Assembly (NCBI GenBank): GCA_027310625.1 | Contig: DAIDAM010000003.1 | Location: 67,278-131,277 of the forward strand | Reading direction: 5' to 3' | Source of the DNA: a bacterium | GTDB lineage: Bacteria; Patescibacteriota; Minisyncoccia; UBA6257; 2-01-FULL-56-20 | Length of the DNA stretch: 64,000 nt | Part shown: piece by piece, positions 1 to 64,000 of the stretch | Numbering within the stretch: position 1 is the stretch's first letter | Layout: the number at the start of each line of letters is the position of its first letter | Translations under genes and position numbers: made by a program | The notes under the pieces: model-generated | Told to the model about the DNA's origin: nothing | Seen by the model: the letters and a program-made list of their open reading frames with translations, nothing else | The model's database searches: none

Positions 1-76
1 ACCAGTAGCTCACATTTTGCGCATCCATCGTTCTTCCTTCCTTTGTTAATTTGCATTCTTCGCCGCGGATGCGGCT

Positions 77-466
77 TCAGCCGGGGATTTGCCTCCGCCA
101 GAGGCCGAAGGCGTTCTCGGCGATTTCCTTGCCACAGATTTTCTCTACCTCGTTCCACACGAGGCAGTAGAAAACGAGCCCGAAGAAGAACATGACGACC
201 TGAAATGTCAACGCGTCGCCGAAGTTCGTTTCCTTCCAGCTGAAAATGAATGATACGCCTTCGGCAGCTGACCATAGGAAGAAAAGCTCGCCGGCAATCA
301 GGCGGACACACGGGAAGTTGCTCCAGCGCGGCTCACGCGACTCCTTGAGAACTGACCATGTCAGCGCCGTAGCGAGATTCCCGCCTGGATGAAAAAAGAA
401 CAGCCGGAAGGCGTAGACTAAAGCCAGTCCGACGAGCGCGGTCATGAGAAAAAAGTTGGCTATCAT
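77..466 (-). CDS. small hypothetical membrane protein, ~4 TM helices. The long 77..760 ORF is probably an over-extension; internal Met at 466 is preceded by an aaggaag RBS.
   Basis: hydrophobic helices in translation; RBS-like aaggaag upstream of internal ATG. Confidence 0.35.
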   Translation of the reverse strand: MIANFFLMTALVGLALVYAFRLFFFHPGGNLATALTWSVLKESREPRWSNFPCVRLIAGELFFLWSAAEGVSFIFSWKETNFGDALTFQVVMFFFGLVFYCLVWNEVEKICGKEIAENAFGLWRRQIPG

Positions 467-561
467 TTTTCTTCCTTTCAATTTGCAGTTGTCTTCCGCC
501 GAATAGCGGAAGATACCATCTTGCGATAGTACTGAAAAGATAGCAGTACTTCTGCCGCAAA

Positions 562-1254
562 TCAAGGAGATTTTTTGAATGTGCCCGCGAAAATGCGGAC
601 GAGGAAAACGAAAATGATGAAAAGCGAAGCAATAAGCGAGATTGGAATTAAAAGGTACTTGTACGCCTCCGGGTCGGACCAGTCCTTGAAATCCATAACT
701 CCGACATGAAGCAGAACCAAAAAATAGGCGAGATAACCGAAGCGCTGAACCGATTTCCATCGTTCCATTCCCATCTTCTCTTCAATCGCGGGAATGGAGG
801 AGACCGCGACAATCAGAAAAATGGAGAAGGCAAGGATTCCGAAAAGCAGCGTTGTTTCCCCGATGAGATTTATTTTACCCGCGGCGTCGAAAAAATCGGG
901 ATAATACGCGGGTGAAATAATCGAAGAGGAAATAACCGCGTGCACCGCCGCCGTGCCGAATCCGAAAACTCCGAGCGATTTTCGGAGATACAATTTCGGA
1001 ACGAAGGTTTGCGGCCAAAATTTCGCAAGCGGACCGAGAACAAACGACAAACCGATGATGATTACGCTTGAGAGCGCGAAAACTTTGTTGGAAATGAAAA
1101 ACGGAATCTGGTCGTAAGGAACGTTCCGAACGATGTTGTAGCGGACGAAGGCGTAGACGAAAGACAAAATGAAAACGAAAAGGGAAATGTAAGCGCCTTT
1201 CTTCCAGACGCCCGCCTGCGCAGGCAAGCTTGGCTGATTCCGCGCCGTGTCCAT
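562..1254 (-). CDS. polytopic membrane protein with conserved His in TM helices; possible ferric-reductase/MsrQ-like heme-binding membrane protein
   Basis: 6 predicted TM segments; His in helices (AAVHAVIS, LLHVGVM). Confidence 0.4.
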   Translation of the reverse strand: MDTARNQPSLPAQAGVWKKGAYISLFVFILSFVYAFVRYNIVRNVPYDQIPFFISNKVFALSSVIIIGLSFVLGPLAKFWPQTFVPKLYLRKSLGVFGFGTAAVHAVISSSIISPAYYPDFFDAAGKINLIGETTLLFGILAFSIFLIVAVSSIPAIEEKMGMERWKSVQRFGYLAYFLVLLHVGVMDFKDWSDPEAYKYLLIPISLIASLFIIFVFLVRIFAGTFKKSP

Positions 1255-1353
1255 AATTGAATGTATTTTATCATAATCAAAAAAAGAGCCCCGAGGGTGA
1301 TGCCCGCCGGGGTTGAGTTGGTCGCTCGCGTTCTTCGGTTGGTGGCGGCCGGT

Positions 1354-1869
1354 TTAGCTCGCCACGCGCTTGTAGACGAAGAACGGCATTAGTTGCACGA
1401 CGCGCTCGCGCTTGTTCCACGCCTTGGGGGTGCGCGTTCTCTCCTGCTCGGAATCCTTGCAGAACCAGGAGTCGTACAGATAGGGCTCGGGTTCGGGACA
1501 GACGAAAACATCAATCCAGTCGCTGCCGGGCCGCCATGCTTCAACAACCGCCCGCTTCACATCCCGCTCCACGCGCCAGAGATGCGGTCTCGCGGCTGCA
1601 ACCCAGAGCTCGTGGAAATCGTTCTTCTTCGCCCATTGGACTGCGCCGCGCGCGATGCGGAGGGTCGGCGGCGGCTTGCCTGCCTGCTCGCCGACGTACT
1701 CCACCTGAATGCCCGCTCCGATGGGAATAGGCACGTCAAGCTGGGTGTACACAGGTGCGCCGAGCTCCCATGCTTTCTTGGACGCGATTTCGGCAACCTG
1801 CTTGTTGGAACGCAGTGTCCTCGGCACGCCGAACGCAAATGCAACTACGCCCGCCTTATTAGTTTTCAA
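1354..1869 (-). CDS. hypothetical protein encoded in a high-GC (~60%) patch
   Basis: 171-aa ORF; local GC far above the window average. Confidence 0.4.
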   Translation of the reverse strand: MKTNKAGVVAFAFGVPRTLRSNKQVAEIASKKAWELGAPVYTQLDVPIPIGAGIQVEYVGEQAGKPPPTLRIARGAVQWAKKNDFHELWVAAARPHLWRVERDVKRAVVEAWRPGSDWIDVFVCPEPEPYLYDSWFCKDSEQERTRTPKAWNKRERVVQLMPFFVYKRVAS

Positions 1870-1960
1870 GTGTCACCTCCTACAAAAGTTAAAGGTGATT
1901 GCTACAATTATTTCATATCACATTCAACCGATTTTGTAAACAAAATTACGAAAAAAAGAC

Positions 1961-1980
1961 AGGCTCCGTCCGTGGAGCCC
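1961..1980 (-). terminator. GC hairpin (ggctccgtccgtggagcc) followed by a T-run on the minus strand
   Basis: inverted repeat plus poly-T on minus strand. Confidence 0.4.
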
Positions 1981-2229
1981 GTTTGTGGTTCGCGAAGCGC
2001 CGCCGGCGCTAATGCGCGAGCTAAAGTCCCATGACCACCGCCGAGTCCAGCTTGTCCCCGCCGCTCGGGTAGATTACGCCATAGCTGAAGGGCCCGATAT
2101 CAAACTGGACGCGCCCGCTGCCGATGTCGTTCGGCAAAAGGTCGGAGTTGATGGGGTAAGCGCACTTGTCGTATACTTCCCAAGACGATTTAGCCAAAAA
2201 GCGGATATTAATACAACCCCGCGCTTATG

Positions 2230-2325
2230 AAAGCAGAAGGCGGCACAGTCAATAAACCAAGTGTTCAAACAATGGTGGAAATCGTCAAAGCATTTAGCGT
2301 CTCAATTGAGGATTTGTTAAAATAA
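2230..2325 (+). pseudogene. truncated XRE-family HTH remnant; only the C-terminal half of an HTH_3 domain (…SVQTMVEIVKAFSVSIEDLLK*)
   Basis: 32-aa ORF matching helix 4-5 of Cro/C1 HTH; no N-terminal half. Confidence 0.35.
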
Positions 2326-2425
2326 ACATTAGGAGTTAAAATTAATTAAAAGTAGGAACATGGTCGAGTTTCTGCAACGCCTTCAATAGGTCCAATCCCA
2401 ACAGAATTAATATTTAATCAACCTT

Positions 2426-3520
2426 ATGAAAAAAACATTAATTGCGAAAACACTCGGACTATTAGTAAGTTTGTTTGTATTTGCCGGGGGCACGGTTTTT
2501 GCTCAACAAACAACACTTCCCCCAGCCGGCTTAACGCCCGAAAGCCCATTTTATTTTCTGGATAAGTTAGGCGAATCTCTACAGAGATTTTTCGCTTTCA
2601 ACCCAGAAGCAAGGGCCAGATTAGAGATAACTTTTGCCGCCGAGAGAATCGCCGAGATAAAAGTCGTTCTTCTTGATAAGGGTGTTCAGGCCAAGGGCCT
2701 CACTGTAGCGGAAGCGGGGCTGCAAGATAATCTTTCTCGGGCTGTAGAAATTGTTACGGCGGAAAAGACAAAAGGCAACAACGTAAGTCAGCTCGCCAGC
2801 GCCATTAGCGATGAAGTGAATCAAAATAAAACATTGCTAAAGGGGGCTTTCGGTGAACAAAAACAAACATTAGAATCCAAAGAAAATGAACTTAAAGCCG
2901 CTCTCCGTGAGGCGCGGCGAAGCGGAGACACCGCCAAAGCCGATGCGCTCGCTAAAGAGCTCCAAGACCTGAAGCTTCAAAAAGACGCGCTGGACAAAAA
3001 AGAAGGGGACGATGAAGATGCGATTGAAGCAGAAGATGAAAAATTGGGGGAGCAGATGGGGTTAAAAGATGAGGCGGCAAAGAAAATTAGAGAGGCAGAA
3101 CAAGAAAAAGCTGAAATTGTCAGCGAATTACAAAAAGATGGCGTTGATATTCCCGACGGAACTTTCAGCAAGTTTGACGGTCTTCTTGTTCAAGCCAAAA
3201 CCGCTTTTGATGCCGGCAATTACGCCGATGCCAAACAATTCGCCAAGCAAGCAGAAAAAAATCTTGAAGATGTCGATAAAACGCTTAACGAGTTGAAAGA
3301 TGCCAAAGAACAAGAACAAGAACTGAAAGAAGAAAGCGAGGATGTGCAGAAAGGAACAGAGGAAAAGTTAAAAGAAGCCGATAAAGAAAAAGCAGGGCAG
3401 ATTAAAGAAGAAGGTAAGCGAGAAGAAGAAAGAATTAAAGGGGAACAAAAGCAAAACGAAGAAAGTCAAAAAGGTATTGAAGAAAAGTTGCAGGAGAACA
3501 ATCAAGAGGGAGAACGATAG
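2426..3520 (+). CDS. secreted DUF5667-like coiled-coil protein; signal peptide, PESPFYFLDKLGE motif, E/K-rich C-terminal half
   Basis: N-terminal signal peptide; conserved DUF5667 N-terminal motif; low-complexity EK-rich tail. Confidence 0.7.
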   Translation: MKKTLIAKTLGLLVSLFVFAGGTVFAQQTTLPPAGLTPESPFYFLDKLGESLQRFFAFNPEARARLEITFAAERIAEIKVVLLDKGVQAKGLTVAEAGLQDNLSRAVEIVTAEKTKGNNVSQLASAISDEVNQNKTLLKGAFGEQKQTLESKENELKAALREARRSGDTAKADALAKELQDLKLQKDALDKKEGDDEDAIEAEDEKLGEQMGLKDEAAKKIREAEQEKAEIVSELQKDGVDIPDGTFSKFDGLLVQAKTAFDAGNYADAKQFAKQAEKNLEDVDKTLNELKDAKEQEQELKEESEDVQKGTEEKLKEADKEKAGQIKEEGKREEERIKGEQKQNEESQKGIEEKLQENNQEGER

Positions 3521-3698
3521 TATAGGAAAAAGTTTCCAAGAAATTGGAGCAGGGAGAGATTAAAATTTTTGCAGCGCGCCACTGATTTTTTCTTCTAAAA
3601 GGAAAAGAGAATTTTGCTTGGCGGCGAGCGTCAGCGAGCGGCGGCGGGGCGGATTAGTTCCGCTCAAAATAGGTTCGGATTTGGTCATATAATTGACC

Positions 3699-3752
3699 AC
3701 GAAAACAAAAACTCTCAACAAGAGCATTTTGTTTTCGTGTGCGTCGGGTAGG
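3699..3752. repeat. partial duplicate of the terminator hairpin plus the last ~13 nt of tRNA-Tyr (gagcattttgttttcgtgtgcgtcgggtagga)
   Basis: 32-nt identity with 3899-3930. Confidence 0.55.
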
Positions 3753-3876
3753 AATCTCACTATTTTGAAACCAGGCGGTTTCAACGCTTCGCCGAGTAAG
3801 ACTCGGCTTCGCTGCTTCCGCATCAGGAAAACTTCCGTTTTCCCGACCCCTTTCACGTTCGAATCCTATTTGTATG

Positions 3877-3917
3877 AAAAACAAAATGCTCTCAATTGAG
3901 AGCATTTTGTTTTCGTG
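3877..3917 (-). terminator. rho-independent terminator immediately 3' of tRNA-Tyr; 16-bp stem aaaacaaaatgctctc/gagagcattttgtttt followed by a T-run
   Basis: perfect hairpin plus U-tract on minus strand. Confidence 0.6.
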
Positions 3918-4001
3918 TGCGTCGGGTAGGATTCGAACCTACGTAGGCCATAGGCCGCTTGATTTACAGTCAAGTGCGATTGACCACTCCGCCACCGACG
4001 C
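3918..4001 (-). tRNA. tRNA-Tyr (anticodon GTA), bacterial type with long variable arm; CCA not encoded
   Basis: hand-folded cloverleaf: acceptor GCGTCGG/CCGACGC, anticodon loop CTGTAAA, T-loop TTCGAAT. Confidence 0.8.
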
Positions 4002-4015
4002 ATTCATTTACGAAG

Positions 4016-4375
4016 TTAATTATTATCCGTGCCGGCGGTTTTTTCAACTTTTTCGGAATCCGAGGAGGTTGCGCCGTTCAAATCCTTGAAGTCGATTTTC
4101 GGCTTGCCGTTGCCGTTCGCGGAAACTTTTTTCAATTTTTCGTTGATGAAATTGTCAAATTTCATCAAAACCACTTTCGTTTTTCTCAAAAATTTCGCGA
4201 GAAAGCCGTTGAAAATGGTGTCTATTTTTTCGGGAATTTCCGAAGACGAAAGGCGCTCCAGAAAACCCGGCTTGTCGGAAAGCTTTTCATCAAGGCGCGG
4301 AAGCGAGCGCGCAATCAAATAAAGCATCGTCCCGAGCGACGCCATAAGAATTGTCGTGAGGATGAATTGGAACAT
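4016..4375 (-). CDS. hypothetical N-terminally membrane-anchored protein
   Basis: 119-aa ORF with an N-terminal TM helix. Confidence 0.4.
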   Translation of the reverse strand: MFQFILTTILMASLGTMLYLIARSLPRLDEKLSDKPGFLERLSSSEIPEKIDTIFNGFLAKFLRKTKVVLMKFDNFINEKLKKVSANGNGKPKIDFKDLNGATSSDSEKVEKTAGTDNN

Positions 4376-4552
4376 GCCAATGTTGTTAAAATTTATGAGC
4401 CCAATGCGAAGTAAATTTTACCACAACATTGAGCACCGAGCACATAAATTAATCATGAATATTCATAGACAGAAGGTTAATTTATGTGCTCGGTATAATA
4501 AGATTTGCTAATAAAAATACTGCGCTTTCAGCTTGAATTTTTAAATCAAATC

Positions 4553-4999
4553 TTACAACTCCAACCTTGAAAACGCTTTTACTTTTATCACTTCTCCGAC
4601 TTTTGCGCCGGTAAGTTTTATTATTTCGTCGACGGTTTTCGACTCGTCTTTAATATACGGCTGTTTCAGAAGTTCTTCAACATCGGACGGAGCGGCTGCG
4701 GCTATTTGCATGGCAAGTTCGTGCGCGAGTTTCCTGAACGGTTCGGAACGGACAACGAAATCGGTTTCCGCGCGGATATCCAAAATCACGCCTATTCTTT
4801 CGTTATGAACGTATGACTCTATGAGTCCCGCGGCGGTTTCCCTCCCCGCTCTTTTTTCCATTTTTGCAAGGCCGCGCTCGTGAATTATTTTCACGGCCAA
4901 ATCGAAATCGCCTTTGCTTTCGGCGAGCGCCTGCTTGCATTCCATCACGCCCGCGCCGGTGGCGTCGCGGAGTTTTTTAATGCTATCGGTTTGTTTCAT
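4553..4999 (-). CDS. tsf: elongation factor Ts, short (~150 aa) form
   Basis: conserved EF-Ts N-terminal UBA-like motif (IKKLRDATGAGVMECKQAL). Confidence 0.9.
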   Translation of the reverse strand: MKQTDSIKKLRDATGAGVMECKQALAESKGDFDLAVKIIHERGLAKMEKRAGRETAAGLIESYVHNERIGVILDIRAETDFVVRSEPFRKLAHELAMQIAAAAPSDVEELLKQPYIKDESKTVDEIIKLTGAKVGEVIKVKAFSRLEL

Positions 5000-5018
5000 G
5001 CTGGTTTCTAATCTCTGG

Positions 5019-5062
5019 TCACTTGTCGCTTGTCGCTTGTCGCTGGTCGCTGGTCGCTAATT
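5019..5062. repeat. 6x heptanucleotide tandem repeat (TGGTCGC/TTGTCGC) at the 3' end of rpsB
   Basis: direct reading of period-7 repeat. Confidence 0.9.
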
Positions 5063-5864
5063 TTTCTACATTCGTTGCTTCATTTGGGGCAGAAACTATA
5101 ATCTTTCCCTCTTTTATGGCTTCACCGAGCTTTCCCAAAAACCAGGAAACGCTCGCTCTTGCTTTCGTATTCCCGACAACCGGATATTCAACCACCTCCG
5201 GATCGCAGTCCGTGTTCACATAGGCGACAATGGGAATCCCCGCGCGTTTCGCCTCGCGGATTGCAGCCGCATGCTGGCTCGGGTCTATGACGATAAGAAG
5301 TCCGGGCAACTCCGAATAATTTTCCAATCCGCCGAAAAGTTCGTCCAGCCGCTTCAGTTCCTTTTCAAATCCGAGCTGCTCTTTCTTTGTGTACTTCTGC
5401 ATCGCGCCGCTTTTGAATTCGGATTTAAGCTTTTTGTAATAATCTATTCTTTTCGATATCACTTTGAAATTGGTTATAAGCCCGCCGAGCCAGCGAACGT
5501 TGACGTACGGAATGCCGAATTCTTTTGCGAATCCCGCGACAGCTTCGGCGGCGTGCGGCTGCGTTCCAACAATCATGAATTTCCCGCCGCCTGCCTGCCC
5601 GCCTGCGCGGTCAGGCGCAGGCAAGCTTCTCGTTTTTTCTTTCACGAAACCGAGGGCGTTATTTAACCCATCCATCGTTTTCTGGAGATTTATTATCTCA
5701 ACCTCGTTCCTTGTCGCAAGAATATAAGGCCTCATGCGCGGATGGGTCTTTGACTTTTTCCTGCCGATGAAAACGCCAATGTCCGCAAGCTCCTTAAGCG
5801 CCCCCTCGGGATAAACGTCCGTTAAGTTGTCCTGTTTTACCTCGTTCATAATACATAAATACAA
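5019..5864 (-). CDS. rpsB: 30S ribosomal protein S2; the start may be the internal ATG at 5849; the C-terminus (ATSDQRQATSDK) is encoded by a 6x heptamer repeat
   Basis: S2 signature throughout; 3' end consists of tggtcgc/ttgtcgc x6. Confidence 0.9.
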   Translation of the reverse strand: MYLCIMNEVKQDNLTDVYPEGALKELADIGVFIGRKKSKTHPRMRPYILATRNEVEIINLQKTMDGLNNALGFVKEKTRSLPAPDRAGGQAGGGKFMIVGTQPHAAEAVAGFAKEFGIPYVNVRWLGGLITNFKVISKRIDYYKKLKSEFKSGAMQKYTKKEQLGFEKELKRLDELFGGLENYSELPGLLIVIDPSQHAAAIREAKRAGIPIVAYVNTDCDPEVVEYPVVGNTKARASVSWFLGKLGEAIKEGKIIVSAPNEATNVEKLATSDQRQATSDK

Positions 5865-6186
5865 ACATCAGCAATAATCAGCTCCTATCAGCATTTATCA
5901 GCGTTCGTGTCATGAATGAACTTTTTGCGCTGATTTATGCCGATTTTTGCCGATTTATGCTGATGCGGCCGAATAACATTAAAGATTGTAAGCGATGGCG
6001 GTTTTTTTGGCAAATTTAGCATGTTCAAAACTTCACCACTTCACCACCAATTTCCTAAGCCTACCATCGCCACATAAAAAATCTATTCCAATATTCTTAA
6101 GAATACTAGAATAGATTTTCGCAACTGCTTTCCGAAAAATTGCCCGTCAGTAGATTTCTGTATCACCATAGGGTAAACTTAACCAC

Positions 6187-7048
6187 AATGAAAGAAACAG
6201 AAAAAATTACTCCTGCTGAACAAGGTGGTGATGTTTCGGATGTTGATAAAATCGAGCGTTTTATTGAGCAAATCGCATCCGAATATCGCGCGGCGGGCAT
6301 ACCAATTAACAACGATGGACGGTTAGATATGCAAGCATATTCCAAACTTTACCTCGATGTTGAAAAAGACACAGCGCGCACGCGCGAATGGGAAAAAGAA
6401 TGGTTTGGCGACGTCCCTGAAAAAGACATTGGAGAAAAAAGGCGGATGATGGAAGGTGAACAGCTCGAAATGCTGACCTATGCGATTTTCACCAAATACC
6501 TGGGGGAGGATTTCGTTGTGGCTCGCACTTCTCCGCATGACGATAGGGTAAACAAGGTAGACACAATAATTCTCGACAGAAAAACCGGAGCGCTCGTTTG
6601 CGCTTTTGATGAGGTCGGTGACACAACGGGGGTAAATTACGAAAAGAAAATTGCGCTCGTCCGCGAAAACAACCTTAGGGGCGGAGCTTCCCTAAAATAC
6701 GGCTTGGGAGTAAAAGTTGAAGGCGATAAACGAGTTCTCTTGCTCACATCGGGAAGCAACATTCCTGTTTTTTACATTGCTCTCCCTCCTGACCGCATTA
6801 AAAAAGGTGTTAAAGAATTCCTGCCCAACAAAAACATCAAGTCCGAATTTGAAAAAAAGTTGTTTTCTTATTTTGTGGCAACAATCACTGCTCAAATTAA
6901 CGGCTTGGAGCTTTATGAAAAGCGATTAAATCCACAATTAAAAGACAAACTTGCGACATTCAAAAAAATAATGAGGCAACTTAAAGAAATTCAGGAAAAG
7001 AAAGATTCCTCCGCAGAACAACCGCAAAGAATAAAATTGGGCGGCTAG
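6187..7048 (+). CDS. hypothetical protein; the ORF opens at 6140, and ATG at 6187 (MKETEK) is a plausible start
   Basis: long ORF with no recognised family. Confidence 0.5.
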
Positions 7049-7060
7049 CTAAGAGATTTT

Positions 7061-7459
7061 CTAATCAGAAAACAAAAGCTTTTTTATCTCTATTGCAAGC
7101 TCATCATAATTTTTCTTCACCTCAAGGAACTTTCTAAGTTTATCCTCATTTCCTGATAATCTTTCTCTTACTTTTTCTAACATGTTTTTAGTCAGTTCGT
7201 TATACTCTGTTGAATTTTTCCACCTCCAAAATTCTCTAGGCGTATAAGGTGCACTCGGCATGCCACGAGCGTCATCAATGCTTAGTATATATAGTAAGTC
7301 TCTAATTCTTCCTTCATTTATTGCCGCTTGTTCTTTATAATCTTCTTCATCGTCAGAGCCTCTATCTCTAGCTAAGTCAGCATCAATTATCTGGTCAAGT
7401 TCATCAAGAGAAATTTCTCCGCTTTTAATTTCTTGCTTAGCAAACTTTTCAGATTTCAT
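7061..7459 (-). CDS. hypothetical protein, 133 aa; the 7061..7783 ORF appears over-extended into a GC-rich region; ATG at 7459 has an aagggg RBS
   Basis: composition break at ~7460; RBS before internal Met. Confidence 0.45.
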   Translation of the reverse strand: MKSEKFAKQEIKSGEISLDELDQIIDADLARDRGSDDEEDYKEQAAINEGRIRDLLYILSIDDARGMPSAPYTPREFWRWKNSTEYNELTKNMLEKVRERLSGNEDKLRKFLEVKKNYDELAIEIKKLLFSD

Positions 7460-7534
7460 AGTTTTTATAGTAATCCCCTTTATATATTGTGTCAAGTGTA
7501 CATGTATCAAGTGCTCATTTGCAGTATAAAAATG

Positions 7535-7625
7535 CCCTCGTGGCGTTGCACCACGAGGGACTTGTTGGTGAGCCGAGTCCGCAGAACTCGGCCTTTGTCC
7601 GCCGTAGCTTTTAGCATAGGCGGAC
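7535..7625. other. three consecutive GC-rich hairpins (ccctcgtgg…ccacgaggg; gccgagt…actcggc; gtccgcc…ggcggac) between two minus-strand genes
   Basis: three perfect inverted repeats with 7-9 bp stems. Confidence 0.6.
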
Positions 7626-7662
7626 GATTGAGTTGGTTTAACGCGCTGCAGCACGTTTAGAA

Positions 7663-8508
7663 CTAGCCGAGGAGCCGGGCGGCGACCTCGGCGAGCGTCC
7701 GCGGGTTCACCTTGGACAGGTTCTCGGCCGGGGCCTTGCGCGACCCGCGGCAGAAGAGGAACCCGGCCGGGTGAGCGAACCAATCACTCACTTCGCCCGC
7801 GGCCTCGACGACCGCGCGGAGCTCAGTGTGGTCCATCCGGAGTTTCTCTTCCCCGTGCCGGATAATGCCAAGGTTACAGCCGTCCACGTAAACAATCACG
7901 CGGATGTCGCGCTCGTCGAAGAGGACACCATTCGTTCCGAACTCGCGAGAATTCGTTACGATGGCGACCTTGCCGCCGTCGAGCACATCGGCCTTGTCGG
8001 CCTCGGCCGCAGCCCGCTGGCGAGCACGTCCCGCCTGGAGCATGCCTGAGAGAATCTCCGACATCCGCTCACAGACGATGGCGTCGTTGCGCGGGTGCGT
8101 CGCCTGAAGCGCGCGCAGAACGGCGTTGAGGCCGGTCATGGCGAGCGTCTCCTGCGCCTCGCGGTTCACCCCGGGAACGAGGAACTTCACGGTGGAGCCG
8201 TGCGCGTCCTGCGCGTCCACGAAACGGACGATGCTGGCGAGGGCCGACTGGTCGCTCGGCGAGGCGTACTGCGCGACGATCGAAGCGATGCAGGAGTGAA
8301 CGATGCCATTCTCTCCCTTCTCGCCCTTCATGCCGCGGCCGCCGGCCGGGATGTCCACGGCGAGGTCGCCCTCCGCCATGTCGTTGCCGTCCCAGTTGGC
8401 GGGGCGGAACTCGGCGGCGGCGTCCTTCGCGCCGGGGATGAACTGCTTGGCCGCCCAAATTGAACAGGCGGCATCCAAATCCACCACTGTATGCGTGAAG
8501 ATTTTCAC
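7663..8508 (-). CDS. hypothetical protein, high-GC (~62%)
   Basis: 281-aa ORF; composition distinct from the rest of the contig. Confidence 0.5.
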   Translation of the reverse strand: MKIFTHTVVDLDAACSIWAAKQFIPGAKDAAAEFRPANWDGNDMAEGDLAVDIPAGGRGMKGEKGENGIVHSCIASIVAQYASPSDQSALASIVRFVDAQDAHGSTVKFLVPGVNREAQETLAMTGLNAVLRALQATHPRNDAIVCERMSEILSGMLQAGRARQRAAAEADKADVLDGGKVAIVTNSREFGTNGVLFDERDIRVIVYVDGCNLGIIRHGEEKLRMDHTELRAVVEAAGEVSDWFAHPAGFLFCRGSRKAPAENLSKVNPRTLAEVAARLLG

Positions 8509-8635
8509 AATCTTCTCCTTATTCGCTTCTCAATCTGTTTCGGCCTTTTAGGCCATCATCAGGGTAAGTACCATACTTACCGACAGAGAGGGCTTTTGTT
8601 ATTTTTATCCAGTGCCCTCGAACTGGAATTTACTG

Positions 8636-9550
8636 TTACTGCTTCACGCCCACCCGCTTCCATAGGTCGGGGTGGTCGTATTTCTCTGCAAGGTGCAGGA
8701 TTTCCTCTTGCGAGAACTTCCCAGAGTCGAGAACACGGCTCCAGTGCCCACAAGTCCTCCCGATGGCCTCCAGTTGCTCCCTGGTCGCCGCCGCCATGTC
8801 CAAAACATCGAAGATGGCTTGAACGAATGGTGCGTTCCAGCGCGGGTTTTGCCTGATGCCTTCGAGGAAAACTTCTATCCGCTCTTTTTCTTCCAACTTG
8901 CGGAACTCACGGCGCACCTTGTCGCCGTAGAATTTGTAGTCCTCGAAGTCGTGGAAGCCCCCGCTGAAGTTCTGGATCTGAGCGAGCTCCCCAATGGTCA
9001 GGTCAGCACAATGAAGCACCGTCGACCAGGAGATTTTCTTCTCCATTGCCAACCGCCACATCCGTGCTTTCGAGACGTGCCCGATCTCACACAGTGCAGT
9101 CAGCGCAATGCCGTGGTCGCGCTTGAACTGGTCGAGTTCGTTCTCCTTCAAGTTGTATGCTCTGATGAGCGACTTCCAGAAGTGCGTCCAGAGCCAACCG
9201 GTGTGAGCGATTTTGATCGCCTTTGCCCGCGACACACCTTGCCATGTGATTTTTGACCACAGGCGGTACTGCATCGAGCTGTCTTTCACGCGGAGCGCAA
9301 GTCCCAACAGTTCCTCCTGTGTCGGCTCGCAGTGATCAAGCACCGCATGCGCGACAAAGTGCGTATGCTTATGCGCCTTTTCGAGATCGTCGAGAATCCG
9401 CGGCAGATCGGCAAAGCCAATCGTCCGTTGCTTCACCAACTCTTCCCATGCCGTGGAAGAGTTGAGTTCGAGCGCCAGCGCGCACGCCCTCTTGCTTTCA
9501 CCATTTGCAACCGCGAGGCGCAACTGCGCCTCTTTTTTTGCCGTATCCAT
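8636..9550 (-). CDS. hypothetical all-alpha protein, high-GC; probable start MDTAKKEAQ at 9550 (ggag RBS)
   Basis: long ORF; RBS before internal Met; high GC. Confidence 0.5.
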   Translation of the reverse strand: MDTAKKEAQLRLAVANGESKRACALALELNSSTAWEELVKQRTIGFADLPRILDDLEKAHKHTHFVAHAVLDHCEPTQEELLGLALRVKDSSMQYRLWSKITWQGVSRAKAIKIAHTGWLWTHFWKSLIRAYNLKENELDQFKRDHGIALTALCEIGHVSKARMWRLAMEKKISWSTVLHCADLTIGELAQIQNFSGGFHDFEDYKFYGDKVRREFRKLEEKERIEVFLEGIRQNPRWNAPFVQAIFDVLDMAAATREQLEAIGRTCGHWSRVLDSGKFSQEEILHLAEKYDHPDLWKRVGVKQ

Positions 9551-9792
9551 GATTTCTCCTTTTGGAGAACATCGATGTATCACCCGCCCATGAAAACAGG
9601 TGCGATGGGCCGCGAGGCCAAGGATGATATGCGCACAGTTTACGCTGCCAAGATCGTGATACATACACGACGCGCGGTTTTAAAATTACTCGATAATGCT
9701 ATACTATTTTGCTAATTCTGTCAAGCCCAATTTGGCCTCATTTTTCAATATAAAATTCGCATGGGCGTGTTCGTAGCGCGCTATTCGCATGC

Positions 9793-10344
9793 TCAAAATT
9801 CTATCCCCAATTTTGCGAGTTCGCCGTCGTTGAATGGGTGCTTAATTTCCTTCATTTCCGTAACGAGATTGGCCAATTCGATAAATTCTTTGGGCGCGTT
9901 CCGGCCGCTCAAAATCAAAAGTTTATCTTTGGGATAATCTTTCACGACCTCAACCACCTGCTCGGGTTTCAAAAGCTTAAGCGAAACGGCGACATTGATT
10001 TCGTCGAGAACGATCAACTGCCATTTGCCGGAAGCGGCTTCTTTTTTGAAAAGCTCCAGCGCCTTTTCGGCCGCTTTCTCGTGTTCCTCGCGCGGCAGTT
10101 TGTCGCCCAAAATTCCGACGAACCCCAAACCCATTTTTACAATTTTGAATTGGGGCTGTTCAATGTCCGAGGTTCGATGTTCGAAGTTTTTAACGAATTC
10201 GTCTTCTCCGGAACGCCACGGACCCTTGATAAACTGAATCATCAAAGCGTTCTTGCCGCGCCCGAGAACGCGCATCATTTGCCCAAGCGACGCCGTGGTT
10301 TTGCCTTTACCATTACCAGTGAAAACAATAATCATATCAGGCAA
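9793..10344 (-). CDS. cobO: ATP:cob(I)alamin (corrinoid) adenosyltransferase, CobO/BtuR family
   Basis: P-loop TGNGKGKTTAS…QFIKG motif typical of CobO. Confidence 0.85.
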   Translation of the reverse strand: MPDMIIVFTGNGKGKTTASLGQMMRVLGRGKNALMIQFIKGPWRSGEDEFVKNFEHRTSDIEQPQFKIVKMGLGFVGILGDKLPREEHEKAAEKALELFKKEAASGKWQLIVLDEINVAVSLKLLKPEQVVEVVKDYPKDKLLILSGRNAPKEFIELANLVTEMKEIKHPFNDGELAKLGIEF

Positions 10345-10456
10345 TTATATCAGGTAATACCTGCTTGCCGCAGGCAGGGAAATTCGACTTGTTTGGTAAT
10401 TAAACTATTTTGCCGCAACGATTATGCTATTTGGCGGGAATAATAATTCTTTTAAG

Positions 10457-10478
10457 CCACTATGCTATAGCATAGTGG
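10457..10478. promoter_or_regulatory. 22-bp perfect palindrome CCACTATGCTATAGCATAGTGG between mnmA and cobO; shares the GCTATAGC core with the palindromes around 30.2-30.9 kb
   Basis: perfect inverted repeat. Confidence 0.5.
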
Positions 10479-10489
10479 TCAAATTTTCA

Positions 10490-11992
10490 CTATCTGATTG
10501 TGCCCCCGCCGAGCATTTCGTATTTCTCTGGTTTCTGGTCTCTGGTCTCTGGTCTCTTATAGTAGAACACAGCCGACTGACCTGCGGCGACGAACTTCTG
10601 CCCCTGCTCAAAGATGAGCAGCGCGGATTTGCGCGGATTAGACGCTGATTTGCGCGGATTTTTATCTGCGTTTATCTGCATATCGTCTGCGGGCATCAGC
10701 GTTGCAGGCGCGAGCGGTTGTCTGTACCTCACCCGCGCCAACACCTTATACCCCTTATTCGCACGAATTAGGGGTATAGTTTCCGAGTTGATGAAATTCA
10801 CATCGTGGAGTTTAATTTCTTTTCTGTACAACGCCGAATTGTCGCTCCCTTCTGCTACCACAAGCGTATTTGTTTCAACGTTTTTCTCAGCAACATAAAG
10901 CGGCTTGAAATCCGTTTTCTGCATAAGTCCGCGTTCTGTCTGTGTAAGTCCGCGATTGGTCATGCCAATATGTCTCTGCCCAATGGTGTAAAAATGCGCG
11001 CCGGAATGCCTGCCGATTTCTTCTCCGGCGGTATTCAAAACCGCGCCTTCTCTCGCGGGAAGATAACCGCCCAAAAACTCGGCGAGCGTAACTTTGCCGA
11101 GAAAGCAAATTCCCTGCGAATCTTTTTTCTCCGCCGTAGGCAAACCGGCTTTTCTCGCCATCGCCCGCACTTCTGACTTCAAATAATTGCCTATCGGGAA
11201 AAGGCAGTGTTGCAATTGCTCTTGCGTCAACGTCCAGAGAAAATATGACTGGTCTTTTTGCGCGTCACGCGCAGCGTATAGTTTATAACCATAACTCGAA
11301 TCTACGAATGTGCGCGAATTTGGCGAATTTAAAAAACTTTTATATTCGTTATATTCGCGCGAATTCGCGATATTCGAATTACGCATAAGCCGCACGTAGT
11401 GCCCGGTCGCCACGTAAATCCCTGCCTGCCGGCAGGCAGGCGCTCCCACGGACAGCGCTTTTTCCAAAAAGAGCCCGAACTTAATTTCCTTGTTGCACAT
11501 CACGTCCGGGTTGGGAGTAATGCCGCGGCGGTAACCGTCAACCATATAAGCGACGACTTTCTTTTTATATTCCTCCTCGAAATCCCAGATATAAAAAGGG
11601 ATTTCGAGTTTGCCGGCGACGCGGCGTGCGTCCTCGGCGTCTCTTTCCGCCTGACATTCATCGTCAAAATTTCCGCGCCCATCCGCGTTGAAATCCGCGT
11701 TAATCCGCGTGTTGGACGAAGTCCAACATTTCATAAAAACGCCGACGACATCGTAGCCATGGTTTTTAAGAAGCATGGCGGCGACTGAGGAATCAACCCC
11801 TCCACTCATTGCTACGAATACCTTTTTTTTACAAGCAAAGCCGCCAGCCTGCCTGCCATAGCCCTCGCCTTGCCGAAGCCGACGGCGAAGCGCAGGTTGG
11901 CGAAGGCGGGACATCCCCGCAAAAACTTTTTCTTTCCGTTTCTTCATGCGCCTATTTTTACATCGTCTTCTCCAATATATCAAATAAAACAA
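10490..11992 (-). CDS. mnmA: tRNA-specific 2-thiouridylase MnmA, with several in-frame repeat-derived insertions and a repeat-derived N-terminal extension
   Basis: SGGVDSS PP-loop, conserved MnmA core; low-complexity inserts (NPRKSASNPRKSAL, ETRDQKPEKYE). Confidence 0.85.
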   Translation of the reverse strand: MFYLIYWRRRCKNRRMKKRKEKVFAGMSRLRQPALRRRLRQGEGYGRQAGGFACKKKVFVAMSGGVDSSVAAMLLKNHGYDVVGVFMKCWTSSNTRINADFNADGRGNFDDECQAERDAEDARRVAGKLEIPFYIWDFEEEYKKKVVAYMVDGYRRGITPNPDVMCNKEIKFGLFLEKALSVGAPACRQAGIYVATGHYVRLMRNSNIANSREYNEYKSFLNSPNSRTFVDSSYGYKLYAARDAQKDQSYFLWTLTQEQLQHCLFPIGNYLKSEVRAMARKAGLPTAEKKDSQGICFLGKVTLAEFLGGYLPAREGAVLNTAGEEIGRHSGAHFYTIGQRHIGMTNRGLTQTERGLMQKTDFKPLYVAEKNVETNTLVVAEGSDNSALYRKEIKLHDVNFINSETIPLIRANKGYKVLARVRYRQPLAPATLMPADDMQINADKNPRKSASNPRKSALLIFEQGQKFVAAGQSAVFYYKRPETRDQKPEKYEMLGGGTIR

Positions 11993-12199
11993 CCGCTCTC
12001 CAAAAGAAAAAGATTATATCTTAAAGCGGCATCCGCAACATCACACTCAATGAATAAATCCAAACTTTGCAAAGAAAACCGTCTCGCAGGCCGAGCGGGC
12101 ATGGTTGCCCGCAGGGCAGAGCGAGGCCGAGAGCAAGCGCAAATTCCTCGCTGGGGAATTTGACAGCGTGTTTTCGTGCAAAGTTTGGATTGCAAATTT

Positions 12200-13471
12200 C
12201 TACTGTATCCCCTCGTACTCCCTCGCCAAAAGCTGCGAATCAATCTGCCGCATCATGTCCAAAACCACCGCAACGACTATCAGAAGCGCCGTGCCGCTGA
12301 CGTTAAGAACCGATATTTTCGTGAATACCTGAATAACGAGCGGCAAAACGGCTATCAAGCCCAATGCGGTCGCGCCGAGGAAAGTTACTCTGCCCGTCAG
12401 TTTTGAAAAATATTCCGCCGTGTTTTCTCCGGGCCTTATACCGGGTATAAAACCGCCGCTCCGCTGAAGATTCTTTGAGACCTCCTCGGGATTGAAAGTA
12501 ATTGCCGTATAAAAGTAAGTAAAAATAAACACAAGCACGAAGTAAAATATTCCATAGAAAAGTTTGTTGTTCAAAAATCCGGTGACAATGTTATTCAGTT
12601 TGACCGCCAAGTCAACGGAAAAAATAGAAGTCATTTGTGCAATAAATTGCGGGAAGAGAAGAACGGAAATGGCGAAAATGAGCGGTATCATTCCTGCCTG
12701 GTTAACTTTCATCGGAAGGTAGCTCTGAACGCCTCCGTACATTTTCATCCCCCTGACGCGGCGCGCGTAGGCTATCGGAACTTTTCTTTGCCCTTCGTTA
12801 AGATAAACGACGCCGGCGACGAGAAAAAGCGTAACCAAAATGAAACCTACGTAGGTCGGGAGCGCCGAAGCGGTGTAAGAGGCAATCGCCTGCTGCGCGT
12901 CAAGCGGCAGGCGGCTGACTATTCCCGCCAAAATTATCATTGATATCCCGTTCCCTATTTTTTGCTCGCTTATGAGTTCACCGAGCCAAAGAGCAATCAT
13001 GGAACCAGCGGTTATGGCGATGACGTTCGTGATCATTCCGAAAGCGCCCGGTCTGGGAACGACGTTTTGCGAAATCAAGAGTGTAAGAAAACCGTAACCC
13101 TGCAAAAACGCGAGCGGAACGGTGAGTAAGCGCGAGTATCTGTTGAATTTCGCCTGTCCCGCGGCGCCTTCCTCGTAATACATTTCCTTCAAACGCGGGA
13201 AAATTATCGTCAACAGCTGCATGATAATCGTTGCGGTGATGTACGGACCGACGCCGAGCATCGCCACCGACAAGGTGGACAAACCGCCGCCGGAAAAAAT
13301 GTTAAGGAAACCGAGCAGCTGGTTGGAAGAAAAAAATTGCTCGAGGCGCTGCGCGTCTATGCCCGGAATCGGGATTGTCGCCAGCGCCCGGTAAGCGACC
13401 AAAATACCGAGAACGATTAAAATTTTCTTCCGCAGGTCCCTTACTCTGAAAATTTGTAAGAAACGGTTCAT
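12200..13471 (-). CDS. secY: preprotein translocase subunit SecY
   Basis: 10-TM SecY signature. Confidence 0.95.
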   Translation of the reverse strand: MNRFLQIFRVRDLRKKILIVLGILVAYRALATIPIPGIDAQRLEQFFSSNQLLGFLNIFSGGGLSTLSVAMLGVGPYITATIIMQLLTIIFPRLKEMYYEEGAAGQAKFNRYSRLLTVPLAFLQGYGFLTLLISQNVVPRPGAFGMITNVIAITAGSMIALWLGELISEQKIGNGISMIILAGIVSRLPLDAQQAIASYTASALPTYVGFILVTLFLVAGVVYLNEGQRKVPIAYARRVRGMKMYGGVQSYLPMKVNQAGMIPLIFAISVLLFPQFIAQMTSIFSVDLAVKLNNIVTGFLNNKLFYGIFYFVLVFIFTYFYTAITFNPEEVSKNLQRSGGFIPGIRPGENTAEYFSKLTGRVTFLGATALGLIAVLPLVIQVFTKISVLNVSGTALLIVVAVVLDMMRQIDSQLLAREYEGIQ

Positions 13472-13489
13472 GCGTGTTTCGCCCGCGAG

Positions 13490-13660
13490 GGCAAGGTGGT
13501 TATACCGCAGACCGAGCGGTAATCAAAATTGAGCACCCCGCACATTCGCTGCACATCGTCTGATTTGAAATGCATGGCGTAGCGAAGCGGTTCGCCTGCG
13601 GCTTTGGTTTGATTTGTATTCATGAAGTTTGACATAAATGTGCGGGGTCCAAGATATTTG
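13490..13660. repeat. palindromic intergenic element with GCACC(C)CGCACAT…ATGTGCGGGGT termini; variant of the GCACCGAGCACATAAAA family
   Basis: terminal inverted repeats. Confidence 0.5.
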
Positions 13661-13670
13661 CAACGAAAAA

Positions 13671-14147
13671 TCATTCGTCTTGCGACTTTGATTTTTCGGC
13701 AAAATCTAGGACTCTCCCGCCGGCTTTCTCTATTTTTCCTCTCGCCGACCCGGAAACTTTTATTCCTTTTATTGAAACGGGTATGTCTATTTTAACGCTG
13801 TCGCCGAGTATTTTTACATCGCCGCGGTAGTCAGCGGGCAAAATACCCACTTCCTTCAGGAAAACTTTATCAACTTCCACGGCTTTCTTTTCTTTTGAAA
13901 AAACTTTGAGTTTTTCCGCAAGTTCCGAAATGCCGACTATGAAAGGTTTTTCCGAAACGGGTCTGTTTTTGTAGCCGCGCCTTTTGGGAAGACGGAGAAT
14001 CAAATCCCTCACCGCCGGCCTGATTCTGCGCCCGGCTCTTGATTTCTGACCCTTAGTACCGCGACCCGAAGTCGTGCCGCGCTTTCCCCCGCGTCCTATC
14101 CTTCTTTTTAATTTTTCGCCCCTGCGGGCTATGTGGTGAAGCTGCAT
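13671..14147 (-). CDS. rplO: 50S ribosomal protein L15
   Basis: L15 signature; operon position. Confidence 0.93.
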   Translation of the reverse strand: MQLHHIARRGEKLKRRIGRGGKRGTTSGRGTKGQKSRAGRRIRPAVRDLILRLPKRRGYKNRPVSEKPFIVGISELAEKLKVFSKEKKAVEVDKVFLKEVGILPADYRGDVKILGDSVKIDIPVSIKGIKVSGSARGKIEKAGGRVLDFAEKSKSQDE

Positions 14148-14160
14148 ATATTTCTGGTTA

Positions 14161-14640
14161 CTAGTTGCTGGTTTCTGGTTTCTCCGATTTCAACTTTTTC
14201 AGCGCCTCCATTGCAGCAAGGGCGTTGGTAAGTTTGTTCGGTGTCCGGCCGAGACATTTCGCGGTCGCGTCTTTTATTCCAGCCAAAGCAAGCACGGAAC
14301 GCACCGCGCCGCCGGCTTTCAGCCCATGTCCCGCCGCAGCCGGTTTTATTAAAACCCTCGCCGCGCTGTATTTCGCGTAAACTTCGTGGCGAATCGTTCT
14401 GTTATCCTTCAAGTTAAGAGGGAGAATTTTTTTCTTGGCGGCGGACTTTGCTTTGTCCACGGCGTTTTGAACGTCAAGACCCTTCGCAACGCCGACGCCG
14501 ACTCTTCCTTTTTCGTCTCCGACGACAACAGTCGCTCTGAAGCGGAAACGTTTTCCGCCCGCAACGACGCGCGTAACGCGGCGGAGGTCAAGAACTTTCT
14601 CCTTAAATTCCTCTTTTTTGATGTATCTTTTTTCTCTCAT
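14161..14640 (-). CDS. rpsE: 30S ribosomal protein S5; adjacent to rplO with no L30 gene between
   Basis: S5 signature. Confidence 0.93.
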   Translation of the reverse strand: MREKRYIKKEEFKEKVLDLRRVTRVVAGGKRFRFRATVVVGDEKGRVGVGVAKGLDVQNAVDKAKSAAKKKILPLNLKDNRTIRHEVYAKYSAARVLIKPAAAGHGLKAGGAVRSVLALAGIKDATAKCLGRTPNKLTNALAAMEALKKLKSEKPETSN

Positions 14641-14752
14641 GTTTTTGTACTCATCAGTATAAATCAGTTTTAATCCGCATTAATCAGCGTTATGGAACTT
14701 TGAAACGCCGATATATGCTGATTTTGGCTGATCAATGCTGATTTATATCGGT
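14641..14752. repeat. intergenic palindromic element, ATCAGC/GCTGAT family
   Basis: ATCAGC-rich arm followed by GCTGAT-rich arm. Confidence 0.6.
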
Positions 14753-15112
14753 TCATATTTTTAATCCTTCTTTCCTTGATCCTTCAGCGACCGCTTTCAC
14801 TCTTCCGTGATATTTGTACGCGCCGCGGTCAAAAACGGCTTTTTTTATTCCCGACGCCAAGGCCTTTTTCGCAAGTTCAACGCCGATTGCTTCCGAACAT
14901 CCGACTTTTCCCCCGCTCACGGATTTTTTGGAGCCGAGACTTGAAACGCTCACCAAAGTCCTGCCTTTCTCGTCGTCAATAAGCTGGGCGTAAATGTTCC
15001 TGTTGCTTCTGAACACCGAAAGTCGCGGTTTTTCGGCGGTCCCGAAAATTTTCGCCCGCGCGCGCACACCGCGCCTGCTTCTTATTTCATTTAGCTTTTT
15101 TCTCTTTTGCAT
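14753..15112 (-). CDS. rplR: 50S ribosomal protein L18
   Basis: L18 signature. Confidence 0.93.
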   Translation of the reverse strand: MQKRKKLNEIRSRRGVRARAKIFGTAEKPRLSVFRSNRNIYAQLIDDEKGRTLVSVSSLGSKKSVSGGKVGCSEAIGVELAKKALASGIKKAVFDRGAYKYHGRVKAVAEGSRKEGLKI

Positions 15113-15125
15113 TTTTGTTCCGCGT

Positions 15126-15674
15126 TTAAGCGGCAGCGGTGGCGGCGACTTTCTTGCCCGCCTTCCTTCTTATCACCTCGCCTTGATACTTTATTCCTTT
15201 GCCTTTGTACGGCTCCGGTTTCTTGAGATGTCTTATTTTTGCAGCTGTTTCGCCAACGAGATGTTTATTCACGCCGGAAATGGTTACAATGTTTTTTTCC
15301 ACGGCGATAGATATCCCTTCCGGAATCTCAAACTTGACGGGCTTAACATAGCCGAGCGAAAGCATCAAATTTTTCCCTTCAATATTCGCGCGGTAGCCGA
15401 TTCCTTCTATTTCAAGCTTTTTGGAAAATCCCGACGAAACTCCTTCGGCGGCATTTTTCACTAAAGACCACATCGTTCCCGAATTCGCCTTTGCCTGCCT
15501 GATATTCTTGGAAAACGAAATTTTCGCGGAATTGCCCTCAACTTCCACGTTAACGAAAGGAAGAATCTTCACTTTGATTTCCCCCTTTGGTCCTTTGAAA
15601 GCCAAAATTCCGCCTTCTTCGCCTACGGCAACGCCTGCTGGAAACTTTACCGGTTTTTTTGCTAAACGGGACAT
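15126..15674 (-). CDS. rplF: 50S ribosomal protein L6
   Basis: L6 signature. Confidence 0.93.
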   Translation of the reverse strand: MSRLAKKPVKFPAGVAVGEEGGILAFKGPKGEIKVKILPFVNVEVEGNSAKISFSKNIRQAKANSGTMWSLVKNAAEGVSSGFSKKLEIEGIGYRANIEGKNLMLSLGYVKPVKFEIPEGISIAVEKNIVTISGVNKHLVGETAAKIRHLKKPEPYKGKGIKYQGEVIRRKAGKKVAATAAA

Positions 15675-15833
15675 AAATTTGATACTAATCTACAAATCTA
15701 TACGAATACTACTAATGTCGCTAGGGCTCGATAATACAAATATGCGAATGAATTTCATTAGTACATTTGTATTCCTGCGCCAGAGCGCGATTCGTATCAT
15801 TAGCACGCATTAGTATATTAGCATTACGCTGAT

Positions 15834-16214
15834 TTACCATATTTCAAACAGATACTCTCCGCCGACTCTTTTCTTGCGGGCATCGCCGTCGCTCAAAATG
15901 CCTTCTGTCGTTGAAATCACGCCGGTTCCGTATCCCTGTCTGACGCGTCTCACTTTGTCTTTTCTCAGATATACATGCCTGCTTGGTCTGCTGATTATCT
16001 TAAAACCGCTGATTGACGGAGAACTGTTTTTGTAACTCAGTTTTATCTCAATGAATTTTTTATTTCCGCTGGTTTTTTTCTGAACGTCCTTCAAATAGCC
16101 GCGTTCCGCAAGCAGCTTCGCGACATTGTAATCAAAATTGGAAAAAGGAACGACAAGCGTGTCCTTTTTGGCAAGGGCCGCATTTCTTATTTTTGCTAAG
16201 AGATTGTAGTACAT
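15834..16214 (-). CDS. rpsH: 30S ribosomal protein S8
   Basis: S8 signature. Confidence 0.93.
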   Translation of the reverse strand: MYYNLLAKIRNAALAKKDTLVVPFSNFDYNVAKLLAERGYLKDVQKKTSGNKKFIEIKLSYKNSSPSISGFKIISRPSRHVYLRKDKVRRVRQGYGTGVISTTEGILSDGDARKKRVGGEYLFEIW

Positions 16215-16261
16215 GCCAATTTTATTTGAGAAAACAAGTTTATTTTATAAGCGCAGTTTGA

Positions 16262-16440
16262 GCAAGCATAAAATTGAGCACCGAGCACATAAAACCAACG
16301 TCCGCCCACCATAGCTGGTGCTTTCTGTTGTCGCAACTTTCCGTTTTTTTTACTTCCATCATTTTCGTTTTATGTGCTCGGTAAGGTTTGTCATCCAATC
16401 CGCCGGAGCACATAATGCGTTATGTGCTCGGCTCTTGGGA
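16262..16440. repeat. MITE-like element with GCACCGAGCACATAAAA…TTTTATGTGCTCGGT terminal inverted repeats, plus an extra partial inverted repeat
   Basis: terminal inverted repeats shared with 4419-4500, 19985-20110, 21987-22125. Confidence 0.6.
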
Positions 16441-16447
16441 CAAGCCC

Positions 16448-16633
16448 TTACCACGATGCTTTCTTCACGCCCGGTATCTCGCCGCGGCTGGCCATCTCTC
16501 TGAAGCAAATTCTGCAAAGACCGAAAGCTCTGAGATATCCTCTTTTCCGCCCGCACCTAAAACAGCGCCGAACCGCCCTCGTAGAAAATTTAGGGGTTTT
16601 CTTGCTGCGTGCTATTACTGAAGTTTTTGCCAT
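16448..16633 (-). CDS. rpsN: 30S ribosomal protein S14, Zn-binding type Z
   Basis: 61 aa, CxxC…CxxC. Confidence 0.9.
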
Positions 16634-16694
16634 GGAATTTGTAAATTCTAAATCTCAAATTAGAAATTCGAAACAATTGTAATCTGTTATTTGT

Positions 16695-17243
16695 TTAAGA
16701 TTTCGGATTTCGTGCTTCGGATTTACCTTTTAACGGAACGCCGAGTCGGCGATATTCCTTAATTGCTTTCTCTTTATTTTTTCTTTTAGGAACGATATTT
16801 ATGCCGAGCGGAAAAACCACCGGCGATTCCTCCGGATTTATTTCCGGAAACACCATTTGCTCCTGAAATCCTATGTTGAGCGTACCAACGTCATCTATAA
16901 GATTGGGGTCAATGCCTCTGAAATCGCGGACTCTGGGCAACACTATTGTAATCAAGCGTTCAAAAAAATCAACCATTTTTCTGCGGCGCAAAGTGACCTT
17001 CATGCCGACAATCTGGCCTTCTCTTATCTTGAACCCGGAAATGGACTTTTTCGCCTTTCTCGTCTGGGGCATCTGCCCGGCTATCAAAGAGATGTCTCTC
17101 GCTATTTGCTTGAGCGCTTTCTCTTCAAAATTCGGCTGCTGACTCAGGCGTCCGATACCGGCGTTGACGACTATTTTCTCCAAGAATTTGGATATTTCTT
17201 CCTGGCGGGCTGTTTTCGATTTTTTTATCGCTGCTTTGGTCAT
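16695..17243 (-). CDS. rplE: 50S ribosomal protein L5; the ORF track extends to a TTG at 17270, and ATG at 17243 is the likelier start
   Basis: L5 signature. Confidence 0.92.
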   Translation of the reverse strand: MTKAAIKKSKTARQEEISKFLEKIVVNAGIGRLSQQPNFEEKALKQIARDISLIAGQMPQTRKAKKSISGFKIREGQIVGMKVTLRRRKMVDFFERLITIVLPRVRDFRGIDPNLIDDVGTLNIGFQEQMVFPEINPEESPVVFPLGINIVPKRKNKEKAIKEYRRLGVPLKGKSEARNPKS

Positions 17244-17312
17244 GTTTTTGTGACGCGTGTCATGTGTCAAGTGTCAGGATTTTCCCTTCTTGATGCCTGA
17301 TACTTGATACAT

Positions 17313-17630
17313 TTATATTCTTGCGCTGCACTTTTTGCAGTACCTTATTTTTTCTTTTACGCCGCCGGCGCTTTCAATGCGGAAGCCGACACGAACCGCC
17401 CTTTTGCAATTCGGACAAACGAGCATCGCCTTTGAGGCCGAGAACGGCCTCGGAACAAGAACCGTTTCCCCTTTCTGACCCTGCTGTTTGGGGCGAACGC
17501 GCTTCTTGTAAAGGTTAATTCCTTCAACGGCGATCATTGAGTCCCCGCTTAAAACGCGTAGAACCTTGCCGCTTTTGCCGCGGTCCTTGCCGCTCATTAT
17601 TTTCACTTGGTCTCCTTTCTTGATTTTCAT
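17313..17630 (-). CDS. rplX: 50S ribosomal protein L24 with a C-terminal CPNC…CKKC zinc-ribbon extension
   Basis: KOW motif plus C-terminal Cys4. Confidence 0.9.
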   Translation of the reverse strand: MKIKKGDQVKIMSGKDRGKSGKVLRVLSGDSMIAVEGINLYKKRVRPKQQGQKGETVLVPRPFSASKAMLVCPNCKRAVRVGFRIESAGGVKEKIRYCKKCSARI

Positions 17631-17635
17631 CTTTT

Positions 17636-17735
17636 TATTATCGCACGAATTTACGAATCTTTACGAACATACGAATTTACAGTAAGTAAAATTTAATCTA
17701 TTCGTAAGTTCGTAATTTATTCGCTTATTCGTGCG
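17636..17735. repeat. intergenic palindromic element, ACGAATTTACGAA…TTCGTAAGTTCGT family
   Basis: long imperfect inverted repeat. Confidence 0.6.
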
Positions 17736-17739
17736 ATGC

Positions 17740-18108
17740 TCAGACGATTTCTTCCGCCATGGTCATTATTTTTTCAAAACCCATATTTTTAAGTTCACGG
17801 GGCATCGGACCGAAAATTCTCGTCGCTATCGGCTCTTTCTTGGCGTCAACAATCACGGCGGCATTCTCGTCAAAACGCAGGTAGGAACCGTCGGTCCTTC
17901 TGTACGGCTTCCTGCTTCTAACCAAAACTGCTTTCACTATATCCTTCTTTTTAACGCCTTTTCTCGGCTCGGCTTCCTGAACCGAAGCGATAAAAACGTC
18001 GCCGAGATTCGCGTATCTCCGCCTCGTTCCGCCTAAAATCCTGAAACACCTTATCCTTTTTGCGCCGCTATTGTCGGCGACTTTCAGTATTGAACGTTCT
18101 TGAATCAT
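17740..18108 (-). CDS. rplN: 50S ribosomal protein L14
   Basis: L14 signature. Confidence 0.93.
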   Translation of the reverse strand: MIQERSILKVADNSGAKRIRCFRILGGTRRRYANLGDVFIASVQEAEPRKGVKKKDIVKAVLVRSRKPYRRTDGSYLRFDENAAVIVDAKKEPIATRIFGPMPRELKNMGFEKIMTMAEEIV

Positions 18109-18109
18109 G

Positions 18110-18223
18110 GTTTCTTTAATTCAACACTTCGTTTTTTATCACAAGTACCAATAAGTTTCTACCAGTATCAATTAGTTTCGGAAGGATATTTGTAGAAACT
18201 TGCTTCGCGAAACTAATTGATAC
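18110..18223. repeat. intergenic palindromic element, GTTTCTACCAGTATCAATTAGTTTC…TTGCTTCGCGA family
   Basis: inverted repeats; shared core with 24906-25026 and 43985-44063. Confidence 0.6.
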
Positions 18224-18454
18224 TTATTGTCTCGCAATGATTACCCATCTTTTATCTTTCGACAATGGTCTTGTCTCTTCAATAATTACCCTGTCACCCG
18301 TTCGATATTCGTTCTTCTCATCGTGCGCCTTGAATTTTGAAGTTGACTTGAAATATTTCAGGTATTTTCTGTGTTTCTTAAGACGCGTAACGGCTACGAC
18401 GCGCGTTTTTTGCATCTTGTCCGAAACGACCATACCCTTTAATCTCCTTTTCAT
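18224..18454 (-). CDS. rpsQ: 30S ribosomal protein S17
   Basis: S17 signature. Confidence 0.92.
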
Positions 18455-18465
18455 TTTTTTATTGG

Positions 18466-18684
18466 TTACTTTTGTTTCTCGTTTATAAAAGTCAAAGCTC
18501 TCGCTATGTCCTTTTTGAGCGCTTTGATATCTTTCACGTTTTTCACCTTGCCTGCAGCCAAATCAAATTTCATCGCTCTCAATTTTTCGTCCGCATCGCT
18601 TACAAATTTTTTCAGCTCCGCGACCGGCTTCGTTTTAAGTTCGATTATTTCTTTTCTTTTCATTGTTTTGTGTTTTATCCGCAT
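18466..18684 (-). CDS. rpmC: 50S ribosomal protein L29
   Basis: L29 signature. Confidence 0.9.
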
Positions 18685-18765
18685 TAATCAGTTTAAATCA
18701 GCATCTGTCAGCGTTCAGGGCTCTACAAAAGCAATCGCCGCTGATTTATGCCGATTTTTGCGGAT
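18685..18765. repeat. intergenic palindromic element, ATCAGC/GCTGAT family
   Basis: ttaatcagtttaaatcagcatctgtcagcg … cgctgatttatgccgat. Confidence 0.6.
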
Positions 18766-19185
18766 TTATGCCGATGTTTTCATAACAATTGTGCTCTTGA
18801 AAGGAAGTTTGTGCGAAGCCCTGCGCAACGCTTCCTTTGCGTCTTCGCGGCTGATGCCGTCAACCTCAAAAATTATTCTTCCCGCTCTTACGGGAAAAAC
18901 ATAATGGTCAACGCTGCCCTTTCCGCCGCCCATTGTCGTTTCCGGAGGCCGCTGCGTTATCGGCTTGTCGGGGAAAACCCGTATCCAAAGACGGCCCTGA
19001 CGCTTGAGGAAGTGCGTTATTGCGCGGCGCGCGGCTTCTATCTGCCTCGAAGTGAGGCGCGCCGGCTCCGTCGCCTTAAGCCCATATTCTCCGTAGTTCA
19101 GCTCGAGGCCTCTCGTTTCCTTAAGTCGCCCTTTGGAGCGGCCCTTTTGCCATTTGCGATGTTTGACTTTTTTCGGTATCAACAT
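18766..19185 (-). CDS. rplP: 50S ribosomal protein L16
   Basis: L16 signature. Confidence 0.93.
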
Positions 19186-19195
19186 TTTTGATGTA

Positions 19196-19278
19196 TCGCG
19201 CGAATTTACGAATTTTTACGAACATACGAATTTACGGTGAGCATAATAGAAGTTATTCGTAAGTTCGTAATTCATTCG
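19196..19278. repeat. intergenic palindromic element, ACGAATTT family
   Basis: inverted repeat nearly identical to 17636-17735. Confidence 0.6.
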
Positions 19279-19279
19279 C

Positions 19280-19963
19280 TTATTCGTGCGATTTTATTCT
19301 TTTAAACACTTCCCCTTTGTATATCCAGACCTTGATTCCTATCGTCCCGTAAGTCGTAAAAGCAGTGGCTTGGCCGTAATCAATGTCGGCGCGGAGATTT
19401 TGAAGAGGCAGGGCTCCTCTTTTGAGGGACTCTTCTCTTGCTATTTCGGCTCCGTTTAATCTTCCTGACAAAGTTATTTTGACGCCCTTCACTTCTTTAT
19501 TTTGCGCAACCTGCTCCAGATATTTTTTCATTGCTCTTCTGAAAGGAAAACGCTTTTCCAGATCCCAGGCGATTTGCTGGGCAACATAAGGGGCGGCAAT
19601 TTCGGATTTTTTCAACTCCTCCACATTAACACTCAGGCTAACACGGTTTTTAACTTTTCTTTCTTTTCTAATCGTTTCCTCAAGTTCCTTTGTAAAGTCC
19701 TCTATCCCTTTTCCGCCGCGCCCGATTATAAGGCCCGGCCTTGCGGCTTTTATCACGACTTTGAGATTGTTCGTTGTACGCTCTATTTCAATTGACGCAA
19801 TCCCCGCCAACCCGAATTTTTTTCTGATGAGTTTTCTTATAATCTCATCTTCGGCAAGATACTTCGCATACGAACGCCCCCCTTTGCCGTGCAAAAACCA
19901 GCGGACCGGCCAGTCCTTTATTATGCCTATGCGAAGCGATTGTGGATTTATTTTCTGTCCCAT
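19280..19963 (-). CDS. rpsC: 30S ribosomal protein S3; the upstream 22 codons of the ORF lie in a MITE and are probably not translated
   Basis: S3 KH/C-terminal domains; start MGQKINP. Confidence 0.92.
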   Translation of the reverse strand: MGQKINPQSLRIGIIKDWPVRWFLHGKGGRSYAKYLAEDEIIRKLIRKKFGLAGIASIEIERTTNNLKVVIKAARPGLIIGRGGKGIEDFTKELEETIRKERKVKNRVSLSVNVEELKKSEIAAPYVAQQIAWDLEKRFPFRRAMKKYLEQVAQNKEVKGVKITLSGRLNGAEIAREESLKRGALPLQNLRADIDYGQATAFTTYGTIGIKVWIYKGEVFKRIKSHE

Positions 19964-19984
19964 GCTAGTTTTTCTTAATGAACG

Positions 19985-20110
19985 AAGTGAATTTAGAAAC
20001 AACTTGCACCGAGCACATAAAATTATCAACTGAATGATAAAGCGGTTTTACCGCTCGGCTGCAATTCTTTGTTTTTGCTGATTTCATGTTTGTTATTTTA
20101 TGTGCTCGGT
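19985..20110. repeat. MITE-like element (~125 bp) with GCACCGAGCACATAAAAT terminal inverted repeats; ~90% identical to 21987-22125
   Basis: two near-identical copies with terminal inverted repeats. Confidence 0.7.
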
Positions 20111-20145
20111 TAAGAAATTGTAATTCGCCTTGCTCATAACAATTT

Positions 20146-20697
20146 CTAAACCGATTTCCTCCTGAAAATCCTCTTGAAGAATCCGGGCTGTTTGGTGACA
20201 ATGTGTTCCTGTTTTTCCGTTTCCAGCTGCTGCTTTTTCTCTTTCTTCGGCCTTTCCTGAAGTTCTTTTTTAACTTTCTTTTTTACTTCAATTTTGAAGC
20301 GTCCGGATTTCAGTCCCGGTTTCTCCGCGAGAACGAGCGTGACGTGGCTCATTTTTTTCTGTATCGGGGTAGCCATTCCTCTCGCACGGGGCAATATTCT
20401 CTTAAGCATCGGTCCTTTGTCAACGCGGATGTTCTCAATGTAAAGATTTTCGGCGTTCATTTTTTTGTTGCGCACCGCGCCGGCAACCGCCGAACGGAGA
20501 AGTTTCAGAATCGGTTTTGCGGCTCTACGTCCCTGAACAACGAGTTGCGCCTCGGCTTCGTTCACCGAAAGCCCTTTTATTATTCCTGCAATCGCTCTCG
20601 TCTTTCTCGGGGCAATGCGAAGATAGTTAAGCCGCGCGATTTCCTTTTTGGAAGAAACGGGCGCGTTCATTCTTTTGTCGGTTGCTGTTTCCTGCAT
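20146..20697 (-). CDS. rplV: 50S ribosomal protein L22 with a lysine-rich C-terminal extension
   Basis: L22 signature. Confidence 0.92.
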   Translation of the reverse strand: MQETATDKRMNAPVSSKKEIARLNYLRIAPRKTRAIAGIIKGLSVNEAEAQLVVQGRRAAKPILKLLRSAVAGAVRNKKMNAENLYIENIRVDKGPMLKRILPRARGMATPIQKKMSHVTLVLAEKPGLKSGRFKIEVKKKVKKELQERPKKEKKQQLETEKQEHIVTKQPGFFKRIFRRKSV

Positions 20698-20705
20698 GTT
20701 TTCTA

Positions 20706-21059
20706 TTATGCTGTTTTCTTTGTCTCCGCAGGCGCTGCCGGTTGAACAGCGGTTTCGGCTTTTTGCTCAAGCTCCCTTTGTATTCTCCCTCCGTGCTTCA
20801 CGAATTTCCTCGTGGGGGCGAACTCGCCGAGGCGGTATCCAACCATGTCTTCGCTGACTTTCACTTCCACAAAATTCTTTCCGTTGTGCACCGCAAACGT
20901 ATATCCGACCATTTCCGGAGAAATCTCCGAAGAGCGCGACCACGTTTTAATCGGCGTTCCCTCGCCGGGTTTCCCGCGCGATATCTTCTTCAATATGTCA
21001 GGCGCCACATAGGGCGGTTTTTTTGATGATCTGGACATCTCTTTTGCTTTTATCGGCAT
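20706..21059 (-). CDS. rpsS: 30S ribosomal protein S19
   Basis: S19 signature. Confidence 0.92.
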
Positions 21060-21142
21060 AAATCAGCTATCATCCGCATCTATCAGCGTAGTTAAGGTTG
21101 AACGCTGATTTATGCTGATTCTGCCGATAGACGCTGATGTAT
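21060..21142. repeat. intergenic palindromic element, ATCAGC/GCTGAT family
   Basis: inverted ATCAGC…GCTGAT arms. Confidence 0.6.
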
Positions 21143-21967
21143 TTATTTTTTACGCCGCTGGATAATCATCTTATTCGACCACTTCTTTTTGTTCCTCGTT
21201 TTTCTGCCGCCGGTTATCTTCCCCCAAAGGGTTTTGGGACGGCGCGTGCCGCGCGGCTGTCTTCCCTCGCCTCCTCCGTAGGGGTGGTCAACGGGATTCA
21301 TCGCCGTGCCGCGGACCGTCGGTCTTATTCCGAGCCATCGCGAACGACCGGCTTTTCCGATAGTGGTCAGGTTGTGCTCCGGATTGGAAACCTGTCCGAG
21401 TGAAGCGTAACCTTCCCACTGCGCGCGCCTGATTTCTCCCGAAGAAAGTTTGAGGTCAGTGTAGCCGTTGGCGTTTGCCAAAATCTCGGCGTAGGAGCCG
21501 GCAGAACGCGCCAACTGCCCGCCGCGTCCGGGGTTGAGTTCAATGTTGTGCACCTGATATCCGACGGGAATATTTTTGAGTTTCATCCTGTTTCCCGCAT
21601 TGAGCGGAGCGGACTCGGCGGAAATTATTTCAGAACCAACTTTCAAACCGTCGGGCGCAAGAATGTAGCGGCGCTCGCCGTCGCCGTATTTCAAGAGGGC
21701 TATGAAGGCGGTTCTGTAAGGATCGTATTCTATGGTTTCAACTTTCGCGGGTTGATTGAATTTGTTCTGCAGAAAATCAACCATGCGGTAAAGTTTCTTG
21801 TGGCCGCCGGATTGATGCCGCACGGTTATTCTGCCGCTGTTCCCTCTGCCGGCATGCGCTTTAAGTTTTTTTGTCAGCGGCTTGTGCGGTTCAACTTTTG
21901 AAAGCGGCGAATAATCAGGGCGAACGGCGTGCCGTTTTGACGGAGTTGTGGGTGTGTATGTTTTCAT
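21143..21967 (-). CDS. rplB: 50S ribosomal protein L2
   Basis: L2 signature. Confidence 0.95.
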   Translation of the reverse strand: MKTYTPTTPSKRHAVRPDYSPLSKVEPHKPLTKKLKAHAGRGNSGRITVRHQSGGHKKLYRMVDFLQNKFNQPAKVETIEYDPYRTAFIALLKYGDGERRYILAPDGLKVGSEIISAESAPLNAGNRMKLKNIPVGYQVHNIELNPGRGGQLARSAGSYAEILANANGYTDLKLSSGEIRRAQWEGYASLGQVSNPEHNLTTIGKAGRSRWLGIRPTVRGTAMNPVDHPYGGGEGRQPRGTRRPKTLWGKITGGRKTRNKKKWSNKMIIQRRKK

Positions 21968-21986
21968 GCTAGTTTTTCTTAATGAG

Positions 21987-22125
21987 CGTATGCGAATTTA
22001 GAAACAACTTGCACCGAGCACATAAAATTACCGACTGAATGATGAAGTGGTTTTGCTGCTCGATTGCAATTTTCTGTTTTTGCTGATTTCATGATTGTTA
22101 TTTTATGTGCTCGGTAGATATTGCA
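21987..22125. repeat. MITE-like element, second near-identical copy of the GCACCGAGCACATAAAAT element
   Basis: ~90% identity to 19985-20110. Confidence 0.7.
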
Positions 22126-22141
22126 CATCTAAATTTTACGT

Positions 22142-22414
22142 TTAGGTAATATCTATCTTTTGCCCTTTTTTCAGCGTTACAACCGTTTTCTTGTAACCTT
22201 CTTTCGCGCCCGTCTTTCCGCGAAAAATTTTAGTCCTCGGCTTGTTTGTAATCGTTGCAACTTTCAAAACATCAACTCCATAAAGTTTCTTTATGTGTTT
22301 TTTTATTTCGTTTTTGGTCGCGTCCGGCTGGACAATAAAAACATATTTTCCCTCCTTGCTCAAGTCGGTTGCCTTCTCGGTGACATGCGGTTTTTTGATA
22401 ATAAATTTATTCAT
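22142..22414 (-). CDS. rplW: 50S ribosomal protein L23
   Basis: L23 signature. Confidence 0.92.
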   Translation of the reverse strand: MNKFIIKKPHVTEKATDLSKEGKYVFIVQPDATKNEIKKHIKKLYGVDVLKVATITNKPRTKIFRGKTGAKEGYKKTVVTLKKGQKIDIT

Positions 22415-22480
22415 CTCGAATACTTGTTCCCGAACGGCTTTCGCGAATATTCGCGAATCAATTCGAGATTAATTTGTGAT

Positions 22481-23128
22481 TTACTTTATTCTGTAATGTT
22501 TTTCTATTGTCGGTATAGCCTTTTGGTCAATGAAAACGTTTTTATGTCTCATTATTTCGTAAACATTGAGAGATTCAGGATTCAGAACTTCAGTTTTCTG
22601 AAGATTGGAAGAAGCTCTCGAAATTTTTTTGTTTCCCGAGTTTGGGACAAAAAGAACATCGTATTTTTTGGAATTCTTTTTCATCTCCGTAAGATTTCTC
22701 AAAAGTCCTGCAAGCACTTTTGTTTTCGGCGCTTCTATTTCAAGCGTGTCAAAAAATCTCATTTCTCCGTCCTTAAGTTTCTTTGAAAGAACGCTGAAGA
22801 GAGCTGTCCTTTTCATTTTTTTGTTTATTTTCTGCGAATAATTTCTCTCTTTTGTCGGCCCATGCGCCTTCCCGCCTCCTTTCCAAAGCGGAGAACGGAT
22901 GGAACCGTGCCGCGCGCGCCCGGTTCCTTTTTGTCTCCACGGCTTTCTCCCTCCGCCCCGAACTTCGCCGCGGCTCTTCGCGTGCGCCCAAGGTATCCTT
23001 TTGTTCGCAAGATAAGCATTGACCACCTGCGAAACGAGCGCTTCTCTCCAAGGCGCGCCGAAAACCGCGTCAGGCAAATCGATTTCTCCAACCTTCTCGT
23101 TTTTTAAATTAAATAATTCTTTTTTCAT
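22481..23128 (-). CDS. rplD: 50S ribosomal protein L4
   Basis: L4 signature. Confidence 0.93.
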   Translation of the reverse strand: MKKELFNLKNEKVGEIDLPDAVFGAPWREALVSQVVNAYLANKRIPWAHAKSRGEVRGGGRKPWRQKGTGRARHGSIRSPLWKGGGKAHGPTKERNYSQKINKKMKRTALFSVLSKKLKDGEMRFFDTLEIEAPKTKVLAGLLRNLTEMKKNSKKYDVLFVPNSGNKKISRASSNLQKTEVLNPESLNVYEIMRHKNVFIDQKAIPTIEKHYRIK

Positions 23129-23257
23129 CTAACTTTAAATTCTAAATACGAAATTCGAAATTCTAAACAATATCTAAATTCTAAATTTCAAACGGGTTTG
23201 TAATTTGTGATTTGTTGTTTAGGATTTGTTTCAAATTTAGTGCTTCGTGCTTCGGAT
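23129..23257. repeat. intergenic palindromic element, AAATTCTAAAT…ATTTAGAATTT family; also at 16634-16694 and 63113-63233
   Basis: inverted AAATTCTAAA/TTTAGAATTT arms. Confidence 0.6.
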
Positions 23258-23821
23258 TTATATTTTAGATATCTGTAAAAGTCCTCCGCGCGCGCCGGGA
23301 ACCGCGCCTTTAATCATCAAGATGTTTTTATCCGCGTCCACGCCGGCGATTTTCAGATTTTTTACAGTCACTCTCTCGCCACCCATGCGTCCCGCCATTT
23401 TTCTTCCCGGAAAAACTTTCTGCGGCGCCGTGGGACCGATTGAGCCCGGTGCGCGCCAGCGATTTTTCTGCCCGTGCGTTTTCGGTCCGCCGGCGAACCC
23501 GTGTCTCTTGACTACTCCCTGAAACCCTCGCCCCTTGGAAACACCGATTACCTTCACCATGTCGCCTTCTTTGAAAACCGAAATGTCAATGACATCGCCG
23601 ACTTTGAGGTTTTCCTTGTCACTGGTCACTGGTCGCTGGTCGCTCAATCGGAACTCGCGCCGTTTCTTCCCGTCAGTGATTTGAACTGCTTCATATCCGT
23701 CTTTTTCCTTTGTTCGTAGCAAAGCGACTTTATTTTTGGAAACTTCAACGAGCGTCACAGGAGTGACCTTGCCGTCTTTCCAAACCTGGCTCATGTTCAG
23801 TTTTCTGCCTAAAATAAACAT
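23258..23821 (-). CDS. rplC: 50S ribosomal protein L3, with an in-frame heptamer-repeat insertion (…SDQRPVTSDKE…)
   Basis: L3 signature; CTGGTCA/CTGGTCG tract at 23616-23650. Confidence 0.93.
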   Translation of the reverse strand: MFILGRKLNMSQVWKDGKVTPVTLVEVSKNKVALLRTKEKDGYEAVQITDGKKRREFRLSDQRPVTSDKENLKVGDVIDISVFKEGDMVKVIGVSKGRGFQGVVKRHGFAGGPKTHGQKNRWRAPGSIGPTAPQKVFPGRKMAGRMGGERVTVKNLKIAGVDADKNILMIKGAVPGARGGLLQISKI

Positions 23822-23900
23822 CTTTTTTATCGCTCGAATAAGCGAATATTACGAATTTACGAATTCGTATGTTCGTAAAAATTCGTAAATTCGCGCGATA
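23822..23900. repeat. intergenic palindromic element, ACGAATTT family
   Basis: cgaataagcgaatattacgaatttacgaattcgtatgttcgtaaaaattcgtaaattcg. Confidence 0.6.
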
Positions 23901-24163
23901 CCTAACAAAAACGCCGCCAAGGCATAGCCCCGCGGCCATATCCTTGTGGAATCCGCCCTGGGCGGACCATTAAAGAGACGGACAAAGTGTATATTAAACA
24001 AAGCAAGGTTGTCAACCAGGCAGTAGAAATGCGATTTGGATTAAAAAACTCAATCGCCGCAGGCGATTTTGGTCGCATTTTCGTTACCTGATCAATCGCA
24101 ACAAAAAAACCCGCGGTCAGGTTGACCCGGGTGGGCAGTAGGTCTGCCCGGTCCTTGCTGGAT

Positions 24164-24472
24164 TCAGCTGGCACGTTGCTGGCGAAGTTTCTCCGATGCT
24201 TCCATCAGCCCTTTCTTTATCTTTCGGCGCTCGGCGGCGACGCGGGCTTTCTCGCTAGCGATGTGGGCGAGAAGTCCGTCTATGGGCATACGCCACGCCC
24301 AAAGGTTATATTTTTCACGGAAAGCCGCTTCGATGGCGTCATGGTTCGCGACAATCTCCGACGCGTTTACAAGTCTCACCAAAACGTACAAAGCTAAATC
24401 TTCTCCGGGAGCATTCCCGATCGTCCTGACGACATCCACGATCGCCTCGTGGAAAGGCTTCGGTCCTGTCAT
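24164..24472 (-). CDS. hypothetical protein (102 aa) in a high-GC patch inserted between rpsJ and rplC
   Basis: ORF in ~58% GC segment; interrupts the conserved rpsJ-rplC adjacency. Confidence 0.45.
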   Translation of the reverse strand: MTGPKPFHEAIVDVVRTIGNAPGEDLALYVLVRLVNASEIVANHDAIEAAFREKYNLWAWRMPIDGLLAHIASEKARVAAERRKIKKGLMEASEKLRQQRAS

Positions 24473-24547
24473 GTTCTTTCTCCTATTCGGTTAGTAATTA
24501 GCACATAGAAATCCAAACACAAAATTGGACTACGTGCAATAGCAACC

Positions 24548-24573
24548 AAAAACCGCCTCGAGGCGGTTTTTGG
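24548..24573. terminator. bidirectional rho-independent terminator-like hairpin aaaaaccgcctcgaggcggttttt directly 3' of rpsJ
   Basis: perfect 8-bp GC stem flanked by A/T runs. Confidence 0.65.
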
Positions 24574-24575
24574 TT

Positions 24576-24905
24576 TCAAGCCATCTTAATTTCAACATCC
24601 ACCCCTGCCGGCAAATTCAGATTGGAAAGCGATTCGATTATTTTTTGACTGGGGTTGGTGATGTCTATCAGGCGTTTGTGGATGCGGAGTTCAAACTGTT
24701 CGCGGGAATCCTTGTCAACGAAAGTGGAGCGGTTGACGGTGTATCTTTTTATTTCCGTCGGCAAAGGAATCGGGCCGATGATTTTCGCGTCGTTTCTTTC
24801 CGCCGCCTCGATTATCTGCTTTGCGGAATTGTCTATAAGCTTGTGGTCGTACGCCTTCAAGCGCAGGCGCAGTTTTTGCGGCAGTTCGGTTTCCTTCTTG
24901 GCCAT
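24576..24905 (-). CDS. rpsJ: 30S ribosomal protein S10
   Basis: S10 signature. Confidence 0.93.
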
Positions 24906-25026
24906 ACCTTTTATTGATTCACACTAGATTTCTCACAATAAGTATCTACTAGTTTCTATTAGTATCAATTAGTTTCAGTGTGATACTTGTAGAAATTTGC
25001 TTCGCGATACTGATTGAAACTAATTG
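24906..25026. repeat. intergenic palindromic element, GTTTCTA…ATTAGTTTC/TTGCTTCGCGATACTGATTG family
   Basis: inverted repeats; shared core TTGCTTCGCGA. Confidence 0.6.
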
Positions 25027-26226
25027 TTACTTGATTATCTTGGTAACCACTCCGGCTCCCACCGTTTTGCCTCCTTCACGGATGGCGAACCTCTGCTTTT
25101 CTTCAAGAGCGACGGGTGAAATAAGTTTCACGCTGACGTTGACGGTGTCTCCCGGCATAACCATCTCCGTTCCCTGCGGCAAAGCGACGTCACCCGTAAC
25201 ATCCGTCGTTCTGATATAAAATTGCGGTTTGTAACCGGTGAAGAACGGCGTATGTCTTCCGCCTTCCTCCTTGGAAAGCACGTAGACCTCCGCTTCAAAG
25301 TCCGTGTGAGGAGTAACGCTCCCCGGTTTTGCGACAACCTGTCCCCTTTCAACGTCCTCTTTCTTAAGACCGCGGAGGAGAACTCCGATGTTGTCGCCAG
25401 CAAGACCCTCGTCAAGAATTTTATTGAACATTTCAATTCCGGTGACGACGGTTTTCTGCGTCGGCTTCAAGCCGATTATCTCAACTTCTTCGTTGACTTT
25501 CACTTTCCCGCGCTCCGCCCTGCCGGTAACAACCGTGCCGCGCCCTTCTATGGAGAAAACATCTTCAACGGGCATAAGAAAAGGTTTATCAAGCTCTCTC
25601 ACCGGCTCCGGAATGTAATCGTCGAGCGCTTTGACGAGGTCGAGAACCGGCTTGGCGTCCGGGTCGTCGGCTGATTTCACGTTGAGCGCTTTCAAAGCCG
25701 AGCCGCGGATGACCGGGGTGTTGTCGCCGTCAAAATTGTATTTCTTCAAAAGTTCGCGCACTTCCGACTCCACAAGGTCAATAAGTTCCTTGTCGTCCAC
25801 CATATCGCATTTGTTGAGAAACACGACGATTCTCGGAACGCCGACTTGGTATGCAAGAAGAATGTGCTCCCGCGTCTGGGGCATCGGGCCGTCGGTGGCG
25901 GCGACGACAAGAATCGCGCCGTCCATCTGCGCCGCGCCGGTAATCATGTTCTTGATGTAGTCCGCGTGACCGGGCGCGTCAATGTGCGCGTAGTGCCTTT
26001 TGTCCGATTCGTATTCCGAGTGGTGAAGAGCAATGGTTATGCCGCGCGCTTTTTCCTCCGGCGCGTTGTCAATCTGATCAACGCCTTCCTCCTTTTTCGC
26101 AAGCCCCTTCATGAAAAGGACGTGCGTCATCGCCGCGGTCAAAGTCGTCTTGCCGTGGTCAACGTGACCGATTGTTCCGACGTTTACGTGCGGCTTGCCT
26201 CTTACGAATTTTTCTTTTTCAGCCAT
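25027..26226 (-). CDS. tuf: elongation factor Tu
   Basis: [19 protein letters not shown] GTPase motifs. Confidence 0.97.
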
Positions 26227-26401
26227 TTTTTACTTACTAGACATTAGTCATCAGACATCAGTTAACAGAAGTTTTTGCAATTTTCCGTATTCCTGATTTC
26301 TGATTACTGATTACTGATTTCTGTTTATTTTTACGACCTGTTTTTAAACGGTTCGATAATTCTACTCCTGAACCATACTTTGTCAAGGAGATCTGTGGAT
26401 A
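26227..26401. repeat. intergenic element rich in CATCAG/CTGATT repeats
   Basis: acatcagacatcagttaacag … ctgatttctgattactgattactgatttctg. Confidence 0.55.
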
Positions 26402-28528
26402 TCACTTCTTTTTGCCCTCGATAATCAGCTGCGCCACGTTTTGCGGCGCTTGCTCATATCTATCAAACTCCATATTGAATGAACCCCTGCCCTGCGTCAG
26501 CGAGCGGAGCGAAGTCGCATAGCCGAACATTTCCGAAAGCGGAACTTTGGCGTCTATAATTTTCACGTTTGTCCTGTCGCCTATCGTTTCTATCTTTCCT
26601 CTCCTTGAGTTTATATCTCCCGTGACTTCGCCGAGGAAGTTTTGCGGAATTATCACTTGCACTTTCATTATCGGTTCGAGAATCACCGGTTTCGCGCGCT
26701 TCGCCGCCTCCTGAAAAGCGATTGAGCCGGCGATTTTGAAAGCCGCTTCCGAAGAGTCAACTTCGTGAAAAGAACCGTCGTAGAGGGCGACTTCCGCGTC
26801 AACCATCGGATAATGCGCAAGCACTCCTTTATCAAGCGCCTCTCTCACGCCTTTCTCAACGGCGGGAATGAACTCGTTCGGGATTATCCCTCCCCTTATT
26901 TCGTTCTCAAAAACGAATCCCTTTCCTCTTTCAAGCGGCTTCACGCGCAGCCATACGTGACCGTATTGCCCGCGTCCGCCCGATTGTCTGATGTATTTTC
27001 CTTCCGCCTCCGCTTCGCCGGTTATCGTTTCCTTGTAAGCGACCTGCGGACGCCCGACGTTCGCTTCCACGCTGAATTCTCTTTTCATTCTGTCAACGAT
27101 TATTTCAAGGTGAAGCTCGCCCATTCCGGAAATAATCGTTTCGCCGGTTTCGGGGTCGCCGGCAACGCGGAAAGTCGGGTCTTCGTCGGCGAGCCGGCGA
27201 AGCGCGATGCCCATTTTTTCCTGGTCGGCTTTCGTCTTCGGCTCAATTCTTATGCCGATGACCGGCTCGGGGAAAACAATCTTTTCAAGAACAACCGGGG
27301 AGTCGGGACTGCAAAGCGTGTCGCCGGTGCCGGTGTTTTTGAGACCGACTATCGCGGCTATCTCGCCCGCGTAAACCTCTTCCACTTCTTCCCGCTGGTT
27401 GGCGTGCATCCGCACAATTCTTCCGACGCGCTCCTGCTCGCCTTTCGTCGCGTTCAGAACGTAAGAACCGCGTTTCAGAACGCCCGCGTAATTTCTGAAA
27501 TAAGTCAAACTGCCCACGTAAGGGTCGTTGGCGATTTTGAAAGCAAGCGCCGTAAACGGTTCGGCGTCGTCGGGTTTTCTTGAAATTTCCTCTCCTGTTT
27601 TCGGATTACTTCCCTTAACCGGAGGCAAATCGAGCGGCGAAGGAAGATAATCAACGACCGCGTCCAGAACCAGCTGCACTCCTTTGTTTTTGAGCGCCGA
27701 GCCCGTGAACACCGGAACAATTTTGTTCGCTATCACGGCCTTTCGAAGCGCGCGCCGCAATTCATCGAGCGTGATTTCTTTTTCGGCGAGATATTTTTCC
27801 ATTACGGCATTGTCGGAGTCCGCAATCGCTTCGATAAGTTCGTGACGATACTTTTTAACATCCGCTTTCATCTCTTCGGGAACGGGGATTTCAACGATGC
27901 GTTCCCCTTTATCGCCGTGGAATTCAAAAGCTTTTTCCTGCAGTAAATCAACGACGCCGCGGAAAGTCGATTCAATTCCGAGCGGCAACTGCACGCGATA
28001 AGCGTGCGGCGTAAGGCGTTCCCTTATTGAGGCAAAGCTGCGTTCAAAGCTCGCGCCCATGCGGTCAAGCTTGTTGATGAAGCAAATTCGCGGAACATTG
28101 TATTCGTCGGCGTAGCGCCAGTTTGTCTCGGACTGCGGCTCGACGCCGGCGACGCCGTCAAAAACGACGACCGCGCCGTCAAGAACGCGGAGCGAGCGCT
28201 TGACCTCCACGGTGAAATCAATGTGTCCGGGAGTGTCAATGAGATTTATCCTGTGCTCGTATTCTTTCCTGGTGCCTGGTGCCTGGTTCCTGGTCACTGC
28301 ATAGGTCGGCGTCCAGAAGGCCGTCGTCGCCGCGGCCGTAATCGTTATGCCGCGCTCTCTTTCCTGCTCCATCCAGTCCATCACCGTGTCGCCCTCGTGA
28401 ACCTCGCCGATTTTATACGAAACGCCGGTGTAAAAAAGCACGCGCTCGGAAACGGTAGTTTTCCCAGCATCTATATGAGCAATAATTCCTATATTACGAG
28501 TTTTTTCGATCGGATAAGTTCGCGGCAT
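26402..28528 (-). CDS. fusA: elongation factor G, with a short in-frame heptamer-repeat insertion near the N-terminus ([12 protein letters not shown])
   Basis: EF-G GTPase and domains II-V; CTGGTGC x4 tract at 28268-28300. Confidence 0.96.
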
Positions 28529-29003
28529 TGATTTATCGCACGAATTTACGAATCTTTACGAACATACGAATTATTATTAACAATTCTCTTAAAAATAACA
28601 CCTTTAGACGTAAAATTTGCTAGGATGGCGAGTGGCAAATTGCTTGCTTTGAGATAGTTAAAAATCTGCTCCGCGTTATGACGAGAAAACGCCACACCCT
28701 TTTTAATCTCAATTATTACTTTTTCTTCAACTAAAAAATCGCATCTTTGTCTGCCAACTGCTTTACCATGAAACATAACGGGCAACAAAACTTCTCGCCT
28801 AAATTTTAATCCTGCATCCTCGAATGCTAATGCCACTGCGCGTTGATAATAATTTTCCGAGTAACCAGAGCCGAGTGCATTGCTGACATCGAATAGCGTT
28901 CCAACAATTTTGTAGCTCAGCTCGGGCTCAATAATGTCGCTCCTTCGCAACTTTCTCTCGCTCATAATGATTCGTAAGTTCGTAATATTCGCTTATTCGC
29001 GCG
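28529..29003. repeat. ACGAATTT-family palindromic element whose two arms (28529-28560 and 28966-29003) are separated by an inserted GxxExxY gene
   Basis: left arm atcgcacgaatttacgaatctttacgaacatacgaatt; right arm attcgtaagttcgtaatattcgcttattcgcgcgat. Confidence 0.6.
28546..28965 (-). CDS. GxxExxY family protein (PD-(D/E)xK-like; the family is associated with 23S rRNA intervening sequences)
   Basis: [21 protein letters not shown]…[13 protein letters not shown] motif pattern of the GxxExxY family. Confidence 0.75.
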
Positions 29004-29004
29004 A

Positions 29005-29472
29005 TCAGCGGGCAAAGTGCGCGAACGCCCTGTTGGCTTCCGCCTGCCGGTGCATATCCAGCTTCTTTTTCACCGCGTCTCCTTCATTTTTGGCGGCGGC
29101 AATTATTTCAGCGGCAAGTTTTTCATGCATCGGTTTTCCTTTTTTCGAGCGCGCGGCGTTGACAATCCAGCGCACACCGAGGATGAAACGGCGTTCGGGA
29201 CGCACCTCGCGCGGAATCTGGTAGTTCGCGCCTCCGACACGCTTTGAAAAAACTTCCAGCATCGGCGATGCGTTTGTAAGCGCCTGCTCAAAAACGCTGA
29301 CTGGCTCTTTTTTTGTTTCTTTTTTTATTTTCTCAAAAGCGCCGTAAACCGCCTTTCGCGCCGCGCTTCTCTTCCCTTCCCTCATCACATAATTTATCAG
29401 GCGCCCCACATCAACTCGCCCGTAAAGCGAATCCGGCTGATGATGTTTTTTGTAAACTCGTTTCTTTCTCAT
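29005..29472 (-). CDS. rpsG: 30S ribosomal protein S7
   Basis: S7 signature. Confidence 0.93.
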   Translation of the reverse strand: MRKKRVYKKHHQPDSLYGRVDVGRLINYVMREGKRSAARKAVYGAFEKIKKETKKEPVSVFEQALTNASPMLEVFSKRVGGANYQIPREVRPERRFILGVRWIVNAARSKKGKPMHEKLAAEIIAAAKNEGDAVKKKLDMHRQAEANRAFAHFAR

Positions 29473-29550
29473 TTAAGTATCGCACGAATTTACGAATTTT
29501 TACGAACATACGAATTCGTAAGTTCGTAATATTCGCTTATTCGAGCGATT
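29473..29550. repeat. intergenic palindromic element, ACGAATTT family
   Basis: cgcacgaatttacgaatttttacgaacatacgaattcgtaagttcgtaatattcgcttattcgagcg. Confidence 0.6.
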
Positions 29551-29985
29551 TTATCCTTTCGGTCTTTTTGCCCCATATTTCGACCGCTGCTGCTTCCTGT
29601 TTTCCACTCCGGTCGTATCCAAAACGCCGCGGACGATGTGATATCTGATTCCCGGCAGGTCCTTCACGCGTCCGCCGCGAATCATCACAATCGAGTGTTC
29701 CTGAAGCGTGTGCCCCTCGCCCGGAATGTAAGCGGTGACTTCCATGCCGTTGGTCAGCCGCACGCGGGCTACTTTCCGAAGAGCGGAGTTCGGTTTCTTG
29801 GGCGTGGTCGTGAAGACCTTCAAACAAACGCCGCGCTTGAACGGCGAACCGGAATAAACCGGACGATTTTCAAGCGTGTTGAAATAGTACGACAAAGCCG
29901 GCGATTTTGTTTTCGCTTTTATTTTCTTCCTTCCTTTTTTTATGAGTTGTCTGATTGTGGGCATGATAATAAGTAAATTAGACAT
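29551..29985 (-). CDS. rpsL: 30S ribosomal protein S12; probable start MPTIRQL at 29962
   Basis: S12 signature (PNSALRKV…). Confidence 0.93.
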
Positions 29986-30182
29986 CAGTCATTAGTAATC
30001 AGGGTTTATTAAACCCACAAACTAACTTCTGATGTTTGATAACTGATGACTAAATTTCAGTCGCTCAAAATTCTAAATCAAAATCCAACCTTGTGTCAAT
30101 GTTTGCTTCGCAAACCGTGGACTAACACTGGTGCGGAGCAACACTAACGCGGACTAACACCGATTTGTGATTTGTCGGGCCA

Positions 30183-30206
30183 GGCGTTGTGCTATAGCAC
30201 AACGCC
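30183..30206. promoter_or_regulatory. 24-bp perfect palindrome GGCGTTGTGCTATAGCACAACGCC at the 3' side of the yerC-like gene
   Basis: perfect inverted repeat; one of four TTGTGCTATAGCACAA boxes. Confidence 0.55.
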
Positions 30207-30283
30207 TACCGCGCCTTATTCTCTCAATCGCCTATACGCCTATAATTGCTTACACTCTTTAATATACACGCTTTTATACACGC

Positions 30284-30726
30284 CTATAAATGGTCGGGGA
30301 TATGCAACGTTCCGTATTTCGTACGAATGGGCCTGCCTTTGTGTTTCTTTTTCCTCGGCGTGTGATTATAGCTGTATTCTCTTTTTCTCCGCTCTTTTTT
30401 GCTTCTTTCTAGATAGCTCTTGTAATTGTTTTCAGTCATCGCCTTTTTAACAGCATTAATGGTTTGTGTGGAAAGCAATAATTCTCTGCTTAATTGCCTC
30501 GGCCCTTTACCGGAAACAAGTCCTTCCAGAGCCGCCGCGCGCATTACCAAATTGTGACGTTCATGCGACGTAATCAATGATGATAGCATTTCACCGGATT
30601 CCAAGATTTTCCGCCATGCCGCTTCTTCCCATTTTTCACGCGAGGGGTAATCATCTATCGGCGGAATTATACCTACCTTCCTACTAAAAATGTCTTTTTT
30701 GCCGACACTAGTTTGTTTTTCGCTCA
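30284..30726 (-). CDS. TrpR-like YerC/YecD family HTH protein; start uncertain (GTG ~30726 or ATG 30589); the upstream part of the long ORF is made of operator palindromes and is non-coding
   Basis: EKWEEAAWRKIL…ERHNLVMRAAALEGLVSGKGPRQLSRELLLSTQTINAVKKA matches the TrpR-like YerC family pattern. Confidence 0.6.
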
Positions 30727-30744
30727 CGTCAGCAGTATAGCACG

Positions 30745-30955
30745 CTGTTATGCTATAGCACAACAATTTTAAAAAAGCTGTCCGCACAAAAACCTTCCAT
30801 ATTAAACTAATCGTAGTGTATAGTGTTATGCTGTAGCACAACACTATACACTGCAACGAGCTTATTGTATTTTTTGCGAACTTTTACGCAAACATCTTTT
30901 ACGCAAAAACAGCTTTTCTAAAAAATTCCTGCCTGTTGTGCTATAGCACAACAGG
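30745..30955. promoter_or_regulatory. three more copies of the T(T/A)TGCTATAGCACAA palindrome (30745-30766, 30814-30851, 30932-30955) upstream of the yerC-like gene; putative operator array
   Basis: repeated 16-24 bp palindromes sharing one core. Confidence 0.55.
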
Positions 30956-31078
30956 CATCGAATGCCAAAGGGGAAAAGTTGAATTTTCCGGAAATTCTAC
31001 AGACATAAATCAAAACGGCGCATATAGTCAATCCCCGCATAAATACTTATGTGGGAGATCAATTAAACAAAGCGGGAA

Positions 31079-31726
31079 TCAGAAAGGGAGCGTGGGTCCC
31101 GCCAAAATTCTGTAAATCGCATTGATTATCGGAATTATCAAACCGAACCCGAAAAATATGAAAATCAAAATCAAAAACATCCCGTAGCGCTCGAGGAACA
31201 TCGCTATTTGAAAACTTGTCTCGCCCGGCGGCAAAAGCGAAAAGAGAACTTTCGAGCCGTCAAGCGGCGGCAAAGGGACGAGATTGAAAACGGCGAGCAG
31301 GACGTTTATGTAAACGATGAACGCGAAGAAAATCATCAGCGGGGAACCTGTGGCGTATCCGGACGAAGACAACAGACGAAGAAGAATTCCGAAAACGGCG
31401 GCGAGGAGAAGATTGCTCGCCGGTCCTGCAAGCGCGATTTTCCCCGAACCGCTTTTCGGGTTCTTGAGATAAACGGGATTGTAGGGCACCGGCTTTGCCC
31501 AGCCGAAAACGAAAGCCCCTTGAGTCGCGAAAAAAAGCAACACCGGCAAAAGAAACGAGCCGAAAAAATCCAAATGTTTCAACGGATTCAAGGTCAGCCG
31601 TCCCGCGAGCCGCGCCGTCGGGTCGCCCAAACTTTCAGCGACGTAGCCGTGAGAAATTTCGTGAATCATCACGGAGAAAATCAAAACCGCGAGCTGAAAA
31701 ATTAAAAACAAAATGTTTGCTTCCAT
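31079..31726 (-). CDS. site-2 protease family (M50) intramembrane zinc metalloprotease
   Basis: HEISHG (HExxH) in a TM helix and the LDG motif (NLVPLPPLDGSKVL). Confidence 0.8.
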   Translation of the reverse strand: MEANILFLIFQLAVLIFSVMIHEISHGYVAESLGDPTARLAGRLTLNPLKHLDFFGSFLLPVLLFFATQGAFVFGWAKPVPYNPVYLKNPKSGSGKIALAGPASNLLLAAVFGILLRLLSSSGYATGSPLMIFFAFIVYINVLLAVFNLVPLPPLDGSKVLFSLLPPGETSFQIAMFLERYGMFLILIFIFFGFGLIIPIINAIYRILAGPTLPF

Positions 31727-31761
31727 TTCTGCTAAAAATCCATATAATATTAGCACCTCCT

Positions 31762-31941
31762 GCCTCTGTGGTGAAACGGATATCATGACTGCCTTCCCTG
31801 CCCGCCGCAATTTGCCCTCGTGGTGAAATGGATATCACGTCAGGCTTCGAACCTGAAGTTCTAGGTTCAAATCCCGGCGAGGGCACGCGGCAAAGGCAGG
31901 CGGGGAAGCAGTCGTTGGGGGTTCGAATCCCTCCGGAGGCG
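31762..31941 (+). tRNA. interrupted tRNA-like gene. 5' part at 31762-31797 (acceptor, D-arm, 5' anticodon stem); 3' part at 31906-31941 (3' anticodon stem, T-arm TTCGAAT, acceptor, G73, no CCA). An ~110-nt insert lies in the anticodon loop. If spliced after C36, the loop would read CTTCCAA (Gly-UCC); identity unresolved.
   Basis: hand-folded: acceptor gcctctg/cggaggc, D-stem gtga/tcat, anticodon stem actgc/gcagt, T-stem ggggg/ccctc; insert forms a 9-bp helix ttccctgcc/ggcggggaa plus gccgc/gcggc. Confidence 0.5.
31814..31885 (+). tRNA. tRNA-Arg (anticodon TCG), complete 72-nt cloverleaf, nested inside the insert of the 31762-31941 tRNA-like gene
   Basis: acceptor gccctcg/cgagggc, D-arm tggtgaaatggatatcacg, anticodon stem tcagg/cctga with loop cttcgaa, T-loop ttcaaat, A73. 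Confidence 0.7.
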
Positions 31942-31961
31942 CAAACGCAATCGACTCTTTA

Positions 31962-32750
31962 TTGATTGTGGATAAGTTCTTTCAGTTCGGCTATTCTGTG
32001 CCGTATAGTTGGAAGTGTATGGATTATTCCCAACTAAAAAAGAAGGCGATTGCCCTCAGAAAGCAAGGGTTAAGCTACAGTGAAATACAGGGGAGATTGG
32101 ACAGCGCTGTTTCGAAAAGCACGCTTAGCTTATGGTTGAAATCCGTACTCCTCAAACCCGAGCATCGAAAACGGCTTTACACCAAGCAAATTCAAATCCT
32201 TTCCCTTGGATCTCAATCACAGAGAGAGCGAAGACAAAGAGAAATAAACGAAATAATTGAGCGGGCGAAGAAAGAAATCCATACTCCACTTTCTCAAGAA
32301 ACCTATCGTTTCTTCGGAGCCGCGCTTTATTGGGCGGAGGGCGGCAAAACAAAAAACTTTGAAATCACTAATTCTGATCCTTCGTTAATTGCCTTTATAG
32401 TAAAATGGTTTAATGATATTTTCGGCGTGGCGCCGAATAATTTAAAAGCTCATCTTAATCTTTACCCGCAACAGAACGAAAATGATATTAAAAGGTTTTG
32501 GTCAGACATTACGGGAATACCTAAGAAAAATTTTGGCAAAAGTTTTATAAAGCCGCCGAATAAGGGCTATAAGAAAAATAATCTCTATTATGGAACGATA
32601 AGAATAAGAGTTATGAAAGGAACTGACATGAAGCATAGATTATTTGGGTGGATTCAAGCCGCTTTACAAGACATAAATACAAAGGCAGAATTAGTACAGA
32701 GAAAGTGGATACGACTCAGCAAAGTAGCGCGCCCGCCTGTAAATCTATAA
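31962..32750 (+). CDS. HTH-containing protein with a possible LAGLIDADG-like endonuclease motif (FFGAALYWAEGGK); hypothetical
   Basis: N-terminal HTH-like segment (LSYSEIQGRL); LAGLIDADG-like glycine-rich motif; located between tRNA loci. Confidence 0.45.
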   Translation: MIVDKFFQFGYSVPYSWKCMDYSQLKKKAIALRKQGLSYSEIQGRLDSAVSKSTLSLWLKSVLLKPEHRKRLYTKQIQILSLGSQSQRERRQREINEIIERAKKEIHTPLSQETYRFFGAALYWAEGGKTKNFEITNSDPSLIAFIVKWFNDIFGVAPNNLKAHLNLYPQQNENDIKRFWSDITGIPKKNFGKSFIKPPNKGYKKNNLYYGTIRIRVMKGTDMKHRLFGWIQAALQDINTKAELVQRKWIRLSKVARPPVNL

Positions 32751-32751
32751 C

Positions 32752-32823
32752 CCCCCATAGCTCAATTGGCAGAGCAGCGCCCTCTTAAGGCGAGTGTTTC
32801 AGGTTCAAGTCCTGATGGGGGGA
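32752..32823 (+). tRNA. tRNA-Lys (anticodon CTT), probable; C1-G72 start and a 3-bp D-stem make the fold slightly atypical
   Basis: acceptor cccccca/tgggggg, anticodon loop ctcttaa, T-loop ttcaagt, A73. Confidence 0.6.
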
Positions 32824-32830
32824 CAAAATC

Positions 32831-35053
32831 TCACTCCAAATGAAGTTTCCTTTCGAATTCCGCAAGCTTTTCCGCGAGTAAGGGACGGGCTTTGAGATTT
32901 TTGTCTTTCTCTAAAATTTTCACCGCCGCATCTCTCGCCGCTTTCACCATTTCGAAATCCTGCAAGCCGCGCATAGCGACGTCGGGCAAACCGGTTTGCT
33001 TTTGTCCGATGAACTCTCCCGGTCCGCGGATTTTCAAATCTTTTTCTGCGAGTTCGAACCCGTTTTTCGCTTCAACTATCGCTTTTAGACGGTCACTCGT
33101 GGTTTTTGCGGGTGAGTCCGTGAAAAGAAAACAAAACGACTGATGTTCGCCGCGCCCCACGCGTCCGCGGAACTGGTAAAGCTGGGCGAGTCCAAACCTG
33201 TCCGCGCCTTCGATGAGCATTATCGTCGCGTTCGGAACGTCAACGCCGACTTCTATCACCGAGGTGGAAACGAGAACGTCTATTTTGCCTTCCCGAAACG
33301 CTTTCATTACCGCTTCTTTTGAAGGTTTTCCGTCCGAGGCGAGACCTCGCCCGCGTTTAGCGCGTGCGGGCATTTGCCCGTGAAGCATGCCGACTTTCAA
33401 ATCGGGAAAAACGTTCTTGGAAAGTTTTTCGTATTCTTCCTTTACTGCCTTGGTTTCCCAAGGCAACGCGGATTTACGCTGATTGTTATCAGCGCGGATC
33501 TGCGCGGATGTATCCGCGTCTGTCCGCGTGTCCGAGGATTCTATCCTCGGACAAATGACGAACGCCTGCCTTCCTTTTTTTATCTGGCCGCGGATGAACT
33601 GATACGCTTTGTCGCGGTTCGCGGGCGCGACGATTTTTGTGATTATCGGTTTTCTTCCCAAGGGCAATTCGGTGATAGTGGAAATATCCAGGTCGCCGAA
33701 AACCGTGAGCATCAGCGTGCGCGGTATCGGCGTCGCGCTCATCGACAACAGGTGTGGAATCAATTTAGTTTCGCGGTTTTTGTGTAATTCAGCGCGCTGC
33801 CTAACTCCAAAGCGATGCTGCTCATCAATTATCACAAGAGCAAGTTTGTCGAAGCGGACATCTTTTTGGATTAAAGCATGAGTTCCGGCAATTACTTTTA
33901 TTTTTCCGGCGATAACTCCTTTTTTAAACTCGTTCTTCGAAACTAAACTCTCCAAATCATTCTCAAAAAATACTTTTGCTTCTTTGGAAACGAGGAGTCC
34001 CACTTCCGGCTGTTTCCGAAGCGGCAGACGGGCGAAAATTTTTTTGAGCGTCCCGAAATGCTGGCGCGCGAGAATTTCCGTCGGCGCCATGAAAGCGCTT
34101 TGAAAGCCGTTTTCGGCGGCGACGATGGCGGCAACGGCGGCGACAACGGTTTTTCCCGAACCGACGTCGCCCTGCAACAGGCGGTTCATCGGTTTCGGCT
34201 TCCCGATGTCCTGAATGATTTCCCAAAGCGATTTTTTCTGCGACAAAGTAAGTTTGAATGGCAGTGCCTCCGTTATTTCTTTCAGATGTTCAATTTCAAT
34301 TTGAATCGGCTGCGCTTTTTCCTCCGCGAGTTTCATTTTTTGTCTGATGTTGAAAAGCTGGAGAAGAAAAAGGTTCTCGAACGAAAATCTTTTCTTGGCG
34401 GCGAGCGCCGCTTCGAGAGTTTTCGGGAAATGAACGTCGCGGAGCGCCTCGTTTATTTCCGGAACGCCGGCGGAGTCGAGAATTTCTTCCGGAATCCACT
34501 CGGAAATTTCGCCGACGCTTTTCAGAATCGGTTGAATCAAAAACCTGATGCCCCTTGAAGTAAGTCCTCTCGTCTCGGGATAAACGGGCACGAGCCGCCC
34601 GGTATGCCTCATTTCTTGTCCCCGGTCTCTGGTCGCTGGTCGCAAACCGATGAGTTCGTACGCCGGATGCGAAAGATAAATTTCGCGTTCGCCGAGCGAA
34701 ACCTTGCCGGAGAAATTCGCTTCCCGTCCGGGTCGAAGCGTGTTCAAAAGATACGGCTGGTTGAACCACACCGCTTTTATTTCGCCGGTGTCGTCGGCAA
34801 TTATCGCGTCAACTATAACAAAACGCCGCCGGAAAGTGCGGCGGATTTTTATGTCGCGGACGACGCCATGCACCGTCGCCTGCATGCCGGGTTCGAGGTT
34901 CGCTATCGGAACGATTTCCGAAAAATCCTCGTAGCGTGACGGAAAATGAAAAAGCAAATCTCTTATCGTAAAAATCTCGAGTTTCTCCAGTCGTTTCAAA
35001 AATCTCGGCGGAATTCCTCTTATTCCCGAAAGCGGCGTCAAAAGGTCAATCAC
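32831..35053 (-). CDS. recG: ATP-dependent DNA helicase RecG, with repeat-derived in-frame insertions
   Basis: helicase motifs (GDVGSGKT, DEQHRFG, SATPIPRT), wedge domain; inserts RPATRDRGQEM and DTRTDADTSAQIRADNNQRKSAL. Confidence 0.92.
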   Translation of the reverse strand: MIDLLTPLSGIRGIPPRFLKRLEKLEIFTIRDLLFHFPSRYEDFSEIVPIANLEPGMQATVHGVVRDIKIRRTFRRRFVIVDAIIADDTGEIKAVWFNQPYLLNTLRPGREANFSGKVSLGEREIYLSHPAYELIGLRPATRDRGQEMRHTGRLVPVYPETRGLTSRGIRFLIQPILKSVGEISEWIPEEILDSAGVPEINEALRDVHFPKTLEAALAAKKRFSFENLFLLQLFNIRQKMKLAEEKAQPIQIEIEHLKEITEALPFKLTLSQKKSLWEIIQDIGKPKPMNRLLQGDVGSGKTVVAAVAAIVAAENGFQSAFMAPTEILARQHFGTLKKIFARLPLRKQPEVGLLVSKEAKVFFENDLESLVSKNEFKKGVIAGKIKVIAGTHALIQKDVRFDKLALVIIDEQHRFGVRQRAELHKNRETKLIPHLLSMSATPIPRTLMLTVFGDLDISTITELPLGRKPIITKIVAPANRDKAYQFIRGQIKKGRQAFVICPRIESSDTRTDADTSAQIRADNNQRKSALPWETKAVKEEYEKLSKNVFPDLKVGMLHGQMPARAKRGRGLASDGKPSKEAVMKAFREGKIDVLVSTSVIEVGVDVPNATIMLIEGADRFGLAQLYQFRGRVGRGEHQSFCFLFTDSPAKTTSDRLKAIVEAKNGFELAEKDLKIRGPGEFIGQKQTGLPDVAMRGLQDFEMVKAARDAAVKILEKDKNLKARPLLAEKLAEFERKLHLE

Positions 35054-35165
35054 AGCCGCCGCATTATACGCGGTTTCATCGCAAACTTCAACTTTACTCG
35101 CTCATCTGATAAAATTCCCTGAATGCCGGGAAGTGGAAATTCTGCTGCCGTGTTTCAGCACGGCA

Positions 35166-35181
35166 CTATGATATAGCATAG
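35166..35181. promoter_or_regulatory. CTATGATATAGCATAG near-palindrome in the recG/DUF5674 divergent intergenic region; same GCTATAGC-type core
   Basis: near-perfect inverted repeat next to a GC hairpin (35139-35158). Confidence 0.4.
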
Positions 35182-35271
35182 CGACGTTCCATTTGTTATC
35201 TGCGTTAATTGATGCACTAACACGGTTAAGAAGTCTTTCATTAAACAAAACAGAATTTTTACCACCTGAAA

Positions 35272-35622
35272 ATGGAAATAAAAATAGTGAAAGAGCCAAT
35301 CAGCCGGAAGGAACTTGTTGAGATGGCGAGCGAGCAATTCGGGGACGTCGTGAAAGTGGTTGTTGACGTCGCGCAGGGGATTATGGCGGTCGGCGGCGAG
35401 CTTCACTCCGACGAAGAAGTTCTGCTGATGGAAAAAGAAAATTCCAAGAGAGAAAACACGTGGGGAATCAACATTTACCCCAAAAAACCCGTGAATGAAT
35501 GGATTGAATTTGATTCCATGATTAACATCAAGCCGTCGCTCGGCAATCGCTCGCGAATAGTGGAAAACGAAAGCGCGCGGGAAACGATAAAAAAAATAGT
35601 CGCTAAACTCGTCATTGACTGA
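35272..35622 (+). CDS. DUF5674-like hypothetical protein
   Basis: 116-aa ORF; family recognised only weakly. Confidence 0.5.
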   Translation: MEIKIVKEPISRKELVEMASEQFGDVVKVVVDVAQGIMAVGGELHSDEEVLLMEKENSKRENTWGINIYPKKPVNEWIEFDSMINIKPSLGNRSRIVENESARETIKKIVAKLVID

Positions 35623-35950
35623 AATGCCGATACACGAAGAACTGGCCGCGGGAAAATGGCGGGAGTTGTCGCTTGCCGAACAGCTCGGAAACGTCGGCAG
35701 CGAAGTTTTCCGCGCCTCGCGCTGGAAAGACAAGGACGAAAAATTGTTCCAAAGCGCGGTTGAAAAAGCGCTGGAACTTTTTGACTTGACGCTCGCCGAC
35801 CCGCGCTGGAAAGGGCGCTACCGGGAAATCGCCCGCGCGAGGGAGATCTTTTGCGACGCTTTTCTCGGCGATAATCTCTACGGGGGCTCGATAAGAGGTT
35901 TATTGAATTATTTCGACGTGTTCGCGGCGGCGGGAAGAAAGCAGGTTTGA
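35615..35950 (+). CDS. hypothetical protein; weak MazG-like NTP-pyrophosphohydrolase resemblance
   Basis: ORF overlapping the previous gene by 8 nt (operon-like). Confidence 0.4.
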   Translation: MTEMPIHEELAAGKWRELSLAEQLGNVGSEVFRASRWKDKDEKLFQSAVEKALELFDLTLADPRWKGRYREIARAREIFCDAFLGDNLYGGSIRGLLNYFDVFAAAGRKQV

Positions 35951-36111
35951 CTTACTGCGAAATAGTCGCAATCACGATTTAATGATAGTGAATCAGTTAT
36001 TAGTTATAAGTTACTAGTTATCAAAAATTGGCGACCGGCGCCAAAGCGAACGGAAACGGACAATCGGGGATAAAAAATTTTGCTTCAGCGGTTGGCGACG
36101 ACTGCATCAAA

Positions 36112-36321
36112 TTATAAATCATCCGGCATGAGCCCGGTGTGCTTTGCAATCCTGCTTAACATGCGGGGTCCGATTTCCTCGCGTTCGTGAAAAGCGAAAG
36201 TTACATTCGGCCAACCCGGTTTTGCCAATATTCTATGCGAACCGCGCTGCCGCTTTATCCGCCAGCCGATAGACGCCAAAGCTTTCAACACGCGCGATGC
36301 CTTAACGGCCCGCCACTCCAT
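36112..36321 (-). CDS. hicA: HicA family toxin (YcfA-like mRNA interferase); the ORF extends to 36378 but probably starts at MEWRAVKA
   Basis: KASRVLKALASIGWRIKRQRGSHRIL matches the HicA core. Confidence 0.7.
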   Translation of the reverse strand: MEWRAVKASRVLKALASIGWRIKRQRGSHRILAKPGWPNVTFAFHEREEIGPRMLSRIAKHTGLMPDDL

Positions 36322-36535
36322 GAGAAAATATTTTTGAAACTGGGAAAGGAAACTTTCCTTGCTCCGCGCTGTCGGCAAGGGTTCTCAAAGCCACGGCGTA
36401 AAGTTTACGAAGCGCTTCTTTTTTGGTCCTGCCGTAAGCCATGACGCCGGGCATCTTCGGAATTTCGGCGATCCAACGTCCGTCATTCTCGCGGTCAAAT
36501 TCAACTTTTAAGTTTTTGCTATTTGTCAAAGCCAT
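36302..36535 (-). CDS. hicB: HicB family antitoxin
   Basis: WIAEIPKMPGVMAYGRTKKEALRKL matches the HicB/UPF0150 fold pattern; directly upstream of hicA. Confidence 0.7.
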   Translation of the reverse strand: MALTNSKNLKVEFDRENDGRWIAEIPKMPGVMAYGRTKKEALRKLYAVALRTLADSAEQGKFPFPVSKIFSHGVAGR

Positions 36536-36813
36536 GTTTCCGATTACGTAATTAAAAGCATTCTGTTGGTTTCCAAAACCAAAAAAAGCGCATCCTTGAG
36601 GTTTTCTTTAATTTCCTTCTCTTTTATATACTCTATATACTCCAGTAAACTGAACGTTAGACATAATTTGATGCTAACAACCCGCGAAAAAAAGTCAACT
36701 ATGCGCATTGCGGAATCTCTCAAACAACTTTAGCGGACTACCTCGGGGCGGAGAAAGTTGTCGGCGCGGGGACGGGAGTGGTTGGGGTCGGAGCCGCCGC
36801 CACTCCTACACAA

Positions 36814-37434
36814 CTATATTCTTCCCGCTTCGTTGCTGAAAAACGATTTAACTTCTTTCCAATCCAAGGGTTTGAGCATCTTCGGCATCGGCTCCGCATC
36901 GGCATCATCGAAATATGTCAAACTCTTTTTTATATGCAGCAAGTTGAATTCAAGCGAAGAGTATTTTTTTCGGAACAGCGCGAGAACGTCGTCCAGCGAC
37001 GCCGTTTCCTTGATGATGAAATACAAGTCAATGAAGTCGCGCTTGGCTCCCCTTGCGGAAATGGCGTCTATTTTCATGCAGGCGATGTCGCGGATATCGG
37101 CAAGCCGAACGCCGCCGAAATGCGCCGATGAGAAAAGAAGCGGATAATGATAGCCGATAAAAGACACTTTTGTTTTTTCGAAAACGCCGATTACCGTTTG
37201 CTCGGCGCGTTTCTCCAGCCGGAAACTTCCCAACTCGGAAAGCCGCGAAATCAACAAGGAATCGTTGAAATCGCGTTCCGCAAAGAAATCCAGGTCGCCG
37301 GAAATTCTGTGCCCGAGATAAAGCGCAACCGCCGTTCCGCCGGCGAGATAAAATTCATTTATGCCGATTAAATTTCTAAGCAGAGAAATCGCCTTCTGCG
37401 AATTGCTCGGCAAAACCTCCGGGTGAAAAGTCAT
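36814..37434 (-). CDS. nucleotidyltransferase AbiEii/AbiGii toxin family (type IV TA)
   Basis: LAGGTAVALYLGHRISGDLDFF motif. Confidence 0.75.
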   Translation of the reverse strand: MTFHPEVLPSNSQKAISLLRNLIGINEFYLAGGTAVALYLGHRISGDLDFFAERDFNDSLLISRLSELGSFRLEKRAEQTVIGVFEKTKVSFIGYHYPLLFSSAHFGGVRLADIRDIACMKIDAISARGAKRDFIDLYFIIKETASLDDVLALFRKKYSSLEFNLLHIKKSLTYFDDADAEPMPKMLKPLDWKEVKSFFSNEAGRI

Positions 37435-37458
37435 CTTGCGGTGCTGTGAAAAATCGTA

Positions 37459-37701
37459 TTATTGACGGCTCAAAACCAACTCCCAAAACTTGCGGCTTTT
37501 GGGAGAAATGTTCTTTCCGGCTTTCAGCGCCGAAATAATGTCGTCTTTGGAAAAATTTTTTATCAGCCATTTGCCGGCTTTCTCGTCGCCCAATTCCAAC
37601 AGCCGTTCCAAAACGTACCTTTTGTGCTTGCGAACGTTTATTTTTTTGAAATCGGCGTCCCAAAAATATTTTTCAACGGCTTCCCTTCCCGCTATGTCCA
37701 T
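37459..37701 (-). CDS. small protein upstream of AbiEii; putative cognate antitoxin/partner (DUF6922-like)
   Basis: 80-aa ORF 24 nt upstream of the toxin gene. Confidence 0.4.
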   Translation of the reverse strand: MDIAGREAVEKYFWDADFKKINVRKHKRYVLERLLELGDEKAGKWLIKNFSKDDIISALKAGKNISPKSRKFWELVLSRQ

Positions 37702-37838
37702 AACGATAAAATTATACCAACCTTTCGAAGGAAAAACAAGCGCGCGTGCCTCATCGGGAAGTCGGATTCCTTAGGCCGATTTCCTTCGTCAAATCGGCCG
37801 CTGGCCGTTAGTGGAATTATTTATGGCTTAAGGAAGGA

Positions 37839-37860
37839 CTAAGGAAGTCCGACTTCCTAA
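37839..37860. repeat. REP-like palindrome (ctaaggaagtccgacttcctaa)
   Basis: member of the TTAGGAAGTCGGACTTCCTAA family. Confidence 0.7.
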
Positions 37861-37876
37861 ATGTTATAATTACAGC

Positions 37877-38578
37877 ATGACGAGACCGCGAATAATTCGG
37901 AACGAAATTTACCATGTCCTTAACCGTGGCGTAGATAAGCGAGCAATTTTCTCAGACGATAACGACCGCCTGCGGTTTATTCATAACCTCTTTGAGTTTA
38001 ACGACACCGCACCTGCACCCAATCTCGCCTACCATCTCGGCAAAAAACAATCTAAGGAAGTCGGACTTCCTAAGATTGAGAGGAGACGGCGGGAACTTTT
38101 GGTGGAAATTCTCGCGTTTTGCATGATGAAAAATCACTATCATCTTTTGGTCAGGCCGAAGGCTGATAATTTTCTAACGTTATTTATGAGAAAACTGGGA
38201 ACAGGGTACACCAATTATTTTAATCAAAAATATAAGCGGAGCGGAGCGCTTTTCCAAGGGAAATACAAAGTGGTGCACATTAACAATGATAGACATTTTA
38301 TTCATCTCCCCTACTACATTCACTTTAATCCATTAGACGGCTTTGCTCCGAGTTGGAGAGAAAAGGAAATAAAGGACCACAAAAAAGCAATGGAATTTTT
38401 GGAGAACTATCGCTGGAGCAGTTTTCCGGACTATATCGGCAGGAAAAATTTTCCTTCAATCACGCAAAGAGAATTTTTACTAAAGTTTTTCGGCGGCCCG
38501 GAGGAATACAAACGCAAAACGACAGAATGGCTAAAAGCAATCGATTTCGAGGCAATACACGACGTTGCACTAGAATAA
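37877..38578 (+). CDS. REP-associated tyrosine transposase (RAYT, IS200-like Y1 transposase); contains an internal REP copy at 38052-38074
   Basis: HxH motif (NHYHLLV) and catalytic Tyr region (LPYYIHFNP); flanked by REP palindromes. Confidence 0.8.
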   Translation: MTRPRIIRNEIYHVLNRGVDKRAIFSDDNDRLRFIHNLFEFNDTAPAPNLAYHLGKKQSKEVGLPKIERRRRELLVEILAFCMMKNHYHLLVRPKADNFLTLFMRKLGTGYTNYFNQKYKRSGALFQGKYKVVHINNDRHFIHLPYYIHFNPLDGFAPSWREKEIKDHKKAMEFLENYRWSSFPDYIGRKNFPSITQREFLLKFFGGPEEYKRKTTEWLKAIDFEAIHDVALE

Positions 38579-38585
38579 TTAATAA

Positions 38586-38606
38586 TTAGGAAGTCGGACT
38601 TCCTAA
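38586..38606. repeat. REP palindrome TTAGGAAGTCGGACTTCCTAA (perfect)
   Basis: perfect 21-bp palindrome. Confidence 0.8.
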
Positions 38607-38623
38607 GAAAAAAACAAGCGGCG

Positions 38624-38878
38624 TTAGTCGTAAATGTCTTTGCGATGGCCAATGGCAAAAAATACCGCTTTATCGTCTCTAAAATAAAAAAGCGCCCGAT
38701 AGCGGCGTGTGATACGAAAAGAAAACACGCCGGGAAGTTCTTTGTTCCTTTTGGTGTGCAATCTTGGGTCGAGCCAATTTTTCTTGAAGATGTTTTCCTG
38801 CCGATTGAAAAGTTTCCTTATTTCCGAGGGTAATTTACCTAAATCACTGACAAAATCCGGTGTCTTATGGACAACCAT
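38624..38878 (-). CDS. RelE/ParE family toxin
   Basis: …FRITRRYRALFYFRDDKAVFFAIGHRKDIY fits the RelE/ParE C-terminal pattern. Confidence 0.7.
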   Translation of the reverse strand: MVVHKTPDFVSDLGKLPSEIRKLFNRQENIFKKNWLDPRLHTKRNKELPGVFSFRITRRYRALFYFRDDKAVFFAIGHRKDIYD

Positions 38879-38900
38879 TTTTGGTTTTTTAATGCCTGAC

Positions 38901-39089
38901 TCAGGAAGATTTTACGCTCTTGAGATAATTTTTCCTGATTTGAGAAGAGTTCTTATATTCTTTCAAACTTTCTTCAGGAATCAAAAGCAAAAACTTTCCG
39001 AGCTGGTCGCGGATAGCCCTGATTTCAACCAAAAGGTTCTTCAAGACAATGCCCTGCTCTCTATTTTCAGTTGTAGTTTTAGTGGTCAT
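38901..39089 (-). CDS. putative antitoxin for the downstream RelE/ParE toxin
   Basis: 62-aa ORF immediately upstream of the toxin. Confidence 0.4.
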   Translation of the reverse strand: MTTKTTTENREQGIVLKNLLVEIRAIRDQLGKFLLLIPEESLKEYKNSSQIRKNYLKSVKSS

Positions 39090-39184
39090 AGTGATATGGT
39101 AGCAAAACTACAAACGTACAGCAAGTTTTTCTGCTACCATTATATCACAATTGTTGCTTAATGGTAACGGGTAATTATTTGTGG

Positions 39185-39206
39185 CTTAGGAAGTCGGACT
39201 TCCTGA
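39185..39206. repeat. REP palindrome copy
   Basis: cttaggaagtcggacttcctga. Confidence 0.75.
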
Positions 39207-39209
39207 ATA

Positions 39210-39458
39210 TCATCTCGGATGTTTCATTATCGTTAAAATTCTGTAAGCGTCTTTCTCGATTGTAAAATAAAATCTATAGCTCCTGCTGATTCGCGCCTGC
39301 CAAACATTTTCTGCTTCATCGTATTTCTTGGCGCGTAGCGAGGGATGCATAAAATTCTTTGAAAGCAAGGAGAACTGCTTATCGGCTGCTTTCTGCAGAT
39401 TTTTGGGCAAGCCGTTGTAATCGCGAACAGCCCTTTCTGAAAAACTTAACCTCATCAT
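39210..39458 (-). CDS. RelE/ParE family toxin
   Basis: …WQARISRSYRFYFTIEKDAYRILTIMKHPR. Confidence 0.7.
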   Translation of the reverse strand: MMRLSFSERAVRDYNGLPKNLQKAADKQFSLLSKNFMHPSLRAKKYDEAENVWQARISRSYRFYFTIEKDAYRILTIMKHPR

Positions 39459-39472
39459 CGGCTGGAACTACT

Positions 39473-39694
39473 TTATTCAGCATCCAGTTTAGCCAATGAT
39501 TTCTTGAATTCCCTGACAGTTTTGAACGGGCCCGAAAAACGGCCGGCCGCGAAATCCGCCAGTCCTTCATTAATTGCTTTATTAATCAAATTTTGTCCCT
39601 TACTCGATATCTCTGCCTTTTTCGCCTTGAAAGCTCGGAGGGGGATTTTCACAATCAGATATTTCAAAGTTTTTTCTACCGTCACCTGCGGCAT
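39473..39694 (-). CDS. ParD/RHH-like antitoxin
   Basis: 73-aa ORF upstream of the toxin; C-terminal segment (…INEGLADFAAGRFSGP…) resembles ParD. Confidence 0.5.
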   Translation of the reverse strand: MPQVTVEKTLKYLIVKIPLRAFKAKKAEISSKGQNLINKAINEGLADFAAGRFSGPFKTVREFKKSLAKLDAE

Positions 39695-39745
39695 ATTTCA
39701 ATGTTAACAAGGACGCTGCTCTACGTCAACAATAATGCTTTATGG

Positions 39746-39767
39746 CTTAGGAAGTCGGACTTCCTTA
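39746..39767. repeat. REP palindrome copy
   Basis: cttaggaagtcggacttccttag. Confidence 0.75.
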
Positions 39768-39993
39768 GAGCGCTTCACTAGTTATGTTCCTTGAAATTAC
39801 GGTTTAGTCGGAGGCGGCGTGTTCACAATCGGAGCCGGAACGGGACCGGCAACCGGAGCGACCGCGGGATTCGGAGATGTTGATATCGCGAGCATTGGTA
39901 TTACGGAAGTTCCTCACGGAGTTGTCGGCGGCGGAACGTTGCCCCTGTGGCTGCCCAATCAGCTTTGTTAATAATATGTTGCAAAAGACCCTA

Positions 39994-41952
39994 TTATCTG
40001 TAGCACTGGTATATCACGTGCGTGGCTATATCTTGCGTGTTATATGACAACACGGCAGAAGAAAAACCAGACGGGCAGGAGCACCCCGACGTGAGCGGAT
40101 TGGCTCGCGTGCAACCGCCGCCCGTATTAGTTTCGTACAAGCCCCCGAAGCCGCCCTGTACGGACGTCGGCGGGTTGCTTGCGGAGTAAACTCGGTTGCC
40201 GGCGTCGTAAACTCCCGTTGATCCATTGATATTGCCTGTAACATCAAGTTTATATCCCGGCCCCGTCGTCCCGATGCCGACGTTGCCGTTATTATCTATC
40301 CAAAGTCGGCTAGTATACGTACCGGTTCCGCTCATTGCGTCAGTAGTGCCAATGGAAAAGCCGTATCCTGGCGATGCAGTTCTACCGTAAACAATTCTCA
40401 TGACTGCATCTGCACCGTACGCAAGATATCCCCAATTTCCTGTGTCTACTCCTGTGCCTCCGTAAACGATAATTCTCGCTTGCGTGTATGGGCTCGAGTC
40501 CGCGGGTGCGCTATTACGAATCAGCCCCAGCGAACCAGTAGTGGCGCTTTGAGCGCCTCCGACTGGACCAACATCTAATTTGTATTGCGGCCCCGTCGTC
40601 CCTATCCCGACGTTGCCGCCTTGGATAACTGTTTTTGTAGTGTTGGTTCCACCCATATACACAGGCACTGCTGGGCTAGTTGCTCCACTAGCAAAGTAAA
40701 ATCCGCCAGCATCAGCGCCCGCTAATATTTCGCTGTTAGCTCCTGTATATAGATAATTTCCGATTTTAACGTTTCCGTTCACTTCCAATTTCTGGCTCGG
40801 TCCCGTCGTCCCGATGCCGACGTTGCCGCCGTTTGTAATTGCAAACAACGTTGAGAATGTCCCATTTGACGTCGGGGCACGTCTAATATAGAAACTGTCA
40901 GGACCCGCACCTTCACCTAAGATGCCGCCCAAAGCCATGTGCCATGATGGCAGAGAAGTATTCGCAGTGTTCACATATAAACTTAGGTTGTTGTAATTAC
41001 TTACCGAGCCGGCATTTGTTGTTATCTCTGAATAAGAATTGTTATATCCTCGTAACCAAATAGTGTTATCGGCGCCGTTAATGCCAAAGTATGAGTTGCT
41101 ACCTCTTACATCTATAATCCCTGCAGGCCCTGTCGTCCCGATGCCGACGTTGCCGCCGTTTTTGAAGGTTATTGCGCCGCCATCGAATCGCAAATCGCCG
41201 CCGCTATTTTCAATCGAATATGCCTTTATGCCCGGCAAATCCAATGTAATGCGCGGACCACTACTATCAACTGCAAATATATTTGCATTGTACCAGGTAT
41301 CTTTTCCTCCCGCAGAAACATAACCGCTCGCTGAAACGTTCGCGGGAAAGCTGTAATTCCCTCCGCCGGTGTTCGCCCCGAAACTGCCCGCGGAGACGTT
41401 GGCGGCGCTGACACTGCCGGAGTAATTGGAGCCGGAGATTGTGCCGCCGGCGGTGATGCTTCCAGTAACGTAGACGTTGCCTCCCCCTTGCGCCGTGGTC
41501 GTTCCGACGGCAATGCCGTTCGCCTTGAGGTCAAGAGTGGTGAATATCGGTCCATTGACAAAGAGGGAGCCAACGGATGGAGCTACTCCCACGTTCGGAA
41601 TCGTGGTCGTTGAACCCGTCTGGTTGCTCGCGGTTATCGCGCCGCCGATGGAGACCGAACCGTCGCTTCTCACCGTGAATAAGGGGCCGGTGTTGAGGTT
41701 GAGAACTTTTATCGCGAAATAGCTCGAACCGGTGGAGGTGCCGACGATGAGAAGTTTCGTGTCCGATTGCGTCGTGGTCGTTCCTATGGAAAGGTTTTTT
41801 GAGGCGTCAAGACCTATCGCGCCCTGCCCGATGCCGGCGGACTGAGAGGGGCCGATGAAGTTTTGGGCACGCGCCGAAGGCGCGGCCAAGAAACTGGTGG
41901 AAACTGTGAAACTAATGGAAATTATTAGCAGAAATTTATGGAAATTTTTCAT
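39994..41952 (-). CDS. large secreted beta-helix/fibre-like protein with repeated GGNVGIGTTGP(x)KL(D/E)V motifs (tail-fibre-like)
   Basis: signal peptide; Gly/Thr/Asn-rich repeats; four copies of the NVGIGTTGP motif. Confidence 0.65.
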   Translation of the reverse strand: MKNFHKFLLIISISFTVSTSFLAAPSARAQNFIGPSQSAGIGQGAIGLDASKNLSIGTTTTQSDTKLLIVGTSTGSSYFAIKVLNLNTGPLFTVRSDGSVSIGGAITASNQTGSTTTIPNVGVAPSVGSLFVNGPIFTTLDLKANGIAVGTTTAQGGGNVYVTGSITAGGTISGSNYSGSVSAANVSAGSFGANTGGGNYSFPANVSASGYVSAGGKDTWYNANIFAVDSSGPRITLDLPGIKAYSIENSGGDLRFDGGAITFKNGGNVGIGTTGPAGIIDVRGSNSYFGINGADNTIWLRGYNNSYSEITTNAGSVSNYNNLSLYVNTANTSLPSWHMALGGILGEGAGPDSFYIRRAPTSNGTFSTLFAITNGGNVGIGTTGPSQKLEVNGNVKIGNYLYTGANSEILAGADAGGFYFASGATSPAVPVYMGGTNTTKTVIQGGNVGIGTTGPQYKLDVGPVGGAQSATTGSLGLIRNSAPADSSPYTQARIIVYGGTGVDTGNWGYLAYGADAVMRIVYGRTASPGYGFSIGTTDAMSGTGTYTSRLWIDNNGNVGIGTTGPGYKLDVTGNINGSTGVYDAGNRVYSASNPPTSVQGGFGGLYETNTGGGCTRANPLTSGCSCPSGFSSAVLSYNTQDIATHVIYQCYR

Positions 41953-41971
41953 TTTAGTTTCTAAAAGTTTC

Positions 41972-42415
41972 TTAGTTTCTACGAGTTTCCTTATCCTTTA
42001 TTACCCTATAGGTTGACGATATAAAGTTCTGTAATTTCAGCGACGCCTTTTCGGCAATCACCTTATATTCGGAGTAAGATTTCTTGTCGGCAATTTTGTT
42101 TCTTTCATTCATAAGCTCAAGCCAATAATCATTTGCCTCCATTAAAGAACCGCGGGCATTGTAAAAAAACTTTATCTTGTCCAAGTAATGAAATCTTCCA
42201 TAACCCTCCGCCACATTAGCACCGAAAGAATCTGTTGCTGTAATAAATTGGTCACCCATCGTTTTTTTATCCTGCCAATTTAATCTCTCGTATATTTTCC
42301 ATCCAACCTTTGATAATTCTCTGGCTAATTTATAAATTTCCAAATCCTGTAACTTGATGTAATTCCTTTTAGTTTCCACGAGTTTCTTAGTTTCAATCAG
42401 TATCCTAATTTCCAT
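41972..42415 (-). CDS. four-helix-bundle protein (TIGR02436-type, associated with 23S rRNA intervening sequences)
   Basis: …FGANVAEGYGRF…LMEANDYWLEL…; flanked by GTTTCTTAGTTTC direct repeats. Confidence 0.8.
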   Translation of the reverse strand: MEIRILIETKKLVETKRNYIKLQDLEIYKLARELSKVGWKIYERLNWQDKKTMGDQFITATDSFGANVAEGYGRFHYLDKIKFFYNARGSLMEANDYWLELMNERNKIADKKSYSEYKVIAEKASLKLQNFISSTYRVIKDKETRRN

Positions 42416-42463
42416 CAGTTTCCATCAGTATCTATCAGTATCTATAAGTTTCTATGAGTATTT

Positions 42464-42637
42464 TTTACGTAGACCGACTTTCTTTTCCAGACGCTCAACC
42501 CTCTCTTGAATACCCTTAAATTTACCGGCAAGCTTCACGATTTCGCTCTTCCTAGCCAATTGCCGGTCTAATTCCCGCGCCGCCTCCCTAAACTTGCGCA
42601 TTCTTTTTCTAAAAGCGGCATCGAACATTAAGATAGA
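42464..42637 (-). CDS. small coiled-coil protein (57 aa) ending …RVERLEKKVGL; paralogue of 42641-42901 and 43668-44000
   Basis: shared C-terminal peptide and a shared 3'-proximal DNA motif CCGACTTTCTTTTCCA. Confidence 0.35.
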
Positions 42638-42640
42638 AAT

Positions 42641-42901
42641 TTAAATTTTCTTTTCAATCCCGACGATTCGCTGTGACAGGTCGCCGACCTCAGATTTTAA
42701 CGCATCAAAATCATGCCGCTTGACTTCAATCCCCTTAATTGCATCCAGTAAGTGTTCTTCTGTTTCTTGGAGATCTTTTTTTGTTGCGAAGTTCTTTAGC
42801 TGCTTTTCAATGTTTGCAAAGCGTTCATCAACGCCCAGAAAACCGCGCTGCGTCATTTGGGCAAGTTCATCAAGCGTCATTATTTGTTTCGCCTTGGTCA
42901 T
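42641..42901 (-). CDS. small coiled-coil protein (MTKAKQIMTLDELAQMTQ…); paralogue family; the longer 42641..43102 ORF is probably over-extended
   Basis: similarity to 43668-44000 (MTKAKPKMTLEKLAAMSQ…). Confidence 0.4.
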   Translation of the reverse strand: MTKAKQIMTLDELAQMTQRGFLGVDERFANIEKQLKNFATKKDLQETEEHLLDAIKGIEVKRHDFDALKSEVGDLSQRIVGIEKKI

Positions 42902-42950
42902 TTTTTCAAGTATATCGTCAAGGCTGTCTTCGACGCGCCGCAACCGAGCT

Positions 42951-43418
42951 TCAGCGAGGGGGCTGGCCTGACGGTCCCCTAAAAGTGCTTGTCGCTTGCT
43001 GTTGTTGCTGGTTGCCGGTCGCCGGCTGCTGCTGGACGGACGAAGGATTCTCAATCGCTTTTGCGAGCTGGCTGTCGCTTCTGATGCGCGACCACCAGAC
43101 AATTTCCTTGCTGTTGAGGTTCAGTTCGTCCATCGGACCCCAGAACGCTTTGTTGAATTGCCCAACGCCGAGCTGCTGCTGATTATTTTGGTCAACGGTT
43201 CTCTGCAAAACCCAGACATTGGTCAGGCGCGGAGCCGGAAACCAGGAAAGTTTGCCGAAATACATATCGCCGTTCGAGAGAAGAACTGCCGAATACGGCG
43301 AAGGACCTGCCGTTCCTCCGCCTCTCAAAACCGAACCGAGCCAAACTCCGAGCGCCACCAAAACGACGACGGCAACAACTAAAAGGACTACGCCTGTGAT
43401 TATTGTTTTTCTGGACAT
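42951..43418 (-). CDS. membrane-anchored hypothetical protein with a Q-rich tail
   Basis: N-terminal TM helix. Confidence 0.45.
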   Translation of the reverse strand: MSRKTIITGVVLLVVAVVVLVALGVWLGSVLRGGGTAGPSPYSAVLLSNGDMYFGKLSWFPAPRLTNVWVLQRTVDQNNQQQLGVGQFNKAFWGPMDELNLNSKEIVWWSRIRSDSQLAKAIENPSSVQQQPATGNQQQQQATSTFRGPSGQPPR

Positions 43419-43440
43419 TATTTTTTGATTTGTTTTTATT

Positions 43441-43671
43441 TTATTTGTAGATGCCGACTTTTTCTACTAAAAATTTCTTCGGAAAAACTTCCCGCTCAAT
43501 TAAGCCGCGTTTTTTAAGAAACAAGGTTACGGGTTTTGAGCATTTACCGCACAAAGAAATTCTATTAAGGCCGCGCTCAAAATGCAAAATCTCGTTTCTG
43601 TCTTTTATTCTCTTTTTGCAAACATCACAAGTAAAAATAATCATAGCATTAGTCAATATAACGAAAGTCAA
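43441..43671 (-). CDS. small zinc-ribbon protein (CDVC…CGKC)
   Basis: two CxxC pairs. Confidence 0.4.
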   Translation of the reverse strand: MTFVILTNAMIIFTCDVCKKRIKDRNEILHFERGLNRISLCGKCSKPVTLFLKKRGLIEREVFPKKFLVEKVGIYK

Positions 43672-44000
43672 TGAGGAAGGCCGACTTTCTTTTCCAACCG
43701 CTCAACTCTGCTTCTCAAGTCGTGGATTTCAATGACATCTTTCTGGATATCGTTAAGCTTATCCATAACGGCTTTCATCCCGGAACTCAAGGCACCGAAA
43801 CCGGCTTCCACGTCGCGACGCAGGAGATGCATTTCCTCTTTCATACCAGCCATTTCTCCTTTCATGCCGCTCATCTCGTCACGAATCTGCAAGAACTGCC
43901 TCTGGCTCATCGCCGCCAATTTCTCAAGCGTCATTTTGGGTTTCGCTTTCGTCATAAGTTTCTCAGTTTCATGGTTTCTATGAATTTCCATCAGTTTCAA
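43668..44000 (-). CDS. small coiled-coil protein of the paralogue family (…RSRVERLEKKVGLPH)
   Basis: paralogy as above. Confidence 0.45.
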   Translation of the reverse strand: MKLMEIHRNHETEKLMTKAKPKMTLEKLAAMSQRQFLQIRDEMSGMKGEMAGMKEEMHLLRRDVEAGFGALSSGMKAVMDKLNDIQKDVIEIHDLRSRVERLEKKVGLPH

Positions 44001-44063
44001 CTAGTTTCAGCATGAAATTTGCAGATACTTGCTTCGCGATATTGATTGATATCTTTATTGTTA

Positions 44064-44621
44064 TTATTTCGGCACCACGACTACGTAACCAACCGGACCT
44101 TTAGCCGGACCGCCGCAGGATTTGCAGTAGAAGGTGTACTTGCCGGCAGCCGTCACCTGGAATTCAACAAGCGCAGCCACGCCTTTAGGAAGCTGCTTGC
44201 TCAATCCGTAATCCGGCTGATAGAAATCGTAATCCTTGTCTTTGGCGGTGATGTTCAAACGAACCGTGTCGCCGATGTAGGCGATGACATTACTCGGACT
44301 AAACTCATTACTGGAGACGCTCAAAGAGAAGCTGCGGAAGTTTGACACACTCCCCGGGGCGGCCTGCGCAACTATAGCGGGCTTAGCCACATCGCCTGAG
44401 ACGGTTGAGGTTGCTCCCGGAACGACCGTATTGGGACTGACGGGCTGAACGGTGGCTGATTTTTGTTGAGCCGCTTGCGGTACCGCTGCCGGACCCTGAG
44501 AGACCCCGCCTCTTTGCGAACCTAACCTCGTTCTCCCGCCAAAATACAACGCAGCAAGAACAACTACTACGACCGCGACCCCCGCCCAAATTATTAATTT
44601 TTTGTTGTTTGTCCAATCCAT
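44064..44621 (-). CDS. membrane-anchored cupredoxin-fold-like protein lacking the canonical Cu ligands
   Basis: N-terminal TM; C-terminal …KYTFYCKSCGGPAKGPVGYVVVV resembling plastocyanin-like strands. Confidence 0.45.
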   Translation of the reverse strand: MDWTNNKKLIIWAGVAVVVVVLAALYFGGRTRLGSQRGGVSQGPAAVPQAAQQKSATVQPVSPNTVVPGATSTVSGDVAKPAIVAQAAPGSVSNFRSFSLSVSSNEFSPSNVIAYIGDTVRLNITAKDKDYDFYQPDYGLSKQLPKGVAALVEFQVTAAGKYTFYCKSCGGPAKGPVGYVVVVPK

Positions 44622-44744
44622 ATTTTAATTTTTTTATAAGCCCGTTATGCGAACCTTTAAGGGTAATTTTACAATATGGAGCGGGAAAGAGATAAAGGGA
44701 GTTATTCACAACCGCCGAAGAACTTAGAACTTGGAGCTTGGAGC

Positions 44745-45170
44745 TTAGGGCTTGGAATTCGGTGTTTTTTTATGGAGCTTGGCGCGGAGAGCTTGAATTT
44801 GTCTCATCAAAACAAGATAGCGGTTTCGCAAATTGTCATGTTCCTGTTCTGTGACATACTCTAATTTAAATGCCAAAGTAAGCGCGGTCAGCACTTCGTT
44901 AATCGAAGTTGCCGCCATCATAAGAAAATGCAGAAACTCTCTTGTTCCCCTCCCGCTTCCCTCCGCTATGTTGAAAGACACAGAAGATGCGGCTCTTCGC
45001 AGTTGGCTCGTCAACCCAAAAAGTTCGCCTTTCGGAAATTTCGAAGTAGTTTTATAAACCTCCAGCGCCAATTCCATACTTTCTTGCCAAATTCGCAATT
45101 TTTCATAATTTGGAGCAGAGTCCTTTAGACTCAAGCTTGGGTCTTGGTTCTTGGAACTTAGTTCACTCAT
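44745..45170 (-). CDS. four-helix-bundle protein (TIGR02436-type)
   Basis: LRIWQESMELALEVYK…NIAEGSGRGTREFLHFLMMAATSINEV; flanked by CTTGGAA-type heptamer repeats. Confidence 0.8.
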   Translation of the reverse strand: MSELSSKNQDPSLSLKDSAPNYEKLRIWQESMELALEVYKTTSKFPKGELFGLTSQLRRAASSVSFNIAEGSGRGTREFLHFLMMAATSINEVLTALTLAFKLEYVTEQEHDNLRNRYLVLMRQIQALRAKLHKKTPNSKP

Positions 45171-45271
45171 TATTTAATTATTTAATTTTTAGTGTTGCAT
45201 TTGGACAAGTTTCAACTTCAAAAACAAATTTCCAAGTTCCAAGCTCTAAGTTCCAAGTTCCAAGCTCCGCT

Positions 45272-46123
45272 TCAGTAAATCGTTCTCCAAGAGTAAGCGT
45301 TGGATGAGTCCTTGGCGCAAACCGTTACGGCATCTTTTGTTCCGGAAGCCGACTGCGTGACCCAGAAGGCACCCCTTTGCGAGGTGTCGCAAGTCGGCTG
45401 AGCGACCGTAGTATTGAGCCGCAAGCCGCCGTTCACCTCCAGAGTTTGTCCGGGACTGGAAACGCCGATGCCCACGTTCGAACCGCTGAAGTAAATTATG
45501 TCGTTTATTGACTGCCATATTTGCGACGAAGCGCCGATTTTGTAGGTGTTGGAAGTCGCGGGGACGACGTTGGAGTCAAAGGTTGCCGCGCCCACGCGCG
45601 CGACAGAAATGCTGAGCGACTGGAGGAACGACTGCTTAATATTCGTCGCGTTGTAGGACATCGTGAAATTGACGTTCACGCTGTCACGCCCGCCGGGGTT
45701 CACGCGCTTCGTGAAAGAAAGGTCGGAGACAATCACTTTGTTTGACGTCAGCGGCTGTTCCGTTCCGCTGTCGGTTTGCTTGAGATAAACCGTTCCGCCA
45801 GTCATATAAATGTATGTCGGGTCAACTGTGGAGGAAGACATCCGGAGTTTTAGTGTCGTTGACGCGGCGTCCGAAGCCATTTCAATCAGCGCCGAGGAAT
45901 TGACGTAGTATTGTATCGTGTCCAAAAGAAGCTGGCTTTGCTGGTTGACTTCGGCAGCGGCGTTTTGCCTCGTCTGCACCTGCACGGAGGAAACAAGCAG
46001 CGTGAGAAAAGTAATCGCGACGATGGAAAAAATGGCGGAGAAAATCAGGAGCTCAATGATGGTGAATCCGCGGGCAGAACTTAGGACTTGGAACTTGGAA
46101 CTTAGCGAATTTCTGAAGTGCAT
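45272..46123 (-). CDS. type IV pilin-like protein (prepilin N-terminal methylation motif GFTIIELLI) with a C-terminal NVGIGVSSPGQTLEV motif shared with the 39994-41952 protein
   Basis: class III signal peptide; shared fibre motif. Confidence 0.65.
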   Translation of the reverse strand: MHFRNSLSSKFQVLSSARGFTIIELLIFSAIFSIVAITFLTLLVSSVQVQTRQNAAAEVNQQSQLLLDTIQYYVNSSALIEMASDAASTTLKLRMSSSTVDPTYIYMTGGTVYLKQTDSGTEQPLTSNKVIVSDLSFTKRVNPGGRDSVNVNFTMSYNATNIKQSFLQSLSISVARVGAATFDSNVVPATSNTYKIGASSQIWQSINDIIYFSGSNVGIGVSSPGQTLEVNGGLRLNTTVAQPTCDTSQRGAFWVTQSASGTKDAVTVCAKDSSNAYSWRTIY

Positions 46124-46191
46124 TTGCGCTTAATTATAACAAAATGTGGTTTGAAAATATGCTTCTCAAGATGTAACATAACAAAATCTTT

Positions 46192-46384
46192 GGCCCCATC
46201 GTCTAACGGTCAGGACATCGGCTTTTTTCACCCCGCACCAAATCCTAGGGCCCTGTCGTCTAGTCTGGTCTAGGACACGAGCTTTTCAAGCTCGGTACAC
46301 GGGTTCGAATCCCGTCGGGGCTGCACAAAATTTGGTGCGGGGCAAGAGCCGGTAACCGGGGTTCGACTCCCCGTGGGGCTGCCA
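46192..46384 (+). tRNA. interrupted tRNA-like gene. 5' part at 46192-46230; 3' part at 46343-46384 (T-arm TTCGACT, acceptor, G73, CCA encoded). A ~112-nt insert lies in the anticodon loop. D-arm is Glu/Gln-like; anticodon unresolved.
   Basis: acceptor ggcccca/tggggct, D-stem gtc/gac, anticodon stem tcggc/gccgg, T-stem cgggg/ccccg; insert contains a 9-bp helix ccccgcacc/ggtgcgggg. Confidence 0.5.
46249..46323 (+). tRNA. tRNA-Glu (anticodon TTC), complete, nested within the insert of the 46192-46384 tRNA-like gene
   Basis: cloverleaf closely parallel to E. coli tRNA-Glu (gtc tag…gac D-arm; stem cgagc/gctcg with loop ttttcaa; T-loop ttcgaat; G73). Confidence 0.7.
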
Positions 46385-46385
46385 A

Positions 46386-48944
46386 ATGTATCGCTTTTTA
46401 GAAATTTTTCCCGGAGCGCTTTCGTGGCTGACTCTTATCTTACTTGTTTCTCTTTCCCGCTACGCGCCGGCGTTCGTCGCCGTTTTCATCATACTTTTTG
46501 ACATCTACTGGCTTTTGAAAACGATTTATCTCTCGCTGCATCTCCGCTCAACTTTTTCGGTTATGAAAAAAAACCTGAAGGTGAACTGGCTCAATGAGCT
46601 GAAGGCACTGCCGCATAATCCCAATGGCCCGAATAGAATCCAAATGCCCCGAATTATAGAAAAGGATCTCTCTTATAAACTAAGCGGGGTTTTCTTCAAA
46701 GTTCATAACCAACTCGGCAGGTTCTGCAGAGAGCGTCAATATGGCGATGCCGTCGCAAAGGAACTTGAATCCCTCGGCGTAAATTTTCAGCGCGAAGTTG
46801 CCGTTGCGGTCGCCGGGCGAAAATCCAATTTCGTAGATTTTGTCGTTGAAAGCAAAATCGCAATAGAACTGAAGACGAAAGACATAATTGACAAAGAAGA
46901 TTATTTCCAACTTCAAAGATACCTTAAAGCGCTGGGATTGGAATTGGGCATAATAGTCAACTTTAGAAGAAAACACTTGAATCCCAAACGCGTTCTCAAT
47001 TCTGACTTCCTTTACAAGTATTCGGCTGATTCAGATACATTCGGCAATTCGGATTATGTGGTCAATAGATATTCGGACAATTCGGATTCATTCGGATATT
47101 CGGATTATGTGAAATCCTGGGAAGACATTTATCATTTGGTGATATTGCCGATGTACCGCGAGCCGTACGAGGTCGTGAAAGGAAGTTTTGAAAGCATATC
47201 TAAAGGAAACTATCCGCTGGAAAAGTTAATTGTCGTCCTGGCGACGGAAGAACGCGCCGGCGCCGAAGCGAGGAAAACGGCTGAGAAAATCAGGCGCGAG
47301 TTCGGCGGCAAATTTTTCAAGTTTTTGATTACCACGCACCCCGCGAATCTCCCCGGCGAAATTCCCGGCAAGGGTTCCAACGAAACCTGGGCGGCGAAAG
47401 AGGCGAAAAGATTAATCATTGACCCACTGGTCAATGCGCAGACCTACGCAGACAACACGCAGACCGACGCAGAAAACGATTTTCTGTATCCAGACCTGAC
47501 ATATGAAATCAGAGGTGCGATATTTTCCATTAAGAAAAAGCTCGGCCTCGGACACAAAGAAGTTGTTTATCAAAAAGCACTGGAAGAGGAATTTAATCGA
47601 CTAGGTTTGAATTTCGAAAAAGAAAAAACGGTGGATATTGCATATAATAACAAAAAAGTTGGTGTCTACCGCCCAGATTTTGTAATTGAGGATAAAATTA
47701 TTTTGGAACTGAAGGCATTACCATTTATGGGCAAATATGAAAAAAGGCAAGTTTGGCAGTATTTAAAAGGAACGGAATATAAACTAGCTATGTTGGTAAA
47801 CTTCGGCGGTAGCGATATTCGCATAGATAGAATAGTTTACGACACAGCTCGCGCAAGTCAGCGTAAGTCTGCGTTAAGTCAGCGAGAGTCAGCGCTGAAA
47901 TATGAAAATGTTTTAGTGTCGGTTTTCGACATTGACACACAGATATTTCCGGAGTATTTCGGGCGCCTCACATATGTCTTTTTGAAATCCGAAGACAAAT
48001 TGCAGGCGATTTACCAGCCGATACCGCTTTTCATAAATAACATCTACGACGCGCCGGCGCTCGCGCGCGTGATTTCCTTTTCAAGCACCTTCTGGCAGAT
48101 GATGCAGCAGTCGCGGCCGGAACGGCTGACGTCTTTTTCGTCGCAGTCAATCCCCTTGCGGGCGCTCATTGACATCGGCTACTGGCACAAAAACGTCGTC
48201 TCCGAGGACTCGCGGATTTTCTGGCAGTGCTATCTCCGCTATCACGGGAACTTCCGCGTCGAACCGCTTTTTTACCCGGTTTCGATGGACGCCAACGCCG
48301 CGCCGACATTTTGGAGAACGCTCAAAAATAATTACTTGCAGCACCGCCGCTGGGCCTGGGGCTGCGAAAACATTCCCTACTTGCTCTGCGGCAAACATAA
48401 TCCGAATCCACGAATGCATCCGAATAACACGAATAGGAGTCCAGATAATAAATTAGATTCGGAACATTCGGATAGATTCGGGGATTCGGATTATGCGGAG
48501 GGTTTCCTCCACAACAAAAAAATCCCTCTCCGCAAAAAGCTCTACTGGTCGTTCAATGTAATTGAAGGATTCCATTCCTGGGCGACGAACGCGCTGATAA
48601 TTTTCGCTCTCGGCTGGCTGCCCGTTCTTTTGGGCGGAGAAGGTTTCGGGATTTCCATTTTGTCGCGGAGCCTGCCTTCGATTACAAGATTCATCATTCA
48701 ACTCTCGATGGTCGGAGTCGCCACCGCCGCTTTCTTCAGCATTCTTCTTCTGCCGCCGCGAAAAGAACCTCTCGAATGGCATCAGTATATTTGGTATCTC
48801 CTCCAATGGCTTCTTCTGCCCGCGACACTCATAATTTTCGGGTCCATCCCCGCGCTCGAGGCGCAAACGCGGCTGATGGTCGGCGGAAAATGGCGGCTCG
48901 GATTCTGGCCGACGCCGAAAACGAGAACCAATAATAGAAGCTAG
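46386..48944 (+). CDS. processive family-2 glycosyltransferase (cellulose-synthase-like; GKGxN, DxD, Q(H)RRW motifs) carrying two in-frame GxxExxY domain insertions (~46644-47000 and ~47481-47840) plus heptamer-repeat tracts
   Basis: GT2 motifs VILPMYREP, GKGSNETWAAKEA, VFDIDTQ, QHRRWAWG; inserted segments each align with the free-standing GxxExxY gene at 28546. Confidence 0.8.
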   Translation: MYRFLEIFPGALSWLTLILLVSLSRYAPAFVAVFIILFDIYWLLKTIYLSLHLRSTFSVMKKNLKVNWLNELKALPHNPNGPNRIQMPRIIEKDLSYKLSGVFFKVHNQLGRFCRERQYGDAVAKELESLGVNFQREVAVAVAGRKSNFVDFVVESKIAIELKTKDIIDKEDYFQLQRYLKALGLELGIIVNFRRKHLNPKRVLNSDFLYKYSADSDTFGNSDYVVNRYSDNSDSFGYSDYVKSWEDIYHLVILPMYREPYEVVKGSFESISKGNYPLEKLIVVLATEERAGAEARKTAEKIRREFGGKFFKFLITTHPANLPGEIPGKGSNETWAAKEAKRLIIDPLVNAQTYADNTQTDAENDFLYPDLTYEIRGAIFSIKKKLGLGHKEVVYQKALEEEFNRLGLNFEKEKTVDIAYNNKKVGVYRPDFVIEDKIILELKALPFMGKYEKRQVWQYLKGTEYKLAMLVNFGGSDIRIDRIVYDTARASQRKSALSQRESALKYENVLVSVFDIDTQIFPEYFGRLTYVFLKSEDKLQAIYQPIPLFINNIYDAPALARVISFSSTFWQMMQQSRPERLTSFSSQSIPLRALIDIGYWHKNVVSEDSRIFWQCYLRYHGNFRVEPLFYPVSMDANAAPTFWRTLKNNYLQHRRWAWGCENIPYLLCGKHNPNPRMHPNNTNRSPDNKLDSEHSDRFGDSDYAEGFLHNKKIPLRKKLYWSFNVIEGFHSWATNALIIFALGWLPVLLGGEGFGISILSRSLPSITRFIIQLSMVGVATAAFFSILLLPPRKEPLEWHQYIWYLLQWLLLPATLIIFGSIPALEAQTRLMVGGKWRLGFWPTPKTRTNNRS
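47000..47115. repeat. ATTCGGA/ATTCGGC heptamer-type repeat tract encoding …DSDTFGNSDYVVNRYSDNSDSFGYSDY… inside the GT2 gene; a similar tract at ~48405-48490
   Basis: period-7 direct repeats. Confidence 0.7.
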
Positions 48945-48959
48945 AATATAGAATTTAGA

Positions 48960-50172
48960 ATGAAAAAAATAAAAACGATTCTCGCGATTGAAACAAGTTG
49001 CGACGAAACGGGGATTGCTCTTGTTGAAGCGAAAGGTGGTTTTGCTTCGCCGAAATTCAGAGTCCTGAAAAACCTCGTGAGTTCACAGATAAAAATTCAC
49101 CGTCCTTTCGGCGGCGTCGTGCCGGGACTCGCCAAGCGCGAACACATCAAGAATCTTCCGAAACTTTTTCGGAAGATTCTTGTAAATTCTAAATCCGGAA
49201 TCCGGAATCCGAAACAAATTTCAAATTTCAAATTTCAAACATTGATTTAATTGCCGTCACCGTCGGTCCCGGGCTTGAACCGGCGCTGTGGACGGGAATA
49301 ACTTTTGCGCAAGAATTGCGCAAGCGACTAGCAACCAGAGACCAGAGACAAGAAAAGAAAATAAAAATTATCGGAGTGAACCATTTAGAAGGACATCTCT
49401 ACAGTTTTCTTTTGCGGCAGCAAAAGAAAACTGCAAATCAGAAATCAGAAATCAGAAACGTAAAAATTTGGGATTTCATGCTTCAAATTTGAGATTTCCA
49501 GCTATTGTTTTGCTGGTGAGCGGCGGACATACGGCTCTTCTCTTGATGAAAAATTTAAGAAAATGGAAAAAACTCGGGGAAACGCGGGATGACGCGGCGG
49601 GCGAAGCATTCGATAAAGTCGCAAGAATGCTCGGCCTCCCCTATCCCGGCGGTCCGGAAATCGAAAAACTGGCGAAAGAAGGTGACGCAGACGCGATAAA
49701 TTTTCCGCGCCCGATGCTCAACCAGAAAAATTACGATTTCAGTTTTTCGGGAATAAAAACGGCGGTATTTTACTATCTTAGAGACCGAATCTCTTACGAA
49801 AATACGAAAACATACGAAAGTACCAAAACGAAAAATAAATTTCGTAATTTCGCGCCGTTTCGTACTTTCGTAAGTAAGGCCGATATCGCCGCTTCGTTTC
49901 AAAAGGCGGTCGTTGAAACACTTGTCAAAAAAGTGGAACGGGCGGCGAAAGAATACGGGGCGTGCTCGCTCATTCTCTGCGGCGGAGTTGCGGCGAACAA
50001 GGTGTTGCGCGAAAATATGCGAAAAGCTGCTCACAAAATAAACGCGGAATTCATCGCGCCGCCGATGGAATACAACAACGATAACGCTGCGATGATTGCG
50101 GCCGCGGGATATTTCGCCTCGCTCCGGAGCAGAAAATTGCCGCTCAAGGCCGACGGCGATTTGAATATATAG
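48960..50172 (+). pseudogene. tsaD: tsaD (tRNA N6-threonylcarbamoyladenosine synthesis, Kae1/YgjD family) split into three reading frames by two -1 frameshifts, each inside a heptamer-repeat tract (49186-49240; 49425-49492)
   Basis: N-terminal ([11 protein letters not shown]…[16 protein letters not shown]) in frame 0; middle ([12 protein letters not shown]…VNHLEGHL) in frame 2; C-terminal (FPAIVLLVSGGHT…DDAAGEAFDKVARMLGLPYPGGP…) in frame 1. Confidence 0.75.
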
Positions 50173-50214
50173 TCATGTTAATCTTAAATTCTCAACAATC
50201 TCAAATTCTCAACT

Positions 50215-50250
50215 TGTTAACATTTTACGCGATCGCGTAAAATGTTAACA
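50215..50250. promoter_or_regulatory. 36-bp perfect palindrome TGTTAACATTTTACGCGATCGCGTAAAATGTTAACA
   Basis: perfect inverted repeat; a second near-identical copy at 50819-50853. Confidence 0.6.
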
Positions 50251-50304
50251 AAATAATAAAACAGCGGCGGTTGACGGACAGCGACGGTTAACGGTGAAAA
50301 AAAG

Positions 50305-50811
50305 TTAAATTATCTCGGCTTCTTTTGCCTCAAAAAATTTAATATATGGGAAAAGTTGAAGTTTTCTCAAAGATTCGACAAATTGTTCCGGCAATGGCGC
50401 CGGTCCAAGCCATAAACTCTTTTGAAGCATCTCGAATCCAAGACATAAAAGCTCGGCTCTCAACCAATCGCGTTTTTTCTTATGTATCTCTGGGACATCA
50501 AAAGAAATGACAATACTTTTGGGATTTCGCTTGGCAGTTTTTTCGCTGTGGGTCGGGAAAAGAGAAATTTTGTTTGCAAAGTATCCGCGCCCGGCTTTTG
50601 TAAGCCGCCATATACCCTTTTTATTTTCTACAAATCCCCTCTTTTTGAGACGTGAAAGTGTAACACGTATCGCAGAATCAGAAGCATCCTCAAAACCGCG
50701 ATAAATTCTACCATCAGAAAAAGGACTTGCACCGCTTAATTTTCTGCGCATCAAACGATAGCCGTCGTGATAACTGAATAAAATAGTCAAGATGTCATCC
50801 GTTAATCCCAT
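50305..50811 (-). CDS. winged-helix regulator-like protein (PaaX-like N-terminal HTH: RVTLSRLKKRGFVENKKGIWRLTKAGRGYF); function unknown
   Basis: wHTH-like segment; gene bracketed by two copies of a 34-36 bp palindrome. Confidence 0.45.
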   Translation of the reverse strand: MGLTDDILTILFSYHDGYRLMRRKLSGASPFSDGRIYRGFEDASDSAIRVTLSRLKKRGFVENKKGIWRLTKAGRGYFANKISLFPTHSEKTAKRNPKSIVISFDVPEIHKKKRDWLRAELLCLGFEMLQKSLWLGPAPLPEQFVESLRKLQLFPYIKFFEAKEAEII

Positions 50812-50818
50812 TTCAAAA

Positions 50819-50853
50819 TATTAACATTTTCAGCGATCGCGTAAAATGTTAAT
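50819..50853. promoter_or_regulatory. second copy of the TTAACATTTT(C/A)(A/C)GCGATCGCGTAAAATGTTAA palindrome
   Basis: near-perfect inverted repeat. Confidence 0.6.
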
Positions 50854-50864
50854 AAAAATTTTCA

Positions 50865-53800
50865 TTGAAAAGATTGAACAGGTTGAGACAATCCCTTAAA
50901 ATAAAATCAATGTCGGAGATTTTGGAACCGCGATACGACCACCAAAAGCACGAAAAGGAAATTTACGAACTCTGGGAAAAGAGCGGGTATTTTAATCCGG
51001 ATAATTTGCCTACGGCAAGTTCGGAGTTCGGAGTTCGAAGTTCGAAGAATAAAAAAATATCTCAAACGAAACCTCGAACCTCGAACCTCGAACCGTTTTC
51101 CATTATCATGCCTCCGCCGAACGCGAACGGCTCGCTACATCTCGGGCACGCCGTGTTCGTCGCGTTGCAGGACATACTCATAAGATTCTGGCGCATGCGC
51201 GGCAAAAAAGCGCTCTGGCTTCCGGGGGCGGACCACGCCGGCTTTGAAACGCAGGTTGTCTTCGACAAAAAACTTGAAAAGGAAGGGCGGAATAGATTCA
51301 CCATTCCGCGCGAGGAACTTTTCAAAGAAATCTGGGACTTCACCCAGCACAATAAAAAAATAATGGAAGAGCAGTTGCGTAAACTCGGAGCGTCGTGCGA
51401 CTGGAGCCGCGAAAAATTCACGCTTGACCCGGCAATCATTAGAATCGTCTATGAAACTTTTGAAAAACTTTACAAGGACGGACTTCTTTACCGCGATTTG
51501 CGCGTCGTCAACTGGTGTCCGAAACACAAAACCGCGCTCTCCGACCTGGAAGTGAAGCACGAAGAGCGTCTGGACCAGCTCTACTACATAAAGTATGGGC
51601 CACTAACATTAGCGACAGTGAGACCGGAAACGAAATTCGGCGACACGGCGCTTGCCGTGAACCCGAAGGACAAACGCTATTCAAAATACATCGGAAAAGA
51701 AATACGCGCCTTGGGCCTGCTCGGCAAACTCACATTCAAAGTCATCGCCGACGAAGCCGTTGACCCGAAATTCGGGACGGGGGTCATTAAGGTCACGCCC
51801 GCGCATGACCCCGCGGACTTTGAAATCTGGCAAAGGCACAAAAAAGAAATTCCCGGTCCGAAAATAATCATTGACGAAAACGGGCGGCTTACCGGCGAAA
51901 CAGGAAAATTCGCAGGGATGAAAGTCGCGGAAGCGAGAATAAAAGTCGCCGAAGCGATGAAAGAAATCGGCATTCTTGAAAAAGTTGAGAACGATTACAA
52001 ACACTCCGTTGCCGTCTGCTACAAGTGCGGCAACGTGCTCGAGCCGATTCCGAAGATGCAATGGTTCATCGCCATGACGGCGAAACCGCATCAATCAAGA
52101 GACCGGAGACCGGAGACTGGAGACCGGAAAAAATCGTTGCGCGATTTGGGAATCGAGGCAGTTGAAAAGAAAAAAATAAAATTTTATCCGGCGCATTCCA
52201 AAAAAGTCATTCTTCATTGGCTGAAAAATATCCGCGACTGGAACATTTCGCGGCAAATCGTCTGGGGCATAAGAATCCCCGTCTGGTACTGCCTCGCCTG
52301 CTCCGCCCGCCCCGAGAGCAATCGAGGGGAGCCGAAGATAAACATTAATCAGGAAGTGAAATCGCGCTGGTTTCTCGTAAGGCACGGGGAAACGGATTGG
52401 AACAAGGAAGGACGCATAATGGGACAATCCGACATTCCACTCAATAAAACTGGGATGGCGCAGGCGGAAGAAGCCGCGCGGGAATTAAAGCCGCACAAGG
52501 TAGATCTTATTATAAGTTCTGACTCGGCGCGCTGTCGCCAAACTGCGGAAATAATTAAAAAAGAGACGGGCGCGGAAATAATCCTCGAAAAAAAATTAAG
52601 AGAGCGCCACCACGGAGACATCGAGGGATTGCTACGAAAGGATGTTTTTGAACAATATCCCCGTATTTACGAATACAGCTACGAAGGCAAATATATGAAT
52701 GCCGAAAGCTATCGCGAATTGGAAGAGCGCGCATGGGAAGTTTTCTCGTCGCACCATTCAAGGCACGGCCATAAAAACGTCGTTTTGATTACGCACGGTG
52801 GGACGATTAGGATGCTTATAAAAAGAATAAAAAATCTTACTCCGGAAGCGGCTCTCTCAATACCTTCCAGAAAAAACGCGGAGATAATCCAGCTTGACGT
52901 TTTGGATAAATGCGAAAATTGCGGCGGACATTTTTACGAGCAGGACCCCGACGTTTTTGACACCTGGTTCTCGTCCGGGCAATGGCCGTTTGCGACGCTG
53001 ATGACGAGCGACAAAAAAATGGGTTTCCATGAAGAAGTTGTCCCGCAGGTTTTGGACGGCAAAACCAAGACATACCGCTTGCGCGACCACGGATTCAAGG
53101 TCGGCGACAAGGTTTTGTTTGAAAACTCCGCTACCAAAAAAATCTTCGGATATGGAATTATCACGGAAGCAAAAAAAACCACGATAGACAAAATAGATTA
53201 CACAGACAAAAGCCATTACAAAACCTATAAAAATCTGGACGAGTTGATGACGGCGTTCAAACACAAGAACCCAGAAAAAACTTTTACTTCCAAATCTCCT
53301 GCTTATCTTTACGCTTACGATTTTTACCCGGCGAAAAATTTGGAGACCGACTTCGAAACTTTTTATCCGACCGATGTGATGGAAACCGGATACGACATAC
53401 TTTTCTTCTGGGTGGCGAGGATGGTCATGCTCGGAATTTACACGACGGGAAAAATTCCTTTCAGAACTGTTTATCTCCACGGCTTGGTTCTCGACAAAGA
53501 CAAAAAGAAAATGTCCAAGTCCAAAGGCAACGTTATTGACCCGCTCGGCGTCGCCGAAATTTACGGAAGCGACGCGCTCCGCATGGCGCTGGTCGCCGGC
53601 AACACCGCCGGCAAGGATATCGTCATCTCCGAAGACAAAATCCGCGGCTACAGGAATTTTGCGACGAAAGTGTGGAACATCAGCCGATTCATTTTAATGA
53701 ATAAAATGAAAGACATCAGACATCAGACATCAGACATCAGGGTAAAATTAACGGCTTCAGACAAAAAAAATATTGCGGAAGCCGAAAAAATCAAAGATAA

Positions 53801-54176
53801 AGTCGGAAAACACATTGAAAAATTCGAGTTTCATCTCGCGGCGGAAACGGCATACCATTACATCTGGCATACCTTCGCCGACAAAATAATTGAAGAATAT
53901 AAGCCGCGACTAAAAGCCGAAACGGGTTCCGAGGAAGCTCTCGGAGGCGCGGCGAGCTCGGCATCCGGAGGATTCGCCGCGCCGAGAGCGCAGGCGGGCG
54001 CTCGCCGCAGGAGCGAGCGAACCGCCGATTCCGAGGGGCCCGTTGCGGCTTATCAAACACTGGAAGCAATTCTTCTGGAATGCTTGAAAATGCTCCATCC
54101 GTTTATGCCGTTCATAACGGAGGCGATATTTCAGAAGCTAAACAAAGGAGAAATGCTGATGATAGAAAGATGGTAA
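50865..54176 (+). CDS. valS: valine-tRNA ligase with an embedded histidine-phosphatase (PGAM-like) domain (~52360-52910), a second ~100-aa insertion, heptamer tracts and a GC-rich C-terminal insertion
   Basis: HIGH (PPPNANGSLHLGH) and KMSKS motifs, editing domain; insert has RHGETDWN, RERHHGD and ITHGG motifs of the histidine phosphatase superfamily. Confidence 0.9.
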   Translation: MKRLNRLRQSLKIKSMSEILEPRYDHQKHEKEIYELWEKSGYFNPDNLPTASSEFGVRSSKNKKISQTKPRTSNLEPFSIIMPPPNANGSLHLGHAVFVALQDILIRFWRMRGKKALWLPGADHAGFETQVVFDKKLEKEGRNRFTIPREELFKEIWDFTQHNKKIMEEQLRKLGASCDWSREKFTLDPAIIRIVYETFEKLYKDGLLYRDLRVVNWCPKHKTALSDLEVKHEERLDQLYYIKYGPLTLATVRPETKFGDTALAVNPKDKRYSKYIGKEIRALGLLGKLTFKVIADEAVDPKFGTGVIKVTPAHDPADFEIWQRHKKEIPGPKIIIDENGRLTGETGKFAGMKVAEARIKVAEAMKEIGILEKVENDYKHSVAVCYKCGNVLEPIPKMQWFIAMTAKPHQSRDRRPETGDRKKSLRDLGIEAVEKKKIKFYPAHSKKVILHWLKNIRDWNISRQIVWGIRIPVWYCLACSARPESNRGEPKININQEVKSRWFLVRHGETDWNKEGRIMGQSDIPLNKTGMAQAEEAARELKPHKVDLIISSDSARCRQTAEIIKKETGAEIILEKKLRERHHGDIEGLLRKDVFEQYPRIYEYSYEGKYMNAESYRELEERAWEVFSSHHSRHGHKNVVLITHGGTIRMLIKRIKNLTPEAALSIPSRKNAEIIQLDVLDKCENCGGHFYEQDPDVFDTWFSSGQWPFATLMTSDKKMGFHEEVVPQVLDGKTKTYRLRDHGFKVGDKVLFENSATKKIFGYGIITEAKKTTIDKIDYTDKSHYKTYKNLDELMTAFKHKNPEKTFTSKSPAYLYAYDFYPAKNLETDFETFYPTDVMETGYDILFFWVARMVMLGIYTTGKIPFRTVYLHGLVLDKDKKKMSKSKGNVIDPLGVAEIYGSDALRMALVAGNTAGKDIVISEDKIRGYRNFATKVWNISRFILMNKMKDIRHQTSDIRVKLTASDKKNIAEAEKIKDKVGKHIEKFEFHLAAETAYHYIWHTFADKIIEEYKPRLKAETGSEEALGGAASSASGGFAAPRAQAGARRRSERTADSEGPVAAYQTLEAILLECLKMLHPFMPFITEAIFQKLNKGEMLMIERW

Positions 54177-54273
54177 GGGCTACGAAATTACGAATCAGTA
54201 CGAATATACGAATTCGTACATTCGCCTGCCTGCCGCAGGCAGGTAAAAATCTATAAATTAGTAACCTGACTTA

Positions 54274-54972
54274 ATGAATATTTTAATCATAATTCTCGGT
54301 CTCCTGCCCGGATTTGCCTGGCTCCTTTTTTATCTGCAGGAGGAAACTCACCCCGAGCCGAAGAGGATGATAGCGCTCGCCTTTTTCGTCGGCGCTATTG
54401 CGGCAATCGTGTCGCTCTTTTTGGAATTTTTCGTAAATTGTTTCCAATCGCAACCCGTTTCAATCTGCATTAAAAATCCGGCGGCAGAGGTGGAACTCAC
54501 GTTCTTCTCCATCGTCGCGTTTTCCCTCATAGAAGAAGTCACGAAATTTTTAGCCGTTTACTTCGCCGTCTCCAAAACAAAATATTTCAGCGAACCGGTG
54601 GACGCGATGTTCTACATGGCGGTCGCCGCCCTCGGATTCGCCACCCTTGAAAATCTCGGAGCGCTCTCCGGCTCGGGCAAGCCGGTCCTCTTGAACGGAC
54701 TTTTCGAAATCGCTATTTTCCGAATGGTCGGAACAACGCTCCTTCACACTCTCACGGCTTCAATAACGGGGTACTTTTGGGCGCTCGGGATAAGAGAGTT
54801 CAAAAGGACAAGGTTGATAATTTACGGGCTCTTGGTTGCGACCGTCTTGCACGCCATTTTCAATTATCTTATAATCGCAGGTGAAAACCTCGTGTACCCG
54901 ATAATTTTTGTAACGCTTGTCGGCTTTTTCGTCTTGAACGATTTTGAAAAGCTGAAGGGCAGGAAGGTTTAA
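54274..54972 (+). CDS. PrsW-family intramembrane metalloprotease
   Basis: EExxK (LIEEVTKF), FxxxH and HxxxN motifs in a polytopic membrane protein. Confidence 0.7.
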   Translation: MNILIIILGLLPGFAWLLFYLQEETHPEPKRMIALAFFVGAIAAIVSLFLEFFVNCFQSQPVSICIKNPAAEVELTFFSIVAFSLIEEVTKFLAVYFAVSKTKYFSEPVDAMFYMAVAALGFATLENLGALSGSGKPVLLNGLFEIAIFRMVGTTLLHTLTASITGYFWALGIREFKRTRLIIYGLLVATVLHAIFNYLIIAGENLVYPIIFVTLVGFFVLNDFEKLKGRKV

Positions 54973-54973
54973 T

Positions 54974-55426
54974 ATGGCCGAATCAGAAAACAAATTCTTT
55001 GAAAACCTCGTAAGCGGGAACGGGCACGGCAAAAAATCCCGCACAAGAGAAGAAATGGAAGAAAAATCGCAAATAATAAAATCAAACGGATTCGGCGACG
55101 CCGAAGGCAAGCTCACGATAGACGTTTACCAGACGCCGGCGGAGATAGTCGTGGAATCGGCGATAGCGGGGGTAAAACCCGAGGATTTGGATATAAACGT
55201 TTCCAACGATTCCATAACAATCAAAGGCGAAAGATATCGCGAAGAAAAAATAAGCGATGAAAATTATTTCTATCAGGAATGCTATTGGGGAAGATTTTCG
55301 CGCTCCGTCATTCTGCCCGAGGAAGTTGACCCTGACGGCGCGAAAGTCAGCTTCAAAAACGGAATTCTGACGGTCAAAATGCCGAAAGCGAGCAGAAGGA
55401 AAACAAAGAAACTAAAAGTCGAGTAA
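54974..55426 (+). CDS. Hsp20/alpha-crystallin family small heat-shock protein
   Basis: alpha-crystallin domain (…SFKNGILTVKMPKA). Confidence 0.8.
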   Translation: MAESENKFFENLVSGNGHGKKSRTREEMEEKSQIIKSNGFGDAEGKLTIDVYQTPAEIVVESAIAGVKPEDLDINVSNDSITIKGERYREEKISDENYFYQECYWGRFSRSVILPEEVDPDGAKVSFKNGILTVKMPKASRRKTKKLKVE

Positions 55427-55430
55427 CAAA

Positions 55431-55490
55431 ATAGTGACCAGAGAGCGGAGACCAGAATTCAGGACTTGGTTACTGGTTTCTGGTCTCTAA
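55431..55490. repeat. inverted heptamer arrays (GAGACCAGAA … TTCTGGTCTC) forming a hairpin between hsp20 and rpmB
   Basis: 10-bp perfect inverted repeat built from AGACCAG/CTGGTCT units. Confidence 0.6.
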
Positions 55491-55506
55491 ATTCTAACCA
55501 ACAGCC

Positions 55507-55794
55507 ATGCGACATTGCGCAATTTGCGGAAAAGGTTCAATAATCGGAGGTAGAAGGAAGCTCCTGCGCGGGCATTACAATCCCGTTTCGAAATCGAGAA
55601 AATACCCCAATCTTCAGTGGGCCCGCCTGCCATCGCCTGCGGCTCAGTCCTCTGGCGGGCAGGCGAGAATCCCCGCCAAAGGCGGGTCCCTGCCCGACGG
55701 CGGGCGCGGCGCCTCGGGTGGAAATGGCGTACGAAAACTTATCTGCGCTCAATGCTTAAAAACGTTGAACCGCAAAGCCAAGACGAAAAAATGA
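55507..55794 (+). CDS. rpmB: 50S ribosomal protein L28 carrying a ~33-aa GC-rich in-frame insertion (55620-55720)
   Basis: L28 N- and C-terminal conserved segments (MRHCAICGKG…; …RKLICAQCLKTLNRK) separated by a Gly/Pro/Ala-rich segment of ~70% GC. Confidence 0.75.
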   Translation: MRHCAICGKGSIIGGRRKLLRGHYNPVSKSRKYPNLQWARLPSPAAQSSGGQARIPAKGGSLPDGGRGASGGNGVRKLICAQCLKTLNRKAKTKK

Positions 55795-55842
55795 CTTTGC
55801 GGACGGCGGGCCATAGTATATCCCGCAACTTTTGTATCCAAT

Positions 55843-55913
55843 CGGGCTGTAGTATAACGGCAGTACGCATGCATGGGGTGCATGTAGCCCGGGTTCGATT
55901 CCCGGCAGCCCGA
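55843..55913 (+). tRNA. tRNA-Pro (anticodon GGG), with C1-G72 as in bacterial tRNA-Pro
   Basis: acceptor cgggctg/cagcccg, anticodon stem catgc/gcatg with loop atggggt, T-loop ttcgatt. Confidence 0.65.
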
Positions 55914-56228
55914 CAAATTACAATAAAGGTTCGATTCTCCCGCCATTGTTCGAGCGAAGCGAGTTTACAATGGCGTGGATCCCGTACTCTCTCAATCCCA
56001 AAAAAAACACAAAATATAAAAATAGCGGCGGGATCGCGCCAACTCTAACTTCGCTTTCGCTCAGAGAGTTGCGGGACGCCTGGCCCGACACTAGAAATCG
56101 CTTGGCGAGTATTCGAGCTTAGCGTTTCTTGTGCCCCGCCGCAGGCGGGGCCGCCATATGCACCTTCCTTCGCTCCCGTCTTCACAAGGGCTACGGCGGG
56201 CAAGAAAGCTTCGGAAGAGTTATCAACA

Positions 56229-56270
56229 ATATGCAATGTCAAAGGTTGATAAAACAAAAACTGTATGGTA
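56229..56270. repeat. direct repeat ATGCAATGTC(A/G)AAGGTTGATAAAACAAAAACTG; second copy at 57600-57640; the pair brackets the dehydrogenase gene
   Basis: ~40-nt near-identical direct repeats. Confidence 0.6.
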
Positions 56271-56339
56271 TTTCGCTCGGCATACCGGAATATCAAGTAG
56301 ATTTTGCGCCCGATGATAAAGTTTGGGAAAGATAAATTT

Positions 56340-57365
56340 ATGAAAGCAGTATTTTTTGAAAAACCGGGCGGGCTAGAAGTTCTCCAATACGGAGAATTTC
56401 CAACCCCAAAACCGCAAAAGGGCGAGGCCCTTGTGCGAGTTCGTGCGGCTGGATTAAATCGTCTTGATATTTGGCTTCACGAGGATAAAGAGAACGCTCG
56501 CAATATCCCCATGCCGCATATTCCTGGATCTGATGCCGCCGGAATAATTGAGGAAATAAACGGAGAAAGCTCGCTCAAGGTTGGTCAAGAAGTGGTTTTG
56601 AATCCGTCTATTCCTTGCGGTACTTGTCCGCGCTGCAAAAAAAGCGAGGCGTGCGAACTTGTTAAAATTTTTGGTGTCAAGAATCAGGGCAGTTATGCCG
56701 AGTATATTACTGCGCCAATCTCGCAATTCTATCCTAAGCCACAAAACATTTCTTTTGTTGAAGCGGCGGCGTTTCCGCTAACTTTTCTAACTGCTTGGCA
56801 TATGCTTGTCGGACGAGCCAATCTCCAAAAGGGAGAATCTGTTTTTATTTGGGGCGCGTCCGGCGGATTGGGTTCTTCAGCTATTCAAGTGGCAAAATAT
56901 CTTGGCGCGAAAGTTATCGCCGCTGCAAAATCAGAGGAAGACGCAAAACAAATCCGCGAGATTGGCGCGGACGAAACTGTAATTTATACAAAAGGAAATA
57001 TTGAAAGCGAAGTAAAGAATCTGACGAATGGCCTAGGTGTTGACGTCGTGTTTGAAAGTGTTGGCGAAAAAACATGGAACACAACGCTTGCTATGCTTCG
57101 ACCTTTTGGTCGCGTTGTCATCGCTGGGACAACGAGTGGCGATATGGGAACGCAAGATTTAAGCGATATCTATGTTCGCCAACTTTCGATTTTTGGAGCG
57201 AGAATGGGAATCAGAGAAGAATTTGAGAAGGTTTTGGAGCTCGTCGCCGCAGGAAAATTAAAACCGATTATTGATAAGACATTCTCGCTCCAAGACGCTG
57301 CCGAAGCACAAAAACGAATGATTGAAGCTAAACAATTAGGTAAAATTGTGTTAGAGATATTATAA
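56340..57365 (+). CDS. zinc-binding alcohol dehydrogenase / quinone-oxidoreductase (MDR family)
   Basis: GHE-like and Cys4 structural zinc (CGTCPRCKKSEAC), GxGxxG-like GASGGLGS. Confidence 0.8.
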   Translation: MKAVFFEKPGGLEVLQYGEFPTPKPQKGEALVRVRAAGLNRLDIWLHEDKENARNIPMPHIPGSDAAGIIEEINGESSLKVGQEVVLNPSIPCGTCPRCKKSEACELVKIFGVKNQGSYAEYITAPISQFYPKPQNISFVEAAAFPLTFLTAWHMLVGRANLQKGESVFIWGASGGLGSSAIQVAKYLGAKVIAAAKSEEDAKQIREIGADETVIYTKGNIESEVKNLTNGLGVDVVFESVGEKTWNTTLAMLRPFGRVVIAGTTSGDMGTQDLSDIYVRQLSIFGARMGIREEFEKVLELVAAGKLKPIIDKTFSLQDAAEAQKRMIEAKQLGKIVLEIL

Positions 57366-57878
57366 GCGGCGTGCCAATTTCATTGGCACAAATTTTGGCG
57401 GCAGCGAAAGCGATGGCGGGGCGGGCATTCATCCCCCTTCACCCCCCTTTTTCTGCCAGCCCCGCCCGAGCGGTTTGGTTTTTGCCGCACCGCAGGCACG
57501 GCATCATTCAGGATTTCGTTCAAATCAAAAAAGGTTCGTTCAGCATTCAGTAATTGCGACATAAAAAAGGCGCGGGGTGAAGGGTGGGTATGTTACAAAA
57601 AATGCAATGTCGAAGGTTGATAAAACAAAAACTGCCCTAAAAGACAGCTTTTGAAGTCCCGCCTAGATTTTGCCCGGTTGTTTAACCAAGTGGGTGAGCT
57701 CAACTCCGTCCCGGAGGACGGAGGGATATTGCCCTCCCTGACAAAATTATTTGATCCGAACTCTAAAGCGGGACCACACTTATTATACCATATCAAAACG
57801 GCAAACGGCACAACGCAAACAGCAAACAGCTAAAACGATTTGCCGTAAGCTGTAAGCCGTGAGCAATAAGCCAAAACT

Positions 57879-59186
57879 ATGGATAGAAAAATAAGGAGAA
57901 AACTCTTTTATTCTCTTTTTGCCGCATTCATAGTTCTCGGCATAATTGTTGTCCTCTACGCAAACGGCTGGAGAATTGACCTTGAAAATTTCAAGGTGGA
58001 GAAAGTGGGAGGAATTTATGTGAGGAGTTTCCCGTCGGATGCACGGCTTTTTTTGAACGGGAAACAGCAAAATAAAAATCCGGGGCTCTTTGACTATGGA
58101 AGATTCATAGGAAATCTTCTGCCGAAAAACTATGAACTCAAGCTCGCAAGCGAGGGTTATCTGGATTGGATTGAAAGCGTCTCTGTAAATCCGTCTCTAA
58201 TATCGGAAATCAAATATGCGGTTCTAATTCCCAAAAATTCCATTTCGGCTGCGAGCGGAACCATTGATGGATTTTGGATTGAAAACGACCAACTGATAAC
58301 CCGGAAGGGCGGGACTCTCTTTTATGGGAAAGGAAAATTGAGCGGTGATACCGTTTTATGGCAGAACAACAACGACAGAACAACTGTCACAAAAAGTTCC
58401 GCATCAAAAATTTATTTCATAAATCGTCTGCTGAACGGCGCGTCCTCTCCAACTTCAACGAGCATTAACGCAATGCTTTCAAAAAATGGAATCGCGCCGT
58501 CAAGCGTCAGAGAAATCACTGAAGACGGGGGTGGAACAATTTTTGCGACAACAAAAAGAATTTTCGGCTTGAATCTTGCCGACGGAAAAATAGAAGAACT
58601 TGCGTCGTCAAGCGATGCGGTTTCAAATCTTGCGGTTTCACGGTCGCTTGCGGCATGGACGACAAGAGAACAAAAAACCGGGAATTATGCGCTTTCGCTT
58701 TACAGCCGTTCCTCACGGTCGGTTGAAAAAGTGTCCCTCGACGGAGAGCCGATAAAGCTTGAATTTACAAGCGAAAACCGACTGGGAATCCTTCAAAAAA
58801 ACGGGGGGTTTTACATAATCAACGGGAAAAAAGAACCTAGGAAAACCGCCAGCGACGCCAAAGATTTTTATTTTTCACCAAGCGGCAGCAAAGTTGCGGT
58901 CCTTGAAAACGGGGCAGTGGAAATATTCTCAATTGACGGAAGCAGCAATTACTGGAGATTCCGCCTTCCCGATACTGAGAATATAAAAAAGTTGGAATGG
59001 TATGCCGACGAAAACAATCTTTTCGTTATTTACCCAAGTGAGGCGAGATTTTTTAATCTTGACGACAGGGAAATAAGAAACTTCCTTCTCGTAACCGACG
59101 GCGAGCAATTTCAATACGACGAGAAGTCAAACTCTTTTTACTTCATAAAAAACAAAGAGTTGAGGAAAATTGTTTTTCCGAGATGA
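57879..59186 (+). CDS. membrane-anchored PEGA-domain protein with a C-terminal beta-rich region; hypothetical
   Basis: N-terminal TM helix; PEGA-like IYVRSFPSDARLFLNG…YELKLASEGY. Confidence 0.5.
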   Translation: MDRKIRRKLFYSLFAAFIVLGIIVVLYANGWRIDLENFKVEKVGGIYVRSFPSDARLFLNGKQQNKNPGLFDYGRFIGNLLPKNYELKLASEGYLDWIESVSVNPSLISEIKYAVLIPKNSISAASGTIDGFWIENDQLITRKGGTLFYGKGKLSGDTVLWQNNNDRTTVTKSSASKIYFINRLLNGASSPTSTSINAMLSKNGIAPSSVREITEDGGGTIFATTKRIFGLNLADGKIEELASSSDAVSNLAVSRSLAAWTTREQKTGNYALSLYSRSSRSVEKVSLDGEPIKLEFTSENRLGILQKNGGFYIINGKKEPRKTASDAKDFYFSPSGSKVAVLENGAVEIFSIDGSSNYWRFRLPDTENIKKLEWYADENNLFVIYPSEARFFNLDDREIRNFLLVTDGEQFQYDEKSNSFYFIKNKELRKIVFPR

Positions 59187-59450
59187 TAAGCAACAATAAA
59201 GCAGTTCTTTTTGCGGCCTCGCAGCTGATTGGCATGGTGTCACCTGCCAAATGTCGGGGAGCAATCAGCGAGGACAAAGCAAGCGAGTTGCTGGACGAGC
59301 GAAGCAGGCAAGAAAAGGAATCGCTTTTATTTTTATCTCTTTTGCCAATGAGGCATCAAATTTCCCCCGAACCCCTGTCTTGGAAACCTCTCGGTTTCCA
59401 ACGGCCTTCGGCCTGCCTTCCTACACGGGGGAAATTTCCCCGCAATGTCA

Positions 59451-59876
59451 TTAGCGTTTCTGCCATTGCGGGGCCCTCCTCGCTTTCTTGAGTCCGTACT
59501 TCTTCCTTTCCACCATTCGCGGGTCGCGAGTCAAAAATCCGAAGGCGCGGAGTTTGTTTTTTAGTCCGCTGTCAAACATAACAAGCGCGCGGGCAAGACC
59601 GAGGCGAACCGCCTCCGCCTGCGCATTCATTCCCCCGCCTGAAACCTTCGCGCTAACGTCAAATTTCTCCGAGAGAGCGAGTTTATCCAAGGGAGACGAA
59701 GCGACAGCGCTTGAAAAACCCGTGTTGAAATACTCCCCTGAAACTTCGCTGTTTATAAGAAAATTTCCTGTTCCTTTCGTTATCCGGACGCGCGCGACGG
59801 CTGTTTTTCTCCTTCCCACGCCCTCAAAATATCGTATAGGTTTTACGGATTGCTGTTTTTCTTGTTTTTTAGCCAT
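59451..59876 (-). CDS. rpsI: 30S ribosomal protein S9
   Basis: S9 signature. Confidence 0.93.
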   Translation of the reverse strand: MAKKQEKQQSVKPIRYFEGVGRRKTAVARVRITKGTGNFLINSEVSGEYFNTGFSSAVASSPLDKLALSEKFDVSAKVSGGGMNAQAEAVRLGLARALVMFDSGLKNKLRAFGFLTRDPRMVERKKYGLKKARRAPQWQKR

Positions 59877-59990
59877 TGTTTTATCAGCGAATAACGAATC
59901 TTTTTCTAATTTATCCCGATTGCATCGAGGACTCTCGACGGCGTCGGAGCGAATTCGTTTATTCGCAATTGATTAGTTATTCGTTGATTA

Positions 59991-60353
59991 TCATTTTTCA
60001 AAAACAAGATTTTTCAGGCGGCGACTGCTCAAAAAATTCTTGGGAAGCATTCTTCTTATCGCCTCTCTTATTACGCCCTTCGGATTTCTTTCAAACGCCT
60101 GCTCAAAAGTAAGCTTTTTCAAGTGTCCCTGATATCCCGTGTGCCTGTAATAAACTTTGTTTTTGAATTTCCTCCCGGTAAGCGTTATGTCGCGGTAATT
60201 TTTCAAAAGAACTTTGTCCGCGCCGATAAGCCGCGGATTGTAATTCGCCGATTTCTTGCCCTGCAGAATCGTCGCGATTTCGGAGGCCAGTCGTCCCAAT
60301 CTTTTATTTTTGGCGTCAATTATATAGTCCATCTTTTTCGTAATCAGCATCAA
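59991..60353 (-). CDS. rplM: 50S ribosomal protein L13
   Basis: L13 signature. Confidence 0.92.
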   Translation of the reverse strand: MMLITKKMDYIIDAKNKRLGRLASEIATILQGKKSANYNPRLIGADKVLLKNYRDITLTGRKFKNKVYYRHTGYQGHLKKLTFEQAFERNPKGVIREAIRRMLPKNFLSSRRLKNLVFEK

Positions 60354-60354
60354 T

Positions 60355-60545
60355 CAGTCGTCATCCGCACCCGCCTGCCAACGCCTGCCAGTGAAGTTAT
60401 GATATAGTTTCAAAGTAAATGTCATCTTTTTGTTATTGCCGAGTTTCATTGGATGGCTATGGCGGGCAGGTAAATCAGCGTCAAAAGTATTCCCCGCAGC
60501 GATGAACGCTGATAAATGCTGATTTTGGGCGGATTAACGCTGATG
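60355..60545. repeat. intergenic palindromic element, ATCAGC/GCTGAT family
   Basis: catcaatcagtcgtcatccgc … cgctgataaatgctgattttg. Confidence 0.55.
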
Positions 60546-60557
60546 CGCAAGATTTTA

Positions 60558-60911
60558 TTACACAAACTCGATTGTCGCAACCCGCGCGCTGTCTCTTTTT
60601 CTAGTTTTCCCTCCTTTCATTATCCGAAGGAAGCCGCCGTTTCTGTCCTTGTAGCGCGGAGCTATGTCTTCCATCAGTTTCCCGACAAGGTTTTTATCGT
60701 GAAGCCGGCTCAAGAGGATGCGTCGCGAAGCCAAATCGCCCTTTTTTGCTATGGAAACCATTCTTTCGGTAATCGGCCGCATCTCTTTCGCTCTGATTTC
60801 CGTGGTCTCAATTTTCTCGTCGCGTATGAGATTGTTGACGAGATTTCTCAAAAACGATTTTCTCCTGCCGGTCAGGCGATGAAATTTTCTTCCTTTTTTT
60901 CTGTGGCGCAT
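60558..60911 (-). CDS. rplQ: 50S ribosomal protein L17
   Basis: L17 signature. Confidence 0.92.
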   Translation of the reverse strand: MRHRKKGRKFHRLTGRRKSFLRNLVNNLIRDEKIETTEIRAKEMRPITERMVSIAKKGDLASRRILLSRLHDKNLVGKLMEDIAPRYKDRNGGFLRIMKGGKTRKRDSARVATIEFV

Positions 60912-60998
60912 AGGAGTATTCGCGAATGATGCTAATTGTTTCTAAATAATGCGAATTTATTAGCGTTATTCTGTCAAGATTCGCGTTATTGGCGATTA

Positions 60999-61778
60999 CT
61001 ATTGTTTCTTCGGTCTTCCCCTTTTCTTCGGCGCCTTCTCTCCGCCTTCCTCTTTCACGCCGCCGTGACCCATCTCAAACTCCTGAACGCCGACATCGGA
61101 AACTTTCTTGAAGTGGTCGTTGAGAATGTTCGCCGTTTTGTGAAGCGCCGATGAAGGACTGATGGTGCCGTCGGTTTCTATTTCAATCCGCAGACGGTTG
61201 TAGTCGGTGCGCTCGCCGACACGCATGTTTTCAACCGTGTAATTCACTCTTCTGACCGGAGAGAAAAACGCATCCACTCCTATGAGCCCCACGGTCAATT
61301 TTTTTTCCTTTCTTGATTCCACCGGCGAATAGCCGAGTCCTTTCTCAACCGTTATTTCCACGTCCAACTCGGCGTTTTTTGAAGTAAGGGAGGCAATGTG
61401 CTCGTCGGGATTGATAATTTCTACATCGGCGTTTTTCTTTATGTCCGCCGCCGTGACTTCGCCCTCGCCCTTCGCTTTCAGCGTCAAGGTTTGCGTTTCA
61501 TCAGTGTGCATTCTGAAACGAATCTTTTTGAAATTCAGGGTCAGTTCCACCAAGTCCTCTTTAACGCCGGGCAGGGTGGAAAATTCATGCTGGGCGTTCT
61601 TTACCTTTATGTAGGTGACGGCGGCTCCTGGAAGAGACGAAAGAAGAGCACGCCGAAGAGCGTTCCCTATCGTAAGGCCGTAGCCGGCGTAGAGTCCTTC
61701 TACTTCAAAAACTCCTTTTTTGCCGTTTTCCGAAACGGTTTTTATCCCGACTGTTTCGCTTAAGTATGTGTAATTCAT
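60999..61778 (-). CDS. rpoA: DNA-directed RNA polymerase alpha subunit lacking the C-terminal domain; ends in a basic AT-hook-like tail (KAPKKRGRPKKQ)
   Basis: alpha N-terminal dimerisation/assembly domain conserved; only 259 aa; next gene starts 88 nt downstream. Confidence 0.88.
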   Translation of the reverse strand: MNYTYLSETVGIKTVSENGKKGVFEVEGLYAGYGLTIGNALRRALLSSLPGAAVTYIKVKNAQHEFSTLPGVKEDLVELTLNFKKIRFRMHTDETQTLTLKAKGEGEVTAADIKKNADVEIINPDEHIASLTSKNAELDVEITVEKGLGYSPVESRKEKKLTVGLIGVDAFFSPVRRVNYTVENMRVGERTDYNRLRIEIETDGTISPSSALHKTANILNDHFKKVSDVGVQEFEMGHGGVKEEGGEKAPKKRGRPKKQ

Positions 61779-61882
61779 GAATTTAAGAGATTAGATATCA
61801 GTTAACAGACATTAGGGCGTTTTACTCTGATTACTGATGTTTGACTTTTGATGTCTAATATCTGATGTCTAATTACTATGTC

Positions 61883-62491
61883 CTATTTATTAAATGATTC
61901 GACCAATAAGTTTATTTCCACCGGTATCTCTGCCTGACGCGGCAATTCAATCACTTTTCCTTCCATTTTGTCGGCGTCAAACGCCAACCAAGCAGGCATT
62001 TCGTAGTTTTTGAGATTCTCCTTCAGGTTCTTGAAAGTCTGCTTGGCTTTGGATTCCTCCCTCACGCTGACGGTGTCGTTCATTTTTACGAGAAAACCGG
62101 GAGAACGCACCCGCTTTTTATTCACGAAAATGTGCCCGTGAATTATAATCTGTCTTGCCTGCGAACGAGAAGGCGCGATGCCCATTCTGAAAACGACGTT
62201 GTCCAATCTGCGCTCAACAAGTTCCGTAATTTTTTCGATAGTGGAGGTGCGACTCCTTTCCGCATCTTTGAAGATTTTCCGCAGATTGTTTTCGTCTATG
62301 CCGTAAGTCAGTTTGAATTTCTGTTTTTCTTTCAGTTGCTTTCCGAAATCCGAAACGGAATGACGCTTCTGCCCGTGAGGGCCAGGTCTGTAGGGACGCC
62401 TGACCACCGCGCACTTCGGCGACTGACAGCGATAGCCCTTCAGGTGAAGGTGCTCGCCAAGCGAACGTTCCTTTTTTTCTTTTACTTTCAT
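61883..62491 (-). CDS. rpsD: 30S ribosomal protein S4
   Basis: S4 signature with N-terminal zinc-finger Cys. Confidence 0.93.
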   Translation of the reverse strand: MKVKEKKERSLGEHLHLKGYRCQSPKCAVVRRPYRPGPHGQKRHSVSDFGKQLKEKQKFKLTYGIDENNLRKIFKDAERSRTSTIEKITELVERRLDNVVFRMGIAPSRSQARQIIIHGHIFVNKKRVRSPGFLVKMNDTVSVREESKAKQTFKNLKENLKNYEMPAWLAFDADKMEGKVIELPRQAEIPVEINLLVESFNK

Positions 62492-62494
62492 GTT

Positions 62495-62660
62495 TTTATG
62501 GTATCCGCATTAATCAGCTGTCATCCGCATTTATCAGCGTTCTTGCTGTGAAAAAGTTTTTGACGCTGATTTACCTGCCCGCCGAAGCCCTCGCCTTGCC
62601 GAAGCCGACGGCGAAGCGCAGGTCGGCGCAGGCGGGTGCCGATTTTGACGGATTTATGCT
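62495..62660. repeat. intergenic element: ATCAGC/GCTGAT arms plus a GC-rich segment (GCCCTCGCCTTGCCGAAGCCGACGGCGAAGCGCAGGT) that is also found inside the mnmA 5' region (11858-11895)
   Basis: 38-nt near-identity between 62582-62620 and 11858-11895. Confidence 0.65.
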
Positions 62661-62671
62661 GATATTCCATT

Positions 62672-63109
62672 TCATATCCTTCTTGTTTTCGGCGGACGAG
62701 GGCCGTTATGGGGAACCGGAGTCACGTCTCTTATCGCCGTTATGTTTATTCCTCTATTTATAAGAGAGCGGAGGGCGGAATCTCTCCCGCTGCCGACCCC
62801 TTTCACAAAAACTTCCGCATCCTTCATTCCGTAAGGAGCGATTTTCTCCGCGATTATCGAAACGACCTTGGAAGCGGCGAAGGGTGTCGCTTTTTTCGGC
62901 CCCGAAAATCCCGATGAGCCCGACGAAGCCCAGGCAAGAACGCTTCCTTTCGTGTCGGTCACCGTTATCATCGTATTGTTATAGGTCGCGTTTATGTAAA
63001 TCTTTCCCTTCTCAACCGACTTGGATTTCTTCGAGCTTGCTTTCGGGGCAGCTTCCTGTTTTTCTTTTGCCGCCTCCGCGGCTTTTTCGACAACTTTTTT
63101 CTTGCCCAT
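62672..63109 (-). CDS. rpsK: 30S ribosomal protein S11; upstream ORF extension lies in a repeat element
   Basis: S11 signature; start MGKKKV. Confidence 0.92.
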   Translation of the reverse strand: MGKKKVVEKAAEAAKEKQEAAPKASSKKSKSVEKGKIYINATYNNTMITVTDTKGSVLAWASSGSSGFSGPKKATPFAASKVVSIIAEKIAPYGMKDAEVFVKGVGSGRDSALRSLINRGINITAIRDVTPVPHNGPRPPKTRRI

Positions 63110-63233
63110 GATTTTGATAAATCCTAAATTCGAAATCCGAAATTCTAAACAAATTCGAAATTCTAAATTCAAAACGTGTTTGAAATTTGTGATTTGGGAT
63201 TTGTTTAGTATTTAGAATTTAGTGCTTCGAATT

Positions 63234-63617
63234 TTACTTTAATTCCACCTTGCGTTTCCCGCTGCCGGCGGTCTTTCTCACATTGCCCCTGACGGTTCTT
63301 GAATTTGTTTTTGTCCTCTGGCCGCGGGTCGGCAGATGCTTGACATGCCTCGCTCCGCGGTACGTCTGGAGTTCTTTCAATCGCTGAATATTCCTCCTGA
63401 TTACCTGCCTGAGTTCCCCCTCAATGCGGAAATTCTTTTCTACAAACGTTTTTATGCGGTTTATCTCGTCGGGATTCAAATCCTTGACGCGCTTGTCGGG
63501 ACTGATTTTTGAAGAACCAAGTATGCGCCTGCTGCTCGGCAAACCGATGCCGTAAATATACGTCAGAGATGTTTCGATTCTTTTGTTGTCCGGTATGTTT
63601 ACTCCGAGCAATCTCAT
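63234..63617 (-). CDS. rpsM: 30S ribosomal protein S13
   Basis: S13 signature. Confidence 0.93.
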   Translation of the reverse strand: MRLLGVNIPDNKRIETSLTYIYGIGLPSSRRILGSSKISPDKRVKDLNPDEINRIKTFVEKNFRIEGELRQVIRRNIQRLKELQTYRGARHVKHLPTRGQRTKTNSRTVRGNVRKTAGSGKRKVELK

Positions 63618-63715
63618 GGTTTTATATTGTTCGTCGTTCGATCGCTTCGCTCGTTCAATTTGTTCGAATTGTTTTTACTTTGAACATTTCGAACTTCGAA
63701 CTTTTAACTGATAAT

Positions 63716-63829
63716 TTATCCCTGTCGCTGTTTATGTTTTGGATTCCTGCAGAGAATATAAAGGCGACCGCGACGCTTCGTTACCCTGCAATCCTTGCAC
63801 ATTTTTTTTATTGAACTTCGCACCTTCAT
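63716..63829 (-). CDS. rpmJ: 50S ribosomal protein L36 (37 aa; too short for the ORF track)
   Basis: hand translation [37 protein letters not shown] with the L36 zinc-ribbon pattern. Confidence 0.85.
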
Positions 63830-63839
63830 TGGTGTAAAT

Positions 63840-63960
63840 AAATTTCGCGAGCCGCAGGCGAGCAATAGTATCTACCAGTATCAACAAGTATCAAACGATA
63901 CTGATAGATACTCGGTTTTGCCGATACTTGCTCGGCATAAATGCCTCGCGATACCGATCG
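63840..63960. repeat. intergenic palindromic element, GTATCTACCAGTATCAA … family
   Basis: inverted repeats agtatctaccagtatcaacaagtatcaaacgatactgatagatact. Confidence 0.55.
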
Positions 63961-63970
63961 TATTACATCT

Positions 63971-64000
63971 TACAACCTCCTGATTATCCTCCCGCGCAAC
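63971..64000 (-). CDS. infA: possible 3' end of infA (…LRGRIIRRL*), partial at the window edge
   Basis: C-terminal peptide resembles IF-1; expected operon position upstream of rpmJ. Confidence 0.3.

Follow-up and report, generated by a model that had tools for sequence, protein, structure and literature searches.

The processive glycosyltransferase gene at 46386-48944 (+ strand, 852 aa) of the window, the whole 64,000-nucleotide stretch from an uncultured patescibacterial (CPR) bacterium analysed here, carries three inserts that we regard as likely copies of one family of palindrome-armed cassettes, probably selfish and mobile, which are translated through and decay to MITE-like hairpins. The family is common in Patescibacteria (Liptonbacteria / Paceibacteria-type genomes) and widespread, sitting inside dozens of housekeeping genes without breaking them, and it is apparently undescribed; our literature search found no publication describing in-frame hairpin-armed nuclease cassettes. 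A full cassette consists of a 5' arm in which a 6-8-nt motif is repeated 3-4 times at a spacing of about 10 nt, a GxxExxY PD-(D/E)xK ORF of roughly 120 codons, and a 3' arm with the inverted motif array. Cassettes in intergenic spacers have their own ATG. Those inside genes always lie in sense orientation, in-frame and stop-free, in loops or linkers; there the nuclease would be expressed from the host promoter and start codon and the arms turned into linker peptides. As far as can be read from the gene, no recognisable splicing device removes such a cassette and the reading frame continues unbroken across it, so that the host protein would contain the nuclease as one of its internal domains.

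The host encodes a membrane GT2 of the cellulose/hyaluronan-synthase-like type. Its translation contains VILPMYREP, GKGSNETW, VFDIDTQ and QHRRWAWG, which represent the D, DxD and QxxRW motifs of processive GT2 enzymes, and subtraction of the three inserts leaves a core of 500 aa. Because the Pfam family Glyco_trans_2_3 scores below its gathering cutoff (26.3 bits, cutoff 27, E=7.8e-6), the assignment is mainly fold-based: Foldseek searches with an AF2 model, in which transmembrane helices are present, return hyaluronan, cellulose and chitin synthases (HAS, BcsA, CesA, Chs) as best matches, with E-values down to 5e-7. Free-standing GxxExxY sequences misaligned and were left out of the alignment used for structure prediction. 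The initial annotation had proposed such a prediction as a check on its insertion reading, and the model agrees with it, giving a core with pLDDT above 90 and nucleases that form separate domains on disordered or helical stalks.

The same annotation had described two in-frame GxxExxY domains in this gene, and profile searches of the translated ORF, which could have dismissed them, match both segments at E about 1e-52 (PF13366 PDDEXK_3: E=6.6e-53, 178.5 bits, cutoff 22; TIGR04256 GxxExxY: E=1.6e-52, 176.8 bits, cutoff 35). An HMM built from the window copies and run on the six-frame translation locates exactly three of them, at 46641-47030 (+), 47469-47867 (+) and 28549-28947 (-), all close to the positions originally assigned. 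The third belongs to a free-standing gene (105.6 and 102.8 bits with TIGR04256 and PF13366), to which inserts 1 and 2 align over their full length, as had likewise been claimed, with 40% (E=4e-23) and 34% identity (E=3e-28), respectively. All three copies keep the D...E-x-K (D..E(L/I)K) catalytic residues; the GxxExxY motif reads GHKEVVY in insert 2, GYSENYY in the free copy and FCRERQY, with the G shifted (GRFCRERQY), in insert 1. Elsewhere, the copy P0067 has lost the catalytic Asp. The domains have a restriction-endonuclease-like fold with Cas4 and RecB-family nucleases as structural neighbours, from which they differ in their size of about 120 aa, in having no Fe-S cluster module and in their lack of a CRISPR context. 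The family is large, with 7,440 cluster representatives matching at E<1e-3 in a 50%-identity representative library. Pfam-based reviews give the function of GxxExxY / PDDEXK_3 as unknown (PMC3424549), and sequence searches of the PDB, which found nothing, as well as PADLOC and PHROGs provided no functional lead.

The three inserts are all in-frame and stop-free and sum to 352 codons. Insert 1 (495 nt) opens with a 5' arm at 46614-46655 (+), which combines CATAATCC with four (C)CNAAT motifs and encodes the peptide HNPNGPNRIQMPR. Its cargo is the type-1 nuclease domain at 46641-47030, with D..ELK intact and without a start or stop codon of its own, and is followed at 47020-47109 (+) by two tandem ATTCGG arrays, each ending GGATTATG; the first (47020-47058) pairs with the 5' arm and the second (47071-47109) is a solo extra arm. 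Insert 2 (462 nt) has a 5' arm of four CGCAGAC motifs at ~10-nt spacing (47436-47477, +; peptide AQTYADNTQTDAEN), a type-2 domain at 47469-47867 with GHKEVVY and D..ELK, and a 3' arm of four GTC(A/T)GCG motifs (47853-47897, +; peptide ASQRKSALSQRESAL). Insert 3 (48396-48494, +) is an in-frame hairpin of 99 nt and 33 aa without an ORF. It belongs to the insert-1 family, and its termini CATAATCCGAAT...ATTCGGATTATG are those of insert 1. The short repeats reported earlier downstream of the two nuclease inserts are real; what had escaped notice is that inverted arrays precede the inserts too, pairing CCGAAT with ATTCGG around insert 1 and CGCAGAC with GTCWGCG around insert 2, that insert 3 accompanies the two nuclease inserts, and that the free-standing copy is built in the same way.

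Hairpins were located by motif-cluster and inverted-repeat searches, and their arms were evaluated by arm-vs-arm duplex tests in place of z-scores for whole-insert RNA folding. The duplexes reach -38.0 kcal/mol for insert 1 and -42.9 kcal/mol for insert 2 (z = -4.8 and -6.4 vs shuffles), and the insert 3 hairpin folds with dG -44 and z -6.6. Folding insert 1 as a whole gives a weak signal (z -0.48) because the ORF dominates the fold. A window-wide RNALfold scan proved unspecific, with nearly every 130-nt window at -25 to -50 kcal/mol.

Paired arms of this kind could in principle join the junctions at the RNA level, in the manner of a 23S rRNA IVS stem or of an archaeal bulge-helix-bulge: the cassette would be cut from the mRNA, with the encoded PD-(D/E)xK enzyme and RNase III as possible agents, the exons religated, e.g. 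by RtcB, and the mature GT2 left without inserts. We consider this very unlikely. RNA splicing would lift frame and stop-codon constraints, yet the frame is kept and stays free of stops through both arms in all three inserts here, in 14 of the 15 gene-internal metagenomic copies that are complete, and in all 80 GTDB GT2 loci, each a single in-frame HSP. The metagenomic copies were retrieved at the DNA level, free of ORF-calling bias, and the fifteenth (L124) resembles a real C-terminus. Arm mismatches are mostly of the transversion type, and sense-strand G.U pairs are not enriched (74 G.U vs 126 A.C) and form the rarest mismatch class; a role of the hairpins as sense RNA is not supported by these counts, and the arms may act as DNA binding sites or as a DNA stem. 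A permissive Rfam covariance scan of 46300-49000 gave nothing relevant to group I/II introns and no intron or ribozyme match, and at the gathering threshold Rfam finds only 5 tRNAs, and no rRNA, in the whole window. We know of no bacterial mRNA cut-and-religate pathway of this type.

Removal after translation, by intein-like protein splicing, would fit the position of a nuclease in-frame inside conserved housekeeping enzymes, but the sequence effectively refutes it, and its probability is vanishingly small. As the initial annotation had judged by eye, intein motifs are absent: there is no Hint/intein Pfam match, and the junctions (P|HNPN...SDY|V, N|AQTY...SAL|K and K|HNPN...SDY|A, with H77, A351 and H671 as first insert residues and V, K and A as +1 residues) offer neither nucleophiles nor a terminal His-Asn. 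The arms, moreover, are low-complexity linkers. We follow the reading that the cassette is translated through, and frame conservation suggests that the coding hairpins are translated as well.

The free-standing copy shares the architecture of the gene-internal inserts. Its cassette (28535-29005, - strand) fills the rpsG-fusA spacer exactly, with arms ATCGCNCGAAT.../...ATTCGNGCGAT around the ORF 28546-28965, which has its own ATG and a stop that lies within the 3' arm. Four unstranded ORF-less hairpins of its family occur in the window: at 17640-17737 in a ribosomal-protein operon spacer, at 19195-19292 in the L16-S3 spacer, at 23829-23899 upstream of L3, and at 29479-29549 in the rpsL-rpsG spacer, the last with abutting arms and a 4-nt loop. 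Near-identity between them and the cassette extends over the whole arm, spacers included. Coding hairpins are further found in TsaD (49793-49874) and MnmA (11296-11378). A His_Phos_1 domain inside ValRS was considered as an element of the same type, but a search around it for inverted arms found none, and this insertion is therefore of another kind.

One might ask whether such hairpins are a generic genomic by-product, arising by slippage at permissive loops and spacers, in which nuclease ORFs landed or were captured and whose arms do not belong to the nuclease. The window indeed abounds in short-period arrays built on many different, unrelated motifs (127 TRF rows, 115 inverted pairs), the hotspots of the GT2 are shared with unrelated hairpin families, and a different cargo, the IVP, has heptamer arms of its own. 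We nevertheless hold this to be quite unlikely, given the near-identical arms just described, the first ORF codons retained in ORF-less copies, and the way in which arm motif and nuclease subtype go together. Across many host genes and assemblies the arm motif tracks the subtype: type-1 domains are flanked by CCGAAT/ATTCGG arms, and the arms of type 2 are CGCAGAC/GTCTGCG, seen in all hosts as the peptides TQTxAD... and ...QRxSAxSQRESA on either side of the domain.

A technical origin, either an assembly chimera or a pseudogene open by chance, is extremely unlikely. The source is a metagenome-assembled contig, and the neighbouring TsaD has its frame broken at two hairpins, within repeats; for these breaks the translation-through model has no other explanation than an error in repeat number, a variant or a pseudogene. 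Against this, independent assemblies from NCBI, JGI, ENA and Logan show the same architecture, the host core of insert-bearing orthologues is under purifying selection, and 352 in-frame, stop-free codons in three inserts would not be expected by chance. In the TsaD of a relative (L081) the hairpins are read through and the frame is kept throughout, which also speaks against RNA splicing. Programmed -1 frameshifting in the window TsaD was rejected: an A AAT TTC heptamer lies in frame at the first site only, the second site has no equivalent, and the relative is in-frame.

Comparison with orthologues places the cassettes in an evolutionary context. Most of the closest GT2 orthologues have 490-520 aa, close to the 500-aa core, and a GxxExxY-sized insert is found in only 9 of the 119 closest, about 90% having no such domain; the segments are hence not the universal ancestral part that would have spoken against an insertion. 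Inserts 10 aa or longer concentrate at three loop hotspots, following core residues of about 77, 185 and 351; each hotspot can be empty or hold a short hairpin or a roughly 150-aa GxxExxY insert. The type-1 termini CGCGATGCGAAT...ATTCGCATCGCG are present at all three: L082 and L086 have them at site 77 and L083 at site 351, and L082 has them also at site 185, there without an ORF. In the nuclease tree, copies from sites 77 and 351 are interleaved, and the GT2-resident nucleases form one clade, so that movement between host genes must be rare. ORF-less copies derive from full cassettes, since they retain the first roughly 8 ORF codons (RIVEKELS; L081 at site 77, P0011, P0019, P0055, P0071). The closest insert-free orthologue (P0002) has a 4-aa 'ASAL' footprint at site 185. 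These comparisons indicate that cassettes come and go at permissive sites, that ORF loss by internal deletion leaves coding hairpins such as insert 3, and that the final loss is almost precise, with footprints of a few residues. We found no near-identical genome pair differing by one cassette, and the inspected junctions revealed no target-site duplication or common target motif. Mobility, like the mechanism, is what we infer from the comparative patterns.

The range of hosts adds to this picture. A word-indexed search with the insert-1 domain returned 45 free-standing proteins only and missed the embedded ones, so the survey relied on a DNA-level metagenome scan and an exhaustive HMMER search. 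Among type-1 relatives the domain is embedded in-frame in 28 of 80 metagenomic loci, with GT2, RecG (at least 2 sites), MnmA, GT4, RseP/M50 and prepilin leaders as hosts. For type 2, nearly all of the roughly 45 closest cluster representatives have the domain in an internal position, in proteins of 225-907 aa. Among the 150 best matches, 61 long proteins were scanned, and these match 44 Pfam families, including RecG, LepA/EF-G-like GTPases, GatB, transketolase, Wzy and RtcB; overall, in-frame hosts of close relatives comprise RecG, LepA/EF-G-like GTPases, GatB, MnmA, RseP, GT4, RtcB and prepilin leaders. The initial annotation associates the GxxExxY family otherwise with intervening sequences in 23S rRNA genes; of 20 loci with free-standing relatives, 0 contain rRNA. 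The suggestion in the initial annotation of a mobile nuclease-like module that spares the host ORF gains support from different sites in different lineages and from the many unrelated hosts, and it also fits the ORF-less derivatives, the excision footprints and the near-identical ORF-less copies in the window. Many CPR 'GxxExxY proteins' in public databases are in reality proteins such as RecG, LepA, GatB and glycosyltransferases into which a probably parasitic domain has been inserted, and such mislabelling affects annotation and metabolic reconstruction of these organisms. For protein engineering, the hosts offer natural 120-150-aa domain insertions with palindrome-encoded linkers that are tolerated in dozens of enzymes.

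The nuclease is evidently under strong purifying selection, with pN of 0.11-0.25 against a saturated pS of 0.67-0.92, compared with a pN of 0.07-0.12 for the host core. Across a distance at which synonymous sites have become saturated, the type-2 copy at site 185 has diverged together with its host. This is the behaviour of a domain under selection and stable inheritance, and is unusual for a homing endonuclease that is purely parasitic. These two observations, together with the retained catalytic residues and the host-specific clade of GT2-resident copies, favour a domesticated or integral domain kept for the benefit of the cell, either within the host proteins or in a shared process. We judge domestication unlikely, as the close orthologues that have no domain are still conserved, the contexts of the domain span at least 44 unrelated Pfam families, some of them enzymes without a link to DNA, the arms are common to free-standing intergenic copies, and there are ORF-less and footprint stages. 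Between the window and L085, type-2 arms share 80-90% identity, compared with only 44% at third codon positions of the ORF; the arms are thus conserved beyond neutral expectation, and such nucleotide-level conservation of inverted motifs would be unexpected for a mere protein linker.

For a selfish cassette, a possible life cycle can be outlined. The nuclease would recognise its own cognate arm motif or the empty site and cut the DNA, and recombinational repair would then copy the cassette. The arms would supply homology, through which a cassette could also refill ORF-less hairpins of its family. Selection would retain an insertion only where it is in-frame and the loop tolerant. The scheme proposes a concrete, testable role for a large protein family, and both the nuclease and the arm motif that goes with it are accessible to cloning and direct tests.

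Several known systems share features with these cassettes. Rickettsia palindromic elements (RPEs) were reportedly described by Ogata et al. in 2000 as 'selfish DNA in protein-coding genes'. They are the topic of PMC1779305 and PMC10969869 and resemble the present elements as multi-copy palindromic repeats, in-frame and translated at tolerant sites of conserved housekeeping genes and also intergenic. RPEs have 100-150 bp, no ORF and no known autonomous partner, whereas the cassettes hold an in-frame nuclease gene; their arms are short-motif arrays without sequence relationship to RPEs. Palindromic, multi-copy and in-frame are insert 3, the TsaD and MnmA hairpins and the short orthologue inserts, and RPE-like are only insert 3 and the other ORF-less hairpins, since inserts 1 and 2 each contain a complete nuclease ORF. 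The cassettes are a candidate autonomous partner for in-frame coding palindromes, and RPE-like movement has been an open question since 2000. Similarly to inteins and homing endonucleases, they place a nuclease ORF in-frame in housekeeping helicases, GTPases and ligases, often near conserved motifs, are sporadic among orthologues at a fixed site of a conserved gene, and coexist with degenerate and empty stages. Unlike inteins, they have inverted motif-array arms and no splicing domain, the insert stays in the protein, and the nuclease is PD-(D/E)xK rather than LAGLIDADG, HNH or GIY-YIG. With MITE/autonomous pairs and REP/RAYT they have in common terminal inverted repeats, here ATCGCNCGAAT...ATTCGNGCGAT, CATAATCCGAAT...ATTCGGATTATG and CGCGATGCGAAT...ATTCGCATCGCG, as well as internal-deletion derivatives and ORF-bearing copies next to many ORF-less ones with matching ends. 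They differ in lacking a DDE or HUH transposase gene within the elements and a visible target-site duplication, in having as cargo a restriction-endonuclease-fold protein of roughly 120 aa, and in the reading-frame constraint on gene-internal copies.

In intervening sequences of 23S rRNA, likewise, a small ORF can lie in a loop that is closed by a long stem; the Coxiella IVS carries an internal ORF, S23p (PMC4990558), and CPR rRNA insertions with 23S_rRNA_IVP are known (PMC11270868). Those IVSs reside in rRNA helices (helix 9, 25 or 45) and are excised by RNase III without religation, whereas the cassettes lie in mRNA coding sequence or operon spacers and the frame is read through. Tentatively, and with somewhat less than even confidence, we propose that GxxExxY and, by architecture, PF05635 cassettes constitute a hitherto unrecognised class of bacterial mobile element, armed with palindromes and encoding a nuclease, and that rRNA IVSs, RPE-like palindromes and cassettes are one element type. 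If true, such cassettes persist in essential genes as a translated inserted domain without a self-splicing device, mobilise cognate ORF-less coding hairpins in trans, and explain a considerable part of the lineage-specific insertions and of the short-repeat hairpins in patescibacterial proteins and operon spacers. The PF05635 IVS protein family shows the same inverted-array bracketing: in the window, the cassette at 44720-45267 (- strand) encloses a 23S_rRNA_IVP (four-helix-bundle) ORF (44745-45170) between inverted GAACTTG/CAAGTTC heptamer arrays, and a parallel hairpin-bracketed case is found at L085:2850-3400.

The host GT2 ORF (46386-48944, forward strand) is intact and encodes a product of 852 aa. 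As the initial annotation had proposed, two GxxExxY domains lie in-frame within it: PF13366 (PDDEXK_3, Pfam) and TIGR04256 (GxxExxY, NCBIfam) each give two separate matches to the translated sequence (E about 1e-52), one in either inserted segment. Searching the six-frame translation of the window with an HMM made from its own GxxExxY copies revealed exactly three of them, at 46641-47030, 47469-47867 and 28549-28947. The third belongs to the free-standing gene 28546-28965 (reverse strand), a single-domain member of the family according to Pfam and NCBIfam. Inserts 1 and 2 align with it over the full length, as had been claimed, at 40% and 34% identity, and the catalytic triad D...E-x-K is kept in all three copies. 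The assignment of the host as a processive membrane GT2 also holds. The protein has the D, DxD and QxxRW motifs, and its AlphaFold2 model resembles hyaluronan, cellulose and chitin synthases (pLDDT is 78.7 for the whole model and exceeds 90 in the core); the Pfam match to Glyco_trans_2_3 is weak and slightly below the gathering score. In this model each nuclease is predicted to fold as a domain of its own, tethered by disordered linkers in insert 1 and by a helical stalk in insert 2, and the GT2 core is undisturbed. Removal of all three inserts leaves a core of 500 aa. Three related proteins of 645-861 aa (P0027, P0045 and P0067) carry the plain NCBI/JGI name 'GxxExxY protein' but are really GT2-plus-nuclease chimeras, so that the name hides which enzyme is the host.

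The short repeats described downstream of both inserts are present, but that description was incomplete, since inverted arrays bracket each insert on both sides. Insert 1 (46614-47108, 165 aa) has CATAATCC(C/G)AAT... on its upstream side and ...ATTCGGATTATG on its downstream side. Insert 2 (47436-47897, 154 aa) is preceded by four copies of CGCAGAC and followed by four of GTC(A/T)GCG. Insert 3 (48396-48494, 33 aa), which the initial annotation did not mention, shares the termini of insert 1 but has no ORF and forms a hairpin (dG -44 kcal/mol, z -6.6). In general, each arm repeats a short motif in tandem; in type-1 elements, the family of insert 1, the arms consist of four GCGAAT/CCGAAT motifs spaced by about 10 nt, and CGCGATGCGAAT...ATTCGCATCGCG is an example of the terminal inverted repeats. 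Pairing between arms is far above chance (z -4.8 to -10.4 versus shuffles), with 79% of positions in Watson-Crick register, and no target-site duplications were seen at the junctions inspected. The arms of type-2 elements, the family of insert 2, are constrained at the nucleotide level: their identity between the window and the related locus L085 is 80-90%, compared with 44% at third codon positions of the ORF.

Several results bear on whether the inserts are translated with their host or removed. Searches of the host GT2 and its inserts gave no intein, Hint or intron signal, and the junction residues lack intein nucleophiles, in agreement with the earlier reading by eye. Excision of the elements from the mRNA would predict that only about one third of them stay in-frame. 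Among the complete gene-internal copies found by DNA search, 14 of 15 do so downstream, and the lone exception resembles a genuine C-terminus. Mismatches between the arms are mainly of the transversion type, with sense-strand G.U as the rarest class (74 G.U versus 126 A.C). This pattern speaks against a sense-RNA helix being under selection and is compatible with protein-binding motifs in arrays or with a structure at the DNA level. Overall, RNA-level excision is very improbable.

Comparison with orthologues shows that the insertions are lineage-specific and concentrate at hotspots. A search with the 500-aa core gave over 6,700 homologues. The top 120 come from Liptonbacteria, Minisyncoccia and Patescibacteria and are mostly 490-520 aa long; an insert of GxxExxY size occurs in only 9 of the 119 other than the host. 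Inserts of at least 10 aa concentrate after core residues ~77, 185 and 351, the three sites used in the window, which in insert-free orthologues are loops of variable length. Each hotspot may be empty, hold a short hairpin-encoded peptide from one of several unrelated sequence families, or carry a nuclease insert of about 150 aa. Taken at the DNA level and hence free of ORF-calling bias, 80 GTDB species representatives all have the GT2 as one in-frame HSP. They contain 37 short inserts, mainly at the hotspots, many of which fold as hairpins (z down to -10). Type-1 elements occupy site 77 in loci L082 and L086 and site 351 in L083, and an ORF-less one lies at site 185 of L082. The ORF-less type-1 copies still contain the first ~8 nuclease codons (RIVEKELS) and are therefore internal-deletion derivatives of full elements. 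At site 185 the closest insert-free orthologue, P0002, bears a four-residue 'ASAL' footprint that corresponds to the outermost ends of type-2 (insert-2 family) arms. Full cassette, hairpin and footprint thus form a decay series. In a neighbour-joining tree the GT2-resident type-1 nucleases are one clade in which site-77 and site-351 copies interleave, a topology implying that the site changed at least twice within the GT2 gene.

The free-standing cassette (28535-29005) shares the construction of the inserts and fits the spacer between rpsG and fusA exactly: it starts at the rpsG stop codon and finishes 6 nt short of the fusA start. The ORF begins with an ATG of its own where the 5' arm ends, and its stop codon falls within the 3' arm. 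Four ORF-less hairpins in ribosomal-protein operon spacers, at 17640-17737, 19195-19292, 23829-23899 and 29479-29549, have arms nearly identical to those of this cassette, spacers included. One cassette with four such relatives in the same genome is the pattern expected for an autonomous element with non-autonomous (MITE-like) copies. The architecture extends to another IVS-associated protein family, as a PF05635 (23S_rRNA_IVP, bAvd-like four-helix-bundle) gene at 44745-45170 on the reverse strand lies among inverted GAACTTG/CAAGTTC heptamer arrays (44720-45267), and in L085 a PF05635 homologue adjoining the GT2 is bracketed likewise. A GAACTTG-type array (46077-46103) also reaches the leader of the neighbouring prepilin-like gene 45272-46123. 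None of 20 free-standing GxxExxY relatives is located in rRNA, and a survey of insertions in CPR rRNA names only LAGLIDADG, GIY-YIG and 23S_rRNA_IVP. Our literature searches returned neither an account of what GxxExxY proteins do nor one of insertions in-frame.

Both families also occur in other host genes. A metagenome scan with the type-1 alignment gave 80 loci, 28 of which have the domain inside a longer ORF; the hosts identified are GT2, RecG (at least two sites), MnmA, GT4, RseP/M50 and one unidentified membrane protein. Type-1 cassettes also occur in the leader peptides of type IV prepilins, directly 5' of the G|FTLIE cleavage motif. In L092, L100, L102, L109 and L122 the cassette is in-frame at the prepilin N-terminus just before the G|FT(L/M)IE peptidase site, so that cleavage by the host prepilin peptidase should separate the nuclease from the mature pilin. 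For type-2, an exhaustive HMMER search of 1.84 billion cluster representatives was performed. Nearly all of the ~45 closest matches are proteins of 225-907 aa with an internal domain, and a scan of 61 long proteins taken from the 150 best matches gave hits to 44 Pfam families, among them RecG, LepA/EF-G-like GTPases, GatB, transketolase, Wzy, GT1/GT2/GT4 and RtcB. In every host the type-2 domain is preceded by TQTxAD... and followed by ...QRxSAxSQRESA, the translated CGCAGAC/GTCTGCG arms, and type-1 domains always lie between CCGAAT/ATTCGG arrays. This constancy across hosts demonstrates that each nuclease subtype is paired with its own cognate arm motif. Many proteins of ~260-280 aa in the type-2 hit list (e.g. 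P0200, P0204, P0210 and P0216) consist of a tandem pair of GxxExxY domains. The window's own MnmA (10490-11992, 500 aa) has unmatched gaps between its Pfam domains, an in-frame CGAAT-type hairpin (11296-11378) and further short arrays; metagenome locus L107 has a full GxxExxY cassette in the same gene family.

The nuclease itself is under purifying selection. Orthologous type-2 inserts show saturated pS (0.67-0.82) at a pN of 0.11-0.17, similar to that of the host core (0.07-0.12), which indicates that the nuclease was maintained as a protein and co-diverged with its host at site 185, a long vertical persistence under selection. The best-supported interpretation of the cassette is a selfish, palindrome-armed nuclease element. 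Such an element would survive between genes and, as an in-frame insertion, within tolerant loops of housekeeping proteins, and would decay to coding hairpins. Its nuclease presumably cuts DNA, may recognise its own arms or empty sites, and could spread the cassette via recombinational copying.

Short-period tandem arrays, mostly of 7-10 nt, are extremely dense in the window, with 127 TRF rows and 115 inverted-repeat pairs per 64 kb. Their motifs are many and unrelated, and they occur in spacers and coding sequence, usually as inverted pairs. Directly 3' of the GT2, tsaD (48960-50172) has two -1 frame changes (~49183-49240 and ~49410-49495), each within a heptamer-repeat hairpin and either mendable by one added 7-nt unit; a third hairpin (49793-49874) is in-frame. 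In a close relative (L081:2242-2841) tsaD is in-frame through the same sites; the window copy is therefore a pseudogene, a population variant or the product of an assembly error in repeat number. The gene at 50865-54176 encodes a ValRS-like class I aminoacyl-tRNA synthetase of 1103 aa, in which a complete His_Phos_1 (histidine-phosphatase) domain occupies aa 503-680, with a CxxC motif on either side. The protein also has an additional ~100-aa insert and short repeat-encoded inserts. We considered the same element type for the phosphatase domain and ruled it out; inverted arms are absent around it, which makes it a different kind of domain insertion. Directly 5' of the GT2 start, a partial copy of a tRNA 3' half (46330-46385; GGTTCGACTCCCCGTGGGGCTGCCA) follows tRNA-Glu (46249-46324) and may be the remnant of an integration or duplication event. 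At 37839-39210, an IS200-like Y1 (HUH) transposase gene with a weak Pfam match (37877-38578) is surrounded by copies of the palindrome GGAAGTCGGACTTCC (37839-37866, 38051-38073, 38580-38617 and 39175-39210), an arrangement reminiscent of REP/RAYT systems. Finally, a gene with a PaaX_M/Cas2-like domain (50305-50811, reverse strand) lies between two copies of a palindromic 35-nt sequence (TTAACATTTTACGCGATCGCGTAAAATGTTAA) at 50214-50248 and 50821-50855.

Follow-up and report, generated by a model that had tools for sequence, protein, structure and literature searches.

The tsaD gene at 48960-50172 (plus strand) of the 64-kb stretch of DNA analysed here (the window) is complete and well conserved, and can be read only across three frames. 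TsaD/Kae1 is a tRNA-modifying (t6A) enzyme, one of the small set of proteins present in nearly all life, and is near-universally essential. The gene is probably, though far from certainly, a real OFF allele rather than a signal for programmed recoding; it would have arisen by replication slippage and be carried by a large share, at the least, of the population sampled. We infer that the slippage was a cellular event and not one of assembly, and that the allele lacks function.

Reading frames, heptamer tracts and hairpins of tsaD

Stop-to-stop open reading frames were found at 48945-49250 (frame 0), 49193-49492 (frame 2) and 49279-50172 (frame 1), and stops at 49248 and 49490 interrupt what would otherwise be one reading frame. 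Segment 1 (48960-49250, plus strand, frame 0) was followed by alignment to 17 homologues and a tblastn frame scan from the ATG to KLFRKIL, after which tract 1 is translated up to a TAA at 49248-49250. Alignment and tblastn likewise placed segment 2 (49241-49492, plus strand) in frame 2, where the block ending HLEGHLYSFLL lies; it includes IIGVNHLEGHLYSFLL with the HxxxH motif, a translated tract 3 and a TGA at 49490-49492. By the same means segment 3 (49495-50172, plus strand, frame 1, open from 49279) was found to run from FPAIVLLVSGGHT to a TAG at 50170-50172. The first shift is confined to 49193-49247, wholly within tract 1, and the second to 49415-49492, which is tract 3. Both are −1 shifts, the DNA being short by 1 or 7 nt. 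The splitting of the gene by two −1 shifts, each inside a period-7 array, as proposed in the initial annotation, was thus confirmed by the open reading frames, the homologue alignment and the frame scan.

Apart from its frame, the protein appears sound. The catalytic and metal-binding blocks HLEGH, SGGHT and DNAAMI are all present (HxxxH, SGGHT and GxxxDN in the family, in whose members Pfam PF00814 was detected), every alignment-wide invariant column is kept, and only three private changes, all conservative, occur at columns invariant in the other 17 homologues, compared with 0-9 in intact homologues. As assembled, however, the allele cannot give full-length TsaD, and its predicted product is a 96-aa N-terminal peptide. 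P0241, an internal-Met fragment of segment 3, is the sole database copy and derives from the same source assembly. Exact-protein look-ups with the 96-aa and 294-aa TsaD fragments and an 852-aa neighbour returned no record. Among genome contigs the best match to this tsaD had 68% identity, and among metagenome contigs an exact 23-mer was unmatched and the best match had 83% identity.

The repeats described in the initial annotation, tract 1 and the AAATCAG tract, are correct, and two further tracts, both in frame, were found. Tract 1 (49184-49240, plus strand, 57 nt) consists of AAATTCT, AAATCCG, GAATCCG, GAATCCG, AAAC, three copies of AAATTTC and AAAC. Directly upstream lies a perfect 16-bp hairpin with a 3-nt loop (49148-49182, plus strand; CAAGAATCTTCCGAAA / TTTCGGAAGATTCTTG), both arms of which are coding (KNLPK and FRKIL); it is also present in relatives, with compensatory changes at 9/16 pairs. 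Tract 2 (49334-49353, plus strand; ACCAGAG x2.9 by TRF and alignment) is in frame (ATRDQRQEKK) and occupies an insertion hot spot common to homologues. Tract 3 (49434-49494, plus strand) has a left arm of three AAATCAG units and AAAC, a GTAAA loop and a right arm of AATTTGG, GATTTCA, TGCTTCA, AATTTGA and GATTTCC, and begins with 3.4 copies of AAATCAG at 49435-49458. It too directly follows a hairpin with coding arms (SFLL and QKKT), here of 14 perfect pairs with a 4-nt loop (49402-49433, plus strand; CAGTTTTCTTTTGC / GCAAAAGAAAACTG). This hairpin is conserved with compensatory changes, perfect stems of at least 9 bp being found in 16 of the examined CPR loci, compared with 4-6 bp in non-CPR loci. 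The hairpin that tract 3 itself would form is degenerate here (z −0.67) and good in L029 (z −4.0). The insert that forms tract 4 (49793-49874, plus strand) is palindromic and keeps the frame, combining units of the TACGAAA type with their complement (35-nt inverted repeat, 77% complementary); as RNA it folds into a strong hairpin (−24 kcal/mol, z −4.84). In addition, a heptamer array of ATAGAAG, CTAGAAT, ATAGAAT and TTAGAAT (48934-48961, plus strand; TRF period 7, 4.0 copies) spans the 15-nt gap after the stop of the upstream gene and overlaps the ATG at 48960.

Perfect heptamer arrays within tsaD are located at 49192-49211, 49215-49239 (CAAATTT) and 49435-49458 (AAATCAG), and the gene thus carries, as contingency genes do, a coding or promoter repeat of a unit not divisible by 3. 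The inserts make up approximately 20% of the gene length, so two random indels would both fall inside them only about 4% of the time. The clustering of two hits in one gene was also considered as a statistic and is not significant, as only five perfect heptamer arrays occur in coding sequences, three of them in tsaD. An AlphaFold model of the joined TsaD was poor (pLDDT 57) and shows only that the inserts rank among the least confident segments.

When tract lengths were compared with those of related genomes, each shifted array was found to be one unit short. Tract 1 has the structure 4+AAAC+3 (57 nt), compared with 4+AAAC+4 in L031 (64 nt), which is in frame, and in L033, whose tract is equivalent. 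In tract 3 the left arm counts three units, compared with four in the syntenic L029, whereas the right arms are equal at five units. Addition of one TTCAAAT to tract 1 and one AAATCAG to tract 3 gave a single 408-aa open reading frame, which scored 349.6 bits on TIGR03723 (equivalog cut-off 296.1) over profile positions 1-311 of 314 and whose inserts equal those of the orthologues in length, residue for residue (ANQKSEIRNQKRKNLGFHASNLRFPAIV vs ANSKSEIRNPKQKNLEFKISNLEFPAIV). The orthologue comparison and this +7/+7 repair bear out the earlier view that copy number of the 7-nt unit breaks the frame. Read in this way, each shift is the predicted outcome of the loss of one unit, rather than of a single-base error.

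Period-7 arrays in the window and in related genomes

The window contains 13 perfect period-7 arrays of at least 2.5 copies, compared with 0.05 expected from Markov simulations, and by the same criterion no perfect array of period 8-12. Fifty tandem arrays sit in frame inside intact coding sequences, and no other frameshifted gene was found among the approximately 60 genes of the 64 kb; overlapping same-strand pairs of open reading frames, considered as further frameshifts, all proved to be separate genes or antisense frames. The 57-nt 4+3 module of tract 1 (49184-49240 in tsaD) has intergenic copies at 23137-23193 and 63119-63175, and palindromes of the ACGAAT type occur at six intergenic sites as well as in tract 4. 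Copies of these elements are thus dispersed through both intergenic and coding DNA, as is characteristic of palindromic elements of the Rickettsia type.

The order GT-tsaD-PaaX-ValRS is retained, as in L029, and the tRNA-Lys(CUU) keeps U36-A37. No tsaB, tsaC or tsaE was found in the 64-kb window. A perfect 38-bp terminator-like palindrome (50214-50251) separates the convergent tsaD and PaaX-like genes, and two Logan contigs from the same organism, L027 and L028, both stop within it, at window position 50222; they cover only the ValRS/PaaX side, without tsaD. The 3.8 kb beside tsaD is 100% identical in these independent Illumina-based contigs. The organism is also present in the sequencing runs SRR5161795 and SRR5161805.

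Across 45 non-redundant CPR loci, perfect period-7 arrays numbered 57 in 46 kb of tsaD, 8 in 34 kb of ValRS and 22 in 215 kb elsewhere, a density in tsaD about 10 times that of the flanking DNA; the corresponding TRF counts were 79 vs 48. No period-7 array was found in non-CPR tsaD, and in CPR tsaD periods divisible by 3 are almost absent (period 6: 1; period 9: 2). The arrays occupy four loops of TsaD, often downstream of hairpins that are conserved with compensatory changes. At these four sites the insert length was a multiple of 3 in 39/42, 38/38, 37/38 and 39/39 loci (153/157 site instances), and tsaD was in frame in 42/45 non-redundant loci (43/46 with L068). Literature searches turned up no account of heptamer arrays, either in tsaD or in the genomes of CPR bacteria.

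Gains and losses of single units were observed in the tsaD of relatives. L068 aligns with L036 and L037, which represent a related species, over 4686 nt with 0 mismatches, and differs from them by one CCACATT unit in tract 4 (four copies to three); this difference could itself be an assembler's choice between alleles. In L062, the closest relative, 7 nt have been duplicated de novo in tandem (ACTATCG x2) immediately ahead of IDLIAVT, an expansion for which no assembler artefact accounts. Among indels between near-identical CPR contig pairs, 2/3 were exactly 7 nt long and inside heptamer arrays. Altogether four OFF alleles were found among the 46 assemblies examined, each otherwise intact. The ±7-nt events in the tsaD of relatives lend indirect support to real slippage. 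Truncated TsaD proteins on long contigs were also considered as a sign of recurrent splitting and mostly proved to be frameshifts in conserved, homopolymer-containing regions or start artefacts of the gene caller (e.g., L077); the truncated TsaD of L076 is ambiguous.

Proposed explanations for the two frame shifts

Slippage would explain the allele as follows. In this lineage, of Parcubacteria/Paceibacteria type, tsaD has four surface-loop inserts made of 7-nt unit arrays, two of which (tracts 1 and 3) follow a fold-back hairpin, and the inserts are as a rule a multiple of 3 in length and translated. As assembled, CAAATTT (49215-49239) and AAATCAG (49435-49458) are each one unit below the number that the frame requires, and a loss of one unit is what slipped-strand mispairing in a tandem array would be expected to produce. 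The OFF allele would be young, since either lesion could be reversed by gain of one unit and the remainder of the gene is undamaged. Two independent hits, on the other hand, require that the first OFF lineage survived and spread, which would be surprising if t6A is needed here and no second copy lies outside the window. Both arrays are, moreover, perfect repeats, the kind most easily mis-resolved in a heterogeneous population.

A rival reading, less probable than real slippage but to be taken seriously, is that tsaD is intact in the cells, each array having one unit more than was assembled, and that during assembly either a unit was collapsed in two perfect arrays or a minority path was taken at two polymorphic ones. 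The sequence derives from a MAG contig, tsaD has no other flaw and its product is near-universal, and in relatives metagenome contigs are often interrupted at these tracts. The affected arrays are perfect and 24-25 nt long, and the presumed true arrays of 31-32 nt would hold repeated k-mers at k ≤24. However, a perfect 30-nt heptamer array at 53711-53740 was retained in the window and was reproduced exactly by an independent k=31 Logan assembly, so systematic array collapse is unlikely. Collapse of the k=21 type was considered as a systematic cause, given that three contractions all go from at least 28 nt to below 28 nt, and was rejected because 30-nt perfect arrays survive in the same contigs; in the L068/L036/L037 contigs, for instance, the 29-nt array lost a unit in L068, whereas a perfect 30-nt array 350 nt away did not change. 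The roughly 50 other in-frame arrays in coding sequences also argue against an artefact, as do the 4+3 architecture of the two intergenic modules, whose non-identical units an assembler cannot collapse, and the expansion in L062.

A refinement of slippage, not exclusive of it, is selected phase variation, in which the arrays would act as a contingency switch for t6A synthesis, caught here in the OFF state. The initial annotation raised this reading; its mechanistic part, a change in unit copy number, is supported, whereas adaptive switching is unlikely as matters stand. The roughly tenfold period-7 density with almost no periods divisible by 3, the four otherwise intact OFF alleles, the same-strain ±7 polymorphism of L068 and the array over the start codon are all consistent with it, and the heptanucleotide switch in the coding sequence of neuO provides a precedent (PMC13001214). 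Against it, the arrays are short (2-5 units), a length at which switching rates are low in known systems, and a simple switch would not be expected to have two arrays out of frame together. What it would control is a housekeeping enzyme and not a surface or restriction function, and the 153 of 157 site instances in frame imply strong purifying selection for the ON state. The enrichment could instead arise from permissive loops combined with mutation that the conserved hairpins seed locally.

Gene decay, in which the lineage would be losing tsaD for good, is very improbable. Two disabling lesions are what it would predict, but no stops, other indels or radical substitutions accompany them, and the invariant columns, the synteny and U36-A37 of the tRNA are all kept.

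Programmed recoding, namely two ribosomal −1 shifts or hops in the arrays that would yield full-length TsaD and possibly be tuned by t6A status, is no more credible. t6A suppresses frameshifting at tandem ANN codons, and ANN codons form 48% of the inserts compared with 31% of the rest of tsaD. As in dnaX and insertion sequence (IS) elements, a −1 change is needed, and one canonical in-phase X_XXY_YYZ site (A_AAT_TTC at 49223-49229) lies in the first shift window. Unlike in those systems, no stimulatory structure, second slippery site or conservation in orthologues was found: the second window has only tetranucleotide motifs and no in-phase slippery heptamer, the regions downstream of the two sites fold no better than shuffled sequence (z −0.61 and −0.18), and 42/45 loci are in frame. 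The yield would also be the product of two inefficient events. The suggestion that tsaD expression depends on frameshifting thus found little support. Three related routes to a product were rejected. Hopping from one AUU to another over the UAA (49245-49252) would turn the invariant Asp of IDLIAVT into Thr; an alternative genetic code is no help, TAA being the first stop and the conserved blocks lying in three frames under any code; and expression as a split protein fails because frame 2 lacks a start codon ahead of its conserved block, the first being TTG 49316.

Two single-nucleotide sequencing errors, one missing base per tract, are equally remote: although any +1 nt in 49193-49247 and in 49415-49490 also restores the frame, tract 3 has an A5 run (49461-49465) and many other MAGs have TsaD truncated by homopolymer-type frameshifts in conserved regions, this single-base alternative of the initial annotation fits less well because two errors are needed, no homopolymer exceeds 5 (3 in tract 1), the inserts would be 2 aa shorter than in orthologues whereas +7 gives the exact architecture and length, the adjacent 3.8 kb agrees fully with the independent contigs and the 64 kb holds no other frameshift.

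Comparison with known systems and biological meaning

A close parallel to a slippage-generated OFF allele is neuO of E. coli K1 (CUS-3 phage), in which an (AAGACTC)n repeat in the 5' coding region makes the gene phase-variable via strand slippage and of which OFF genotypes are present in sequenced genomes (PMC13001214). Both genes have a coding 7-nt unit, and synthesis of the full-length protein depends on its copy number modulo 3; in both, the repeats are translated when in frame. They differ in that neuO, an accessory capsule-modifying gene, has one long tract (3-53 units) near its 5' end, whereas tsaD, a universal housekeeping gene, has several short arrays (2-5 units) in internal loops, two of them out of frame simultaneously. 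Contingency loci of Haemophilus and Neisseria contain tetra-, penta- and heptanucleotide repeats. They share with tsaD slipped-strand mispairing and the enrichment, in particular genes, of units not divisible by 3. Their targets, however, are surface structures and restriction-modification rather than tRNA modification, tract length differs, and the tsaD arrays, unlike theirs, belong to palindromic elements and come after fold-back hairpins that are conserved.

The palindromic aspect recalls the Rickettsia palindromic elements (RPEs), which are dispersed between genes and also lie in frame within conserved genes, adding translated loops to the proteins (PMC1779305). In the window, the 57-nt module of tract 1 likewise has two intergenic copies. 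RPEs are nevertheless set apart by their published description, being 100-150 bp long and not built of 7-nt tandem units (PMC1779305). Nor is there any report that they cluster in a single gene or toggle its frame, and in tsaD, unlike in RPEs, the gene itself supplies one arm of the hairpin from its conserved coding sequence.

What would such an allele mean for these bacteria? In its strongest form, the proposal would be that tsaD in Paceibacteria-type CPR is a dedicated contingency locus, with arrays kept specifically in four loops, next to the conserved hairpins, high unit turnover, and populations that always include t6A-less cells. We regard this as improbable. If it were true, t6A-less cells could represent bet-hedging on translational fidelity or growth state, and, given the ANN-rich arrays and the suppression of ANN frameshifting by t6A, OFF alleles might leak ON at the ribosome and close a feedback loop. 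A practical consequence is that tsaD in such MAGs will be scored wrongly, both by annotation pipelines and in estimates of completeness. If the slippage-generated OFF allele is natural, either t6A is conditionally dispensable in these episymbiotic bacteria or mixed populations are tolerated. The wider pattern, comprising 1) the approximately ten-fold concentration of period-7 arrays in tsaD, 2) the scarcity of periods divisible by 3, and 3) the conservation of some hairpins, is independent of the fate of this allele and points to one of two causes, a specific mutational process or selection on a housekeeping gene.

Reading frames and unit numbers in tsaD

The window comes from a Patescibacteria (CPR) chromosome, has a G+C content of 47% and contains the S10-spc ribosomal operon, EF-Tu/EF-G, SecY, MnmA, RecG, RpoA, ValRS and five tRNAs. 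The tsaD gene (48960-50172, + strand) is flanked by a glycosyltransferase gene and a convergent PaaX-like gene, and the syntenic database locus L029 has the order GT-tsaD-PaaX-ValRS with a His-phosphatase insert. Whole-domain insertions, in frame, are found in two housekeeping enzymes here: the family-2 glycosyltransferase (46386-48944) contains two PD-(D/E)XK (PDDEXK_3) modules and ValRS (50865-54176) a histidine phosphatase (His_Phos_1); L029 and L033 share both this insert in ValRS and the order of the genes. A four-copy ATAGAAT-type heptamer array (48934-48961) fills the entire gap from the upstream stop codon to the tsaD ATG and occupies the expected place of the ribosome-binding site.

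Three stop-to-stop ORFs of the + strand cover tsaD: 48945-49250 (frame 0), 49193-49492 (frame 2) and 49279-50172 (frame 1). An alignment to 17 homologues, together with a tblastn frame scan, assigns to frame 0 the TsaD N-terminus as far as KLFRKIL, to frame 2 the conserved block ending HLEGHLYSFLL, and to frame 1 TsaD from FPAIVLLVSGGHT to the stop. Both frame changes are -1, the first confined to 49193-49247 and the second to 49415-49492, and both intervals are repeat tracts; ORFs, alignment and frame scan thus agree with the initial annotation, which had placed tsaD in three frames with both changes inside heptamer tracts. As assembled, the allele would encode a 96-aa peptide and no TsaD.

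In the alignment, the four loops that hold tracts here also contain inserts in related genomes, in frame and translated. Tract 1 (49184-49240) is AAATTCT AAATCCG GAATCCG GAATCCG AAAC AAATTTC x3 AAAC, i.e. 57 nt with 4+3 units; at the DNA level, its orthologue in L031 reads 4+AAAC+4+AAAC (64 nt), with an equivalent tract in L033. In tract 3 (49434-49494), the left arm consists of AAATCAG x3 + AAAC, versus four units + AAAC in L029, the right arms having five units each. Adding one unit to each array yields a single 408-aa ORF that passes the TsaD equivalog model (349.6 bits, cut-off 296.1) and has inserts identical in length to those of orthologues; removing two units from each likewise restores the frame. 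Judged from the orthologue unit counts and this repair, each shift is a one-unit (7-nt) deficit. A single missing base per tract is not the best explanation, given the deficits and the match of the +7 repair to orthologue lengths. The initial interpretation is thus partly supported: the split is a unit-number frameshift, and phase variation, frameshift-dependent expression, decay or assembly indels are candidate explanations of it.

A hot spot for heptamer arrays

The window contains 104 non-redundant tandem arrays, and 50 tandem arrays lie within its intact CDSs. Perfect period-7 arrays (at least 2.5 copies) number 13 against 0.05 expected; no perfect arrays of period 8-12 were found in the window. 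Across 45 non-redundant CPR loci (from L001-L015, L029-L077 and window 48960-50172), tsaD is a hot spot for such arrays: 57 perfect ones occur in 46 kb of tsaD (1.23/kb), 8 in 34 kb of ValRS (0.24/kb) and 22 in 215 kb of other flanking DNA (0.10/kb), a roughly tenfold higher density in tsaD, with the majority of arrays outside tsaD contributed by the window itself. TRF detected 79 period-7 arrays in tsaD versus 48 outside; only one tsaD array has period 6 and only two have period 9, and non-CPR tsaD genes contain no period-7 arrays. The arrays are located at four loop sites; of 157 site instances, 153 have an insert length of 0 mod 3.

The tsaD frame scan included 70 loci, 46 of them from Patescibacteria (45 non-redundant), and the further out-of-frame cases are all located at the same loops. 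L068 is identical to L036/L037 over 4686 nt but has three instead of four copies of CCACATT in tract 4 (L068:1860-1885 vs L036:2853-2881), with no change in a perfect 30-nt array some 350 nt upstream in these contigs. In L062, the closest relative found, the 7-nt tandem duplication ACTATCG ACTATCG directly precedes IDLIAVT (L062:2255-2280); deleting one copy restores the frame, and an assembler would not create such a duplication. In the 593-kb contig L076, the shift lies within CTTCGGG CTTCGGG CATTAAG CTTCAAG at the tract-1 site (L076:1245-1300), where a long-read error is possible given the adjoining T5A5 run. Two of the three indels between near-identical contig pairs are exactly 7 nt, inside heptamer arrays. 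No frame changes were found in ValRS in about 20 loci. L013 and L050 differ by an intergenic unit indel just after the tsaD stop.

Hairpins and dispersed palindromes

Perfect hairpins of 16 bp (49148-49182) and 14 bp (49402-49433) precede tracts 1 and 3, respectively. Each has a 5′ arm of conserved coding sequence (KNLP..., YSFLL), of which its 3′ arm is the reverse complement. Hairpins of other sequence occupy the same sites in L002, L004, L014, L015, L029, L031, L033, L035, L036, L044, L047, L062 and L069, with compensatory changes in 9/16 and 4/9 pairs, counts biased in favor of a hairpin since the loci were selected for having one. In non-CPR loci, stems at these sites are only 4-6 bp. The coding-sequence hairpins look like the outcome of fold-back or template switching, or like a structure under selection.

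The 57-nt 4+AAAC+3+AAAC module occurs three times in the window, tract 1 among them; the two intergenic copies (23137-23260, 63119-63240) run on into an inverted copy, forming long imperfect hairpins that separate ribosomal protein genes. Long intergenic palindromes with ACGAAT(T/N) units (ATCGCACGAATTTACGAATC...ATTCGTGCGAT) form a second family, which recurs between ribosomal protein genes (17640-17735, 19195-19290, 23830-23895, 28535-28575, 29480-29545, 54180-54215), and related TACGAA/TTCGTA units are found in tsaD tract 4 (49793-49874) and its orthologues. The GC-rich palindrome CCTGCCTGCC/GGCAGGCAGG lies within MnmA (11421-11440), downstream of ValRS (~54222-54245) and, in another genome, in tract 4 of L031 tsaD, translated there as PAGRQ. 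MnmA (10490-11992; ~500 aa vs the usual ~360) contains two perfect hairpins and several arrays of period 7, 9 and 10, every one in frame. An IS200-like Y1 transposase (37877-38578) is a weak match (39 bits, cut-off 80) to the model for REP-associated tyrosine transposases and may bear on how the palindromic elements spread. Pilin-like and hypothetical genes surround an AbiEii toxin gene (36814-37434) and two that encode 23S rRNA intervening-sequence-type four-helix-bundle proteins (41972-42415, 44745-45170).

Origin of the allele and known systems

That the window carries a real OFF allele, out of frame through unit number, is about an even chance. Replication slippage in perfect arrays would have removed one unit, twice, and the adjacent hairpins may promote unit loss; the perfect arrays seem to be products of recent amplification because orthologous units have diverged. 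An assembly or consensus artefact is a less probable but serious alternative. In its favor, two hits in an otherwise perfect, normally essential gene are biologically hard to explain. Where the other 17 sequences are invariant, the joined TsaD has only three private substitutions, all conservative, a number within the range of intact homologues. No other frameshifted gene was found in the window. Same-strand ORF pairs considered as split genes were separate genes (S2/EF-Ts, S5/L15, S19/L22, PrsW/Hsp20, paralogous small proteins) or antisense ORFs. Systematic collapse, however, is opposed by the retention of 30-nt perfect arrays and by the 4+3 architecture in copies that cannot collapse. Two Logan contigs (SRR5161795, SRR5161805) match 50222-54008 at 100% identity and contain the perfect 30-nt ValRS heptamer array; both stop at the perfect palindrome 50214-50251, short of tsaD. 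Database sequence searches for a second, independent tsaD of this organism found none; the only entry, P0241, is a C-terminal fragment starting at an internal Met and belongs to the same 136.9-kb NCBI contig. Programmed -1 ribosomal frameshifting at both tracts is poorly supported: the first shift window has one in-phase slippery heptamer, A_AAT_TTC (49223-49229), but the second has none, only tetranucleotide motifs, RNA folds downstream of both sites are no better than shuffles, and orthologues do not conserve the shift.

From the sequence, tsaD changes frame by the mechanism that underlies repeat-mediated phase variation. Its closest precedent is neuO, whose heptanucleotide tract sets the frame by unit number, only numbers divisible by 3 being ON (PMC13001214). 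Unlike neuO, an accessory gene with one long tract at its 5′ end, tsaD is a universal housekeeping gene with several short arrays in internal loops, two of them out of frame simultaneously. Like Rickettsia palindromic elements, which are dispersed palindromic repeats translated within conserved genes (PMC1779305), the tsaD inserts are dispersed palindromic repeats translated within a conserved gene; unlike them, they are built of 7-nt units, and one hairpin arm is the host gene's own sequence. Our literature search found no description of this heptamer-array pattern in tsaD or CPR genomes. Even if the single allele may be an artefact, the clade-wide concentration of heptamers in tsaD and its ±7-nt events make the locus noteworthy.

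Follow-up and report, generated by a model that had tools for sequence, protein, structure and literature searches.

The valine--tRNA ligase gene (valS) of a member of the Patescibacteriota encodes, in one unbroken reading frame, a synthetase that holds two further whole domains nested in loops of its core: a short histidine phosphatase of the PhoE/CobC-like kind, with its catalytic residues retained, set into the CP3 zinc-knuckle hairpin, and a complete YqfB-type ASCH domain in the Rossmann-fold surface loop that follows. Aminoacyl-tRNA synthetases (aaRS) are among the most conserved enzymes, and in bacteria it is unusual for new catalytic domains to sit within the Rossmann-fold core instead of at an end. 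A search of the literature on valyl-tRNA synthetase (ValRS) or aaRS with a histidine phosphatase or PGM, on CPR/Patescibacteria, and on insertions and fusions returned no description of this architecture. A curated class Ia synthetase with an extra enzymatic domain does exist in NF040702 ('isoleucine--tRNA ligase, N-acetyltransferase domain-containing'), but that is an IleRS carrying a GNAT domain, and the protein described here is no member of that family (143 bits; cut-off 1999). The NCBI name for the proteins discussed here is only 'class I tRNA ligase family protein', and the nested architecture is therefore hidden in the annotation.

The DNA studied (the window) is a stretch of 64,000 nt from contig DAIDAM010000003.1 (GCA_027310625.1), positions 67,278 to 131,277 of the forward strand. 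Features of valS are collected in Table 1, with coordinates counted from the first letter of the window.

Table 1. Features of the window valS gene and of the domains and repeats inserted in it.
Feature	Position	Strand	Remarks
valS coding sequence	50910..54176	+	1088 aa plus stop; housekeeping valine--tRNA ligase hosting the inserts
Heptamer-repeat hairpin insert	51017..51094	+	In frame, aa 37-61; TRF: AAGTTCG x4.4, AACCTCG x3.6
HIGH-type signature HLGH, class I catalytic site	51138..51149	+	Sequence position; 1GAX alignment
CP1 editing motifs TVRPETKFGD and GTGVIKVTPAHD	51615..51809	+	1GAX alignment
Heptamer repeat GAGACCG x4.3	52099..52128	+	In frame, aa 392-408; ~10 extra residues relative to 1GAX
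CP3 zinc knuckle, first half CLAC	52290..52301	+	Within VWYCLAC (52281-52301); aligns with 1GAX WYCEDC
Nested His_Phos_1 domain, branch 1 ("type 1")	52371..52904	+	Pfam E=3.5e-50; aa 503-680 of the 1103-aa ORF
RHGETDWN	52380-52403	+	Phosphatase motif with His nucleophile
RERHHGD	52599-52619	+	Phosphatase motif
ITHGG	52788-52802	+	Phosphatase motif
CP3 zinc knuckle, second half CENC	52911..52922	+	Within CENCGG (52911-52928); aligns with 1GAX CEAC, residues 436-441
Nested YqfB-like ASCH module	53019..53354	+	aa 704-815 of P0001; loop between DTWFSSGQWPF and FYPTDVMETG
KMSKS signature	53508..53522	+	Sequence position; 1GAX alignment
Heptamer repeat AGACATC x4.3	53711..53740	+	In frame, aa 935-946; repeat family D15
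GC-rich C-terminal insert	53916..54059	+	aa 1004-1048; GC island; long nucleic-acid hairpin

The host is an ordinary valyl-tRNA synthetase

The window valS is the organism's ordinary valine--tRNA ligase gene. Read from a TTG start, its frame is open from 50865 to 54176 on the plus strand (1103 aa); a public protein that is 100% identical to the window product (P0001) starts at the ATG at 50910 and has 1088 aa. Inserts notwithstanding, the protein exceeds the cut-offs of the NCBIfam valS equivalog NF004349 (788.4 bits vs 704) and of the valS model TIGR00422 (732.6 bits vs 612.1), and Pfam finds tRNA-synt_1 (2.8e-110), Anticodon_1 and His_Phos_1 in the ORF. The top PDB match is Thermus thermophilus ValRS (1GAX, E=8e-150). 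The HIGH and KMSKS signatures, the CP1 editing motifs and the anticodon-binding domain are all present and in order; in our ValRS alignment A1 the columns of the CP1 editing motifs are invariant or almost so, and the knuckle cysteines C461 and C464 are at least 90% conserved. From these intact motifs and the single orthologous locus we infer that the window ValRS still charges tRNA-Val, its charging and editing activities both included.

The window protein thus shares with T. thermophilus ValRS (1GAX/1IVS/1IYW) the HIGH, KMSKS and CP1 editing motifs and a CP3 knuckle of the form WYCxxC...CxxC. It departs from that enzyme in the knuckle hairpin, which takes up ~14 residues in T. thermophilus (422-436) and 203 in the window protein, the whole phosphatase included; in the loop after WPxxTL, where it alone has a 112-aa ASCH domain; and at the C terminus, where it stops at the equivalent of T. 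thermophilus residue ~705 and has no C-terminal coiled coil. Beside the window valS, tsaD is split over two frames.

A complete histidine phosphatase within the CP3 zinc knuckle

The phosphatase separates the two CxxC halves of the CP3 zinc knuckle without breaking the reading frame. Within the valS ORF it matches His_Phos_1 (PF00300) with 170.8 bits against a cut-off of 21.7, over profile positions 2-182 of 194, and the segment on its own scores 175.4 bits (E=1.4e-51). Its closest solved structure is PhoE of Geobacillus stearothermophilus (1EBB/1H2E, E=8e-21), to which the RHGETDWN, SDSAR, RERHHGD and ITHGG motifs all align. Like PhoE and the CobC family, it is a short (~180-200 aa) branch-1 phosphatase with the same catalytic residues; unlike them, it is nested in another enzyme rather than free-standing. 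AlphaFold2 (AF2) predicts that it folds as a discrete domain, with a pLDDT of 92-98 across most of its length.

Much of this had been proposed in a first-pass annotation made from the sequence alone, and these parts of it held. They comprise a ValS with an embedded histidine-phosphatase domain (NF004349 above cut-off; His_Phos_1 E=3.5e-50); its in-frame position between VWYCLAC and CENCGG in the zinc-knuckle region, which corresponds to T. thermophilus residues 422-436 of CP3; the RHGETDWN, RERHHGD and ITHGG hallmarks, all found in the window protein; ValS core motifs intact on both sides (HIGH, KMSKS, editing); and a second insert of ~100 aa and a GC-rich C-terminal insert, now placed at 53019-53354 and 53916-54059. 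Its coordinates were accurate within ~10 nt. It would have been refuted by the lack of a His_Phos match or by the segment being normal in ValS, and neither is the case: the match is significant and the segment is absent from typical ValRS. The AlphaFold model that it called for shows the insert as a discrete domain.

Across 86 embedded copies, the catalytic positions are R8 (83/86), H9 (84/86), N15 (82/86), R58 (86/86), E82 (81/86) and H146 (86/86); these six are 94-100% conserved, against an overall identity of ~45% (pairwise difference ~55%) among the embedded phosphatases. The His nucleophile is lost in 2/86 and the Glu in 5/86. We infer from the conserved residues that the complete, nested phosphatase is apparently active; there is no biochemical evidence, and its substrate is unknown. 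The domain could instead be a structural or tRNA-binding appendage whose catalysis is irrelevant, for instance a stand-in for the missing C-terminal coiled coil. Consistent with this reading, these ValRS end near T. thermophilus residue 705 without a coiled coil, and a few copies are without the His or Glu. It is opposed by the contrast between catalytic and overall conservation, and by the insert-free relatives (697-761 aa forms), which also have no coiled coil, so that no compensation is required. We give the appendage reading very little credence.

What the phosphatase acts on cannot be read from its family. The CobC profile TIGR03162 is its best NCBIfam match, at 121.7-127.1 bits, but this is under the equivalog cut-off of 162.9 and specificity is therefore not transferable. 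The dPGM model TIGR01258 gives 63.7-68 bits against 81.7, over the N-terminal 100 residues only; the dPGM model NF038349 gives 76-80 against 225, with all PRK dPGM models far under their cut-offs; and the PspA phosphoserine phosphatase model NF045917 gives 83.6-88.6 against an equivalog cut-off of 350. The phosphatase exceeds no NCBIfam equivalog cut-off, those for dPGM, PspA and CobC included. As in the window protein, a CobC/PGAM-like domain is joined to a nucleic-acid or nucleotide enzyme in the mycobacterial RNase H/acid phosphatase (NF005567) and in MutT1, to which the window phosphatase has weak to moderate similarity (E=7e-24 and 2.3e-6, respectively). These, however, are end-to-end fusions with other partners, whereas the window phosphatase is nested; in MutT1, which consists of a NUDIX and an RHG domain, the role of the RHG domain is itself unresolved (PMC11784022).

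An intein or other self-splicing insert can be set aside: Pfam and NCBIfam scans of the whole protein show no Hint or intein family, and the insert is a complete enzyme domain instead. Neither a second phosphatase gene nor a second ASCH gene turned up when the ORFs in all six frames of the window were searched with HMMs.

A YqfB-type ASCH domain in the following loop

The second insert is a whole ASCH domain, and its start coincides with the Met of the free-standing gene. Its AF2 model (pLDDT 82.5) was compared with the PDB by Foldseek, and the top 19 matches are all ASCH proteins (TM 0.55-0.67, probability about 1.0), led by YqfB (9kyf, E=1.6e-5) and including ZmASCH, EF3133, AF2351 and PH0355. 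The window copy reaches 17.3 bits with Pfam ASCH (PF04266), below the gathering score of 21.2, and 7 of 24 members of the module family match that model (best E 2e-5); some embedded relatives are over the cut-off (P0290, 43.4 bits; P0291, 28.5; P0277, 26.7). A search of PDB sequences with the profile of the ASCH family yielded just sub-threshold matches to endosialidase beta-barrels. Free-standing homologues, 105-133 aa long, share 54-60% identity with the nested module.

All 24 family members share K15-x-x-T18-x-R20 and E75 without exception. The module has the ASCH beta-barrel of YqfB/EOLA1 and the spacing of YqfB K21/T24/R26; judged from sequence alone, these residues and the invariant E75 may correspond to the catalytic K21, T24 and R26 and the acidic E74 of YqfB. 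It differs from YqfB in its low identity (~20%), in a Gly of the octapeptide that is shifted by one position and in being nested in ValRS. EOLA1 and YqfB deacetylate free N4-acetylcytidine (ac4C) for salvage, and 19 ASCH proteins strip ac4C from tRNA, with the Lys plus Thr/Glu essential (bioRxiv 10.64898/2026.02.27.708502). By analogy we infer that the nested module may be an active enzyme of the N4-acetylcytidine amidohydrolase type; there are no activity data. Fusions with HAD phosphatase and proximity to ribosomes have been reported for the YqfB/EOLA1-type ASCH clade.

Distribution among relatives and the CP3 loop as an insertion hot spot

The nested-phosphatase design is common in Patescibacteria, at least among the best 120 homologue clusters (90%-identity clusters; NCBI, JGI, ENA and Logan), 88 of which have His_Phos in CP3; the named members of insert-bearing clusters are all Patescibacteria. 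In many Patescibacteria the phosphatase-bearing ValRS is the only visible valS. A scan of GTDB genomes with universal ValRS motifs, which says little on distribution, contains at least one locus with the full valS architecture (L017, from a GTDB species-representative genome).

This distribution all but rules out that the architecture is an artefact, that is, an assembly chimera, a frameshifted gene fusion or a decaying pseudogene. One might suspect as much in a repeat-rich, metagenome-type genome in which the adjacent tsaD lies in two frames. The gene is nevertheless a single open frame of 1103 codons, the insertion point falls precisely between two conserved CxxC motifs, and the architecture recurs in L017 and in 88 independent clusters (90% identity) drawn from many samples and sources.

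Many close relatives carry no insert, with 14-20 aa at the phosphatase site, as in P0099 with 14, and presence and absence are patchy; the conserved tsaD-valS-prsW-hsp20 locus, at which the window valS lies, is common to insert-bearing and insert-free orthologues. As so many close relatives are without it, the insert is not needed for aminoacylation. Other insertions occupy the same place. P0075 has a different phosphatase there (type 2; FVHGTTTDNE, no zinc knuckle), whose nearest relatives are free-standing type-2 genes, and we read it as an independent second capture of a phosphatase by the CP3 loop. P0089 and P0111 have unrelated inserts, and at least five kinds of insert are found in the loop besides the nested phosphatase. 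The CP3 loop of patescibacterial ValRS is thus a recurrent insertion hot spot at which modules have been repeatedly received, lost or exchanged, and the first-pass remark that domain insertions in aaRS cores are rare needs qualifying for this clade. These inserts provide a natural map of the tolerance of a class Ia synthetase to large insertions and illustrate how genome-reduced organisms take up whole genes into protein loops.

The phosphatase diverges about five times faster than its host: in close pairs the core differs by 8.5% and the phosphatase by 45%, a rate that fits loosely constrained cargo. A single origin with co-divergence was considered and rejected, phosphatase and core distances correlating only weakly (r=0.18). 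This weak correlation reflects mostly the fast evolution of the insert and does not prove cassette swapping, judging by the close pairs and the P0009/P0012 loops. Between P0001 and P0015 the ASCH modules are 83% identical and the cores 58%, which makes the pair a candidate case of cassette transfer. The neighbour-joining trees have no support values, and gains and losses are therefore uncounted.

Free-standing copies, gene neighbours and other fusions

Both modules also occur as free-standing genes, and they recur together. Within ValRS, phosphatase and ASCH reside in the same protein in 4 of ~93 insert-bearing sequences (P0001, P0002, P0013 and P0015). Outside ValRS, the free ASCH gene of locus L014 has a free type-2 phosphatase gene immediately upstream, and a type-2 phosphatase is fused to ASCH in P0275 (282 aa). 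Since type 2 is only 27% identical to the window type-1 domain, and the ASCH-linked phosphatase outside ValRS is of type 2, the link between type 1 and ASCH rests only on the 4 of ~93 co-resident cases.

Further fusion partners of the ASCH module are L23, archaeal L32e, archaeal uS4, FtsY and a NUDIX domain, and its aaRS hosts, where tested, are ValRS in six of six. This host list comes from a HMMER representative search; no such search was made for the type-1 phosphatase. A similarity search with the isolated segments returned free-standing proteins only and missed embedded copies known to be 50-85% identical, and is therefore unusable for counting hosts.

A free type-1 phosphatase gene stands in the S10 operon, with rpsJ on one side and rplC on the other, and at a patescibacterial locus (L019) an insert-free valS has a free type-2 gene 1.6 kb downstream. 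Some close free type-1 relatives are found among sugar-phosphate genes, in one case with a G6PD-6PGD fusion and PGI and in another with RpiB/PdxA. The suggestion that a PGAM-like gene might lie next to valS in related genomes proved negative at the two insert-free orthologous loci examined (L015 and L016), where there is no His_Phos neighbour; an origin of the type-1 insert by read-through fusion with an adjacent gene was rejected on this ground.

Possible functions of the nested domains

The first-pass annotation had guessed at action on the aminoacyl-adenylate or the tRNA 3' end, or at unrelated cargo, and the evidence does not decide among these. The reading that we propose, as a best guess at slightly less than even odds, is that the two inserts work as a pair, a phosphatase and a deacylase, on RNA breakdown products or tRNA, with translation proteins as their carriers. 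In this view ValRS would keep charging tRNA-Val and, being permissive to insertion, constitutively expressed and able to bind tRNA, would be the platform on which both inserts ride as active enzymes, their likely job being the processing of RNA termini or RNA-breakdown products near the translation machinery. The phosphatase would take a phosphate off a nucleotide or an RNA end, and the ASCH module would deacylate N4-acylated cytidine, whether within tRNA or free as nucleoside or nucleotide, in the service of salvage or repair. We base this proposal on the conserved catalytic residues and the second, independent capture at CP3; on the recurrence of phosphatase with ASCH (co-resident in ValRS, adjacent at L014, fused in P0275); on the fusions of ASCH to ribosomal proteins, FtsY and NUDIX and the free phosphatases near rpsJ/rplC and valS; and on the ASCH fold with its K-x-x-T-x-R motif, together with the ac4C-eraser literature. 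Against it stand the absence of biochemical evidence, phosphatase scores under all NCBIfam equivalog cut-offs, the thin link between type 1 and ASCH, the sugar-gene neighbours, the fast evolution of the phosphatase and the dispensability of the insert.

A serious rival, to which we give somewhat less weight, is that the phosphatase is unrelated cargo: a general sugar-phosphate or small-metabolite phosphatase or mutase caught in the permissive loop of an essential, constitutively expressed gene, its chemistry unconnected with tRNA or RNA. Its closest solved relative is the broad-specificity PhoE; the neighbours of free relatives (G6PD-6PGD fusion and PGI, RpiB/PdxA) favour a metabolic role; the CP3 loop takes unrelated inserts as well (P0089 and P0111); the phosphatase changes much faster than its host and is patchy among close relatives; and other proteins of the window look rich in inserts (PDDEXK_3 in an 852-aa protein). 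Cargo does not readily account for the independent capture of two unrelated phosphatase types by the same loop, the recurrence of phosphatase with ASCH inside and outside ValRS, the free copies in the S10 operon and near valS, or the unmet equivalog cut-offs of dPGM, PspA and CobC.

An aid to aminoacylation in cis appears unlikely. Here the phosphatase would act on valyl-adenylate, AMP or PPi, would regulate ValRS, or would repair the tRNA end, meaning a 3'-phosphorylated or 2',3'-cyclic-phosphate end of tRNA-Val before charging. In support, the phosphatase is inserted in a subdomain (CP3) of the catalytic core; the aaRS hosts of the partner ASCH module are all ValRS (6/6); and the phosphatase catalytic residues are conserved. 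Yet relatives at the same locus that have a loop of 14-20 aa or quite different inserts are evidently functional ValRS, and no histidine phosphatase is known to use acyl-adenylates or cyclic phosphates as substrates.

The RNA-processing proposal allows a bolder form, which we raise only as a possibility: a modular kit for RNA repair or modified-nucleotide salvage in Patescibacteria and, to go by the ribosomal-protein fusions, in small archaea too. The kit would consist of a histidine phosphatase and an ASCH N4-acylcytidine deacylase, sometimes with NUDIX, and its genes would have been inserted whole, time and again, into ValRS surface loops and joined to ribosomal proteins and FtsY. If this were true, the ValRS platform would remove terminal phosphates and erase ac4C on tRNA, or recycle modified nucleotides where translation takes place, giving an aaRS two further catalytic activities, both aimed at RNA. 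The association of a histidine phosphatase, an ASCH domain of the ac4C-eraser type and the translation apparatus is a testable link, and one that bears on the recycling or repair of modified RNA in organisms without de novo nucleotide synthesis.

Repeat and GC-rich inserts in valS

Smaller in-frame inserts of another kind are scattered through the gene (Table 1). The heptamer-repeat insert near the N terminus forms a nucleic-acid hairpin with a fold energy of -34.2 kcal/mol (z=-3.7), and AF2 gives a pLDDT below 50 at aa 38-56. The GC-rich C-terminal insert folds more strongly as nucleic acid (-93.1 kcal/mol, z=-6.2) and is predicted to be disordered as protein (pLDDT <50 at aa 1012-1038). It matches no Pfam or NCBIfam family, and it was rejected as a repeated mobile element, there being no second copy within the window. 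Other proteins encoded in the window look insert-rich too, such as the 852-aa protein with PDDEXK_3 inside.

The Host Enzyme

The window protein is a bona fide valyl-tRNA synthetase (ValRS). The phosphatase region lies in an uninterrupted single open reading frame (ORF). Translation from the ATG at 50910 gives 1088 aa that match a public NCBI protein (P0001, on a 136,897-bp contig) at 100% identity. The product contains tRNA-synt_1 (2.8e-110) and Anticodon_1 by Pfam and, inserts notwithstanding, the whole protein passes the NCBIfam valS equivalog cut-off (NF004349, 788.4 vs 704). The first-pass annotation had described a histidine phosphatase nested in ValS with the synthetase core motifs intact; ORF, Pfam, NCBIfam and motif positions confirm the observation, every motif it quoted was found where it had been placed, and the HIGH signature (as HLGH), the KMSKS signature and the motifs for editing are intact. 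We infer that the insert-bearing enzyme still charges tRNA-Val.

Thermus thermophilus ValRS (PDB 1GAX) aligns to the window protein with E=8e-150. The window protein stops at position ~705 of 1GAX and hence is without the C-terminal coiled coil, which in the T. thermophilus complex contacts the tRNA elbow. The Patescibacteria homologues likewise end at about T. thermophilus residue 705, without the coiled-coil domain. The gene order tsaD-valS-prsW-hsp20 is common to the window, two insert-free loci (L015 and L016) and an insert-bearing GTDB representative (L017), and the window valS is therefore the orthologous housekeeping locus.

The Nested Phosphatase

The alignment to 1GAX is interrupted precisely between its residues 422 and 436, so that the insertion point separates the zinc-knuckle halves WYCEDC and CEACGS. 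In the homologous IleRS the corresponding region is the CP3 subdomain, a connector between CP2 and the latter half of the catalytic fold; the topology and zinc site of CP3 differ between species (PMC7191050). The phosphatase is structurally complete with a conserved catalytic site: in an AlphaFold2 model built on a 64-sequence alignment (overall pTM 0.78) the segment has pLDDT 92-98 over most of its length, and among 86 embedded copies the Arg of RHG is kept in 83, the His nucleophile in 84, the Asn in 82, the acid Glu in 81, and the second Arg and second His in all, while ~55% of positions differ between copies. We infer from this an active enzyme; the conservation of these residues makes a purely structural role, in which the fold alone would matter, unlikely. 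Among solved structures the broad-specificity phosphatase PhoE is nearest (E=8e-21), and the top NCBIfam profile, alpha-ribazole phosphatase CobC, scores below its cut-off. As the NCBIfam cut-offs of CobC, the dPGM models, GpmB and PspA are all unmet, we assign the domain to the short branch-1 histidine phosphatases, with a specificity not assignable to any of these. Identity as a canonical phosphoglycerate mutase was rejected on these scores.

His_Phos occupies the CP3 loop in 88 of the 120 best homologue clusters, drawn from NCBI, JGI, ENA and Logan assemblies, which excludes an artefact. Named members belong to Candidatus Liptonbacteria, Wolfebacteria, Paceibacterota, Parcubacteria or the "Patescibacteria group", and the insert-bearing proteins usually bear no more specific NCBI name than "class I tRNA ligase family protein". 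The first-pass annotation would have been refuted had the segment belonged to the normal ValS fold. It does not: the CxxC-to-CxxC spacing is 188-203 residues in nearly all insert-bearing homologues vs 14 in knuckle-only relatives (P0099, P0109), and the loop has ~20 residues in relatives with neither knuckle nor insert (P0102, P0079). Its suggestion that relatives might carry a separate phosphatase gene next to valS did not hold at L015 or L016, and no such gene adjoins valS at any of the tsaD-valS-prsW-hsp20 loci (window, L015, L016, L017). A direct role of the phosphatase in ValRS chemistry is also unlikely, since close relatives do without the insert.

Between closely related hosts the insert changes roughly fivefold faster than the core of ValRS (for P0009 vs P0012, 45% difference in the insert and 8.5% in the core); with the catalytic residues kept, constraint is thus concentrated on the catalytic site. 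Insert-free and insert-bearing forms are intermixed in a neighbor-joining tree of the ValRS core (without support values).

The ASCH Module

The second insert is a nested YqfB-like ASCH domain. Its Pfam matches are sub-threshold only (ASCH E=0.008); modelled together with free-standing homologues it reaches pLDDT 82.5, and every one of its best 19 Foldseek matches in the PDB is an ASCH protein, with YqfB, the E. coli ac4C amidohydrolase, in first place. K15-x-x-T18-x-R20 and E75 are kept in 24/24 family members, with the spacing of YqfB K21/T24/R26, of which the Lys and Thr are reportedly essential (bioRxiv 10.64898/2026.02.27.708502). The domain is accordingly a putative active enzyme, by inference only. 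The module occupies the second loop in the window ValRS and in P0015. Between P0001 (residues 681-840) and P0015 the ASCH modules are 83% identical, the ValRS cores 58% and the phosphatase domains 53%; the excess over the core suggests that the cassette moved by lateral transfer or recombination.

An Insertion Hot Spot and Its Cassettes

The CP3 loop of ValRS is an insertion hot spot, with at least six different contents among close relatives: nothing; a bare zinc knuckle; a type-1 phosphatase, the type nested in the window valS (the window and many homologues); an ASCH module (P0033, P0049, P0059, P0063, P0072); ASCH and phosphatase in tandem (P0002, P0013); a different ASCH (P0071); two unrelated, unidentified sequences of ~70-80 aa (P0089, P0111); and, without a knuckle, a different phosphatase type (FVHGTTTDNE..WRPGWEY; P0075). 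The loop is bounded by WGIRIPAW and QDPDVFDTWFSS (homologues P0071, P0075, P0089, P0111, P0033/49/59/63/72). The P0075 insert falls outside the type-1 group and is closest to free-standing genes of a second, distinct type (type 2; 36% identity, E=9e-32, to the gene at locus L014), so phosphatases were captured at the CP3 loop at least twice.

Both modules are captured genes. Free-standing type-1 phosphatases have ~200-218 aa and are 43-49% identical to the insert. One of them (P0125, 47%) sits directly after tuf in the S10 ribosomal-protein operon, where such a gene is unusual. Others neighbor sugar-phosphate genes. Free-standing ASCH genes encode 105-133 aa, are 54-60% identical to the insert and, like it, start with MGFH; in three independent contexts examined the gene lies between grpE and dnaK-dnaJ, a heat-shock operon. 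Exhaustive searching with a profile of the ASCH module recovered fusions to a type-2 phosphatase (P0275, 282 aa) and to ribosomal protein L23, FtsY, a NUDIX domain, archaeal uS4 and archaeal L32e (among P0277, P0279, P0280, P0281 and P0283), as well as several synthetases, of which the six tested were all ValRS. The initial Met-Gly-Phe is kept in the fusions whose sequences were inspected (P0275, P0277, P0280). At locus L019 the insert-free valS is followed, 1.6 kb downstream, by a type-2 phosphatase gene.

Possible Function

The nested phosphatase and ASCH domain would process RNA ends or RNA breakdown products. This inferred function is the best supported, though we give it slightly less than even odds. 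We favor it because of the recurrent links of phosphatase with ASCH, of ASCH with NUDIX, ribosomal proteins and ValRS, and of phosphatase with the S10 operon or valS, together with the published removal of ac4C from tRNA by ASCH proteins (bioRxiv 10.64898/2026.02.27.708502). A clear weakness of this reading is that the phosphatase-ASCH link outside ValRS involves type 2, whereas the window has type 1, and the types share only 27% identity. The main rival, an unrelated metabolic phosphatase carried in a permissive loop, draws on the sugar-metabolism neighborhoods of some free relatives and on an insert that evolves fast and is patchily distributed; we consider it plausible but less likely than RNA processing.

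No description of a ValRS with a nested histidine phosphatase or ASCH domain was found in the literature searched; the proteins themselves are already in public databases. An IleRS carrying a GNAT domain is already curated by NCBI (NF040702), so class Ia synthetases that have gained an enzyme domain are known as a general kind. What adds interest here is the CP3 hot spot together with the network of phosphatase/ASCH cassettes.

Repeat Inserts and Neighboring Features

The GC-rich C-terminal insert has no Pfam or NCBIfam match and is predicted to be disordered (pLDDT <50). The three short heptamer inserts in valS are of the same kind as the repeats filling the genome's intergenic regions, and the short repeat and hairpin inserts may be repeat elements tolerated in coding sequence. 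They recall the Rickettsia palindromic elements. Intergenic regions of the window are crowded with 7-10-nt periodic repeat families (ATCAGC.., ACGAATT.., GGTCGCT.., AGTTTC..) in inverted pairs or hairpins, with 39 direct repeat families and 39 inverted pairs in all. Upstream of valS, tsaD is divided over at least two reading frames, a split that pseudogene decay, misassembly or repeat insertion could explain. Where the window has its 168-aa gene between tsaD and valS, L016 carries a minus-strand gene of 144 aa and L015 carries none.

Coordinates of features in the window and, where a locus is named, in homologous loci
Feature	Position (nt)	Strand	Remarks
valS ORF	50865..54176	+	1103 aa
His_Phos_1	52371-52904	+	residues 503-680 of the 1103-aa ORF; Pfam E=3.5e-50; profile positions 2-182 of 194
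ASCH insert	53019-53354	+	~112 aa; flanks DTWFSSGQWPF and FYPTDVMETG
GC-rich C-terminal insert	53916-54059		144 nt, inside valS; long hairpin at nucleic-acid level, -93 kcal/mol, z=-6.2
AAGTTCG/AACCTCG-arm insert	51017-51094		inside valS, in frame; heptamer-repeat hairpin; predicted disordered, pLDDT <50
GAGACCG heptamer tandem repeat	52099-52128		inside valS, in frame
AGACATC heptamer tandem repeat	53711-53740		inside valS, in frame
Periodic-repeat examples	5857-5975, 14633-14763, 18667-18796, 17630-17677, 23829-23909, 29473-29549, 62493-62664
tsaD	48960-50172		first frame stops after codon 96
tsaD C-terminal half	49288-50172		ORF
tsaD frame junction	49192-49239, 49334-49353, 49435-49458		heptamer repeats, plus hairpin
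Inverted repeat	50214-50248 / 50821-50855		35 nt, 91% complementary; flanks the 168-aa gene
168-aa gene	50305-50811	-	PaaX central Cas2-like domain
852-aa protein	46386-48944	+	PD-(D/E)XK (PDDEXK_3) domain and glycosyltransferase; looks insert-rich
MnmA-like tRNA methyltransferase	10490-11992	-	500 aa; HUP domain over 245 residues vs 202-position profile; looks insert-rich
L28-like small ORF	55507-55794	+	Gly/Arg/Ser/Ala-rich, GC-rich insert (GC island 55603-55749)
Free type-1 phosphatase P0125	L001 8001-8657, L002 1266-1922		between rpsJ (S10) and rplC (L3)
Free ASCH gene	L009 6001-6318		GNAT acetyltransferase gene precedes
Free ASCH gene	L012/L013 6001-6357		grpE / dnaK-dnaJ context
Free ASCH gene	L014 6001-6345		type-2 phosphatase gene directly upstream; methyltransferase gene then downstream

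The insert of the L28-like ORF resembles the valS C-terminal insert in composition, and the fold predicted for it lacks significant stability (z=-1.35).
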